A stretch of DNA of 48,937 bases. Origin: Bdellovibrionota bacterium (GTDB lineage Bacteria > Bdellovibrionota_C > UBA2361 > OMII01). Below, one piece after another: positions 1-48,937 of this stretch; the first letter of the stretch is position 1; the number at the start of each line of letters is the position of its first letter. The position numbers and the translations under genes are program-made. The stretch is from positions 1-48,937 of the forward strand of contig JBIIYC010000001.1 in the NCBI GenBank assembly GCA_044347025.1, written 5' to 3'. Under the pieces are notes generated by a model. It was not told the DNA's origin, searched no databases, and worked only from the letters and a program-made list of their open reading frames with translations.

Positions 1-20
1 CGCCGATTGCCTTTACCACG

Positions 21-659
21 ATGGCAGCCTCGGGTTGCGACTCTCTTTTGTTGTCCAGTCCCAAGCCTGTGCGAGAGGGCTCCTACCTTGTTCACGTGGT
101 GTCGCCAGCTGGAGGCGGGGAGGATATTGATACGATCCTGATATGGTACACGGGAACCGAGAACACCCGAAGTGTCGTAGAGGATGCGAACAAAGGAGTG
201 AGTTTAAAGCAGCTTCGCCCGGGTCAGCACATACTAATTCCGCGGAGTGTTGTCACGCAGATGAACCCGCTCCCTCGTAAAAAGTTCTCCTTTAGTCGCG
301 AGTCTGAGCGAGGGGTAGGATCGATCCCCTCCGAGCAACGCGCACCGTCGAAGGGCGCTCAGAACGTCGACCCTCTCGAGGACCTTTTGTCCAAACAGGA
401 ATCTAAGCAAGGAAAGAAGGTGTCAGCGGCGCCTCCTCAGAAGAAGGAGCCGTCAACCCGAGAAACGTTTGATATCGAAGATGAATCAAGTGCGACAACC
501 AACAGCTCTTCGCAGTCGCACATTGGAGGGAGAGAGGTAGGAGCGGTTGATCTCGACGCTGTCCTCAAGCAGGAGCAAGCCGAGGTGGATAAGTTACGTC
601 AGGAGATAGCTCCGATACAGGAGGTGCCCTCGTTTGATCCGGACGAGCACCTCCCGTAA
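21..659 (+). CDS. LysM-like domain protein with a charged, low-complexity C-terminal tail (may extend upstream of the window)
   Basis: ORF track 21..659. The N-terminal segment YLVHVVSPAGG..DIDTILIWYTG...VSLKQLRPGQHILIP resembles a LysM fold pattern. There is no in-frame stop between position 3 and 21, so the 5' end may be truncated by the window edge. Confidence 0.5.
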   Translation: MAASGCDSLLLSSPKPVREGSYLVHVVSPAGGGEDIDTILIWYTGTENTRSVVEDANKGVSLKQLRPGQHILIPRSVVTQMNPLPRKKFSFSRESERGVGSIPSEQRAPSKGAQNVDPLEDLLSKQESKQGKKVSAAPPQKKEPSTRETFDIEDESSATTNSSSQSHIGGREVGAVDLDAVLKQEQAEVDKLRQEIAPIQEVPSFDPDEHLP

Positions 660-669
660 TCGTTTCGCG

Positions 670-894
670 TCAGTGCGAATGTCCGCATGAGTGGCCGGTT
701 GCTGCTGGAGCTTTCTGTGCGCCACACTCGCAGGCACTCTTGTTATCACTCTTGCACTTGTCGCATGAGCATGATGCATCTGCAGTCGCGTGGTTGCCAC
801 ATGCACATGAGGCGGCTTCGGCGGCTGGCTGGGTTTGTTGGTGCGTGCAGGCAGTAAAACCTACCAGGCAAAGTGCAATAAAAACTCTCTTCAT
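670..894 (-). CDS. Small Cys/His-rich lipoprotein (metallothionein-like, putative metal-binding)
   Basis: 74 aa with signal peptide MKRVFIALCLVGFTA|C (lipobox-like). The mature part contains CAC, CSCDKC, CEC and HSCGHSH motifs: 8 Cys and 5 His in about 58 residues. Confidence 0.6.
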   Translation of the reverse strand: MKRVFIALCLVGFTACTHQQTQPAAEAASCACGNHATADASCSCDKCKSDNKSACECGAQKAPAATGHSCGHSH

Positions 895-1071
895 AGATCC
901 TTCCTGTGAGAAAGTGGTTGATTGGGCTGGCTACTTATTGCGCTAGCCCTCCTATGAGTATCGGTCCCTAAGGGGGAGTCCACAAGTGAGTATGGCCTTG
1001 TTTTATGCTTTTGCGTCGAGGGGTACGAGGATACACTATGCTACCGTGAAGCATAAACGAGGTTTTGCTCA

Positions 1072-2115
1072 ATGATTCCAACAAAGGCCTACGCAGCATT
1101 CGATCCGCAGACCCCCCTCAAGCCGTTTGAGTTCTCGCGGCGAACCCCCGGTGATCGTGACATTCTCATCGAGATACTTTACTGCGGTGTCTGTCACTCA
1201 GATATTCATCAGGCTCGGGACGAGTGGGGTGGCTCAGTGTTTCCGATGGTTCCTGGCCATGAGATTGTTGGCCGCGTAGCAGGCCTCGGCGCTCGGGTGT
1301 CTAAGCACAAAATTGGGGATCTCGTTGGGGTAGGGTGTTTCGTGGATTCTTGCCGCACCTGTCCGAGCTGTCAGGAGGGCGTTGAGCAATTCTGCGCAAC
1401 AGGTCCGTCATTTACCTACAACGGTACGGAGCAGGATAAAAAGACTCCGACGCAGGGTGGCTACTCCTCTCAGATCGTCGTTGATGAACATTATGCTCTT
1501 AAAGTGTCTCCGAAGCTGGATCTTAAGGCTGTAGCACCTTTGCTCTGTGCCGGAATTACGACTTATTCTCCTTTGCGGCATTGGAACGTTGGTAAGGGGC
1601 ACCGACTTGGCGTGCTCGGTCTCGGTGGTCTTGGTCACATGGCTGTTAAGTTCGGCGTCGCATTTGGTGCAGAAGTTACGGTCATCAGTACCTCGCCTCA
1701 AAAAGAAGCAGATGCAAAACGACTCGGTGCTCATGGTTTTTTGCTTTCAACTGACCAAGCTGCTGTGCAGCAGGCGGCAGAGCGGTTCGATTTCATTCTC
1801 GACACTGTATCTGCAGAGCACGACATGAATCAGACACTCAGTCTGATCCGACGCGATGGAACGCTTATCCTTGTTGGCGTCCCACCGAAGGCACCAGAAG
1901 TACACCCATTTTCTCTTATTCCACGTCGACGATCGATCGCTGGTTCGATGATCGGTGGAATTAAGGAGACGCAAGAGATGCTCGACTTTTGTGCTGAGCA
2001 CGGAATTGTATCTGATATTGAGCTGATAGATATTGCCTCGATCAATGAAGCTTACGACCGTATGGGTCGCGGCGATGTGCGCTATCGTTTTGTGATTGAT
2101 TGTAAGACGCTTTAA
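1072..2115 (+). CDS. Zn-dependent NAD(P)-dependent alcohol dehydrogenase (cinnamyl-alcohol-dehydrogenase / YahK-like subfamily)
   Basis: 347 aa. Catalytic Zn motif CGVCHSDIH..GHEIVGRV, structural Zn cysteines CRTCPSCQEGVEQFC, and Rossmann motif GLGGLGHMAVK. Confidence 0.9.
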   Translation: MIPTKAYAAFDPQTPLKPFEFSRRTPGDRDILIEILYCGVCHSDIHQARDEWGGSVFPMVPGHEIVGRVAGLGARVSKHKIGDLVGVGCFVDSCRTCPSCQEGVEQFCATGPSFTYNGTEQDKKTPTQGGYSSQIVVDEHYALKVSPKLDLKAVAPLLCAGITTYSPLRHWNVGKGHRLGVLGLGGLGHMAVKFGVAFGAEVTVISTSPQKEADAKRLGAHGFLLSTDQAAVQQAAERFDFILDTVSAEHDMNQTLSLIRRDGTLILVGVPPKAPEVHPFSLIPRRRSIAGSMIGGIKETQEMLDFCAEHGIVSDIELIDIASINEAYDRMGRGDVRYRFVIDCKTL

Positions 2116-2275
2116 ATCCGGGGTTTTTGTGTATGCTCGTATCGCGCAGCAACAAAGCCTGGGCCCGCAGTACAGAGACGACCAGGCGACTGTGGGGTGA
2201 AGCGCACATAGCAGCTAGAGGGGCATCGTCACCTGGGCTCACATGACGAATGAGAAAGATGTCGAATGGGAAAAA

Positions 2276-2348
2276 TGGACCTAAGCGGGGTCGAACCGCT
2301 GACCTCTACACTGCCAGTGTAGCGCTCTACCAACTGAGCTATAGGCCC
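2276..2348 (-). tRNA. tRNA-Ala (anticodon GGC)
   Basis: The reverse complement reads GGGCCTATAGCTCAGTTGGTAGAGCGCTACACTGGCAGTGTAGAGGTCAGCGGTTCGACCCCGCTTAGGTCCA. It folds as a cloverleaf with the G3:U70 Ala identity pair, anticodon loop CTGGCAG and T-loop GGTTCGA. CCA is not encoded. Confidence 0.9.
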
Positions 2349-2446
2349 CCAAACAGTGGCCGTCAGACTAATGGAAACAAAATACGGTGTCAAAGCCCGG
2401 TATATGTTTGATCCTTTGGGGGTTTTCCGTTAACGTACCCCCCGTT

Positions 2447-2523
2447 CGGGCTGTGGCGCAGACCGGTAGCGCGTTCCCTTGGGGTGGGAGAGGTCGGAGG
2501 TTCAAATCCTCTCAGCCCGACCA
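2447..2523 (+). tRNA. tRNA-Pro (anticodon GGG)
   Basis: CGGGCTGTGGCGCAGACCGGTAGCGCGTTCCCTTGGGGTGGGAGAGGTCGGAGGTTCAAATCCTCTCAGCCCGACCA. Acceptor stem CGGGCTG/CAGCCCG, anticodon loop TTGGGGT, T-loop TTCAAAT, and an encoded CCA. Confidence 0.9.
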
Positions 2524-2929
2524 AATTCCTCTTCGTTATTGTCCCTCGTCCTCGTAGTCGCAGCGGGGTTCTTTCCAAAAAAATGATGCACGGGTAGGTC
2601 GTGAGGCCAACGTGTCCGCAGAGTCCGGTACCTCAACCGGTTCGGTCTGTGCTTGTATCTCGGCTGGCTCAGGTGGTGCAGACCGGTGGGTCCAACTTGA
2701 GAAGATGCACCAGCCAAGAAGGCTCGCGCTCACAAAAAGGACCACTAAGGCACGGGGGTGCCGATATGCGCGGCGAACTAAGATGTAAGTCTCCTTAAGC
2801 AAGCTAGGGTAACCTCCCGTATGCTGTTGGTGACTACGGCTCCGACCATGGGTCTATAAGGTAAGATGCCGAATCGGGGCGCTTGGAATAGTCTTACCGT
2901 CAAAGAGTCGCAACTGCCTAATATTGCAG

Positions 2930-3226
2930 CTACTTTGAGGCCGGCGGCGCGGCTTTTTCGTCAGGTGTGTCGAGATTCTTAGTTGTATCGAGGCCGCTTG
3001 GCACTGGCGTTGCCGTTCGTTCGAGTACACACAAGCGTCCGCGGACGGCGTACCCCCTAGGACAACCTCCCCCCGTCACCATTGACGGCCTCGAAGGATC
3101 CCGCTCGGGGATGCAGTATCTCTCGTAGGCGCGAAATCCAGAGGGGCAGGTCATTGTCAGAGGAGTTTCCTCGGCCGCACAGGTGCTGATACTCAAAAGC
3201 ACTATACAGACAAGAGTTCGTCGCAT
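2930..3226 (-). CDS. Small secreted Cys-rich protein with an internal duplicated motif
   Basis: Uses the internal Met of ORF 2930..3442: MRRTLVCIVLLSISTCAAEE (signal peptide). Two copies of CPxG[FY]xxxxRxC[IV]xE follow (CPSGFRAYERYCIPE and CPRGYAVRGRLCVLE). The upstream part of the long ORF runs into the repeat element and is unlikely to be coding. Confidence 0.45.
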   Translation of the reverse strand: MRRTLVCIVLLSISTCAAEETPLTMTCPSGFRAYERYCIPERDPSRPSMVTGGGCPRGYAVRGRLCVLERTATPVPSGLDTTKNLDTPDEKAAPPASK

Positions 3227-3284
3227 TCGGAGCTCCAAGAGAGGTTCTGGATACGACCAGTGTGCGCTGAGCGTTTGCTTTCGT

Positions 3285-3472
3285 CCAGCAGGGTGGTGAA
3301 AAAAGGTTCCGTCGTGAGCATTTTGAGAGTTTAGGCGAAAGGAGGCCGAGATTCCGAAAAAACCGGAGGCGTATCCTCTAAGATACGCTGAGAATTTTTT
3401 CGGCGTCTCCAACGAAGTTGCAGCCAGACTATCAATATGCACAACAGAAAATCTTTTTCACCACCCTGCTCG
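3285..3472 (+). repeat. MITE-like near-palindromic repeat, copy 1
   Basis: Left end CAGGGTGGTGAAAAAAGG (from 3289) and right end CTTTTTCACCACCCTG (to 3468) are inverted repeats. The interior aligns with the copies at 20463 and 32931 (reverse complement). Flanks are CCAG / CTCG. Confidence 0.8.
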
Positions 3473-3482
3473 ATCGGAGTGT

Positions 3483-4418
3483 CTACTGCGTTCGGAAAGC
3501 GCGGCTCTGGTCGCCGAAAGAGGTCTGGACGAGGGGAGTGTCGGTGAATTGATACATAGAATTTACCGACACCGTTCCGAGTGGGCCAACGATCCGGCCG
3601 ACTAATTGGCCTGCATCGTTTTTCTGAGCAGCTACAATAAGAGCCGCCGGAAAGTTTTGGGCAAGAACGGATGAGGCGTTCACGAACATTCGTGCGCTCC
3701 ATGGGTCTCCTGGTTTGATCTGACCGGCAAGTTCGCAGTCGAAGGTCAGTTCGAGCACGTTCGACCAATAGACTGAGTCGAGCGCTGCATAGCGGTGATT
3801 GAGCATCCGCGAAACACTCTCTACCGACGCAGAGTCACAAAAATTAGCGCGCATGTTGAAGATCCGACCGTTTTTGGCGAGGTCTTGTATGTACGCAAAG
3901 CCCTCGTCTGTTGATAGCCAACTCCCCTCACGCTGAAGCTCTGCCTGCAGGCGTGCCCCCAGAGTTTTTTCCGGCTTTGATGGCCTGTGTGAGGAGGCAT
4001 GGAGATACTTCCCGCACGCTGAATCCAAAATAGTACGCTCAAGTACGCTGCAAAATTCGCGACGAGTTTGAGCTCTATTCGCCACGACGTCCAGCATGAT
4101 CGCTACAGCTCGTTCCATCGATTTGCAGTCATTTACTAAGATTCCGAAGTGTGAGCGACGAGCTACCATGATATCAAAGTTGCGCATGCTGGAGATCCCG
4201 AGATGACCCGAACCCTCGGCGGCCTTGCCGGCCTGTAAGTTCTCGTACACGGTGGTCGGCCAGTTCTCATTCGAGACGATATAAATTGCGGCGGCGCGTG
4301 TTGATTGAGGGCTGTGGTTTCGAGCAAATGCTTCTATATCGGAGCGCATGCCTGCTAGGTCTACACCACAGGAGCTGCATGATGGTCGGGTTGATAGCGG
4401 GGCGGTCATGTCATTCAT
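3483..4418 (-). CDS. Hypothetical protein (no domain recognised)
   Basis: 311-aa ORF with no overlapping alternative. It has a protein-like composition but no motif I can name. Confidence 0.55.
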   Translation of the reverse strand: MNDMTAPLSTRPSCSSCGVDLAGMRSDIEAFARNHSPQSTRAAAIYIVSNENWPTTVYENLQAGKAAEGSGHLGISSMRNFDIMVARRSHFGILVNDCKSMERAVAIMLDVVANRAQTRREFCSVLERTILDSACGKYLHASSHRPSKPEKTLGARLQAELQREGSWLSTDEGFAYIQDLAKNGRIFNMRANFCDSASVESVSRMLNHRYAALDSVYWSNVLELTFDCELAGQIKPGDPWSARMFVNASSVLAQNFPAALIVAAQKNDAGQLVGRIVGPLGTVSVNSMYQFTDTPLVQTSFGDQSRAFRTQ

Positions 4419-4558
4419 AACAGTCGGTCACCGGTGCCTCCGGAGTAAGCGCTTCTGTTATGACACGGTAACGTTACGGTGCAGCATCGGGGCCCATCGT
4501 TTTTCTCAATAAACAATAATACCCTATGGTTAGGCCCTGCTGGAGCCCGAGGCGCTCG

Positions 4559-6160
4559 CTACTTCGTATCGATGATGTACAGTTGCGACTCGGGGCAGTT
4601 CAGGGGCTTTTCCTGCATTGAAGGCGGATGCTCAGGGAGTGGTTGACGCCCCATGGTCACATTGAGGTCTGTGCCGCGGGCGGTGTAACCGACTTCAAGC
4701 CTTTCCAAAATCCGGTGGAATCGCGGCATATCGTTGGGTCGTTGCTGCTGCAAGGCCTGTTTGGCGCATTGAAAAAGCTCGTAGTTCTCAGACGAAGTAG
4801 CTTGATAGGTTTTGGTGAATGAAAACGCCGTTGGCTCCTGACGCGGATGAACGAGGTCCAGAAAAGTCGCCACATAAATATCATCCGTTATCATGTTTGG
4901 TGCCGACTGAGCTAGTCGAGCGAGATCCTCCTCCGGATGAGCAAGCTTGGATGAAATAAGGTCGTTAAATCGAAACACCTGACACATGTTGAGGACAAAG
5001 ATTGCGACCGTGAGAACGACCCAGCGAGTCGGTGATGACTTGCTGTGCAACATGGCAAGGGCGAGCAGAAAACCGATTACCATGACGCCCCAGTACTGCT
5101 CATAATTCACGGGTGTCACGAACCAGCCCGAGATTATTTGAACGTTCTCAACAGCCCATATTGAAGCAACGAGGGTGAGCGATATTCTCCTCATGTGCTC
5201 CGGAATAAGCGAACGAATAGCAGCATATGTTGCGGCGGCGACTATCCCTGTGCAGGAGATAACTGGTAGCCGAGTAACTACAAAGTACTGAAGGAGAGAT
5301 GGCTCGGCGAAATGTCGGAACAGAAGCATTCCGAGGGAAATTGCGACAAACGCGGTGAGGAGTCGTGTACAGAGGCTCCATCGTTTGGGGACCATCCAGG
5401 AGAGTGCGATGAACGCGACTGGTAGCCTCACAAATGGGTACAGTAGCGGTGTCGCCGCAAGTAGCACGAGAGGAGTTGAGATACCTAGAGGGAATATTGC
5501 CAGAATGACAGCGAGGATGAGCCACGAGAATTGAGGCTCCGGCGAGCGAAGCAACGGAATTTCTGGATTAAAAGGCATCGCGAGCCATTCGACCCATCCT
5601 GGGGAAAAGTGAAGATCTGAAAGCGCTGCTACGATGGGATTGGCAGGTGAAAAAAGAAGTGGCGTAACAAACACCAGAATAGCTCCCGCACGTGCACCAC
5701 GTGGTGAGTATCCGAGCCGAGTAAAAACTCTGGTTGTGCACAGGAGTATCGAGAAAGAGCAGATAACGTCAAACAAAACGTTAATGTATCCGCCACTGAG
5801 TCCGATTGTGTGAAGGAAATACACCAAACGGGACGACTCTCGGAGTCGACCTGAATCCTCGACCACGTAACGGGAGTACCACCACGACAGGTGGCTCGCT
5901 TCATCCATGCCGTTTGTGTAAAAGATGTACCCGTGTGTAGTGACCGCTTGGTAAATAGGGTAGGCGACAACACTCAGAATGATGCTAAGGTTGCAAATAG
6001 CGAATACTAGGGGAGAGATGCCGGAGTTCCGCGTTGCCATCTGTATATCGTAGCTCAGCTCTAACGCACGGAAAAGATAGTTCGCCAGGCGAGCGACGAG
6101 GCATACTAGCAGTGATTCGAGATCACTGCTTTTTGCTCTCTGCTTCCCAGAGCTTCGCAT
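4559..6160 (-). CDS. Large polytopic inner-membrane protein (possible glycan-processing or polymerase-like protein)
   Basis: 533-aa ORF with many hydrophobic segments (10 or more predicted by eye) and a soluble C-terminal region of about 130 aa. An alternative start at Met41 (coordinate 6040) would remove the 38-nt overlap with the upstream GT2 gene. Confidence 0.65.
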   Translation of the reverse strand: MRSSGKQRAKSSDLESLLVCLVARLANYLFRALELSYDIQMATRNSGISPLVFAICNLSIILSVVAYPIYQAVTTHGYIFYTNGMDEASHLSWWYSRYVVEDSGRLRESSRLVYFLHTIGLSGGYINVLFDVICSFSILLCTTRVFTRLGYSPRGARAGAILVFVTPLLFSPANPIVAALSDLHFSPGWVEWLAMPFNPEIPLLRSPEPQFSWLILAVILAIFPLGISTPLVLLAATPLLYPFVRLPVAFIALSWMVPKRWSLCTRLLTAFVAISLGMLLFRHFAEPSLLQYFVVTRLPVISCTGIVAAATYAAIRSLIPEHMRRISLTLVASIWAVENVQIISGWFVTPVNYEQYWGVMVIGFLLALAMLHSKSSPTRWVVLTVAIFVLNMCQVFRFNDLISSKLAHPEEDLARLAQSAPNMITDDIYVATFLDLVHPRQEPTAFSFTKTYQATSSENYELFQCAKQALQQQRPNDMPRFHRILERLEVGYTARGTDLNVTMGRQPLPEHPPSMQEKPLNCPESQLYIIDTK

Positions 6161-6914
6161 ATTTTAGCATCACTGCGTGTGCCTCGATGATGGCCACGAT
6201 GAACCCGGCGCGGCCCTCACGGAATCCCCGCTTGAGGATGAAAAACTTAAAAAAGCGGGCAAGTGGCCGGGCGACCAAATTGAGAATCGACGGCCTCGCG
6301 CCGCGCTGGATGAGCGTGTTGGTGGCGTTCGAGGAGAGGGTGTTCGACCGTCGCACATAATCGGTGAGGTCGGTGAACGAGTAGTGGAAGAGCTCGCCCT
6401 TGCAGCGCTTTGTGGTGCCCGAAACGAATGCCTTCTCATGCGGATCTTGCCCGCCCCAGCTTGTTACGCTTCGTCGACAGAACCGAAGTCGATACTCCGG
6501 ATACCACCCGCCCTTGCGCCACCACCGATCGAGGAAGAACACGACTCGATTAAGGTAGTAGCCGTTCGTGCTCAAGGTTCCGGCTTTGTCAGCGGCAGCG
6601 ATACTTTGTAGCTCCAGGGCTAACTCGGGAGAAACCTCCTCATCGGCGTCGATGTTAAGCACCCAGTCGCCAGTGCAGAGCCCCAGGCCGTGTCGCTTCT
6701 GGGCTACGTAGCCCTCCCAATCTCGGTGGACGATCTTTGAGGTAAATTCGCGACATATCTCCAAAGTCGAGTCGGTCGACCCGGAGTCAACCACAACGAT
6801 TTCGTCACACCACGCTACGCTCTGCAGGCATCGCCGAATCTGGCGTTCTTCGTTACAGCAGACAATGAATGCGGAAACAGTCGATCGGGGGGTGGAGTTC
6901 ATGCGGGTATTCAA
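6123..6914 (-). CDS. Family 2 glycosyltransferase (WaaE/KdtX-like)
   Basis: 263 aa. The N-terminal segment VSAFIVCCNEERQIRRCLQSVAWCDEIVVVDSGSTDSTLEI and the motif NIDADE are typical of the GT2 GT-A fold. Confidence 0.85.
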   Translation of the reverse strand: MNTRMNSTPRSTVSAFIVCCNEERQIRRCLQSVAWCDEIVVVDSGSTDSTLEICREFTSKIVHRDWEGYVAQKRHGLGLCTGDWVLNIDADEEVSPELALELQSIAAADKAGTLSTNGYYLNRVVFFLDRWWRKGGWYPEYRLRFCRRSVTSWGGQDPHEKAFVSGTTKRCKGELFHYSFTDLTDYVRRSNTLSSNATNTLIQRGARPSILNLVARPLARFFKFFILKRGFREGRAGFIVAIIEAHAVMLKYAKLWEAESKKQ

Positions 6915-7118
6915 TCGGGAAGCCGTCTCAAAAGCAAGGTGCTCAATCTGTCACCGACGGCGCAGGGTTGCCAAGCGAGGTGTTTAGGATCGTCGACCCC
7001 CAACTTTAACCCTCTATCCTGTCGACAGCTTCGGGTCCTTCATTGTAAAACTAGCACTTCCCGGCTGTCGGGATACCCGTCGTACCATCGGCTACCCTCA
7101 TTAGGAATGCAGGGCCAT

Positions 7119-8936
7119 ATGAACATCCTTGGAATATCCGCTTTTTACCACGACAGTGCTGCGTGCCTTGTTTCTGATGGCAAGATAGTAGCCGCCGCTC
7201 AGGAAGAGCGGTTCACTCGAAAGAAGCACGATCCGGATTTTCCTAAGAACGCAGCAGCCTACTGCTTGAGGCAGGCTGGGCTCACCATCAAGGATGTTGA
7301 TTACGTTGCGTTCTACGACAAGCCCTTATTGAAGTTCGAGCGATTGCTTGAGACGTATCTGGCAACAGCTCCAGCCGGTTTTACATCGTATGCGCGGGCA
7401 ATGCCGTTGTGGCTCAAGCACAAACTGTGGATCCCCGACACTATCAAGACTGAGCTTGATTATAGCGGTGAGGTGTTGTTCACCGAGCATCATCAGAGTC
7501 ACGCTGGATCAGCGTTCTATCCATCGCCGTTTCAGGAGGCTGCTATCCTGACAATTGATGGCGTTGGAGAGTGGACTACTAACAGCTTAGGCGTTGGAAG
7601 AGGAAATCAGTTTTCAATCACTCGCGAGATTAAATTCCCCCACTCGATCGGTCTGCTGTATTCAGCATTTACCTATTTCACTGGCTTCAAAGTTAATTCG
7701 GGTGAGTACAAGGTTATGGGACTCGCCCCGTACGGCGAACCCAAATATGTCCAGCAGATCTACGATAATCTCCTGGATTTGAAGGATGATGGGTCGTATC
7801 ACCTCAACCTCAAATACTTTAATTACATGGCTGGTTTGTCGATGACGAATGAGGGCTTCGATAAGCTCTTTGATGGCCCGCGTCGAAAGCCAGAGAGCCC
7901 GCTCACGCAGCGTGAGATGGATCTCGCAGCTTCGATTCAGGTCGTTGTCGAAGAGACGATGATCCGGCAAGCTCGCTACCTTCAACGCGAGACGGGTCTG
8001 CAGAACCTCTGCATGGCAGGCGGTGTTGCCTTGAACTGCGTTGGTAACGGTAAGCTCCTTAAGAGTAACATCTTCAAGAATATCTGGATTCAACCAGCGG
8101 CAGGCGATGCCGGTGGCGCTCTGGGTGCGGCGCTCTGCACATGGTACGGATATCTCGGTAACCCGCGACACACAAACGAGCAGACCGACTCGCAGAAGCA
8201 ATCGCTCTTGGGTCCTGAGTTCTCTGACGAGGAAACGTTGGCGCAGTTGGCGCAGTTCGGTGCCGTTACGCGCAGAGTTCAGGGCGATGAGCTCTTTAAG
8301 GTAACCGCAGATATCCTAGCCCAGGAGAAGGTTGTTGGGTGGTTTCAGGGCCGTATGGAGTTCGGTCCTCGTGCACTCGGAAGCCGCAGCATCATAGGAG
8401 ATGCTCGGTCTACGTCGATGCAGGCGAACATGAATCTTAAGATCAAGTTCCGAGAGTCGTTTCGCCCCTTTGCGCCAGCTGTTCTGCGCGAAGATGTTTC
8501 GAAGTACTTCGACCTTGACTACGACTCTCCGTACATGTTGCTCGTAGCGCCGGTGGCGGAGTCGCGGCGTCTACCTATGACGACAGACCAGGAAAAGCTC
8601 TTTGGTATTGCGAAGCTCAATGTGCCAAAGAGCGACATCCCGGCAGTAACCCATGTGGATTACTCGGCTCGGATTCAGACGGTGGCTGCCACCCAGCACC
8701 CCACTTTTTACAAGTTATTATCGGCATTTAAGGCCAAAACCGGGTGTTCAGTCTTGGTCAATACTAGCTTTAACGTGCGGGGCGAGCCTATAGTATGTAC
8801 GCCGGCTGACGCGTATGCGTGCTTCATGCGAACCAATATGGATGCGCTCGTTGTCGGCAACATCGTGATGTTAAAAGAGGAGCAACCAAAGTGGCAGGAG
8901 CGAGAAGATTGGCGGACGAAGTTCGAGTTGGACTAG
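7119..8936 (+). CDS. Carbamoyltransferase, NodU/CmcH family
   Basis: MNILGISAFYHDSAACLVSDGKIVAAAQEERFTRKKHDPDFP is the canonical N-terminus of this family. The C-terminal VLVNTSFNVRGEPIV motif is present. The ORF track extends to 6939, but the family-typical start is the ATG at 7119 (alternative 7107). Confidence 0.9.
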   Translation: MNILGISAFYHDSAACLVSDGKIVAAAQEERFTRKKHDPDFPKNAAAYCLRQAGLTIKDVDYVAFYDKPLLKFERLLETYLATAPAGFTSYARAMPLWLKHKLWIPDTIKTELDYSGEVLFTEHHQSHAGSAFYPSPFQEAAILTIDGVGEWTTNSLGVGRGNQFSITREIKFPHSIGLLYSAFTYFTGFKVNSGEYKVMGLAPYGEPKYVQQIYDNLLDLKDDGSYHLNLKYFNYMAGLSMTNEGFDKLFDGPRRKPESPLTQREMDLAASIQVVVEETMIRQARYLQRETGLQNLCMAGGVALNCVGNGKLLKSNIFKNIWIQPAAGDAGGALGAALCTWYGYLGNPRHTNEQTDSQKQSLLGPEFSDEETLAQLAQFGAVTRRVQGDELFKVTADILAQEKVVGWFQGRMEFGPRALGSRSIIGDARSTSMQANMNLKIKFRESFRPFAPAVLREDVSKYFDLDYDSPYMLLVAPVAESRRLPMTTDQEKLFGIAKLNVPKSDIPAVTHVDYSARIQTVAATQHPTFYKLLSAFKAKTGCSVLVNTSFNVRGEPIVCTPADAYACFMRTNMDALVVGNIVMLKEEQPKWQEREDWRTKFELD

Positions 8937-8944
8937 AGGACACC

Positions 8945-9409
8945 GTGAGTCTGACAGTGGCTGTAAACAATGACGCTCGGCGCAAAGATCCTTTGGAAGA
9001 GAGCTGGTTCGGTAAGCCGGTTCGTCATCACGTGCGTGAGTTCGGTCTTTTGTTCGCCGCGATCGGCTTTTCGCTAGTTGCGGTTAAGCTCTATCGTGGC
9101 GCAGAGATGCCCGATGTCGTCTCGTGGATCGGAGCGGCCACAGCATTCGCGTTGCTCGGGTTGTTCGCACCCCGTGTGCTGCTTCCGCTCTGGCGTGGAT
9201 GGATGAAGCTCGCACACTATCTCTCGATTGTAATGACGTCCGTTATCCTCTCCTTGGCCTGGTGCATCGGGTTTTTACCGATGGCGGGCCTTCTGCGAGT
9301 GCTCGGTATCAAACGCATGGATCTTTCCTACAAGAGCGGTGCGACCACGTATTGGGAGTCGAGAGACGCAAAGTACGATGATTTTAAACGTCTAGAGCTT
9401 CAGTTTTAG
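8945..9409 (+). CDS. SxtJ-family small membrane protein
   Basis: Lies in frame within ORF 8819..9409. A GTG at 8945 follows the carbamoyltransferase stop by 9 nt. The protein has 3-4 hydrophobic helices and ends ...YWESRDAKYDDFKRLELQF. Size and position directly after a NodU-type carbamoyltransferase are typical of SxtJ. Confidence 0.65.
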   Translation: MSLTVAVNNDARRKDPLEESWFGKPVRHHVREFGLLFAAIGFSLVAVKLYRGAEMPDVVSWIGAATAFALLGLFAPRVLLPLWRGWMKLAHYLSIVMTSVILSLAWCIGFLPMAGLLRVLGIKRMDLSYKSGATTYWESRDAKYDDFKRLELQF

Positions 9410-10554
9410 TGGCTACTCGCACTCCAGTGAGCTCACCAGTTGACCTTGGCTTGCGTTTCATCGTTGAACCTTCAGGGGTAGTATTAACGCCGAATGAAGC
9501 TGCGGCTCTCGCTGAACTGCGCCCGAGTGGAGTAATGCTCCGAAAGCGGAACTTTCTCCAGAATGCACCCTATAGGGAATGGCTCACAGCATACAGAACT
9601 CTTTTGTCGGACGTGAGGGCTGCGATAGGGCGAGACTCTATCGTAGTTTGCATTGATCACGAAGGTGGGAATGTTGTTCGCTTTCCCCCTCCAATTACGC
9701 GGTTTCCATATCCAGCCCTCTATGCCGCGTCTGATGCTGCTGTTCGGGAAGTTTCCTTGATGATGGCGGCGGAGCTTCGCTCCCTCGGTATTAATGTGTC
9801 GTTTTCTCCGGTGGCGGATGTTCACTCCAATCCTGCTAATCCGGTCATCAACGAGCGAGCATTCGGCAGGACTGCCGAACAGGTGGCTCACGCTGCTGGC
9901 ATCTGCGCACAAGCGCTGAGAGAGGGGGGAGTCGTTCCGTGTGCAAAGCACTTCCCTGGACACGGTGATACATCATCTGATTCACACTATGCATTGCCTG
10001 TGGTCTCAGCCTCTCGTGAAGAATTAGAGAGTCGAGAATTGGCACCGTTTCGAGCGCTGATTAAGGCCGGGATCGAGATGATTATGAGTGCTCACATCGT
10101 CGTGCCGGCTCTCGATCCTCAAGCTCAAGCGACACTCTCCTCGGTTATTATGAAGTCAGTTTTGCGGGATGAGCTGAGCTTTACAGGTATTACCATCGCC
10201 GATGCGTTGGGAATGAAAGCGATTCACGAAGCAATATCTCTCGGGTCATTTGGAATGCGGGCCCACACAGCTGGCATCGATCTATTACTGATGGTCGGTG
10301 ATACCGTTTCGATCGCAGATGCGGTGCAGGTACGAGATGAGTGGAGTCGAGAACTCGATTCATTAGGGGGAGAGACGCTCGCGTCGCTGCAAAATGTTGA
10401 GCAGCGCCTCTCTTCATTTCTCGCTACACTTCCCCAGTACGCAGTGACCGAACTGGATGCAAAAACGCTCTCCGAGCATGCGGCCCTCGCAGCGGAGTTG
10501 GCCAAGAATGCTCCCTGGGGAACCTTTCAATTCAATCCGGTCGGTTTTGATTAA
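9409..10554 (+). CDS. nagZ: Beta-N-acetylhexosaminidase (GH3), NagZ-like
   Basis: 381 aa with the GH3 motifs IDHEGG, KHFPGHGDTSSDSHYALPVV and ITIADALGMKA. The GTG start overlaps the preceding stop codon. Confidence 0.85.
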   Translation: MATRTPVSSPVDLGLRFIVEPSGVVLTPNEAAALAELRPSGVMLRKRNFLQNAPYREWLTAYRTLLSDVRAAIGRDSIVVCIDHEGGNVVRFPPPITRFPYPALYAASDAAVREVSLMMAAELRSLGINVSFSPVADVHSNPANPVINERAFGRTAEQVAHAAGICAQALREGGVVPCAKHFPGHGDTSSDSHYALPVVSASREELESRELAPFRALIKAGIEMIMSAHIVVPALDPQAQATLSSVIMKSVLRDELSFTGITIADALGMKAIHEAISLGSFGMRAHTAGIDLLLMVGDTVSIADAVQVRDEWSRELDSLGGETLASLQNVEQRLSSFLATLPQYAVTELDAKTLSEHAALAAELAKNAPWGTFQFNPVGFD

Positions 10555-10792
10555 TATAGCTCTGCCCCAATTCAGCTGGAGGGAGAGTTAATTCTCGTCT
10601 AATCGCACTGTGACAATATGGTAAAGTTTCTTCCCCGAGCGGTCGAATATTACCTTACGACCTTACAGTCAGCAGTAGGCTGCCTTCCACAGGATGTGGA
10701 ATCAGCTACCTCCCCAGTTGTCTTAGTAGCCCGTGTATGTCGAGTGGGCGCAAAGGGGGGCCTAACCCAACGAGTTCACGAGCAAGGAAGCC

Positions 10793-11215
10793 ATGAAAAC
10801 AGTTCTGATCATTGACGACAATTTCGATTACCGCGATGCAGTTAAAACTATCCTTGAGGCGCAAGGCCTTGAGGTGATCGATTCCGATTGTCCCGATTCC
10901 GCATACCAGATCCTAAAAAATATGGACGAGCCGGATCTTATCCTGTGCGACCTGCACATGCCGTTCACTTCCGGCCCAAACACAGGCGAATTCAAAGTTT
11001 CGTTTGAGGTCGGCGTCAAAACAATACATGAACTGGCGTGGGTCTACCCAAAGACGCCGGTGGTGGCGCTTACCGCCCTGGAGCACAGTGAACTCTCCCG
11101 GCTCAAGCAATATATTGAACCGATCCCTGCATATCCCAAGCCCACGGAGCTACACGATGTGGTAGCTCTAGTTGAGGGATATCTTCGCAGTCAGGAGTGG
11201 GGAGGCGTCAATTAG
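10793..11215 (+). CDS. Stand-alone response-regulator receiver domain (CheY-like)
   Basis: 140 aa. It has the acidic pocket IIDDN, phospho-acceptor context LILCDLHMP, conserved T (ALTAL) and K (YPKP). There is no output domain. Confidence 0.85.
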   Translation: MKTVLIIDDNFDYRDAVKTILEAQGLEVIDSDCPDSAYQILKNMDEPDLILCDLHMPFTSGPNTGEFKVSFEVGVKTIHELAWVYPKTPVVALTALEHSELSRLKQYIEPIPAYPKPTELHDVVALVEGYLRSQEWGGVN

Positions 11216-11222
11216 CAGGGTG

Positions 11223-11861
11223 CTAGCCCCGAATTGCCGGGTGGAGCAGCTCCATAAACTCCCCCCTTGGGATGGCTCGAGCACCAAAGCTCTCTGAAAA
11301 AGGGGTAAGGACCTGGCAATCAAACCAACCGATACCTTGCTCCCGGAGGTACTCGGTAAGCCTGATCATTGCTAGCTTCGAGGCGTTTGAGACCCGAAAG
11401 AAGCTAGACTCGGCCGCAAAAAACTTTCCGATCTGAACACCGTACAATCCACCCACGAGCACGCCATCCTGGTACGTTTCAAAGCTGTGTGCGAATCCGA
11501 GTCGGTTGAGTTCGGTGTATGCTTCTCGCATCGGCTTGGTAATCCATGTGGAGCGCTGCGTGCCTCGATTCTTGACCTCGGCGCAGCGGGTGATTACTCC
11601 CGCGAAGTCCTCATCCATCTTCGTGGTAAAACGCCCCCGTCTGACCTCATCTCTAAGTCGACGAGAGATGTGGAACTCACTCAGAAACAAAACTCCTCTC
11701 TCTGGAGGGGCAAACCAGGCAAGCGTTCGAGCATTGAGAGGCCACGGAAATATCCCGCTCCTGTACGCCAAAAGGAGACTTGCTGGCTCAAGGTCACCGC
11801 CGATGGCGAGCAGGCCGTCATCGTCAGCAGTGTCAACAGGGGGGAATGCCTCAATTGCCAT
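11223..11861 (-). CDS. aat: Leucyl/phenylalanyl-tRNA--protein transferase
   Basis: 212 aa. LLAYRSGIFPWP, WFAPPERGVL and FAHSFETYQDGVLVGGLYGVQIGKFFAAESSF are characteristic of L/F-transferase. Confidence 0.9.
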   Translation of the reverse strand: MAIEAFPPVDTADDDGLLAIGGDLEPASLLLAYRSGIFPWPLNARTLAWFAPPERGVLFLSEFHISRRLRDEVRRGRFTTKMDEDFAGVITRCAEVKNRGTQRSTWITKPMREAYTELNRLGFAHSFETYQDGVLVGGLYGVQIGKFFAAESSFFRVSNASKLAMIRLTEYLREQGIGWFDCQVLTPFSESFGARAIPRGEFMELLHPAIRG

Positions 11862-12119
11862 AGGTATGAGAGTGACTCTGCGTCGAGAAGGCCCTGTAAA
11901 GTGGACTACTTAGGGTCTGTAGAGTCGCCACCGAGTAATCGGCACGACCGTATCGCGTCCCCGCGCTATGCTCCTGGCCGGTATACTACCCCGAGGGGGT
12001 TTTTTTTGGCCACTGTTTCCCGAGTCGGAAGTTTTTTATGGTGAGAATTCGCTTGATAGTGACGATAATCCTGATAGGCGCATCTTTCGAACTCGCGCTG
12101 GGTAGACTACGGTTTTTCT

Positions 12120-12434
12120 ATGGGTAAGGGCAATCGCCAACATCAGTCTGACACGGCAACACAGGAACGTGTGCTGACCAAGGAGCCGAAGCGCTACCGC
12201 GTGATTCTGTTGAATGATGATTTCACGACGATGGATTTCGTTGTTCATATCCTTGAAACAATTTTTTCAAAAAGTCCCTCCGAGGCCATGCAGATCATGT
12301 TGCAGGTTCATAAATCGGGCAGGGGGGTGGCGGGCATATTCTCTAAACAGATTGCAGAGGCTAAAATCGATCAGGTTCACGTGCAGGCACAAAGAGAGGG
12401 ATTTCCTCTTAAGTGTTCAATGGAGGAAGAATAA
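12120..12434 (+). CDS. clpS: ATP-dependent Clp protease adaptor ClpS
   Basis: 104 aa. YRVILLNDDFTTMDFVVHILETIF...AMQIMLQVHKSGRGVAG is the canonical ClpS core. Confidence 0.95.
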   Translation: MGKGNRQHQSDTATQERVLTKEPKRYRVILLNDDFTTMDFVVHILETIFSKSPSEAMQIMLQVHKSGRGVAGIFSKQIAEAKIDQVHVQAQREGFPLKCSMEEE

Positions 12435-14704
12435 TGTTCAGCACCGAGCTGGGTTTGACATTAGAGGCGGCATTTCGAGAGGCGGCATCGCGGCGGCATG
12501 CCTTTTTCTGCCTTGAACATCTTTTGTATGCCTTGAGCTTTGACGAACAGGTGATGGAGATCCTCCAACGAGTCGGTGTTAACTTACCAAATCTCCGCAA
12601 GGACCTTGAGAACTTCTTCGACAAGAACATGGAGATCGTTCCGGTACGAGGTAGTAAAAGTCTTGGAGCCGAGCCGGCCCAAACCCCAGCGGTACAGCGA
12701 GTGTTGCAACAAGCGATACTGCACGTGCGGTCAGCCCACAAGGATGTCATCACTCCAGCCGAGGTCTTGGTGGCGTTGTTCTCGGAGGAGGATTCGCATG
12801 CGGTGTACTTTCTAGCGAAGCAGGGGGTGTCTCGGTTAGACGTGCTTAACTTTATCGCTCACGGTATGGCGAAAAGTGGAGCGGAAGAATCTGAGGATCT
12901 CCTTTCTGACCTGGACGAGGACGTGGAAGAACGGGAATCCGTCAGGACTCATAATGGCTCTGCCTTGGGGCTCTTTACTGAGGATATAACCGCTGCTGCG
13001 AGGGCCGGCAAGCTCGATCCCGTCATAGGTCGCCAAGCTGAGATTGAACGGACGATAAAAATTCTGAGCCGCCGTCAGAAGAACAACCCCCTCTTTCTGG
13101 GAGAGCCAGGAGTCGGAAAGACAGCGATGGCGCATGCTATCGCCGACCGTATCGTTAACGGCGACGTGCCGGAGCAGCTCCTTGAGGCGGAGGTTTTTCT
13201 GCTCAACATGGGTAACCTTGTTGCAGGAACCAAATTCCGAGGAGAGTTCGAGGATCGAATTCGCAAACTGTTGGCCGAGGTCGCTAAGCGACCCAAAGCT
13301 ATTCTCTTTATCGATGAGATTCATACGGTTGTTGGTGCTGGAGCGACGGGTAACGGCTCTCTTGATGCAGCGAACCTTCTGAAACCGGCGTTAGCCTCCG
13401 GGGCGATTCGTTGCATGGGCAGCACCACACATGCTGACTACAAAAAGTCTATAGAGAAAGATCGCGCTCTGAGCCGCCGTTTCTCAACTATTGATCTCCC
13501 AGAGCCAAGTATCGAGGAGACCGTGGCAATACTTGAAGGCCTCAAAGGGAAATTGGAGGAGCATCACAAGGTTGTCTTCACGAGTAAGGCTCTGCGTGCG
13601 GCTGCGGAACTTTCGGCTAAGCACATCAACGACCGGTTCCTTCCCGATAAAGCGATTGATGTTATCGACGAAGCAGGCGCCGCTAACGGACTTCTTCCGA
13701 AAAACAAGCGCAAAAAAAGCATATCTGAGGAGCAGATTGAGGCGGTGGTTTCAGCCATTGCCCGAGTTCCGGTAAAGAACATCAGTGACTCCGATGAGAA
13801 CGTCCTCAAAAATTTGGCAACTAATCTCAAGAAAAAAGTTTTTGGCCAAGATGCCGCTGTTGAGTCGATCGCTCGTGCCATCAAGCGTAGTCGAGCGAGT
13901 CTGCAATCCGAAGCCAAACCGATCGGAAGCTTTCTGTTCGCCGGTCCCACAGGAGTAGGTAAGACCGAATTGGCACGGGCCTTGGCGCAAGAGCTCGGAA
14001 TCCACTTTCACCGTTTTGATATGAGTGAATTTCACGACAAGCATCTCGTCTCGCGATTCACGGGCGCACCTCCTGGATACGTTGGGTATGAAGAGGGTGG
14101 TCTGCTGGTCGATTTGGTTCGAAAGAATCCGTATGGCGTCATCCTTTTCGATGAAATTGAGAAAGCGCATTCAGATGTTTTTAATATCTTTCTGCAGATA
14201 ATGGATGACGCTTCAATTACGGATTCTCAGGGGCGAAAGGCCGATTTTCGTAACATTATTGTGATATTTACAACGAATGCAGGTTCTGAGAAGGCCGCTG
14301 CAATCGGCTTCGGCGCAGCTCAAGCAAGCGGCTTTCGAGACGCGGCTGTAAAAAGCCTCTTCAAACCTGAATTCAGAAATCGCCTCGATGAGACTATCTA
14401 TTTTAGCCCGTTACCACTCCCTGTGATCGTGCAGATCGTGGGTAAGTTTATTAAGGAGCTTGAGGGACAACTCACCGGTCGGAATATTACGTTTGATGTG
14501 AGTGCCGAAGCTCAAGAGTGGTTGGCTACCAAGGGGTTTGACGCTGTATTTGGCGCTCGCCCGATGGCGCGATTGATTCAAAAAGAGCTTAAAGACCCGC
14601 TGGCGGATGAGATCTTATTCGGCAAACTCAAGCATGGCGGTAAGGTTCATATTGACCTGAAAAATAGTCACCTGACGTTTCAGATCGCTCCTACGACGAC
14701 CTAA
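12434..14704 (+). CDS. clpA: ATP-dependent Clp protease ATP-binding subunit ClpA
   Basis: The ATG at 12434 overlaps the clpS stop (TAATG). There are two AAA+ modules (GEPGVGKTA, ILFIDEIH; GPTGVGKTE, VILFDEIEKAH) and a Clp N-domain, but no ClpB-type middle domain. Confidence 0.95.
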   Translation: MFSTELGLTLEAAFREAASRRHAFFCLEHLLYALSFDEQVMEILQRVGVNLPNLRKDLENFFDKNMEIVPVRGSKSLGAEPAQTPAVQRVLQQAILHVRSAHKDVITPAEVLVALFSEEDSHAVYFLAKQGVSRLDVLNFIAHGMAKSGAEESEDLLSDLDEDVEERESVRTHNGSALGLFTEDITAAARAGKLDPVIGRQAEIERTIKILSRRQKNNPLFLGEPGVGKTAMAHAIADRIVNGDVPEQLLEAEVFLLNMGNLVAGTKFRGEFEDRIRKLLAEVAKRPKAILFIDEIHTVVGAGATGNGSLDAANLLKPALASGAIRCMGSTTHADYKKSIEKDRALSRRFSTIDLPEPSIEETVAILEGLKGKLEEHHKVVFTSKALRAAAELSAKHINDRFLPDKAIDVIDEAGAANGLLPKNKRKKSISEEQIEAVVSAIARVPVKNISDSDENVLKNLATNLKKKVFGQDAAVESIARAIKRSRASLQSEAKPIGSFLFAGPTGVGKTELARALAQELGIHFHRFDMSEFHDKHLVSRFTGAPPGYVGYEEGGLLVDLVRKNPYGVILFDEIEKAHSDVFNIFLQIMDDASITDSQGRKADFRNIIVIFTTNAGSEKAAAIGFGAAQASGFRDAAVKSLFKPEFRNRLDETIYFSPLPLPVIVQIVGKFIKELEGQLTGRNITFDVSAEAQEWLATKGFDAVFGARPMARLIQKELKDPLADEILFGKLKHGGKVHIDLKNSHLTFQIAPTTT

Positions 14705-14949
14705 CGGAGATAGAGTGAATCGTTCGAGATGCTACTGGTAGTTTTGACGAAACAAGGCAAAGGAAAAAACGGACCTACCTTTGCTAAAGCTCTGTCGAGG
14801 CATCAACGATCCGCGATGCTCCGCAGTATTCGCGGAGTGGGACGTTCGCCGAAAGGTGCGGTACGTTAAGGCGCAATTTCGGCGCCTCGAGCGGGATCGC
14901 AGACAAACGAAACAAATGCTCCGCAGGAAATTATTTTGCACCGATCTAG
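14701..14949 (+). repeat. Degenerate copy of the MITE-like repeat
   Basis: It starts at CTAA, which contains the clpA stop codon, and ends at ...CAGGAAATTATTTTGCACCGATCTAG. The internal blocks AGTTTTGACGAAACAAGGC, CAATTTCGGCGCCTCGA and AAATGCTCCGCAGGAAATT align with conserved blocks of the copy at 20463. The terminal inverted repeats are eroded. Confidence 0.5.
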
Positions 14950-15153
14950 TAGCCTGCTGGTTGAATTAAGCTAGCTTCTGTGAGCGCCGACAGACGGGCC
15001 TTTTCGACACTCTCGCGACCGAGTTTCATGAAATAAACGGGAACGCAGAACTTTCGAACGTACTCTCAAGTAGAGGGCGAGGATGTATGGCGATTGTGTC
15101 AGATGGTGTCCGCGGAGGAGTACTCGCGCAAATGGGAGTAATGCAGCAGCGAG

Positions 15154-17184
15154 TTAATACGCTAGCTCGAAGATAAAACGCATGTAGCGGAGGTGAAATC
15201 CTTTTAGCGTAACAACAACTGGAGCATCTTTCGGTAGTGGCACAGAGGAGATCGGTCCATGCAGGAGGCCCCACTTCGAGAAGCCTTCGACTTCGACATA
15301 GGGCCGATCGCCATCGCCGGCCATTTTGGCGAAAAACACCCGATGTTTTACGTGTTCGAGCTTGTCGTGAAGCATCTCAAGGAAGCGCAGTTTGTAGTTG
15401 AGCTCATCACGTCGCCACCGTTTTTCATTCAGCGCACTTGCTCGTCGGTTCATCTCCTTCTCAGAAAGGAGCTCGCGTTTCTCGAATAGGGCTGCAAGCT
15501 GATATTGGTTTGCCAACCCTGAAGCATCCCGCGGCTTAATCTCGAGATACTCGTCGAGTCGCAGGCCGAAGTGTCCTTCGTTGCGGGTGGAGTACTGGGA
15601 CCGCAAGAGGTAGGTGTCGATCAGGGAGTTAAGGAGAGCTTGGGCATCGTCGGTGCTTCGAGCCTCAAGGCTGCGCAAGATGCCGGCGAACTCCGAGGGC
15701 TTTTCGAGGTCATCCACATGAGCAGGAATGCCGAGGGCGCCTAGTTTCTCTACAAAGCTTGTGGCAACCTGCGCGGAGGGCTTCGTATGTACACGGTATA
15801 TGGTGGGCGCCTTCCGATGCTCCCCTAAGTAGCGCGCGAGAATTCGCTTCGACTCAATCATTACCTCTGAGAGTACCTTGCTTGCAGCGTCCTCCCCCTC
15901 AATTCGGAGGAGCGATGGCTTCGATGTTCGACGTCGCTCCAAAATACGGGCCGCATCGGTTAGCGCAGCGAGACAAGGAGCGATTGTGTCGTTGCCAGTA
16001 GTGTCGAGAGGTTGTGTTGGATCGATATTTCGATGATTGATCACGTAGGCGGATCGCACCTTGTATCGTAACGAGTACTCGGTTCGGGGCTTGCCGGATG
16101 CTGATATATTCTGAACAGGTGTCAATCGTCCCTCAACTACCCACGCAGGACGGGTTGCGCCCTCAACGAAGGAAACCGGACCGTGAGCAAGGCTGGAGCC
16201 AAGTGTTGCTATTGATGTAGCCCGGCCGTAAATTGTAGCACCCACGCGAAGAGCAAACTTGTCGATGGTGCTTCCGGGCCTCACGAAATCGGTAGCGTTA
16301 ATGTAGGCAGCTCGAAAGTACAGAGAGCCTTTTTTCCACTCTGCATGGACCAAATCCTCCGCATCTCGGGTGCCGTGGCGATCAATCGCGACGAACGGGA
16401 GATCCGTTAGGTCCTCTCGCTTTGGGAGCCGTTGCCGGGCTGCCGTGCTACCGGCCGGCTGTCGCCCACACAGCTCCTCCATCATAACTTTGAGAGTCCC
16501 GCGAACGGAATCGGTCAGAACAGACCTATTTTTGAAACGATTCTTCAAATGACTCTGGATTCCCTGGTCTACCGAAACGCGACGGACAAGGATAGTGACC
16601 GACTCATATCGTTCATCCATTTTGCGGCGCCAGTCATCGAGCTTGTGCTCCAACTCTTCGGGGCAGTAGAGCTTTACAATGATAAGATCGAGGCGCCCCT
16701 TCTTTGCGAAAGGAACTTGGTAGTGATACGAGCGATGTAATTCAATTCCTACCGGGAGTTCTCGACCAATCTCCTCAATGATCGTTGCGGAGCTTGCACG
16801 AGTTGTGGGGCTTTTCGGTCGTGGCGAGAGCGATGGGAGAGGAGGAAGATTCGAGGGGGCCTCCTCCAGGGGTGGTAGCTGGGGCGCTCGTAGAAGATTA
16901 CTGGCGGCAAGGCGCCCCAAGATGTCTGGTAACCGGAGGCCCATATCGACGATGCGTGTCCCGTCCACCGTATCTGGCGTTGGAGCAGCGGTACTGGGGC
17001 TCTCACTGGGTGTCGGGGGATGGATGGGAGCGACTGGGGATGTACGGAGCGCATCACCGCTCGTAATCAGCGACAACCCACTGTCTCTGTCAGAAGGCAG
17101 AGTGCCGGTCGTCTGATTGTGGAGGGAACCTGATTTATCAATCATGTTCAACCCCAGTATATCAGGGTTTCTTGGAGTCCGCAC
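15154..17184 (-). CDS. Divergent RNB-domain (RNase II/R family) protein with a Pro-rich N-terminal region
   Basis: 676 aa. FVAIDRHGTRDAEDLVHA aligns with RNB motif I (FVTIDxxxTxDxDDAL). AAYINATDFVRPGSTIDKFALRVGATIYGR aligns with motif II. EGHFGLRLDEYLEIKPRDASGLANQYQL aligns with motif IV (HFGL...SPIRRY). The first 140 aa or so are Pro/Ser-rich and low complexity. Confidence 0.65.
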   Translation of the reverse strand: MRTPRNPDILGLNMIDKSGSLHNQTTGTLPSDRDSGLSLITSGDALRTSPVAPIHPPTPSESPSTAAPTPDTVDGTRIVDMGLRLPDILGRLAASNLLRAPQLPPLEEAPSNLPPLPSLSPRPKSPTTRASSATIIEEIGRELPVGIELHRSYHYQVPFAKKGRLDLIIVKLYCPEELEHKLDDWRRKMDERYESVTILVRRVSVDQGIQSHLKNRFKNRSVLTDSVRGTLKVMMEELCGRQPAGSTAARQRLPKREDLTDLPFVAIDRHGTRDAEDLVHAEWKKGSLYFRAAYINATDFVRPGSTIDKFALRVGATIYGRATSIATLGSSLAHGPVSFVEGATRPAWVVEGRLTPVQNISASGKPRTEYSLRYKVRSAYVINHRNIDPTQPLDTTGNDTIAPCLAALTDAARILERRRTSKPSLLRIEGEDAASKVLSEVMIESKRILARYLGEHRKAPTIYRVHTKPSAQVATSFVEKLGALGIPAHVDDLEKPSEFAGILRSLEARSTDDAQALLNSLIDTYLLRSQYSTRNEGHFGLRLDEYLEIKPRDASGLANQYQLAALFEKRELLSEKEMNRRASALNEKRWRRDELNYKLRFLEMLHDKLEHVKHRVFFAKMAGDGDRPYVEVEGFSKWGLLHGPISSVPLPKDAPVVVTLKGFHLRYMRFIFELAY

Positions 17185-17509
17185 GTAGGAAGCGTGCGTA
17201 GCAGATTACGGCTCGTCTAATAGAGGCAAATGCGATGTAATCAGTCGGCTAGTGAACGCGAGCTCCCGGTGTGCGCCGTGATAGATTGGTGTCCGCCTTC
17301 GGCCACAGGCGCTTGGGCGGGGAGGGTGATGACGTCGGACCCGTCGACAAAATCCTCAAGGTATCTCGAAGGATACACCTATCTGGGGTTTTCCATCTCC
17401 GCCTTGATTCATCTGAGCTCTTCGAACTCGCAGTAGGAGGCCTGTGTTCACTTGCTAGACCGCCGACATGGCGGTCGCATCTAACGTAAGACAGAGGAAA
17501 ATTGGTGTC

Positions 17510-18805
17510 ATGGCGCAGGAATCAATTAAAGCAACCGGATTAAAAGGAGCGCTGCTAGCATTCGCCGCCTCACCACGTTATGCGGTCTTAAAGAACCTCC
17601 AGGTGGGAAGGCTGCTCCCTGAAGAATGTGACTTCAACAGCCCTCTATCGGAATTGACACTCGAGTCCCTGGTTGAGCTTGGTAGCGCGCGAATCGTTGG
17701 TTCAAACGCGCTTACGTTACGTCAGGAAGCAACCCTAGTAGAGCTGTTGAGCTCTCTGGCGACTGCCGAGGAGGATATCGTGCAGCCGACGCAAGTTAGT
17801 GAGGTATCGGACCGGCCGCTAGCTACGGGAACCGAGAGTGCAGCGACTACCTTCGGCAGCGTTCAGCTGGAGCTTATGCTTCGTCAACGCCTGGAGGCCC
17901 TGGCGTCCCACGAACGATATGCGTCGATTTGCCGTCGGACATTGGGTGAGTACTGGGATCCTCGGTGGACGCCTGCACCCTTTGAACAGGCACTTCGTCT
18001 TGAGCAGCTCGTAAAGATGGACGTGACGGTCCTTTTTAAAAAGCGGACTGTCAATGATGATCGCGTCTTTCGTATATGCTGCGCACTCGAGCGTGCTGTC
18101 CAGTCCTTGGCGGTTCCGGCGATTGATGCGGCTGTCAGCTCACCAGAGTCTACGCCTGCAATTCGGGCGTACTCGCTGGACGCAGCAGGAGTGCAGGTTG
18201 ATGCCGTGGAGTGGCGTATTACCGATAGCCGTCTCTCGTCCCCGAAAAAAGCGATCGTTGAACTCATCGCTATCGCAGCACGGCATCAGCAAGACCCAAC
18301 CCTACATCAGTTATTACTGGCTGTAATTCGAACCTTTTCTCCAGATGAATTCATACAGATCGTTTTCGGAGAAGATCTCTCTCCAGAACTCACCAAACGG
18401 ATGAAGCAGGTGGTCGAGGAGATATTGCAGGCAGACCGGTGTCAACTGGTATCAGTGTTGCTGCAAGGGCCTGGAGTGCACATCACAGCGGTAGCGCATA
18501 TGTTATCAAGTGCTGCACGAAATGAAGGTGCTGTCATTGAGCTGCTTGCTGTACTGATCGCGAGAGCAATGGGTGCGCACCCCGTACAGTACAAAGGGGT
18601 GCTCTGCGAAGGATTCTGGACCCTTAATAGTGACCTCATAGGCCACCTAATCGCGGAAGCTCAGAAGTCCCCCAAGAAGCTTCCCCGCGGGCAAACTGAG
18701 ACGTCCTCATCACCTACGTTGGACCCGATCTTGCTTGATTGGATTAGGGCTCAATGCGGGCTCCGTAGTTCGGGCAAAAGGTGCCCACGAACAAAGCGTA
18801 AGTAG
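17510..18805 (+). CDS. Hypothetical protein (no domain recognised)
   Basis: ORF 17468..18805. The ATG at 17510 is preceded by AGAGGAAA 10 nt upstream. It is transcribed divergently from the RNB-like gene and ends in a basic C-terminal tail. Confidence 0.55.
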   Translation: MAQESIKATGLKGALLAFAASPRYAVLKNLQVGRLLPEECDFNSPLSELTLESLVELGSARIVGSNALTLRQEATLVELLSSLATAEEDIVQPTQVSEVSDRPLATGTESAATTFGSVQLELMLRQRLEALASHERYASICRRTLGEYWDPRWTPAPFEQALRLEQLVKMDVTVLFKKRTVNDDRVFRICCALERAVQSLAVPAIDAAVSSPESTPAIRAYSLDAAGVQVDAVEWRITDSRLSSPKKAIVELIAIAARHQQDPTLHQLLLAVIRTFSPDEFIQIVFGEDLSPELTKRMKQVVEEILQADRCQLVSVLLQGPGVHITAVAHMLSSAARNEGAVIELLAVLIARAMGAHPVQYKGVLCEGFWTLNSDLIGHLIAEAQKSPKKLPRGQTETSSSPTLDPILLDWIRAQCGLRSSGKRCPRTKRK

Positions 18806-18940
18806 CTAGAGCTGCGTCTGTGAACGGCTCCCCGGCGGCATTGTTTGCCGGGGCGTAGTCACATATGGCAAATGGGAGTGACTACGTTACATCTCATCAG
18901 CTGGCGGTTTTTGTAGCTGCTTCTTAAACGGAAGAGAACG

Positions 18941-20350
18941 ATGGCAGCCGTTACATTCTCAGGAATCGCCTCGGGGCTCGATACCCAAGCGTTAATCGAT
19001 GCTTCAACAGCAGCGTCACGGCAAACTCGGGTCAAACCGGATCAGGACCGCGTCACAAAACTTGAGGCAACAAATACTGCGCTCGAAGAACTCACGACCA
19101 AGTTAGAAACACTACGCACGAATTTAAGGGTGTTTACGACACTCTCCGGCGGAGGGGTCAGTAAAACTGGGACCAGCAGCAAAGAATCGGTGGTCTCCGC
19201 GAGTGCTACCAGCGCAGCCTCGAACGGAAGCTACTCGGTAACGGTCAACAATCTTGCCAGTAATCACACCTACAGTTTGAATACCACCTATGCCAGCACC
19301 GATAGCCCACTTCAAAGCTCGTTAACCGGCGCCGAGTCGGCCTCTGATCGAACAGTCACGTTTACGATCGGCACCGGAGCGGAGATGGAGACGGTCAACA
19401 TCGAAGTGCCAGATGGCACGTATACCCTTCAGCAGTTCGCTGATGCGTTCAACACAAGCAGCACTAAGGCCCGCGCCTCGGTCGTTAATACCGGCACGGC
19501 TGGAAGTCCTGCTTACAAGCTCGTCATTTCCTCTATATACGAGGGCACAGAGAAGGGAACGATTGCCCGCACTGCTCTCGGAGCGGGGCTGACTAACCTC
19601 ACTGGGTATGCCGAGAATGCAGCCAATGATGCATCGGTCACCATCGCGGGTATCGGCACGATCACTCGCTCTTCAAATAGCATCTCCGACATTATACCGG
19701 GAGTTACGCTCGCGCTAAATTCACTCGGGAGTTCGACCGTTAAGATATCAGAGGATGCAGCCTCAACGATCACTAAGCTCAAAGATGTTGTTGATTCCTT
19801 CAACGAAATAGTCACTTTCATTGCCGAAAATAATACCGTAACCAGAGAGGATAACGGTAAAGAGGTAAGTAATACCTTTGCGGCCCTCGCAAACACGCGC
19901 ATGGATGATAATGCGCTGCAGAATATTCGGGATGCATTTTCGAAGGCGGTAGCAAGTGGAGGAACCTCTGTCCGGATCCTGGCAGATTTGGGAGTTACAA
20001 CGCAACGAGATGGAACGCTCAAGTTCGACTCAGCGAAGTTCCAAGAAGCGCTCTCTGCCGAGTCTGCGAGCGTCAGCACAATCTTGAACTCTTTAGCTGA
20101 TACGACCGCAAATACCGGCGGAACTATTGATCAGTATACGCGATATAATGGTCTCCTGGGCGTCTCGGTAAACAGCAACAAGACGACTATCTCCGACCTC
20201 AACTCGCGTATTTCAGAAGCCGAGAAGGATATTCAGCGGCAGGCAGACGCCCTCAAAGCTCGCTACTCGCGACTGGAATCCCTAATGGGCAAGTTGCAGA
20301 GCCAACAGTCCTCGCTCACGTCTGCGCTTGCTGGGTTAGGAAAGCAGTAA
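18941..20350 (+). CDS. fliD: Flagellar filament capping protein FliD
   Basis: 469 aa. The N-terminus ITFSGIASGLDTQALIDA...LEATNTALEELTTKLETLR and the C-terminal coiled coil RYSRLESLMGKLQSQQSSL match the FliD N and C domains. The centre is Thr/Ser-rich. Confidence 0.85.
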   Translation: MAAVTFSGIASGLDTQALIDASTAASRQTRVKPDQDRVTKLEATNTALEELTTKLETLRTNLRVFTTLSGGGVSKTGTSSKESVVSASATSAASNGSYSVTVNNLASNHTYSLNTTYASTDSPLQSSLTGAESASDRTVTFTIGTGAEMETVNIEVPDGTYTLQQFADAFNTSSTKARASVVNTGTAGSPAYKLVISSIYEGTEKGTIARTALGAGLTNLTGYAENAANDASVTIAGIGTITRSSNSISDIIPGVTLALNSLGSSTVKISEDAASTITKLKDVVDSFNEIVTFIAENNTVTREDNGKEVSNTFAALANTRMDDNALQNIRDAFSKAVASGGTSVRILADLGVTTQRDGTLKFDSAKFQEALSAESASVSTILNSLADTTANTGGTIDQYTRYNGLLGVSVNSNKTTISDLNSRISEAEKDIQRQADALKARYSRLESLMGKLQSQQSSLTSALAGLGKQ

Positions 20351-20462
20351 CCGTATCTTCGATTCAATCGAAGCGAATTATTGGGATTGGTAGGATGTGA
20401 GTCCGCGCTTTGAAAGTGTCGTATGGTTCTGGCCGGTCTCTCGCCGACAACGTTGCGTGCCG

Positions 20463-20641
20463 CTAGCAGGGTGGTGAAAAAAGGTTCCGTAGTTAGCAAT
20501 TTGAGAGTTTTGACGAACCAAGGCGGGGACGACGAAAAAGCCGGAGGCGTGTCCTCTGAGGATTTTTTCGGCGGCTCCAACGAAGTTGCAGTCAAACTAT
20601 CGAAATGCGGAACAGGAATTCTTTTGTCACCACCCTGTTAA
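20463..20641 (+). repeat. MITE-like near-palindromic repeat, copy 2 (best-preserved archetype)
   Basis: CTAG-CAGGGTGGTGAAAAAAGG ... CTTTTGTCACCACCCTG-TTAA. The left half is largely the reverse complement of the right half. The apex CCGGAGGCGTGTCCTCTGAGG is flanked by CGAAAAA / TTTTTTCG. Confidence 0.85.
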
Positions 20642-20643
20642 GC

Positions 20644-21561
20644 TCAATTCGTAGCGCTGGGGTGCATCTGAGCCCGTGAGGTTGCTTCATCTGCGTTTGC
20701 TTTGACCATAACCAGTGGGGCTTCTTTCTCTGGAAGCGGCGAGAACGATTCGAGTTCGACCGTGACGCTTCCGATAAACACAGAGCTCACAATCTTGAGA
20801 ACCTCGCGCTCATTGTCATCGGATACGTAAATAAAGGCCTGGCGTAACTTCGACTTCGGCTTTGTGGTTGTCAGGTTTCGCACTTGAGGGGTAATAGCGA
20901 TTACCTTACGAGGCTCCCCTTTATACTCAATCGTGGTTCGTTCGACTGCCGTAAGAGAGATAAAGTAACGGCTCTTGCCGTTGAACACATCGAAGTGCTT
21001 CGTTTCGCCAATTGTCCAATCAAGACTGCGCGCTAGAAATGCGGCGCCTACTGGATCGAGCGTCATGTTATTCGGCTCGAATGATAGGTGTTTTTTATCC
21101 GGGTCAATGACCCCCTTGCCTCGAACCGCACTCACGGTGCCTTGCTCGGGCTCGAACGACATCTCGATAGTCTTCTGGCGTGAGTTTTCCCGATGGTCGA
21201 TCGAGAGGCTGATTGAGGTGAAGTCCTTCGCTGAGATAACCCCAATCGCGTCGTAGCGAAGCTTGTATAGGAGATCAACACCACTGTACGTCCTGGCAGC
21301 GGCATCGATGACATAGGTATCTCCGCGTCGTGATATCGTCACCGCACAACTTGCAGCGGTAATACCCTCCCAACCGACTGAGTACTCGTACACCCCAAGC
21401 TGGGGCCTAAAGCCCAGGGATCCAGGCTTATAGAAAGGCGTCGTCACCTTCACGAGATCGGGAGATATATAGTCGTCAGCGCGCACAGATTTCGAGCAGT
21501 AAAGAATGGTTGTTGCGACAACACCAAGAGCACAGACAGTGCTAAAAACCCCTCTCATCAT
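20644..21561 (-). CDS. DUF3108-like secreted protein
   Basis: 305 aa with an N-terminal signal peptide. The pattern YEYSVGWEGITAASCAVTI...YVIDAAARTYSGVDLLYKLRYD resembles the DUF3108 beta-barrel-like family. Confidence 0.6.
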   Translation of the reverse strand: MMRGVFSTVCALGVVATTILYCSKSVRADDYISPDLVKVTTPFYKPGSLGFRPQLGVYEYSVGWEGITAASCAVTISRRGDTYVIDAAARTYSGVDLLYKLRYDAIGVISAKDFTSISLSIDHRENSRQKTIEMSFEPEQGTVSAVRGKGVIDPDKKHLSFEPNNMTLDPVGAAFLARSLDWTIGETKHFDVFNGKSRYFISLTAVERTTIEYKGEPRKVIAITPQVRNLTTTKPKSKLRQAFIYVSDDNEREVLKIVSSVFIGSVTVELESFSPLPEKEAPLVMVKANADEATSRAQMHPSATN

Positions 21562-21662
21562 AGGACGTACGGTCTTGGCATTTGCGGGTAAATCGATTCC
21601 TTGATAGTAACGGTCCGTGATGTGTTGCGCCAGCAGGATTACCGACCTGTTCCTGTGGTGCC

Positions 21663-22295
21663 ATGTATGCAGGCAAGGTGCCGCAATTCAAACGACGTTG
21701 GTTTGGCGTGAGTCGATCTGTGTTTCAATCTGATTGTCCCGGTGTGTTTGGGATCGTATCTCGTATCGTGGCGGAGACAGAATGTGCTGCCGTGGCGAAT
21801 GCTTATGAGGTTGCGAAATCTCACGGCGGAAATGATGAGCACGGCACCAACCGAGAGCAGGGGGTCTCATTTAACCCCCGCCTCGGAAGAATACTCTCGA
21901 TTCTTATCCAGGATGGGCACGTGCACGAAGTGAATGTGCTTCGATGTGCGCTCTACGCCTCAACCAGCCTTAGTGAGGCAGATCTTCATCACGTTGTGCC
22001 CACCGAGTTGCTGGAGATGGTGCTCCAGGTGCGAAGTCGTCCTATGGCATCAGATGCGGCACGTGCCATTCAGCTCGCCTGGGCGCTCGATGGGGTTCGA
22101 CACCTTCACATGACCGATCTGCCTTTCGTTGAGCGGATGCGCTTGCTGAAGCACTACGACGACGTATTGCGATTACACGCGGTTTCCAAGTCTGCAGAGC
22201 CCCTCGTGATAAAATTGCGACACGCTATGACCTTGCAGCGCCGACGGCTCGCTTTTGATCAGGGCGCGGAGGAGTATCCGGGAGATGAAAACTAA
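21663..22295 (+). CDS. Hypothetical protein
   Basis: 210-aa ORF. Its stop codon lies 1 nt before the plsC ATG, which suggests co-transcription. No confident motif, and the start codon is uncertain. Confidence 0.45.
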   Translation: MYAGKVPQFKRRWFGVSRSVFQSDCPGVFGIVSRIVAETECAAVANAYEVAKSHGGNDEHGTNREQGVSFNPRLGRILSILIQDGHVHEVNVLRCALYASTSLSEADLHHVVPTELLEMVLQVRSRPMASDAARAIQLAWALDGVRHLHMTDLPFVERMRLLKHYDDVLRLHAVSKSAEPLVIKLRHAMTLQRRRLAFDQGAEEYPGDEN

Positions 22296-22296
22296 C

Positions 22297-23079
22297 ATGA
22301 CGTATTCAACGGCTCCTCAGAGGTCCTTGCGTCATCCGATACTAAGCTGGATGTGCACTATTCCTTATACAGTCGTTTTTATTCTTATATTGGTGCTGTT
22401 TCATCCCGTTCACTGTATTGCGGCACTGTTCGGTTCGCGAGCGCATAAGTGGACCCTCGAGATCATGAATCTCTGCATCATTTGGAATATACGGATTCTC
22501 ACGGGCGCTCGATACCGTGTGGTTGGGTCGGCCAACCTTCCCAAAGACCGGTCCGTCATTATTATCTCGAATCATCAGAGTATGTACGACATTCCGATGA
22601 TCATGTGGGCATGCAGAAGTAGAGAAGTTGGCTTCATTGCGAAGAAGGAGCTCGGGCGGTGGATTCCGAGCATCTCGTTTGCCCTTCGACGGCTTGGCTC
22701 CGTCCTGATTGACCGCAAGGATGCAGCCCAGGCTGTTCGTGACATTGAGGAGTTTGGGAGAGTCAAAGATATGCAGCGCCAGGTAGCGGCTATCTTTCCC
22801 GAGGGTACGAGGGCTCGGGACGGCGCACTGAAGCGATTTAAGAGCACCGGGGTCAACGCACTCGTACGAACGATGCCCAGCGCGATTATTCAGCCAGTGG
22901 CCGTGAAGGGTAACTGGGAGCTCCTCCGATACAATTTCTGGCCACTGCCGTGGGGAACTTCCATAGAGCTGGAGTTCTTGGAGCCCCTGGAGCCTAGCGA
23001 TATGAACGGGCGGGATCTGACAGCGGAGGTGGAAAGCCGAATTCGGGTCGCTGTTGAGGCGTTTCAGAGCCCTCTCTAG
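22297..23079 (+). CDS. plsC: 1-acyl-sn-glycerol-3-phosphate acyltransferase
   Basis: HX4D motif SNHQSMYDIP and the FPEGTRARDG motif. It has N-terminal membrane helices. The ATG at 22297 is preceded by GGAG. The ORF track start at 22255 overlaps the previous gene. Confidence 0.85.
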   Translation: MTYSTAPQRSLRHPILSWMCTIPYTVVFILILVLFHPVHCIAALFGSRAHKWTLEIMNLCIIWNIRILTGARYRVVGSANLPKDRSVIIISNHQSMYDIPMIMWACRSREVGFIAKKELGRWIPSISFALRRLGSVLIDRKDAAQAVRDIEEFGRVKDMQRQVAAIFPEGTRARDGALKRFKSTGVNALVRTMPSAIIQPVAVKGNWELLRYNFWPLPWGTSIELEFLEPLEPSDMNGRDLTAEVESRIRVAVEAFQSPL

Positions 23080-23133
23080 CAGGGAGGGGGTTTGCCTCGC
23101 TTCCCTAGGGAACCCTGTTCACCACCCTGCTAG
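23076..23133. repeat. 58-nt miniature derivative of the MITE-like repeat
   Basis: CTAG-CAGGGAGGGGG...GTTCACCACCCTG-CTAG. It keeps both termini and identical CTAG flanks, and the interior is deleted. The left CTAG contains the plsC TAG stop codon. Confidence 0.65.
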
Positions 23134-23210
23134 GAGGGATTCTTCCCGGAATTCGGCTCCTATACTTGAATTATGAAACGATTCCGCATAAACATAGAGG
23201 CTCAGGCTGG

Positions 23211-23293
23211 GCCGGAGTGGCGGAATGGTAGACGCGGCGGATTCAAAATCCGCTACCTGCGAGGGTGTGGGGGTTCAAGTCCCTTCTTCGGTA
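23211..23293 (+). tRNA. tRNA-Leu (anticodon CAA)
   Basis: GCCGGAGTGGCGGAATGGTAGACGCGGCGGATTCAAAATCCGC... with a long variable arm (class II). Anticodon loop TTCAAAA, T-arm GGGGGTTCAAGTCCCTT, and acceptor GCCGGAG/CTTCGGT with two G:U pairs. No encoded CCA. Confidence 0.8.
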
Positions 23294-23336
23294 TTTTCCC
23301 TGCTCAAGCCTGTTCATAATCAAGCAGAGACACCGC

Positions 23337-23813
23337 ATGGCGCAAACAGTATATTCGTCGCACAACGTTCCCGTTGTTCAGGGCGCACGCGTAGCCATCG
23401 TCATGTCCAAGTGGTACAGCGAGTACTCACACTCGATGATACGCAAGTGTAAGGAGGTTCTCGCAGCTGCACAGTGTCAGGAGCCAGAGGTACATGTCTT
23501 ACCGGGATGCCTTGAGATCCCACTCGCGGTTCGGCGCCTGGCCAAACGAGACCCGATGCTCGAAGCTGTGATCGTGTTTGGCGTAATTCTCAAAGGGGAT
23601 ACCTACCACTTCGATATGGTAAAAGACCTTACGATGAGCGGCCTTGAGAAGGTTATGTTCGAGTTTGATATCCCTGTCATCAACGAAGTGCTCCCGGTAA
23701 CTCGCATCGAAGATGCAGCTGCGCGTGCTGCAGATGATAACAAAAATAAGGGCATCGAAGCTGGACTAGCCGCAGCGGAGATTATCGCGTGGCGACGGGC
23801 GAATCCGTTGTAA
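23337..23813 (+). CDS. ribH: 6,7-dimethyl-8-ribityllumazine synthase
   Basis: The ATG at 23337 lies inside ORF 23265..23813, whose upstream part overlaps the tRNA. The pattern RVAIVMSKWYSEY...VLPGCLEIPLA...VIVFGVILKGDTYHFDMV...NEVL is typical of lumazine synthase. Confidence 0.9.
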   Translation: MAQTVYSSHNVPVVQGARVAIVMSKWYSEYSHSMIRKCKEVLAAAQCQEPEVHVLPGCLEIPLAVRRLAKRDPMLEAVIVFGVILKGDTYHFDMVKDLTMSGLEKVMFEFDIPVINEVLPVTRIEDAAARAADDNKNKGIEAGLAAAEIIAWRRANPL

Positions 23814-23829
23814 GCTGCCCGCGCAGACA

Positions 23830-25212
23830 TCACCGCTCTTTCTGGCAGGCGCGAAACATCTCTTCAGCGTGAATCTTCTGGCGGGAGTGCTCAACGATCG
23901 GATTGGGGTAATTTACGGAACGGGTGATGTCCTGTTCGTGCATCGTGTGAATATACCCGCTGGAGAGCTGCCTCAACTCAGGAATCCACTTTTTAATGTA
24001 GACACAGTCTGGGTCAAAGCGCTTCTGCTGAAGCCAGGGATTGAATATGCGAAAGTACGGTTGAGCGTCGCATCCGGTTGATGCCGCCCATTGCCAACTT
24101 CCGTTGTTTACCGACGGATCGTAGTCGGTGAGGTGTTGGGCAAAGAATGCTTCGCCTCGGCGCCAACTTATGTGGAGATCCTTTACGAGGAACGAGGCTA
24201 CGATCATGCGCACGCGGTTGTGCATAAACCCTGTTGAGACGAGTTCCCGCATGCCTGCATCCACTATCGGAAAACCAGTCTGGCCCTGGCACCACTTTTC
24301 AAATAGGGCATCGTCACTATTCCACTCAATTGCGTCGTAGATTGAGTGAAATGCATGGCCAAACACTTTCGGGAAATGCCACCCAATATGCGTGAAGAAA
24401 TCTCTCCAATAGAGTTCGCGGATGAGGGTGTGCGAGGCGCCAAGCTTGGCAGCTATGCAATGATAGACCTCGCGGATGGAAACGGTCCCAAATTTATTGT
24501 GGGAAGCCAGGAGAGTTGTACCACGAAGCGCCGGCAGATTTCGCTCGTCTTCGTAGTTCTTGAAATCTTTGATACTCGCGAGGATCTCGAGCGCTTTGCT
24601 GCGCCCACCAATACTCATCCGTTGGGGTGCTGAGTTCTGTGGCCAGAAATCCCTCGGAGACACAACCGCTCCTTTATATGACGTGCCACCGAAAGTGCCT
24701 TTGCGAACCGAAACCGGCTCGTTCACTGGGAGCTTCTGCGCCTTCTTGAAGAAAGGAGTATACACCGTATAGGGCTTGCCATCATCCTTGGCAAAGGTCT
24801 CCGGATCTACGAGCAAAAGATCCGTGCAGGCCGTAAACGGTATCGAAGCTCGGTCGCACACTGCCGCTAGAGCTTGGTCGCGCTTTATACTGAATGGCGT
24901 GTAGTCCTTGTTTACAAACACGGCCTCCAACGAGAGCTTTTGAATGAGGTTTTCCAAGACGTGAGAGGGGTCTCCGTGGAGAAACAAAAGCTTCCCGCCT
25001 CGAGCAGCGACCGCGTCCGCAAGCTCCTCAAGGCTTTCGATCATAAACGCTAATCCATTCACCGAACGGTAGGGGTGGGGCTGTACCTGAGCATCGTTAA
25101 ATATAAAACAGGTAACGACTTCTTCTGCATTTAGTAACGCGGCGTTAAGCGCGGTGTTGTCGTCGATTCGAAGGTCCCTGCGAAAGATGTGAAGCGCTCG
25201 TTTGTATTTCAT
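23830..25212 (-). CDS. phrB: Deoxyribodipyrimidine (CPD) photolyase / cryptochrome-photolyase family, class I-like
   Basis: ALHIFRRDLRIDDNTALN, WRDFF, TGFPIVDAGMREL, MHNRVRMIVASFL, NNGSWQWAASTG and PYFRIFNP. The ATG at 25212 is preferred. The ORF track start at 25233 is a TTG that overlaps the upstream gene. Confidence 0.9.
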   Translation of the reverse strand: MKYKRALHIFRRDLRIDDNTALNAALLNAEEVVTCFIFNDAQVQPHPYRSVNGLAFMIESLEELADAVAARGGKLLFLHGDPSHVLENLIQKLSLEAVFVNKDYTPFSIKRDQALAAVCDRASIPFTACTDLLLVDPETFAKDDGKPYTVYTPFFKKAQKLPVNEPVSVRKGTFGGTSYKGAVVSPRDFWPQNSAPQRMSIGGRSKALEILASIKDFKNYEDERNLPALRGTTLLASHNKFGTVSIREVYHCIAAKLGASHTLIRELYWRDFFTHIGWHFPKVFGHAFHSIYDAIEWNSDDALFEKWCQGQTGFPIVDAGMRELVSTGFMHNRVRMIVASFLVKDLHISWRRGEAFFAQHLTDYDPSVNNGSWQWAASTGCDAQPYFRIFNPWLQQKRFDPDCVYIKKWIPELRQLSSGYIHTMHEQDITRSVNYPNPIVEHSRQKIHAEEMFRACQKER

Positions 25213-25219
25213 GATGCGA

Positions 25220-26758
25220 CTATAGTTCTTCAATCGAGTTTAAAATGCTAGCGGCTTTATCTGAGATGGCGCGTTTATCCTTCTCGGACATTTTAGCGAG
25301 GAGTTGATATCCCATACCTATTCTTGGGTTTCGCTCCAACTTGTCACGGTTTCGCATTAAAAAATCCCAATACAGGGTGTTGAACGGACATCCACGATCG
25401 CCGAACTTCTCCTTGTAGTTGTAGTGGCACCCAGAGCAATAGTTGGACATTTTATTGATGTATTGAGCGCTTGAGGTATAGGGCTTCGTCCCCACAATTC
25501 CGCCATCGGCAAATTGGCTCATGCCGCGCGTATTAGGAAGTTGCACCCATTCAAGGGCATCGGCATAGATTCCCAAGTACCAGGCGTCTACCTCGTCAGG
25601 ATTGAGCCCTGCTAGGATGCTAAAATTGCCCGTGACCATCAGCCGTTGAATATGGTGGGCATAGCTCTCTTCAAGAGATTGAGACACTGCATGCTGAACA
25701 CATTTCATTTTGGTGTTGGCATCCCAGAAATAGTGGGGAAGCGGGCGATGCGCGTCGAGATAGTTAAGCGTTTTATAGCGGGGCATCTGGGTCCAATAAA
25801 TACCCCGCATAAATTCTCGCCAGCCGGCGATCTGTCTCACGAAACCCTCGATCTGGGGAAGTGATATCGCTCCTCGAGATCGTTCAAACGCAGCAATCGC
25901 CGCGTCTATTACCTCACGCGGCGAGATGAGCTTTACATTCATAGAGAAGGATAGTCTCGAGTGGTAGAGAAATCGATGCTCGGTATGCATTGCATCTTGG
26001 TAGGACCCGAACTCGGGAAGGAGTCGTTCGCAAAAATAGGTAAGCAGTTCAAGGGACTCCTCTCGTGTGGTTGGCCATGCGAATCGCGATGGATCAACAG
26101 TACCGATTGAGCGCACGCCCTGTTCCTTGAGCAGGGACACGATCTCGCGAACATCTTTCGAAAACTCTAGTGCTGGAGGTGGTGTTACGCCGGCCGGAAG
26201 CTTTTTCCGATTCTCGGCGTCGAAGTTCCAACGGTCTCCGAGCGGGCCTCCGTTGCTCATGAGAAACCCCTCTCGTTTGCGAACTTCTCGATAGAAAAGC
26301 TCCATCGTAAAGCGCTTGTGACCCTTGAAAACAGCGGAGAAGAAATCGGGCTCGGTCAGAAAGTGCTCCGAGAGAACTTTTCTGCTTGGAATCGAGAGTT
26401 GCTCAGTCAGGGCAAGAAGCTCTTCTTGTACTCGATACTCATCCGGCTGCTGGTATTCAAAAGCCGAATAATCACCCGATTCGAGGATCGCTCGAAGCGT
26501 ACTAGAAAACGACTGCTTATTCTCCGGGGCATCGAGGGTGATGTATCGAACCGAGTATCCTTGTGAGCGGAGTTGGCTCGCGAACTGACGCATTGAGAGG
26601 AAAAAAGCGATGATCTTCTGAATATGGTGCGTAACGTAGGAGGTTTCCGATTTCACCTCCATCATGATGTACTCCGCCGCACGCGGGGCGTCCTTATACC
26701 AGGAGTGGTGAATGTTAAGTTGGTCCCCGAGGATGAGGCGCGCGATAGGTTTCTTCAT
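25220..26758 (-). CDS. Fe-S bacterial cryptochrome/photolyase (FeS-BCP, PhrB/CryB-type (6-4) photolyase family)
   Basis: 512 aa of the COG3046-type 'photolyase-related protein'. The C-terminal cysteine pattern C-x2-C-x12-C ([20 protein letters not shown]), plus an upstream Cys (KMKCVQ), matches the [4Fe-4S] ligand spacing known for this family. Confidence 0.85.
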
Positions 26759-26904
26759 GATTGCATCCGGTGCTTATTTTTTCGACAGCGCTCGCTGCAG
26801 TACATCACCCGGTCCCAGGTGAGCTTCCATTTCTTTCGCCAAGAAAACGGCTTGTTACACACCGGACACAGCTTTGTCGGTAAATGCGCCTTGAAGCCTT
26901 TCAT
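26755..26904 (-). CDS. DUF2256-like small zinc-ribbon protein (49 aa, below the ORF-track length cut-off)
   Basis: Hand translation of the minus strand from the ATG at 26904 gives [49 protein letters not shown]. It has CPxC...CxxxC zinc-ribbon spacing. Its TGA overlaps the ATG of the Fe-S photolyase gene (ATGA). Confidence 0.75.
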
Positions 26905-27029
26905 GGTGGAAACTATACGCTGGTAAAGCTCTGGGTGAAATACAGTTCATCGATGCTGTAAAAAACGCACCCTATCCCTCCATGCGCGTCAACCAGCATG
27001 TTGCTGCACGAGGGAGCTACGTATGCGCC

Positions 27030-29309
27030 TTAGCGCCGGTTATACTGGGTCTTGTGAGGAGTGGGGCGATGATACCGATGAAGCTCCCTCTCACTCGGCG
27101 GCCTCATGTGACCCCATGCTCGCTTGAGCGCCTCTAAGATAGGCTCTTTTGCCTCCTTGATCAGATCGGAACCCCGAGCCTTTGCTCTGAGCCAGTAAGG
27201 CTCTACAGCGGAAGCCATAGTGATTAAATAGAGCGGCTCGTGATCATACGGCTCCTTGTCGATTGTGATCGGTTCCCCGGCGATAAAGAGGTGCCCAGGG
27301 CGTAAGCCACACTCGCTCGAGAGCTCTCGAAGTTCGCCATCCCCAAAGACGGGTTTGTACTGTCTCTTGTTGCTCTTTGCGTCCCGACCGACATATCGAT
27401 AGAGGCGATTTATGTTACCAGACCAATGGCACTCCTTCAGTTTTTGAAGAAGGAGATCCTTTTCCTCTTTCGGTAGATCAGTTGCTGCCACGGTGCTCGG
27501 ATCGATCAGCAAGCGTTGGAGAAGCTGAGCACGGAGTTCCATTGCGTTGTGAAATCGGTGTAGATCAACCCCCCATCCGGCGAAAGCGTCCGCATTTCCT
27601 CTCTGGAGGACTTGAAAAAGCTGCATCTGAGCAAGTGCGTCAGACTCAAGGTTGTCATCGCAGAAGCGACGCCACCGACTGAGTCCAGCGGCGCCCGGCT
27701 GCTCCCATGAACCAAAACGTGAATCGTCAAATTCTCGAGACACGATTCCCTCGGACTCAATCACCGCAACGAGGTCGATGGTGGGTACGAGGAGCTTTGA
27801 GGCTGCAAGGTTTAATTGCGTTGTAAGACGATACGCCTCGGCGATCGTCTTCATCGAGTTCGGTTCGATCGGGAGGCCAAGGGCGATTGCAGCTGAAGGC
27901 GCAACGTATCCAGATGGACCTAGCAGATTGAGCAGCTGATTCGATTTGACCGCTCTGTGGATGTTGATGAGAGGAGCAGGGTGAAACAATTGGTTGTTCA
28001 GCCGCTCAAAACTGCGACCACTGCTGTGTACTCGTAGCACAAGAGAGTCGAGCGGCTTGAGCTCGGTCTCCGCCGGGGCTTCTTTGCGGCGTAGGTGACG
28101 TGGGCGTCCACCTCCTACGAGGATGAATTCTCCGGGGCCCACACGTCCGGTTCTCCCCTTTTGTTGGGTAATCTCATGTTGTGAGCACTCCTCGATCGCG
28201 AGGTGTCGCTCTCCATCAACGCCTACGCGTTCGCGGCGTACCCATCCTTCGCTCACAACCCGGGTAACCTTTGGTACCGTTACGCTAGCTTGCAGGCAAT
28301 TTGTCGCGAGCAACGCTCCATTGCCTTTGTCGAAAGCATCCAGGGCAGCTCTTTGGTGTTTGTGCGGAAGCTCACTGTGAAAAGGGATCGGACGAATGTG
28401 TGGCTTCATTGATTGAAGGGCATCCGCGACCTTCCCAATACGGCCCTTCCCCCACAGGAACGCGAGCGTTCCACCTTCGAGGTTGCTCGCTACTGACCGA
28501 TTCGATCCAGGATCTATCTCACGGATATCGTAGTGTTTTACCGGGATATCAATTACGGCTACCGATCTACCATCATTTCCGAGGTAGCTCGCGAGCTTAT
28601 GGCTCTCAAGCGTTGCTGTGGCGATCACAATTTTGATGTCGTCGCCACGTTGCATAGCTTCGCGTAGGAGTACCAAGAGCACCTCCCAGTTGGCGGTGAA
28701 CTCATGCGCCTCGTCGAGGATATAGACGCGCTTACCTTGTTCGCGCTTTTTGAGCTCTCGCTCAAGTTGGTAGCCCTCGGTGGTAAAGATGACTTCGCAA
28801 TCGTTCGACACCTCTTGTTTGAGACCGTGTCGGTATCCGATCCGCTCGCCCACACTCGTTCCATCGAGGTGTGCCACTCGCTCAGCTACTTGTACGCAGG
28901 GCACGCGGCGTGGGTTCGTGACGATGATCTGATCGTACCCTGCTTCCAGCAGAAACAGGGGAAGCATAGTAGTTTTGCCGGTTCCCGTTGGTGCAACCAG
29001 GATTGTGTAAGGGTTCTCGTTAATAGTCCGTACTATCTGCTCCTTGTACGGAATAATTGGTAACTGCGGTGTCTGGTGTGTGGTTGGTGACTCGGAGATG
29101 GGGGCTTGGGACGTCTTTGCCCGGGCGTGGGCTCTGGTGGCACTGAGCGCGTGGTGCTGAGCGAGATACCCCTGCCGTCTGCCCCGTGCTGGCGGGCCGT
29201 CGAATTCGAGCGTGTGCTGGCTTTTGTTGAACTGGGCTCCTCGGGAGAGTCCGTGATTGACAGCGGTGAAATGACGAGCCCTCCCCCCGGGGGTACTCAT
29301 GATGCCCAT
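27030..29309 (-). CDS. DEAH-box (HrpA/HrpB-like, SF2) ATP-dependent helicase with an unrecognised C-terminal region
   Basis: 759 aa. Motif I is VAPTGTGKTT, motif II is ILDEAHEF, motif III-like is IATATL, and motif VI is QQKGRTGRVGPG. About 85 aa at the N-terminus are basic and disordered. About 330 aa at the C-terminus carry no motif I can name. Confidence 0.8.
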   Translation of the reverse strand: MGIMSTPGGRARHFTAVNHGLSRGAQFNKSQHTLEFDGPPARGRRQGYLAQHHALSATRAHARAKTSQAPISESPTTHQTPQLPIIPYKEQIVRTINENPYTILVAPTGTGKTTMLPLFLLEAGYDQIIVTNPRRVPCVQVAERVAHLDGTSVGERIGYRHGLKQEVSNDCEVIFTTEGYQLERELKKREQGKRVYILDEAHEFTANWEVLLVLLREAMQRGDDIKIVIATATLESHKLASYLGNDGRSVAVIDIPVKHYDIREIDPGSNRSVASNLEGGTLAFLWGKGRIGKVADALQSMKPHIRPIPFHSELPHKHQRAALDAFDKGNGALLATNCLQASVTVPKVTRVVSEGWVRRERVGVDGERHLAIEECSQHEITQQKGRTGRVGPGEFILVGGGRPRHLRRKEAPAETELKPLDSLVLRVHSSGRSFERLNNQLFHPAPLINIHRAVKSNQLLNLLGPSGYVAPSAAIALGLPIEPNSMKTIAEAYRLTTQLNLAASKLLVPTIDLVAVIESEGIVSREFDDSRFGSWEQPGAAGLSRWRRFCDDNLESDALAQMQLFQVLQRGNADAFAGWGVDLHRFHNAMELRAQLLQRLLIDPSTVAATDLPKEEKDLLLQKLKECHWSGNINRLYRYVGRDAKSNKRQYKPVFGDGELRELSSECGLRPGHLFIAGEPITIDKEPYDHEPLYLITMASAVEPYWLRAKARGSDLIKEAKEPILEALKRAWGHMRPPSERELHRYHRPTPHKTQYNRR

Positions 29310-29573
29310 ACTTAACGCCCTTATTTCAATGGGTTACGCCAGTGCGAGTCGGCTTTTCGAGAAAAATAGACTCGCGTTTGGTAATTTGTTGTATCGAAGG
29401 GCCTGTCATTAAACAAGTGCAAAGTGCGCTCTGTGGGAAATAACCGTCGGGGTAATGCTGCCATGGTTGGATGTGATACGGATGGTAGTCAAAGGTTCTG
29501 TCCTGCTCGTAGCCAGTGACCGGTGAATCGGGTACTCTGTGACGTTTTACAGCGAAGTAGTTAGTGGGCGGGT

Positions 29574-31418
29574 ATGTTACAGGTCAGCAATCTAGAGAAG
29601 CATTTTGGCGAGCGAGTACTCTTTTCTAAGGCCACTCTCACCGTTGCCCCAGGCGAACGAGTTGCACTCTTCGGCAGGAATGGTTCGGGTAAATCGACTT
29701 TACTAAAAATTATCGCGGGCGAGGAAACGGCCGATGATGGGGAGATCAGTACTCCGCGAGGATACAAAATCGGATATTTAAAGCAGCACCTTTCGTTCAC
29801 GAAGAGTACGGTGCTTGAGGAAGTGTGTTCAGTGCTTCCCGGGGATCCTGTTGCGGAGCAGTACAAAGCGGAAATCGTTTTAGAGGGACTTGGCTTTTCA
29901 GAGGCGGAGCTGCAGCTTGCCCCGACGGCGCTATCGGGAGGCTTTCAGATCCGGATAAATCTCGCCAAATTGATTATCTCGGAGCCAAATCTACTCCTTC
30001 TCGATGAGCCAACCAATTACCTGGATATCGTGTCCCTGCGGTGGCTTGAGGAGTATTTGCAGACATGGCCAGGAGAGATGATTGTTATCTCGCATGATCG
30101 TTATTTCTGCGATCAGGTGAGCACCCACAGCGCGCTTCTGTATCGAGCTGGATTCCGAAAAATCGAGGGAGACTCTCAGAAGCTTTTTGAGAGGATTGAA
30201 GCCGACGAGGCGCTTCATGAGCGGACGCGAGAGAACCGCGAGAAAGAGATTAAACGCATGGAGGCCTTCATTAACCGCTTCAAAGCGCAAGCAAGTAAGG
30301 CGAGTGTGGTGCAGTCACGCGTTAAAGCATTGGCCCGCATTGAGCGCTTAGATGAATTGTCGAGCGAGTCAACGCTGGATTTCTCGTTTGTGTATGCACC
30401 CTTTCCAGGGCGCTTTCCGGTAGAGGTCAAAGATCTCTCCTTCGGCTTCGATTCGACCAAGACACCGCTCGTTGATGGCCTCTCCTTCGCGATTAAAAAG
30501 GACGACAGAATTGGCATCATCGGAAAGAACGGGCGCGGAAAGTCGACTCTTTTGAAACTCCTGGCGGGCGAACTGCAGCCCAAAAGGGGTGACGTCGTGA
30601 CCAGTCCGAATACGACCATGTCGTTCTTCGCGCAAACGAATACGAATCGACTTCAGAACTCCAACACAATCGAGACTGAGATCCAGCAGGTTAACCCCAA
30701 GTTGGGGCGAACTGCTGTGCGAGCTATCTGCGGTTGTATGATGTTCGAAGGGGATGATGCCCTCAAAAAGATTGCGGTACTCTCGGGAGGTGAGCGTAGT
30801 CGAGTGCTGCTTGGGAAGATCTTGGCGACTCCCAGTAATGTTCTTTTGCTTGATGAGCCAACGAACCACTTGGATGTTGAGTCAGTCATGGCCCTCACCG
30901 ATGCGCTGGAAGAGTTCGAGGGCGCAATCGCCATCGTTACGCACAGTGAGGAGATTCTGCGTCGTGTGGCGAAGAGACTGATTGTGTTTCAGGGTGATGC
31001 ACCATTTGTGTTCGAGGGAACCTACGACGAGTTTCTTGACGCTATTGGTTGGGAAGGCGAAGAAAACTCTGTGCGTAAACAGAACAAGAAGAAGAATAAG
31101 CCCTCCGGATCCAAGGATCAGAAGCGAGAGAAGGCAGAGCTTGTGCAGGAGAAATCCCGAGCATTGACTCCCGCGCGCAAAGAGGTCGAAGACCTTGAGA
31201 AGGTCGTGGCTGCGCTAGAGAAGAAGATTGCGAAGGCTCAGGAGGATCTCGCTCGTGCTTCAGCTGCTCAGGAATCAGCACAGATCCAGAGCGCCTCGTT
31301 GCAGCTTGCGGCAGCCGAAAAAGAGCTGGAAATGAATCTGGCTCGTTGGGAGGAAGCCGCAAAGAGAGTTGCCGATCTTGAAAAAGTGTATGCAGAGCGA
31401 GTAGGCCACGATGCGTAA
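29574..31418 (+). CDS. ABC-F family ATPase (translation-factor-type, Uup/YheS-like) with a C-terminal coiled coil
   Basis: 614 aa. Two ABC cassettes (GRNGSGKST...LSGGFQ...LLLDEPTN and GKNGRGKST...LSGGERSRV...LLLDEPTN) are joined by a linker, with no transmembrane domain. The C-terminal tail is Lys/Glu-rich. Confidence 0.9.
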   Translation: MLQVSNLEKHFGERVLFSKATLTVAPGERVALFGRNGSGKSTLLKIIAGEETADDGEISTPRGYKIGYLKQHLSFTKSTVLEEVCSVLPGDPVAEQYKAEIVLEGLGFSEAELQLAPTALSGGFQIRINLAKLIISEPNLLLLDEPTNYLDIVSLRWLEEYLQTWPGEMIVISHDRYFCDQVSTHSALLYRAGFRKIEGDSQKLFERIEADEALHERTRENREKEIKRMEAFINRFKAQASKASVVQSRVKALARIERLDELSSESTLDFSFVYAPFPGRFPVEVKDLSFGFDSTKTPLVDGLSFAIKKDDRIGIIGKNGRGKSTLLKLLAGELQPKRGDVVTSPNTTMSFFAQTNTNRLQNSNTIETEIQQVNPKLGRTAVRAICGCMMFEGDDALKKIAVLSGGERSRVLLGKILATPSNVLLLDEPTNHLDVESVMALTDALEEFEGAIAIVTHSEEILRRVAKRLIVFQGDAPFVFEGTYDEFLDAIGWEGEENSVRKQNKKKNKPSGSKDQKREKAELVQEKSRALTPARKEVEDLEKVVAALEKKIAKAQEDLARASAAQESAQIQSASLQLAAAEKELEMNLARWEEAAKRVADLEKVYAERVGHDA

Positions 31419-31475
31419 GGTCGGATGAGTGGCATCACTCGGCGAAGGCTTCCGGCGTTCGGGCAGGGAGAATAC

Positions 31476-32030
31476 ATGAAACGAAGACTACTTCTTACCG
31501 TTTTTTCAATGCTCGTTGGATGTTCAACAGAGGACCAGGTGGAGCCTCTGCAGAGGGTACCGACTCCATCACATATATCCTACAGCCTCATCATGAGCCG
31601 CACATCGCTTAGCGCGACTGAATTTGAGCAGTATAAGCTTCTTCCGGCCGGACTCTTCGTCGAGTGTGGAACGATCCAGCGGGGGCGTTTCGACACCCGG
31701 CAGCAGGCGATTGAGCGGCTGTCGCCGGAGAAAATCCAGAAGTCCAAGGAACTAGCGCGCTCGGTCTTTGAAAAGCTGACGTCCGCCGATCCAACCGCGT
31801 TCGATACCCCTGGTGGTAACTCCTCCATGATAGACCCCGGTACGTATACCGTGCGGATTCACGTTGGCGACCAAAACGTCGAAGCTAAGACGTCCTACGA
31901 TTTTGTTCAGCAAGGACGAACGGTTACCGCATTAGAGCTAAAGCGCCTTACCGAGGTGGTGCGCGCGTTGCCCGCCCAGGCTCCCTGTGGAAACGAGGAC
32001 TTTTATGGGATAGCTCGACAAGCTCAGTAG
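31476..32030 (+). CDS. Lipoprotein, function unknown
   Basis: The ATG at 31476 is preceded by GGGAG. Signal peptide and lipobox: MKRRLLLTVFSMLVG|C. Confidence 0.6.
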   Translation: MKRRLLLTVFSMLVGCSTEDQVEPLQRVPTPSHISYSLIMSRTSLSATEFEQYKLLPAGLFVECGTIQRGRFDTRQQAIERLSPEKIQKSKELARSVFEKLTSADPTAFDTPGGNSSMIDPGTYTVRIHVGDQNVEAKTSYDFVQQGRTVTALELKRLTEVVRALPAQAPCGNEDFYGIARQAQ

Positions 32031-32184
32031 GGGAACTTTGTCGCGCCTAAAAACTTCGTAGAATCCGACATTCTCGGTCTTTTTCGCGGAATCGTCTGCG
32101 TACGTTGCGCCATCTTGATTTGTACGAGGACTGTTCGATCTCAGCCGGTTTTTAACTCCTGATTGGGTTACCTAGGTTATACTA

Positions 32185-32934
32185 ATGTCGAAGCGTCACG
32201 ACTCCCAGCGCCCGTGGCAATCCTTTTTGGTCATCCTTCTCTTAGTATCCCTGAATGCGTGTTCGATAAAGATTCAGCCGCGCAACGCCACCTTCGATAA
32301 GATCTCGGGCAGGGGGCCTCTAATCCTTGTCCTGAACGATGAAACTCAACCGACACAGCAGTTCCTGGCTGAGCACCTGAGCGGCAGCGAGTCCCTTCGC
32401 CTTTTGGTAAAAGAGCATGGGATGCCTGAGGGAATAAGTGTCGAGCGCGAGTTTCTCCAAACGACGATTCTCAGACTCTTCTATCCAAAATACGGGGAGG
32501 TCTATGTGTGTGCCCGACAAGAGGGGGCATGGGTTTTGGTCGGCATAGAGCCGCTCTCGGCTGCTGATGCTGAATCTCTCCGGCGGCAGCAATCCAAAGC
32601 TGCTCCCGTCGTCGCGGACTTGGGAGGGCAGCCTACGGTTGCGGCACCGGTGGCATACCACCCAGATGTGCGAGGACAGCTCAGGCCACCAGGGGTGGCT
32701 GGGGTGGCACGCTTAGAGTCGAGTCGATCGGGGTACGTACATCACGTGACGTTCGCCGGCGAGACCATGGAGGCCCTTGCAGACTGGTATACCGAAGATG
32801 CGCAGAACGCTATTCGGCTAGCTAAGGCGAGTCGTCTTTCTCCGGGGCAGGTATTGCGAATCGGCGATGCCGTTTCCATTCCAAGGGCGCTTATGCGGAA
32901 TCGTGATCCGTTTCCTGAAGCGATGGTGCCCTAG
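32185..32934 (+). CDS. Lipoprotein with a C-terminal LysM domain
   Basis: Lipobox LVSLNA|C. The C-terminal segment YVHHVTFAGETMEALADWYTEDAQNAIRLAKASRLSPGQVLRIGDAVSIP fits LysM. Its TAG stop lies inside the CTAG flank of repeat copy 3. Confidence 0.7.
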   Translation: MSKRHDSQRPWQSFLVILLLVSLNACSIKIQPRNATFDKISGRGPLILVLNDETQPTQQFLAEHLSGSESLRLLVKEHGMPEGISVEREFLQTTILRLFYPKYGEVYVCARQEGAWVLVGIEPLSAADAESLRRQQSKAAPVVADLGGQPTVAAPVAYHPDVRGQLRPPGVAGVARLESSRSGYVHHVTFAGETMEALADWYTEDAQNAIRLAKASRLSPGQVLRIGDAVSIPRALMRNRDPFPEAMVP

Positions 32935-33147
32935 CAGGGGAGTGAAAAAAGACCTCCCGTTGCACATTTCGATACTTTGACTTCCTCCTACGCCAAGGCG
33001 TCGGCGGACAAGGACTTCGTTCGAGCCGCCGAAAAAATCCCCAACGTATCTCAGAGTATCCGCCTCCGGTTTTTTCGTCGTATCCGCCTTGTTTTGTCAA
33101 AACTCTGAAAATGCTGATTACAGAACCTTTTCTCACCGCCCTGCTAG
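32931..33147 (-). repeat. MITE-like near-palindromic repeat, copy 3 (inverted orientation, longest intact copy)
   Basis: The reverse complement aligns end to end with the copies at 3285 and 20463. Both flanks are CTAG. Relative to copy 2 it carries an extra insert of about 30 nt (CCTTGTCCGCCGACGCCTTGGCGTAGGAGGAAG in element orientation). Confidence 0.85.
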
Positions 33148-33383
33148 GGACGCACGGCAAAACCTACTAGAGTCATTACTCTAGAACTCACACCGGGAAC
33201 GTCAACGTGCTCGTAAACGTACCCCCAAATATCGGATTTTTCGCTTCGGCTACATTTACGGGCACGTTCACGAGGCGGAATAGGCGGTTTTGCCTCGCCT
33301 CTCGAGCGACCAGTATCCGCTCTTCGGAGGGTTCCAATTGCCGGCTCTACCGGGTACCATCACCTCCGGGAGGAGCTACGCAC

Positions 33384-34871
33384 ATGCTTCAAAGCGCACA
33401 TGAATATAGGGCCAGCGCCCGACAGATATCGATCTACAACTCATTGGGTGGCGGTAAGGTCCTGCTCGATCCGATTGACCCGAGCCCTAACAGTCCAGAG
33501 CTGAAGATGTACGTGTGCGGATTAACTCCGCAGGACCACTCGCATGTGGGGCACGGACTTACTGTTATGCGGTTCGACATCATCCGCCGCTACCTTTCGT
33601 ACCGACGACTCTCGGTCAACTACATTCAGAACGTCACCGATATCGATGACAAGATTATCACGAAGGTGTTGAGTCTCGGGGTCGATCCGATAGCGATGAC
33701 TCGCGAGTATACTGATGAGTTCTATCGGTGTGCGGAGCGCCTTCACGTAGCGCCGGTTAGTAAGTTGACCCGTGTCACCGAGTATGTTCCGCAGATCATC
33801 ACGTTTATCGAGGAGCTGATTCGAAAGGGATTCGCATATGCCACTCCCGAGGGGAGTGTGTATTTCGACGTTAACAAGAAGGATGATTACGGCAAGCTCT
33901 CAAACCAAAACACGAGCATGTTGTATGAAAGTGTGCGCAAAGAACTCGACAAAGAGAAGCGCTCACCTCTCGATTTCGCATTGTGGAAGCGCGATGATAG
34001 CACGGCCCTCTCAAGCCCGTCTCCATGGGGCGTTGGACGTCCTGGGTGGCATATTGAGTGCTCTGTTATGATTCATGAAACGTTGGGTGATCGCATCGAC
34101 ATCCATGGAGGGGCGATCGACCTCAAGTTCCCACACCACGAAAATGAGATCGCGCAATCCGAGGCGTTTTCGGGATGTGGTTTCGCCACCATCTGGATGC
34201 ATTCGGGCTTGCTGAACATCGACGGCCAGAAAATGTCAAAGTCGCTTAATAATTTTCTGCGACTCGTGGATGGTATCGAACGTTTCGGAGTTGCGCCTCT
34301 GCGTTTTGCTGTAGCTCGACATCATTACCGCTCAAGTATCGATCTGACCGATGCGTTGTTTCGTGAGAATCTGAATTCACTCCTTGAGTTTCATAGACTT
34401 TTTGAAAGGGTTCCAAGTGGTGCAGAGCCTCTTGTGGTTGCCGAGTTTGGTGTCGAGGACAAAACCCTCGTTGAGGCCTTTGAGGCGGCTATGGATAACG
34501 ATTTTAATTCGCCAGAGGCGCTGGTGGCTCTTGAACAGGCGAGAGCGCGAGTCGTTCGTGAACTCGATGGTGGACAGTCGGTGACGGACTCCGTGCGACG
34601 CCACGTTCAACTCATCCGCGAACTAGGTTGGATTCTTGGCGTATTCTTTGATGATATCGCTGCGGTTGAGATGGAGGGTCTTACACTTGCTGCTCGAGTG
34701 GCCGGAGCGGAGCCTCTTTCGGTTGAGCGAGTTAACGCGATCGTCGCGGAGCGTCGCGAAGCGCGAGACAGAAAAGACTTTGCTCGCTCAGATGAACTCC
34801 GCAAGGTGCTTAATCATCATGGCGTAGACGTGCTCGACTCCAAGAGTGGAACATCGTGGCGATTTGCGTAA
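33384..34871 (+). CDS. cysS: Cysteine--tRNA ligase
   Basis: HIGH-type motif (HVGHG) after MYVCGLTPQD, the KMSKS motif (QKMSKSLNN), and the Zn/Cys-binding context WHIECS. The ATG at 33384 is preceded by GGGAGGAG. The upstream ORF extension to 33207 is unlikely to be coding. Confidence 0.95.
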   Translation: MLQSAHEYRASARQISIYNSLGGGKVLLDPIDPSPNSPELKMYVCGLTPQDHSHVGHGLTVMRFDIIRRYLSYRRLSVNYIQNVTDIDDKIITKVLSLGVDPIAMTREYTDEFYRCAERLHVAPVSKLTRVTEYVPQIITFIEELIRKGFAYATPEGSVYFDVNKKDDYGKLSNQNTSMLYESVRKELDKEKRSPLDFALWKRDDSTALSSPSPWGVGRPGWHIECSVMIHETLGDRIDIHGGAIDLKFPHHENEIAQSEAFSGCGFATIWMHSGLLNIDGQKMSKSLNNFLRLVDGIERFGVAPLRFAVARHHYRSSIDLTDALFRENLNSLLEFHRLFERVPSGAEPLVVAEFGVEDKTLVEAFEAAMDNDFNSPEALVALEQARARVVRELDGGQSVTDSVRRHVQLIRELGWILGVFFDDIAAVEMEGLTLAARVAGAEPLSVERVNAIVAERREARDRKDFARSDELRKVLNHHGVDVLDSKSGTSWRFA

Positions 34872-34901
34872 ACACTACTCGACTATCGTTAGGCGCATAT
34901 C

Positions 34902-36029
34902 ATGAGTGAGAGCTTGTCTCGTCGACCGCTTCGAATCGCGCTCCTCGGTACTCGCGGGTTGCCGGCTCGTTATGGTGGGTTTGAGACCTTCGCTGAGCAG
35001 TTGTCGACCCGATTGGTCGCGCGGGGGCATCATGTGACGGTGTATGGGCGGTGTCGGTTCTTGAGTCGGTGGGGGGCACGCCCGGCGATCGACGGCGTAG
35101 AGCGACGCGACACTCCCACGATCTTTCACAAGTATCTTGAAACTCCGCTTCATGCGTTTACCTCGTTTCTCGACATGCTGTTCCGACGAGTCGATGCGAT
35201 CATTGTGTGTAACGCTGCCAACAGTCCGTTCGCACCGTTGTTGCTGATGAAGAGAAAACCGCTCCTTATTAATGTGGACGGCATCGAGCGAAATCGGGCG
35301 AAATGGAATGCTTTGGGCAAGGCGTGGTATCGCCTTGGGGAGTGGTGTTCAGTGCGATTTGCCACTCGTGTAGTGTCTGACGCCGAAGTCATCGCTGATT
35401 ATTATCGAGATGCCTACGGCATCGATTCGACGGTGATACCGTACGGGGTGCATCCGGTGCGCAGGCAACCCGGAGAAGCTCTGCGGGCTTTTGGGCTTAC
35501 TTCCAAGAGATATATCCTGTACGTGAGCCGTTTAGAGCCTGAGAACAATGCGCTTGGTGTTATCCAGGCGTACAACCGTCTTCAGACGGATCTGCCGTTG
35601 GTGATAGTTGGAGATGCGCCATACGCAACGGAGTACAAGAAATTGCTGCGAGAGACAGCAAATAGTCGGGTTGTATTTACCGGGTTTCAGTTCGGCGAGG
35701 CGTATCAAGAGTTTCAGAGCAACTGCTATCTCTACGTGCAAGCCACGGAAGTAGGCGGTACGCATCCAGCTCTGATTGAATCGATGTCGTACGGGAATTG
35801 CGTGGTGGTCAACGGCACCCCTGAGAACGTAGAGGTAATCGGTGATGCCGGTGTCGCATTTGAAAAAAATCGATTTGATCAGTTAGCAGAGATACTCCAA
35901 AGCCTACTGGATGATCCCTCTCGGGTCTCCGCGCTTGGAGCGAAAGCCGAGAGTCGAGTGATGAAGAGCTACTCGTGGGATAGTGTAGTTGCGAAATACG
36001 AAGAGTTGCTCAGCGAACTTTCGCGGTGA
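34902..36029 (+). CDS. GT4-family glycosyltransferase with a DUF1972-type N-terminus
   Basis: IALLGTRGLPARYGGFETFAEQLSTRLVARGHHVTVY is the typical DUF1972 N-terminal domain. The C-terminal part shows a GT-B Glycos_transf_1 pattern (...VQATEVGGTHPALIESMSYGNCVV). Confidence 0.85.
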   Translation: MSESLSRRPLRIALLGTRGLPARYGGFETFAEQLSTRLVARGHHVTVYGRCRFLSRWGARPAIDGVERRDTPTIFHKYLETPLHAFTSFLDMLFRRVDAIIVCNAANSPFAPLLLMKRKPLLINVDGIERNRAKWNALGKAWYRLGEWCSVRFATRVVSDAEVIADYYRDAYGIDSTVIPYGVHPVRRQPGEALRAFGLTSKRYILYVSRLEPENNALGVIQAYNRLQTDLPLVIVGDAPYATEYKKLLRETANSRVVFTGFQFGEAYQEFQSNCYLYVQATEVGGTHPALIESMSYGNCVVVNGTPENVEVIGDAGVAFEKNRFDQLAEILQSLLDDPSRVSALGAKAESRVMKSYSWDSVVAKYEELLSELSR

Positions 36030-36071
36030 TTGCCTTGCTACCGGGATGAGGAAATAGCTTCTCCGACAGTG

Positions 36072-36458
36072 TTAGTGTCCGGGGTGACGAGATTTGGCCG
36101 TCGCGCGCTGTAGTTGCGTTTCAAGACTCTCATGCTCAGGGTCAACCTCGCGTTCTTCAAGAGAGGCCGCCATCTTTCGAACCTGGTCTAGCTCCTCAAG
36201 GTAGGGAGTGAGAACGGCTTGGGTCTGTTGACGCGCTCCTAAGAGCTCCTGGCGTAAGGATGCGATTGTTTCATCGTCTTTCGAGAGGGAGAGCGTCAGC
36301 CTTCGGGCTCGCTCCTTCTGGTTTCGCACAGTAGTGGCGTGGCTAACTGTCTTGTGGGTGAGGCGATAGAGGCCGAGACCGGCAAGAAATAGCAGCGCCA
36401 AGTCCACTGCCAGATTACCACTGACCAAAGAGGTCGAAAGAATGTCAGAGAGTTGCAT
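36072..36458 (-). CDS. Small membrane-anchored coiled-coil protein, function unknown
   Basis: 128 aa with one N-terminal hydrophobic helix (LAVDLALLFLAGLGLY) followed by a heptad-like charged region. It is the only minus-strand ORF inside the glycan cluster. Confidence 0.45.
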   Translation of the reverse strand: MQLSDILSTSLVSGNLAVDLALLFLAGLGLYRLTHKTVSHATTVRNQKERARRLTLSLSKDDETIASLRQELLGARQQTQAVLTPYLEELDQVRKMAASLEEREVDPEHESLETQLQRATAKSRHPGH

Positions 36459-36803
36459 CGCGCGCTCCCACCTAAGTCTTATGCTGCCCGAACTCTTTAG
36501 ATGCTCTCAGTATACGGGTCGGCCCACGCTACCCAAAAGCGAATTCTTACGACGGGGAATTTGATGGCGCGGGTAGGGGAGCGTTTTTCTGGGTGGTGTC
36601 TAACCTATTGAAAGTGTTGTGATTAGTTTCGGAGGGCGTTAATGGATTGGGGGGCCTCGGAGTCGGCTCGGCCGTAATAAACGATGTGAAGACAGGCACT
36701 TAAGCGCTTTCCTGCCCCTTTCTTTCCTCGTGTGGGGGCGCTGTGTTTAGGTTTTTTACTGTGATACACTCCGTCGGACGTTTCTTTTAGAGGCAGGGTG
36801 TTC

Positions 36804-37793
36804 ATGCGAGGTATTTCAGTAGTTATTCCGGTCTATAACGAAGAGGACAATGTCGCTGAGGGCTTTAAGGAAGTATCTCAGGTTCTCAGTAGCATGAATC
36901 GACCGTATGAAATCATCTACGTCGATGATGGTTCGAGAGATCGCACGGTGGCGCGCCTCCTTGAGTGCGGTGGCAATGATCCTCACCTACAACTCGTTCA
37001 GTTGCGTCGTAATTTTGGACAGACAGCTGCGATGGCAGCCGGCTTCGATCACACACAATATGAGATCGTGGTTGCCCTGGACGGTGACCTGCAGAACGAC
37101 CCAGCAGAGATTCCTCAGATGGTGGCAAAGCTCGATGAAGGATTCGACCTCGTGGCGGGATGGCGTAAGGCTCGCAAAGATAAGTTCATTAGCCGCAAGT
37201 TGCCGAGCATGCTTGCTAACCGCCTCATTTCATGGGCAACAGGCGTTCGCTTGCACGATTATGGATGCACTCTCAAAGTAATGACTGGCGAGATTGCGCG
37301 TGGCCTTCGTCTCTACGGAGAGATGCACCGCTTCATCCCCGCGCTGGCGAATGAAATGGGCGCAAAGATCGTTGAGGTTCCGGTAAATCACCGCGAGCGG
37401 AAGTACGGGACATCTAAGTACGGCATTTCTCGCACCATTCGAGTCGTGCTTGATCTTATCACGGTGAAGTTTCTTCTCGGCTATTCGAAACGTCCGATTC
37501 ACCTCTTCGGTCTAGTTGGTGTCTCGTCTGCGTTGGCTGGTGTTGCGATTCTGGCGGGTATGACGTACCAGCGTTTCTTCGAGCATCAGCCGATGGGTAA
37601 CCGTCCTCTCCTCACCCTTGGAGTGATGATGGTTATTATCGGATTGCAGTTCCTCGTGTTTGGTTTGCTCGCAGAGGTTCTTGCTCGCACCTATTATGAA
37701 TCTCAAAGCAAGAAGATCTACGTCGTTCGGCGCGTATTCTCCACACGAGAAGGTGATGATAGCACTCCATGGAAGCGTAAAGCGGCCAACTAA
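36804..37793 (+). CDS. GT2 polyprenyl-phosphate glycosyltransferase (GtrB/ArnC/DPM1-like)
   Basis: ISVVIPVYNEEDNV, YVDDGSRD, LDGDLQNDP, and two C-terminal transmembrane helices. The ATG at 36804 has GAGG 10 nt upstream. Confidence 0.85.
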   Translation: MRGISVVIPVYNEEDNVAEGFKEVSQVLSSMNRPYEIIYVDDGSRDRTVARLLECGGNDPHLQLVQLRRNFGQTAAMAAGFDHTQYEIVVALDGDLQNDPAEIPQMVAKLDEGFDLVAGWRKARKDKFISRKLPSMLANRLISWATGVRLHDYGCTLKVMTGEIARGLRLYGEMHRFIPALANEMGAKIVEVPVNHRERKYGTSKYGISRTIRVVLDLITVKFLLGYSKRPIHLFGLVGVSSALAGVAILAGMTYQRFFEHQPMGNRPLLTLGVMMVIIGLQFLVFGLLAEVLARTYYESQSKKIYVVRRVFSTREGDDSTPWKRKAAN

Positions 37794-37871
37794 GTCGCCG
37801 TTCAAGGTGGTATCGCGTCAGTCAACAGCGTGTTAGCGCGTAATGTTGCAGCAAGGCGGTGAAAAAATCGT

Positions 37872-39020
37872 ATGACAGCCGCGGTTGACCTCATAGCTCC
37901 GGTTTCTCTGCCACCTGTTAAGCTTCTCATTGATGGACGGAAGCTGGGGCACGGAGGGATCGGTGTATACACGGAGAACTTGATTCAAGGGCTTTTGCAG
38001 CTGGGGAGAGCTTCAATTGCGGTTGTATCAACGAAGGCCCAGGCAGATCGGGTTCCATTTGCTCGTGATGTAGAATGGATCTTCGATAGCGCCCGACCGT
38101 ACTCGGTGGATGAGCTGTTTTTTTTCTCTCGTCGCATTCCCTTCTCCCGATTCGATCTCTTCCATGCTCCGCATTACGTCCTTCCCTTTGGCGTTCCAAT
38201 CCCTACAGTCATTACGGTGCATGATCTAATTCACATTGAACATCCAGAGCGATTTTTCTACCCAATAATCGCGAAGCCACTATTGTCGTCCGCTGTTTCG
38301 CGGGCTACGCGGGTGATCGCAGTAAGTCGAGACACCAAACGAGCACTGATCTCAAGCTTGGGAGTTTCCGCTGATAAAGTGCACTACATTCCGAATGCGA
38401 TTGCAGCGTTCCTCGGCGGTGATAGTGGCCGGGAGAATCAGGCGAGCGTTGGGTCGTCTGCTCGACCGTATCTGCTCTCGGTTCTTTCGAATCTAAAACC
38501 CCACAAGGGACTCGAGGATCTTCTTCGGGCTTATCGAAGCCTCCAGACGAGTGGGGCGTTTCACGACCTGTGTCCCGATCTTTTCTTAGTTGGATATGGT
38601 GCGGAGCACCTGGGGAATACACCGGCGCTTCGCTCGCTTGTTGAGGGAGTGCGTGGCGTGCATGTGTTGGGGGCCGTTGGAACGACGGAGCTTCGAGACC
38701 TTTATCGAAAGGCCCGGGCGCTGGTGGTGCCATCGGTTGCGGAAGGCTTCTGCCTACCGGCGCTGGAGGCGCAGGCGTGTGGCACGCCCGTAATTTGTCG
38801 CCCCGTTCCGGCGATTCGAGAGCTTCTAACGGAGCAAGATATAGTGGCTTCTGATATGTCTGTCGAAGCACTTGCCTCGGCATTAGCAGCGGGATGTGCT
38901 CGTACAGACCGCACGCGAAGTAATATCGATTCGCATCTGGCACGGTTCTCTTTGCCGGTGGTAGCGACACAAGTGCGAACTCTCTACGAAGAGGTTATTC
39001 GAGGAGCGGTTGCACAATGA
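37872..39020 (+). CDS. GT4-family glycosyltransferase
   Basis: 382 aa with GT-B architecture. It has the EX7E-like region PSVAEGFCLPALEAQACGTPVI. Confidence 0.85.
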   Translation: MTAAVDLIAPVSLPPVKLLIDGRKLGHGGIGVYTENLIQGLLQLGRASIAVVSTKAQADRVPFARDVEWIFDSARPYSVDELFFFSRRIPFSRFDLFHAPHYVLPFGVPIPTVITVHDLIHIEHPERFFYPIIAKPLLSSAVSRATRVIAVSRDTKRALISSLGVSADKVHYIPNAIAAFLGGDSGRENQASVGSSARPYLLSVLSNLKPHKGLEDLLRAYRSLQTSGAFHDLCPDLFLVGYGAEHLGNTPALRSLVEGVRGVHVLGAVGTTELRDLYRKARALVVPSVAEGFCLPALEAQACGTPVICRPVPAIRELLTEQDIVASDMSVEALASALAAGCARTDRTRSNIDSHLARFSLPVVATQVRTLYEEVIRGAVAQ

Positions 39021-40237
39021 AGGTGGCACTTGTTCACGATTGGTTGACTGGTATGCGGGGTGGCGAGCGCTGCCTTGAGGCCTTCGTATCGCTGTACCCA
39101 CAGGCAGACATCTTTACCTTGGTCCACGTGCCGGGCTCAACTACTGCTGTTATCGACGAGCGTGTGAGGGGTGTTTCGTTCTTACAGCGCATCCGTGGCA
39201 TTTCGAAATTGTACCGCTTCTTCTTGCCGATATACCCATTAGCGATTCGTTCGATCGACTTAACGGGATACGATCTCGTCATTTCACTGTCGCATGCGGC
39301 AGCTAAAAATGTACGCGTTCCACAAGGAGCAACGCACGTGTGTTACTGCTTTACGCCGATGCGCTATATCTGGGATCAGGCGAGTTCGTATTTCAGCGGA
39401 CTTTCATTGTTTTTTCTGCAGCCTCTCTTGAGTTATTTACGATGGTGGGACAGGCGGGGGGCGCGCAGTGTATCTGAATTTGTGGGGATTAGCTCCTTCA
39501 TTGCCGGGCGTATTAGAAGGTATTACGGGCGGTCGTCGGTCGTTATCCCACCTCCGGTTCGAATGGCGCACGAAATTAATGCGGAGCTAACCGAGGCCGA
39601 GGAAGCTTTTTTTGCGCAGCACCCAGAGCCGTTTTTCCTCTGTGCTGGCGCACTGGTTCCGTATAAGCGAATAGAGGTCGCTGTTGATGCATTCAATGCC
39701 TTGGGTATCCCTTTGTGGATTGTGGGAAAGGGGCCAGAGCTAGAGAAGCTGCGGGCTCGTGCGAACATGAATGTTCGGTTTCTGGGACATGTCAGTGAAG
39801 CATTTTTATGGGAGTGCTATCGACGGTGTCGGGCGCTCGTGTTTCCGGGTATAGAGGATTTTGGCATTGTGCCTGTCGAGTGCCTCGCGTCGGGTCGGCC
39901 GGTGATCGCAATACAAGCTGGAGGCGTTGCAGAGACAGTGCGTGGCTATACGCTTGGGGATCCTCTCCCAGCGCATTCCCTATCGGCGTACAGTGGAGTG
40001 TTTATACCCAAGTCAGGGGTCGGCTCGGTGCAGGCCCTCTCCAACGCTGTGCGATTCTTCTGTGATAACGAAGAGCAGTTCTCTCCTGAGATCGCACGCG
40101 AGCATGCAACATGCTTTAGTTATTCACAGTTTTTTCAAAACTGGCAAAGATTGTGCGGACAGATCAAGATAGACCCAGGAGTCACTCCAACCCGAGAATC
40201 CGAGATAGACGGAGTCTCACTTGAGGGCGGACAGTAG
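39017..40237 (+). CDS. GT4-family glycosyltransferase
   Basis: MKVALVHDWLTGMRGGERCLE is an N-terminus typical of a GT4 subgroup. The protein also has FPGIEDFGIVPVECLASGRPVI. The start overlaps the previous stop by 4 nt. Confidence 0.85.
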   Translation: MKVALVHDWLTGMRGGERCLEAFVSLYPQADIFTLVHVPGSTTAVIDERVRGVSFLQRIRGISKLYRFFLPIYPLAIRSIDLTGYDLVISLSHAAAKNVRVPQGATHVCYCFTPMRYIWDQASSYFSGLSLFFLQPLLSYLRWWDRRGARSVSEFVGISSFIAGRIRRYYGRSSVVIPPPVRMAHEINAELTEAEEAFFAQHPEPFFLCAGALVPYKRIEVAVDAFNALGIPLWIVGKGPELEKLRARANMNVRFLGHVSEAFLWECYRRCRALVFPGIEDFGIVPVECLASGRPVIAIQAGGVAETVRGYTLGDPLPAHSLSAYSGVFIPKSGVGSVQALSNAVRFFCDNEEQFSPEIAREHATCFSYSQFFQNWQRLCGQIKIDPGVTPTRESEIDGVSLEGGQ

Positions 40238-40245
40238 AGAGCCTC

Positions 40246-41649
40246 ATGCTTAAGCAAAAGAGACAACTTTTTGAATACCTTTTTATCGTGGCTGACCTCG
40301 TGGTCGTGTCGGCTGCCTGGATGATAGCGTATTGGCTGCGATTTATGTCAGGCCTCGTTCCGGTAGATAAGGGTGTTCCGGACTTCGCCCAGTACCTGGC
40401 CATGCTCCTGTTCATCTGGTTGATATGGGCTTTCGTGTTTCGTCGGATGGGCCTTTATCGACCGATGCGAGGTGTGCGGCGCACGCGAGAGTTGTGGGTG
40501 CTGGTCAATGCGAATGCTCTTTCCATCCTGCTTCTCATTTCGATGACCTATCTTTTCCGAGAAAAGAGTATCCAGTTTTCTCGACTGGTGTTCCTGTATT
40601 TTTGGGCGCTCGCTACGGTCCTCACAGTGTGTGAGCGAACAGCGCTCCGTTTTTTCCTACGCGAAGTTCGTCGCAAGGGCTACAACCTCCGCTACATGCT
40701 GATCGTGGGAGCCGGGCAGGTAGCCGCGGATATGGTGAGTCGGATTCGCCTCCATCAGGAGCTCGGCATCCAGCTTATCGGATGTCTTTCACGTGACGGT
40801 ACCGAGCGCAGAGGTCCAGGTGGTATCCCGGTCATTGGCCAATATTCAGACCTTGGGACATTCCTTGGTCGAACAGATATCGACCAGGTTGTTGTGGCCC
40901 TTCCGCTTGAGGATCACCAGCTCTTACCGGAGATCATGGCGGAGTTGAAGGATTCCATCCTCGACATAAAAGTGATTCCCGACCTGTATCAGTTTGCGAG
41001 CATCGGTGGGGCGATAGAGGAGTTCGAGGGGTTGCCAGTTATTAGCCTCCAGGGATGCCCTTTAGACGGGATCAATCTGTTCACAAAGCGGGCGTTGGAT
41101 CTCTGCTTGGCCAGTATCTCCCTGTTGGTGTTTTCTCCAGTCATGCTGCTCATCGCTTTGTTGGTGAAATTCACATCGCGTGGTCCAATTCTTTTCAAGC
41201 AGGAGCGTGTGAGCTTTGACGGTAGCCGGTTTAGCATCATCAAGTTTCGAACCATGAAGCTTGATGCTGAGGTAGCCGGCCCTGGCTGGACAACCCCCGG
41301 TGACGGTCGAGTAACCGTTATTGGGCGTTTGCTTCGGTCGACGAGCCTTGATGAACTTCCCCAGCTTTTCAACGTGTTACGTGGCGATATGTCGATTGTT
41401 GGTCCTCGCCCGGAGCGACCGGTGTTCATCAAAGAGTTCCGTCAGCGAGTTCCTCGTTACATGTTGCGCCATAAGGTGCCGGCCGGTATCACGGGCTGGG
41501 CTCAGGTGAACGGTTGGCGCGGCGATACCTCAATTGATAAGCGTATTGAGCACGACCTGTATTACATCGAGAACTGGTCGCTTCTCTTGGATATAAAAAT
41601 CGTTTTGATGACCATCATCAATGGTTTCCGCAACCGAAATGCCTATTAG
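40246..41649 (+). CDS. Undecaprenyl-phosphate hexose-1-phosphate transferase (WcaJ/WbaP-type initiating enzyme)
   Basis: 467 aa with 4-5 N-terminal transmembrane helices, a central Rossmann-like region, and the C-terminal sugar-transferase motifs KRALDL...FKQERVSFDGSRFSIIKFRTM...DELPQLFNVLRGDMSIVGPRPE. Confidence 0.9.
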   Translation: MLKQKRQLFEYLFIVADLVVVSAAWMIAYWLRFMSGLVPVDKGVPDFAQYLAMLLFIWLIWAFVFRRMGLYRPMRGVRRTRELWVLVNANALSILLLISMTYLFREKSIQFSRLVFLYFWALATVLTVCERTALRFFLREVRRKGYNLRYMLIVGAGQVAADMVSRIRLHQELGIQLIGCLSRDGTERRGPGGIPVIGQYSDLGTFLGRTDIDQVVVALPLEDHQLLPEIMAELKDSILDIKVIPDLYQFASIGGAIEEFEGLPVISLQGCPLDGINLFTKRALDLCLASISLLVFSPVMLLIALLVKFTSRGPILFKQERVSFDGSRFSIIKFRTMKLDAEVAGPGWTTPGDGRVTVIGRLLRSTSLDELPQLFNVLRGDMSIVGPRPERPVFIKEFRQRVPRYMLRHKVPAGITGWAQVNGWRGDTSIDKRIEHDLYYIENWSLLLDIKIVLMTIINGFRNRNAY

Positions 41650-41958
41650 GTCGAACGGCTCATCGAGGGCCTATTAGAACTACTGAGCGGCGAGCCCTCC
41701 AACACGCCTTTCTTGTGTCGAGGTGGAACAGTCCCACCCTTTGCGGAGGATTTCTACGCGGTCGAATTTTTTGAGGCGCCGAGGTGATGTGAGGCTTTAT
41801 GCGGGCTAGAAGCGTTGAGTGTCGGCTAAAGTGGCTAGCCTCCCATGGTTGCTACGAGGCTTTTCTTCGATGCAGCGCCAGATCTGGGCGCTCTTTCCGC
41901 CGCGCCTCGCCCTAACTATATCCTTTTCAGTTTAATGCTGTCGCGCTAACCTATCGAC

Positions 41959-42318
41959 ATGCCACTTCTTCAGCGACTAGCGTTGTTTAGCTTCATCGTG
42001 TTCTTCTCGGGGTCCGTTGTAGTTGTTGCAGCGCGAAATCTGCACAGCAAGCTTGCGCCCCACACCGATAAAGATAAAGAGCAGGCGCAGAAGCTGATTG
42101 AGGCGCTCCGCGGAGATGAGCTATTTAAGGCGCAGGCTAAATACTCTGAAGCACACCCAGCGCCAGCGCGACGCAACGGTAGCTATCTTCCAGATCACGA
42201 TCGTAGGCGCATTAAGAACTTCCTCTCTAGCCTCATAGGAGGCAAGGACGCTGGCTCTGATGAGCAGGTGCCAGAGGCCGACACAGCAAAGACCGATCCG
42301 AAACAAGGAGACAAATAG
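41959..42318 (+). CDS. Small secreted or membrane-anchored charged protein, function unknown
   Basis: 119 aa. The N-terminal hydrophobic segment LALFSFIVFFSGSVVVVAA is followed by Lys/Asp/Glu-rich sequence. Confidence 0.45.
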   Translation: MPLLQRLALFSFIVFFSGSVVVVAARNLHSKLAPHTDKDKEQAQKLIEALRGDELFKAQAKYSEAHPAPARRNGSYLPDHDRRRIKNFLSSLIGGKDAGSDEQVPEADTAKTDPKQGDK

Positions 42319-42321
42319 ATC

Positions 42322-42777
42322 ATGCGCCAGTTGTACCGATTAGCTCAAACCATCATATGTGCCGGGGTTGTGTGCTCCTCCGCCACTGGGTGCTTTATGG
42401 TGCCGTTTGTGCAGGCATTCAAGGAATCTGGATTCACAGCAGAAGATCGCATGACTCTTCTGGCTCCGAAAGTGAAGAAGTTCTCCGATGCGCGTGTGTT
42501 TGGCAACAAGACGGATGCTCTGGCGCTGGTCACCCCTGAGGCCCGATTAGAGGTCTCCAAGCAACTGCGAGAGGGCAGCGAGCATGAGCGGATTGTTAAA
42601 TCGCGGATAGAAGAGGTGGAGTGGATTGATGATGCCCGTAAAGCGCGATTGATCATGAAGGTTGAGTCTTACAGAGTAAACCAACTTGTTGTGAACACAA
42701 CGGTTGAGGAGCAGGTTTGGGAGTTCAATACCGTCGATGGTTGGATGTTGAGCTCCAGAACGAAGCTAGAGGGGTAG
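42322..42777 (+). CDS. Lipoprotein, function unknown
   Basis: 151 aa with lipobox-like SSATG|C. It starts 3 nt after the previous stop. Confidence 0.55.
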   Translation: MRQLYRLAQTIICAGVVCSSATGCFMVPFVQAFKESGFTAEDRMTLLAPKVKKFSDARVFGNKTDALALVTPEARLEVSKQLREGSEHERIVKSRIEEVEWIDDARKARLIMKVESYRVNQLVVNTTVEEQVWEFNTVDGWMLSSRTKLEG

Positions 42778-42783
42778 TTGGCT

Positions 42784-43602
42784 ATGCTCGGATTTCGTCA
42801 GATAGGACGGTTGTGTTGTGTCGGGGCTTCGTTAGTGGCCATAACTGGCTGCGCAGTTTTCTCCGGTGATGCTGCCTCGCGCGCTAAAGCGATTGACTCG
42901 GCGCAGGGCGGAGATCCGTCGGTTACACCCTTTCGGCTCGATGTGCTCTCGGAGGTGAATGACGGGGATCGGTTGGTCATCACCGGACGTTTGGTTCCGA
43001 AGACGAACTGGGCTGCAAAGGAGGTGTTGGTTCGCCTGGCGGCGTTGGATCAGAGTGGTGAACAGCGAGTTTCTTTTCACCCATTTAGTGATCTCACCCC
43101 CAAGCAAAGCGATCTGCGGAGAGATGTGCCAGTGCCTTTTTCACTCTCGCTACCATCCACGGGCATATCGAATTATCAAGTTGAGGTCTTGTGGGGACGG
43201 GATGCTCAGCCCTACCTAGAGACGCCAAAGGCATCGATGAAGGCGCCCGAGGAGCCAAAGGACTACTTGGCGCTACGTGATCTTGAGGTGCATCGAGTCC
43301 CTGATGGTAGCTGCGCTTCCCCGGAGGAATGCCTCGTGAAGTTCTCCATAAAGGGGGAGTTTTTCAACGCGGGCCAGGCAACTATCCGAAATGTGGTGCT
43401 CGTGGCGGGTTTTAGTCCGGCCGATAAACTTGATTTGCCACATCAAATTCTTGAGAATGAACGGCGAATTGAGGTTCGCAACCTCCGTCTGGGCGGAGGA
43501 GCGACCAAGCCTTTTAGGCTTACGTTGGAGAAGTTCGTTCCGGCGACAGACCAGGTCGCATATCAGCCGGTAGTCCGTATCGTCTCCTTTGACTCCGAAT
43601 AG
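42784..43602 (+). CDS. Lipoprotein, function unknown
   Basis: Lipobox LVAITG|C. The ATG at 42784 has GAGGGG 10 nt upstream. The ORF track start at 42778 is a TTG. Confidence 0.55.
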   Translation: MLGFRQIGRLCCVGASLVAITGCAVFSGDAASRAKAIDSAQGGDPSVTPFRLDVLSEVNDGDRLVITGRLVPKTNWAAKEVLVRLAALDQSGEQRVSFHPFSDLTPKQSDLRRDVPVPFSLSLPSTGISNYQVEVLWGRDAQPYLETPKASMKAPEEPKDYLALRDLEVHRVPDGSCASPEECLVKFSIKGEFFNAGQATIRNVVLVAGFSPADKLDLPHQILENERRIEVRNLRLGGGATKPFRLTLEKFVPATDQVAYQPVVRIVSFDSE

Positions 43603-43715
43603 TCTGGGGCCCAGCGCTGGGCTCTGGGAGTGGAGTGCATGACATAAGGGCGATTGTGCCAGACTCCGCTCCGTGGGTCTGAGGAGATTCCGAGTTCCGT
43701 ACAGGGCGTTTGTTT

Positions 43716-45095
43716 ATGCAAGGTGAATCTGACAAGTCGACTGAAGTGCAGCCTGAAAAGCCGGGCGTGTACATCCGCACCTACGGATGTCAGATGAACG
43801 AGCACGACACTCAGAAGCTCTACAAGATTTTAGAAAAAGACTACCGGCCAGTCGCAACTCCTGAGCAAGCAGAGCTAGTCCTTATTAACACCTGTAGTGT
43901 TCGAGATAAGTCAGAGAAGAAGCTCTACAGTATGTTGGGTGAGCTGAAGGGACTCAAGGGCGCACGGCCGAACATGATGGTTGGCGTGTGTGGTTGCGTT
44001 GCGCAGCAAGAAGGGGAGAAGATCGCAAAGTACGGACGAGGAGTGGATATCGTATTTGGAACCCACAATCTCTCACTCGTTCCATCCCTCATTCAGCTGC
44101 GAAAAAAGGGGGCGCCTCCACAGGTTGCCGTTGATTATCGGGAGGAGTGGGAGGAGTTGCCGCTTGGATTCGCCGAGATCGATCCGAGTCGGGCTGGCCA
44201 AAAGCAGAATACTACGACCTTCATTTCGATCAGTCGTGGCTGCAACAAAAGTTGCACCTACTGCATCGTTCCCACGACCCGCGGTCCGGAGGTTTCTCGC
44301 GCTCTTGAAGAGATTGAGCGCGAGGTTCGACTGGCTGTTCACCGGGGAAGTCGAGAGATATTTCTGCTCGGTCAGACCGTAAATTCGTACGGCCTCGATC
44401 TCTCTCCTCGGATATCGTTTGTTCATTTATTGGAGCGTATTTCTAACATCGCAGGAGTTGAGCGAATTCGATTCACATCCCCCCATCCACAAGAGGTCCG
44501 GCAGGACTTCATCGATTTCGTGGTTTCAAATCCAAAGGTCTGTCGGCATATTCATATGCCACTGCAGTCCGGTAGTGATCGAATTCTAAAGGCGATGAAT
44601 CGAAACTATCGACGTGATAAGTACCTCCGAATTATCGATGACCTGCGCACGCGCGTGCCTGACATGGCGATCACGACTGATATCATCGTCGGCTTTCCAG
44701 GGGAAACCGAGGAGGATTTTCAGCAGACATTAGAGGTAATGGAGCTCTGCCAGTTCGATAATAGCTATTCGTATGCCTTTTCCGCGCGCCCTGGAACGCC
44801 AGCTGCCACAATGCAGGAGTTGCTGACACAGGAGGAAAAGCTCGCGAGACTCCAGGTTTTGCAACGAAAGCAGGAAGGAATTACGGGCAATCGGCTTCTT
44901 ACCTGGGTTGGTAAAGAGCTGGAAGTCCTGGTGGATGGCTCAAATCCCGCCCACGAGGGTTGTCTTCAGGGCCGAAGCTCACAGAATGTGATAGTGAACT
45001 TCGACCGGCCGTACGATGGGGTTAAAGTAGGTGATATTGTTACTGCCCGTATCGTCGCCCCTAAGAGGTTCACCCTGCTTGGCGAGCTGGCGTAG
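43716..45095 (+). CDS. miaB: tRNA-2-methylthio-N6-dimethylallyladenosine synthase
   Basis: N-terminal cluster motif YIRTYGCQMNEHD, radical-SAM motif CNKSCTYCIVP, and a C-terminal TRAM domain. The ATG is at 43716. Confidence 0.9.
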   Translation: MQGESDKSTEVQPEKPGVYIRTYGCQMNEHDTQKLYKILEKDYRPVATPEQAELVLINTCSVRDKSEKKLYSMLGELKGLKGARPNMMVGVCGCVAQQEGEKIAKYGRGVDIVFGTHNLSLVPSLIQLRKKGAPPQVAVDYREEWEELPLGFAEIDPSRAGQKQNTTTFISISRGCNKSCTYCIVPTTRGPEVSRALEEIEREVRLAVHRGSREIFLLGQTVNSYGLDLSPRISFVHLLERISNIAGVERIRFTSPHPQEVRQDFIDFVVSNPKVCRHIHMPLQSGSDRILKAMNRNYRRDKYLRIIDDLRTRVPDMAITTDIIVGFPGETEEDFQQTLEVMELCQFDNSYSYAFSARPGTPAATMQELLTQEEKLARLQVLQRKQEGITGNRLLTWVGKELEVLVDGSNPAHEGCLQGRSSQNVIVNFDRPYDGVKVGDIVTARIVAPKRFTLLGELA

Positions 45096-45277
45096 GGTGG
45101 TGGGACTCACCGAGGACCGGGCCTTTTTGGCCGAAGCGCTCCGCCGTTTTCATGGACTTGCGGAAAATCTGCGTGGTACTCTATAGATAGATAAGAGCTT
45201 CTGCTAGTTCTGGTTGAGTTCGCCCACTTTTCTACGAGCCGCACGACGGCGTTTTGCCGCAGGCGTGATTAGGTTAC

Positions 45278-45880
45278 ATGGCACACGATTCCGCAATCGA
45301 GATGTTTGTCGGGGGGCTGGTGATTGATCCAGCAACTCAAGCGCCGATAGTCGTCCTGAAGGACGAGTCTGGGGATATCACGCTTCCAATTTGGATCGGC
45401 ATCCCAGAGGCCACTTCCATTGCGAGTGCAATAAAGCAGGTCGCGATGGCTCGCCCATTGACGCATGACCTGTTTTTCGACCTCCTACTTGAGGTCGGTG
45501 TTACTGTGCAGCGAGTGGTTATCACCGAATTGAGAGAGGCTACGTATTTTGCAGAACTGGTTCTCGGGCAGGGAGATAGGGTTATAGTACTCGACTCTCG
45601 CCCAAGTGATGCTATCGCGATGGCGCTTCGGGCCTCAGCGCCAATCTATGTCGCACAGGCAGTACTAGATCAGGCTAAGATCGCTTTTGGGGACTCCAAC
45701 CCACTGCCTCTGCCGGAGCCATCCTCCGCCGAGGAGTCCGCTACGGCGCCGGTCGAGGGAAGCGAGGCGGAAGGGAGTGCTTCGGCCGATGAGTCGCCGG
45801 ATTTTGCGGGGATCGACAAAGATAAGTGGGAGGAGCTTCTGTCGCAGCTCGACCCAGAGGATTTTAAGTACAAAACGTGA
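45278..45880 (+). CDS. Bifunctional nuclease (BFN/DUF151) family protein with an acidic C-terminal tail
   Basis: PIVVLKDESGDITLPIWIGIPEATSIA...ARPLTHDLF...VVITELREATYFAELVL...LDSRPSDAIALA is the conserved DUF151 core. Confidence 0.8.
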   Translation: MAHDSAIEMFVGGLVIDPATQAPIVVLKDESGDITLPIWIGIPEATSIASAIKQVAMARPLTHDLFFDLLLEVGVTVQRVVITELREATYFAELVLGQGDRVIVLDSRPSDAIAMALRASAPIYVAQAVLDQAKIAFGDSNPLPLPEPSSAEESATAPVEGSEAEGSASADESPDFAGIDKDKWEELLSQLDPEDFKYKT

Positions 45881-45985
45881 CATACGTAGGTGCTCGCTGG
45901 CGCCCACCGAGCCATAGTTCCCCTGTACATTTAGAGCGGTGTCTGCTACGACCAACGTGAATAGTTCCCGAAGGGAGTATGTACC

Positions 45986-46804
45986 GTGACCACCACCGCA
46001 CCAAAGCACGAGCAGCAGGCAAGCACCACAACATCACGAAATATCTTCGAAGACCCCGCGATTAGCGAAGCAGCAAAAAACGATGCGTTCGTCCGGTTCA
46101 TCGCGCGGAATTGGCGTTCCGCACTACTCACCCTTGTCGTCGTTGCAGGGGCCATGGTTGCCTACAACATCTTTACAACAACCGCAGCTCAGAAGCGCGG
46201 TGATGCGACGGCGCGCCTCAGCGAAATTCAGGATACCTACAAGGCCATAGTCACTAAGCAAGATGAGCTTGAGAGCGTGCGAACAGAGCAGCAGAAGAGC
46301 TCCGATCAAAAAGCGAAAGATGAGGCGGGTGCGAAGCTAGAGGCCGGCAGTAAAGAGCTTGAGCAGCTCCGTGAAAAGATCTCGTTAATGATAGCGGCGC
46401 TCGAATCGCCACATCCGTTCGATACCCTGGCTAATCTGTATCGGGGCCTTGTTGCTGGCCGTTTCCGTGACTATGAGACGACTAATTCAATTCTCGTAAG
46501 CAACTCTTGGGAGAAGGCTGGTAAAGAGGGGAGTCCAGAGCGGTCGATCGCAGAGGTTGTAGCCCTCGGATTGGCAAAGACCCTGGTAGAGTCGGATGCC
46601 TACCGCCAAACCGCCAAGCAGACGCTGCAAGCTCTTGCTGAGCGCGGCAGCTTTGTGGCGGTAGAGGCCGTCGATGCGTTGTCACTACTTGCAACAACCC
46701 CCGAGGAGAAGGCGAGTGTTGCGGGCCTCATCGCCGAGGTGAAGAAGAGATTTCCGGTTCAAGAAAAATACCTGAGCGACGCAACGGCTCGGGTTACCCA
46801 GTAA
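45986..46804 (+). CDS. Membrane-anchored helical (YfgM/TPR-like) protein
   Basis: 272 aa with a GTG start, a single transmembrane helix (ALLTLVVVAGAMVAYNIF) and then an all-helical periplasmic region. The family assignment is tentative. Confidence 0.45.
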   Translation: MTTTAPKHEQQASTTTSRNIFEDPAISEAAKNDAFVRFIARNWRSALLTLVVVAGAMVAYNIFTTTAAQKRGDATARLSEIQDTYKAIVTKQDELESVRTEQQKSSDQKAKDEAGAKLEAGSKELEQLREKISLMIAALESPHPFDTLANLYRGLVAGRFRDYETTNSILVSNSWEKAGKEGSPERSIAEVVALGLAKTLVESDAYRQTAKQTLQALAERGSFVAVEAVDALSLLATTPEEKASVAGLIAEVKKRFPVQEKYLSDATARVTQ

Positions 46805-46831
46805 TGTTACGAATCAGTAAAGAGGCGACGT

Positions 46832-47224
46832 TTGAGCAAGCGTGGACTAAGAGCGCGTAACAACCATCTTCCTCAGGTGCGACTGGCACGTAACGCGTTT
46901 CATCTTGCGGTTGCTACCTTGTTTGTAGTCGCGGTCTCGGCGCGGGTTTCTGCGGAGGTAGTAGTTCCCTCTGACACGGCGGCGCCGGCGCAAACGGTTG
47001 CTGCGACGGCGACGGAAACGGCTTTTAGAGCTGCTGTCAGCCGGGCGTTTATGAACTGTCTCCGTGATGTTGACGAAAGCGAAGCCGAGCTACAATCGAA
47101 TCCGAGGGCAAAAGAGAGTGAGGTCCAGTACTTAAAGAAGTACTGCGAGAGCCGCCGCGAAAGTTGCATTGTACACGGCGAAGATGCCCAGTGTAAGCTA
47201 TTCATCGAAGATTATCGGCAATAG
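46832..47224 (+). CDS. Small secreted protein, function unknown
   Basis: 130 aa. The TTG start has AGAGG 8 nt upstream. Signal peptide: AFHLAVATLFVVAVSARVSA|E. The C-terminal half contains 4 Cys. Confidence 0.45.
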   Translation: MSKRGLRARNNHLPQVRLARNAFHLAVATLFVVAVSARVSAEVVVPSDTAAPAQTVAATATETAFRAAVSRAFMNCLRDVDESEAELQSNPRAKESEVQYLKKYCESRRESCIVHGEDAQCKLFIEDYRQ

Positions 47225-47297
47225 CCTATAGCTGTGGGTGGTTCACATATGAGTTTCGTATGTGGTGCTGGGGCCGAAATAGATACGTGAGAGTGGG

Positions 47298-48224
47298 ATG
47301 GTTCGGACGCTTTTTCCTCAGAGAGTTGTTATTCGCGAAGTGGGCCCACGCGAGGGATTTCAAGCGTTTCCCAAGGTCGTTGCGACGGACCGCAAAGTCG
47401 ACCTCATACATGCATTAGTCCAGGCGGGATTGCGTGATGTCGAGGTCACATCGTTCGTGCGCCCCGACAAGGTTCCGCAGCTCGCCGATGCTGAAGAGCT
47501 CGTAGTGCGCTTGCCTTCCAATTCTCAAGTTCGATTTACCGCGCTCTACCTAAATAAGCGGGGCTTTGAGCGTGCTGAAGCTGCGGCTACGTTGTCAAAC
47601 CAGGGGTGGTTGTATACATCTCCGAGTCAGAGCTTCCTACGAGCAAATAGTAATACGACTATCGAAGAATCACTTCGGGACGTGACTTCGTGGTGTTCTC
47701 TCTTTCGTGCGCATAAAAAGAGGGTATATGGCCTGATGGTCTCCACGGCCTTCGGCTGCGCGTACGAAGGAGCTATCTCACCCCACGTTGTGGTGGATCT
47801 CATTTCTCAGTATCTGGATGCTCTCAGACGCGAAGGGGAGCTGCCTGCGGAGATATGTCTGGCAGACACAGTTGGTATGGCAGATCCCCTCTCCTTGGAG
47901 CGCTGCATCTCGGCTGTCCGGGGACTTGGTATCCCTGTTTCTCTGCACCTGCATGATACGCGAGGGCTGGGGCTAACGAATAGTTACGTGGCGTTGCAGT
48001 TGGGGGTAACGACCTTTGAAACTTCAATAGGCGGCATCGGTGGGTGTCCATTTACACCGGGCGCTGCCGGGAATGTAGCCACCGAGGATCTGGTGTACCT
48101 CTGCCGATCGCTCGGAATCGAAACGGGACTCGACTTAGAAGGGCTATGCGCGGCAGCGAAACTTGCTGAGTTGATTATGGGAGTTCCGCTTCCCGGCCGG
48201 GTCTACAAGGCGATGGGCCGTTAA
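47298..48224 (+). CDS. Hydroxymethylglutaryl-CoA lyase (HMGL-like / DRE-TIM family)
   Basis: IREVGPREGFQ corresponds to EVGPRDGLQ. It also has LADTVGMADP, SLHLHDTRGLGLTN, GGIGGCPF and AGNVATEDL. Confidence 0.85.
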   Translation: MVRTLFPQRVVIREVGPREGFQAFPKVVATDRKVDLIHALVQAGLRDVEVTSFVRPDKVPQLADAEELVVRLPSNSQVRFTALYLNKRGFERAEAAATLSNQGWLYTSPSQSFLRANSNTTIEESLRDVTSWCSLFRAHKKRVYGLMVSTAFGCAYEGAISPHVVVDLISQYLDALRREGELPAEICLADTVGMADPLSLERCISAVRGLGIPVSLHLHDTRGLGLTNSYVALQLGVTTFETSIGGIGGCPFTPGAAGNVATEDLVYLCRSLGIETGLDLEGLCAAAKLAELIMGVPLPGRVYKAMGR

Positions 48225-48405
48225 CAGGCTCGCCTCCATCATACGCCGAGTTCTCGCAAGTGGTTATGAACACATAGGATTTGTGTGTGCCTGCAAACTC
48301 ATATTGCTGAACTGCTCGGAGCGCGTTGTAATGCACAATTGAAATTGCGGTAAAGAGTGATTACAAACCAGACAAGGCCTCGCACGAAATAAATGTGAGG
48401 AGTTT

Positions 48406-48705
48406 ATGTATTGTATGGATAACTTCTTTGTCCCCTACACAGGTAAAAGACCGGCGTCGGTGTGTATCAACGGCCACCGCCTTGTCATCTTGGCGCACGA
48501 AAAAGACATGTTAGAAGAGGATCTCGACCTCTTAGGTGCCGATCGTATTAAAAAAGTGAAGCTGGGTAGTTCCGATGTTGAACAAGAGGAGTTCCTCGGC
48601 AAAATAGCGCGTCAGGTCGATGGTGGTGTCGTCATAGCCCCGTCGGGTGTCGACCTGAAGGATGTTCTTAAGAACCTTGAGAGTGAGCTGCCCTGGTTGC
48701 AGTAG
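48406..48705 (+). CDS. Hypothetical small protein
   Basis: 99-aa ORF. GAGGAG lies 5 nt upstream of the ATG. It follows an AT-richer intergenic region. No motif recognised. Confidence 0.4.
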   Translation: MYCMDNFFVPYTGKRPASVCINGHRLVILAHEKDMLEEDLDLLGADRIKKVKLGSSDVEQEEFLGKIARQVDGGVVIAPSGVDLKDVLKNLESELPWLQ

Positions 48706-48937
48706 TTACACCTCGGTACGGATTGCTGTGAACGCGAGCGTGCCAGCTGACTGCAGGGCCGAGAGTGGGCAGCTCTAATGCACAGGTGGTATTTTTGTTG
48801 TGGGTCTTCGACGTTTTTAGTGGGTGCTTTTTGATGATATCGGGCCGTTCACGCGCGCGTAATAACCTCGTTTTTAGCTGAAAACTAAGCGGGTTATGCC
48901 GTAGATCTGCCCCGCTAGTACCCACTAATTCCGTCGA

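Follow-up and report, generated by a model that had tools for sequence, protein, structure and literature searches.

The window analysed here, the whole 48,937-nt stretch of DNA from a Bdellovibrionota bacterium, carries several related hairpin-forming repeats close to the ends of genes, and it raises the question of whether these are gene-end signals kept by the host, RNA genes or transposable elements whose position follows from the way in which they insert. We consider it highly probable (about 0.9) that the element is a non-coding IS5-derived MITE that inserts at CTAG-like sites. The MITE features seen are terminal inverted repeats (TIRs) of the IS5 type, 4-bp YTAR flanks, a length of 181 nt without a transposase, dispersed copies and empty orthologous sites. 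The element is of an ordinary kind, its host lineage is a freshwater group of bacteria that has been little studied, and the family itself is new.

Two element families in the window

Family 1, to which the repeat at 20463–20641 (hereafter the archetype) belongs, is represented in the window by three full copies, two decayed copies and one terminal remnant; they are given below together with the sequences of a second MITE family that lie against them.

3289–3468, + strand: full-length family-1 copy, 180 nt; 187.4 bits
14705–14945, + strand: decayed family-1 copy, centre expanded and replaced
17253–17454, − strand: decayed family-1 copy, overlooked in the preliminary description; E 4e-13 in the profile search, E 2e-12 in an earlier search
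20467–20637, + strand: archetype, family 1, 171 nt; 175.9 bits, E 3e-52 against the family profile; flanks CTAG (20463–20466) and TTAA (20638–20641)
23080–23104, + strand: family-2 right-end remnant, CAGGGAGGGGGTTTGCCTCGCTTCC
23109–23129, + strand: family-1 right-end remnant, with TTCACCACCCTG at 23118–23129
32935–33143, − strand: family-1 copy, 209 nt, with an internal insertion of ~28 nt; 144.3 bits
33148–33302, + strand: family-2 MITE, termini GGACGCACGGCAAAACC ... GGTTTTGCCTCGCCTC

The preliminary description had listed five elements, of which those at 3285–3472, 20463–20641 and 32931–33147 stand: repeat finding pairs the archetype with the first and, inverted, with the last, and the three full copies are 81–86% alike and score 144–187 bits against a profile of 41 copies. 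When the five claimed elements were aligned, three gave good full-length alignments and two poor ones. The element claimed at 14701–14949 is decayed, with a significant match in its right half only (14857–14942, E 2.4e-7; profile search), and the supposed short two-ended copy at 23076–23133 is actually a family-2 end remnant followed by a family-1 right-end remnant, in the order CTAG, family-2 remnant, CTAG (23105–23108), family-1 remnant, CTAG (23130–23133). The termini were correctly described as CAGGGTGGTGA(A)n / TCACCACCCTG, and the 15-mer CAGGGTGGTGAAAAA has nine matches in the window at three mismatches or fewer, against 1.0 expected from shuffled sequences. The archetype itself, CTAG-CAGGGTGGTGAAAAAAGG...TCTTTTGTCACCACCCTG-TTAA, lacks 10 nt of the apex relative to the 181-nt family consensus; since it is an apex-deleted variant, the apex quoted for it, CCGGAGGCG-N-CCTCTGAGG, is not that of family 1.

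The flanking tetranucleotides read as reported, and three stop codons do fall within a flanking YTAR, namely those of the ORFs ending at 14704, 23079 and 32934. In the first case CTAA (14701–14704) holds the TAA stop of a clpA-like gene, with CTAG (14946–14949) on the far side of the decayed copy; in the second, CTAG (23076–23079), which holds the TAG stop of an acyltransferase gene, precedes the family-2 remnant; in the third, the TAG stop of ORF 32185–32934 (earlier labelled a LysM lipoprotein, for which we found no Pfam support) lies inside the left of the two CTAGs (32931–32934 and 33144–33147) that enclose copy 32935–33143. Between the fliD stop (20350) and the archetype lie 116 nt, and the element ends 6 nt from the stop of a DUF3108 gene (20644–20646, − strand). 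The copy at 3289–3468 has decayed flanks (CCAG / CTCG), and the stop of a DUF7790 gene (3483–3485, − strand) lies 14 nt past base 3468, or about 10 nt past the flanking tetranucleotide. The decayed copy at 17253–17454, bracketed by CTAG at 17249–17252 and 17455–17458, sits between the starts of the divergent ORFs 15154–17184 (−) and 17468–18805 (+), where there is no stop codon; the claim that all copies lie at stop codons is therefore false.

No transposase was found in the 49-kb window by tblastn, as had been reported. No ORF overlapping a copy gave a Pfam match, and no copy of the MITE was matched in tblastn with the IS5-family transposases described below.

Family 2 was recognized by the motif GGTTTTGCCTCGCTTCC(CTAG), present in the window at 23088 and 33286 and also in related loci. 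This motif forms the end of the elements of a second MITE family, whose termini are GGGAAGCGAGGCAAAACC and whose flanks are CTAG. The family-2 copy at 33148–33302 adjoins the family-1 copy at 32935–33143, the CTAG at 33144–33147 being common to both. Further family-2 elements in related loci are:

L161 7169–7352: family-1 42-nt central core between family-2 termini
L198 5057–5209: family-2 element
L167 2815–2871: terminal repeats only

A search for the family-1 core found it in no family-2 element other than that of L161.

Relatives, target sites and candidate transposase partners

A scan of one genome per species for AGCAGGGTGGTGAAAAA returned at least 114 stretches, about half of them chance matches in unrelated taxa; the remainder group in MAGs from fresh water with the labels Bdellovibrionota, ‘Pseudomonadota’, ‘Proteobacteria’ or ‘delta proteobacterium’. 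Among the matches listed, ten MAGs carry family 1 (JBDLRS, JAIXQT, JBIKKT, JBIJBZ, CAIXKI, CAIVDM, JAULVA, JBEGVS, JALRCK and JAIXPR), and nhmmer gave at least 80 non-overlapping matches from 60 sources (these ten species-representative MAGs and the window, again among the matches listed). The fetched loci of single MAGs contain at least 23 and at least 28 matches. The 41 full copies yield a consensus of 181 nt with a mean pairwise identity of 91%, and when the window was compared with these loci by megablast the element alone matched (83–94% identity), the flanking genes never. Many contigs are broken off within a copy, which a high-copy repeat would lead one to expect. Profile scores are about 200 bits in the forward and about 50 bits in the reverse direction, a gap which indicates an imperfect palindrome with a defined polarity. 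Matches of the 15-mer in viral contigs (96 stretches) were set aside as chance, the neighbouring sequence being unrelated. In other lineages the family-1 termini also bound further MITE families: one of 141 nt in CALOBG, some copies of which form tandem arrays, an element of 142 nt in one further locus (L189) and a 123-nt deletion variant in another (L178).

Identical 4-mers flank 30 of the 45 full copies (CTAG/CTAG in 22, CTAA/CTAA in four, TTAG/TTAG in four) and 15 have non-identical flanks; the scan pattern held the ‘AG’ of one flank, so that this end is biased, the other end and the extra copies per locus being unbiased. Since CTAG is its own reverse complement, only the non-palindromic flanks can tell a target duplication apart from terminal repeats that simply extend further, and these, eight direct against one inverted, favour duplication. 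An IS630 or Tc1-mariner-style element, starting with G, ending with C and targeting CTAG, would duplicate only the central TA; CTAG/CTAG flanks are compatible with both lengths, the pairs CTAG/CTAA (three copies), TTAG/CTAG (two) and TTAG/CTAA (one) are as expected if TA alone is duplicated and the outer bases are free, some full IS copies have CTAA/TTAG flanks, and in a tally from the flank table the 4-bp and the 2-bp model each need nine mismatches. Against this, the direct non-palindromic pairs (CTAA/CTAA and TTAG/TTAG) outnumber the inverted by eight to one, the outermost base on one side correlates with the base that adjoins the element on the opposite side (Fisher P 0.010 and 0.002), the full-length partners all code for DDE transposases of the IS5 family, and the named element ISAzs10 is flanked by TTAG/TTAG. 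A 2-bp duplication fits some of the non-identical pairs equally well, and it is the cross-end correlation alone that discriminates and favours 4 bp over 2 bp. Considering the direct flanks, the correlation and the IS5-type partners together, we have dropped the IS630-style reading, which seems to us very improbable.

That the element is a MITE of the IS5 type is further indicated by insertion sequences (IS) of this family, 1.26–1.6 kb long, which have in common with it only the 15-nt TIRs CAGGGTGGTGAAAAA and no internal sequence. A search for terminal-repeat pairs 0.4–4 kb apart in family-positive loci (L119 and L185 left out) gave the first two of the elements below, and a metagenome scan with the transposase of a third locus (L188) gave the last.

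L158 178–1478: complete IS, 1301 bp, Oceanococcus MAG
L173 189–1667: complete IS, 1479 bp, Polyangiaceae MAG; CTAG/CTAG flanks
L215 589–1955: intact IS, 1367 bp, from a 2-kb metagenome contig; ORF of ~370 aa

L158 and L173 each contain one ORF with the Pfam domains DUF772 and DDE_Tnp_1, scoring 266 and 252 bits, respectively, against NCBIfam NF033581 (‘IS5 family transposase’; cut-off 140). The L188 copy, a tblastn homologue in the Bdellovibrionota MAG JBILFA and the sole partner detected in a labelled relative, ends in ...TTTTTCACCACCCTG-CTAG and is truncated, its far end being cut off beside an IS21-type helper gene; the 181-nt family was not found in the two fetched loci of this MAG. The L215 element has the ends CTAG-CAGGGTGGTGAAAAACG...GATTTTCACCACCCTG-CTA and a transposase 97% identical to that of the truncated copy. 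CAGGGTGGTGAAAAA is identical in L215, L158 and L188, and in L173 it is exact at one end with two mismatches at the other; full-length IS with the MITE termini, which the preliminary description had thought worth looking for, are thus represented by L215 and L158, and at one end by L173. Among 80 metagenomic relatives that were kept, 60 have CAGGnTGnTGAAAAA ends 1.16–1.6 kb apart and 42 of these 60 are flanked by CTAG/CTAG. Two other candidates were discarded: a 2.7-kb span in L167 as parent IS, in which two partial copies, unrelated to each other, enclose ordinary genes, and the pairing of 20467 with 23129 in the window as one IS, the ends of which belong to two different elements.

The closest named element, from plasmid annotation, is ISAzs10, TTAG-CAGGCCGCGGAAAAAGG...-TTAG, for which a literature search found no paper. 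Members of the ISAzs10-like clade (PGAP name ‘IS5-like element ISAzs10 family transposase’), as on plasmid pAB510f of Azospirillum sp. B510, have termini CAGGnnGnGGAAAAAGG, similar to CAGGGTGGTGAAAAA, and, like family 1, 4-bp TTAG/CTAG flanks; their transposases share 47–58% identity with the transposases of IS copies that have the exact MITE termini. Unlike the MITE, which matches them in its 15-nt ends only, they are autonomous elements of 1.3 kb with a transposase gene.

Moreover, the archetype site is empty in relatives. The DUF3108 gene beside it has many homologues, and in three relatives (L211, L212 and L213) the DUF3108–fliD gene pair occurs without the element, with the following spacers (protein identity in parentheses):

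Window: 293 nt
L213 (88%): 12 nt
L211 (83%): 118 nt
L212 (70%): 141 nt

Taking 175 nt, for the element and a single flank, from the window spacer leaves 118 nt, a length equal to that of L211, although the three spacers are too diverged to display the exact unoccupied YTAR. Taken together, the IS5-family elements with the same 15-nt termini and CTAG flanks, the identical flanks of 30 of 45 copies and the empty sites bear out the initial reading of the repeat as a MITE of the IS5 group with YTAR targets.

Stop codons and the hairpin

We suggest that a transposase of the IS5 clade, supplied in trans, would bind both ends of the element, and that a 4-bp staggered cut at 5'-YTAR-3' would lead to integration and a 4-bp duplication. 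YTAR holds TAG or TAA, and the duplication would leave one intact copy on the gene side, so that an insertion exactly on a stop codon would leave the protein unchanged; insertions within genes or promoters would presumably be removed by selection. The inserted imperfect palindrome would fold, and its A6-stem-U6 centre may, as a by-product, terminate or stabilize transcripts arriving from either side.

To place the copies relative to genes, each full copy was removed with one flank and every YTAR in 320 kb of element-bearing loci was classified, genes being taken as non-overlapping long ORFs (longest-ORF heuristics, no gene caller). CTAG was used as follows:

CTAG overlapping a stop codon: 27 sites, 10 used
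CTAG, other intergenic: 124 sites, 15 used
CTAG inside ORFs: 252 sites, 3 used

Stop-overlapping CTAGs are therefore used more often than other intergenic ones (10/27 against 15/124; odds ratio 4.3, P 0.004), in agreement with the earlier proposal of insertion into CTAG or CTAA sites that contain the stop. The placement is not strictly at 3' ends, as had been claimed: of the 40 insertions mapped to YTAR sites of all kinds, 13 fall on a stop, with other copies in intergenic or 5' regions, and the 25 classifiable contexts comprise 14 tandem, seven convergent and four divergent gene pairs. The stop-codon pattern is thus real but partial, covering about one third of copies. It would be expected from a target motif that holds TAG or TAA, a duplication that preserves the stop and the purging of disruptive insertions. 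In addition, CTAG is about threefold under-represented in the 320 kb (403 observed against ~1240 expected from base composition) and about 3.4 times denser outside ORFs than inside, so that copies would accumulate at or just past gene ends. A target motif that holds stop codons and is depleted in genes can by itself yield an apparently purposeful parking on stop codons. The extra four-fold preference over other intergenic CTAGs may stem equally well from the loss of promoter insertions under selection or from selection that favours a gene-end function.

The latter possibility had been put forward for the window copies, as a MITE of domesticated role selected as a bidirectional terminator, a 3' mRNA stabilizer or an insulator. 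The whole-length hairpin was correctly described: the archetype folds as a single long hairpin on both strands (+ strand, −74.1 kcal/mol, z −6.3; − strand, −58.9 kcal/mol, z −5.1). The centre of the consensus, GACGAAAAAACCGGAGGCGTATCCACTGAGATACGTTGAGGATTTTTTCGGC, folds at −19.5 kcal/mol (+) and −16.6 kcal/mol (−), z about −4.3, and on either strand the stem is followed by U6; this A6-stem-U6 hairpin is predicted to be terminator-like in either direction. A terminator scan flagged the archetype apex (on the + strand only), and together with the over-use of stop-codon CTAGs, compensatory changes in three hairpin pairs, the recurrence of the 42-nt core in the L161 element with its different termini and the literature on terminator-like SPRITE, ERIC and Correia processing (PMC10969869), these folds speak for a gene-end module. 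On the other side, internal loops interrupt the stem, which has only some eight strong pairs, and terminator-like sites in the region as a whole are at chance level (11 found, 9.2 expected). Copies show no preferred orientation with respect to the neighbouring gene (stop-overlapping copies, six same and nine opposite by tally; tandem contexts, five and nine), four of 25 contexts are divergent and the decayed window copy lies between two gene starts, the window copies decay, with loss of flanks, termini and apex, and the archetype site is empty in all three relatives examined.

In RNAalifold the alignment forms 62 pairs, with 97% of cells paired, and compensatory changes occur in six pairs, mainly columns 17/168, 41/144 and 48/138; as many covarying pairs are reached in 26 of 500 shuffled alignments, which puts their number no higher than shuffling gives, and the excess in covariation cells represents changes inherited within subfamilies. 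Symmetric transposase-binding requirements, or the repair of DNA hairpins, could produce such compensatory changes equally well. We consider an effect on termination or stability of transcripts plausible given the predicted folds, but domestication, with no orientation bias, weak covariation and copies that are decayed and polymorphic, is unsupported and in our view unlikely. A stronger form, in which the element acts as a mobile terminator cassette, its target site setting a bidirectional hairpin on stop codons and host selection keeping the copies there, we regard as quite unlikely. If it were true, a transposon would supply much of the gene-end termination or insulation of this lineage, and the L161 core would point to re-use of the module by more than one transposase.

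The preliminary description had also entertained a structured RNA family not yet described. Strong folding of the + strand, the defined polarity (~200 bits forward, ~50 reverse) and a few compensatory pairs would suit a family of RNA genes, sRNA or cis-regulatory, with no transposon involved. We give this almost no credence. Rfam at gathering scores matched no element in the whole window, returning three tRNAs only, and at E ≤ 1 it gave nothing for the copies at 3289–3468 and 20467–20637; no promoter-like site was called in or beside the two copies within the scanned interval 14000–24000; the copies point either way with respect to the genes beside them; and TIRs that match IS ends, target duplications and empty sites in relatives are transposon features, which explain the element. 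Covariation was rejected as evidence for an RNA since the six compensated pairs do not exceed shuffles and trace to subfamilies.

Known elements and consequences

The IS5-derived MITE proposed here differs from REP/REPIN sequences, which we also considered and rejected: REPs are palindromes ~20–40 nt long that lack a signature of terminal repeats and duplication and have a RAYT (IS200/IS605-like) partner, whereas the element is 181 nt long with 15-nt terminal repeats, 4-bp duplications and a DDE partner of the IS5 type. Its nearest counterpart is MITEPsy1 of Pseudomonas syringae pv. phaseolicola, which derives from IS5/ISPsy2 and duplicates 4 nt of CTAG or YTAA (PMC3189936). Like family 1 it is non-coding and flanked by a 4-nt CTAG/YTAA duplication, it is mobilized by a transposase of the IS5 family, as family 1 would be, and its terminal repeats of ~18 nt share a likeness to family 1 in the core GGT..TGAAAAAG. 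It differs in length (100 nt against ~181 nt), in its unrelated internal sequence and in the phylum of its host, and it was trapped experimentally while transposing, whereas family 1 is known from sequence alone. Family 1, unlike MITEPsy1, is a palindrome over nearly its whole length with an A6-stem-U6 centre.

Abundant intergenic hairpin repeats of MITE-like type, often at 3' ends, are also found as Correia elements in Neisseria, ERIC in enterobacteria and SPRITE and RUP in pneumococcus. Effects of these repeats on termination, RNase processing and mRNA stability have been described, SPRITE being terminator-like, ERIC lying at gene 3' ends and Correia being processed by RNase III (PMC10969869). 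Their effects were demonstrated by experiment, in contrast to those proposed for family 1, which are predicted from its sequence, and their termini, target sites and presumed transposases differ from those of family 1. Correia and RUP duplicate TA. If the family-1 hairpin does terminate transcription, it would join the known MITEs that shape gene-end RNA biology, extending a known theme and adding no new principle.

Family 1, together with its IS partners, is spread over several species from fresh water that have not been cultured, and since the repeat is ~91% alike where host proteins are ~70–88% identical, recent or continuing spread is suggested; the copies could serve as strain markers. 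Additionally, the element has effects on annotation and assembly: it gives rise to spurious ORF calls (a 72-aa gene in the same spacer of a second contig from the source sample, and ORFs 2930–3442 and 20263–20595), shifts apparent start codons upstream, as for cysS, and breaks assemblies.

A second MITE family and elements of mixed make-up

A second MITE family is marked by the termini GGGAAGCGAGGCAAAACC(TACCC) and CTAG flanks, and its interiors are heterogeneous. In the window, one of its copies and a copy of family 1 (the ~181-nt imperfect palindrome with IS5-type termini) are placed back-to-back, with a single CTAG common to both.

Copies of the second family (L numbers here and below denote loci fetched from other genomes, MAGs and metagenomes, in local coordinates)
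33148-33302, window, copy
23080-23104, window, solo end
7169-7352, L161, copy
5057-5209, L198, copy
2815-2871, L167, terminal repeats only
~323-477, L206, copy

The L161 copy is a chimeric element: between second-family termini it carries a central 42-nt stretch that shares ~90% identity with the family-1 core (GAAAAACCGGAnGnGTATCCACTGAGATACnTnGAGGATTTTT); among the loci searched, no case of a family-1 core within second-family termini was found beyond it. Additionally, the family-1 termini (CAGGGTGGTGAAAAA) are also carried by a distinct MITE of 141 nt in the MAG CALOBG LOGT_bin.0044, which at two loci forms head-to-tail arrays with a period of 145 nt, the junctions being CTGCAG and not CTAG.

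Occurrences of the 141-nt MITE
2326-2902, L100
622-907, L134
1819-1959, L149
5231-5371, L171
4808-4948, L192
2722-2862, L154

Insertion sites and an element-supplied stop codon

Within 320 kb of element-bearing loci, CTAG is ~3-fold under-represented (403 observed versus ~1240 expected from composition), and its density outside long ORFs is ~3.4 times that inside. In each of two species, a MITE copy precedes an orthologous gene (85% amino acid identity), at a distance of 80-100 nt from the gene start, but the two copies point in opposite directions with respect to that gene; the same spacer could have been hit by independent insertion, or an inversion could have occurred.

Copies upstream of the orthologous gene
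4151-4331, L135, freshwater MAG JBDLRS
1608-1788, L148, freshwater MAG JAIXQT

At two further copies (L139 7779-7959 and L112 264-444) the TTAG flank is out of frame, and the upstream ORFs continue across it to end at a TGA within the terminal repeat (GGTGGTGA), at element position 11 nt. Therefore, at both loci the MITE provides the stop codon together with a few C-terminal residues.

Gene calls in and around the repeats

The longest cysS ORF (window 33207-34871) has its GTG start inside the second-family MITE, and its Pfam match starts at residue 98, not earlier; the true start is probably downstream of 33306. ORFs of 110-170 aa span MITE copies at 2930-3442 (-) and 20263-20595 (-) in the window, neither with a Pfam match, and on a second contig of JGI sample 3300059473 a 72-aa gene has been called in the DUF3108-fliD spacer, the site of the window element. 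All three are probably repeat-induced annotation artefacts. On the same second contig, which is 10.9 kb long, the fliD call is split in two (FliD_N, 125 aa; FliD_C, 311 aa), whereas in the window (18941-20350) it is a single intact ORF of 469 aa; the difference could be due to a frameshift, to variation between strains or to misassembly. For the protein encoded at 32185-32934, named a LysM lipoprotein in the preliminary description, Pfam gives no match at E<=0.001 and does not support this label.

A truncated copy and a possible end remnant

In the Bdellovibrionota MAG JBILFA (L188 1148-3264), an IS5-family copy that lacks its far end adjoins an IS21-type IstB-like gene (1148-1930), with repeated AATTGTCGC motifs at the junction between them; the arrangement looks like an IS within another IS. 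Finally, GCAGCAAGGCGGTGAAAAAAT at window 37848-37868, in the 78-nt spacer ahead of the ORF at 37872-39020, is similar to the family-1 terminal repeat, with 2 of 15 positions mismatched; it may be a leftover solo end, or the similarity may be due to chance.
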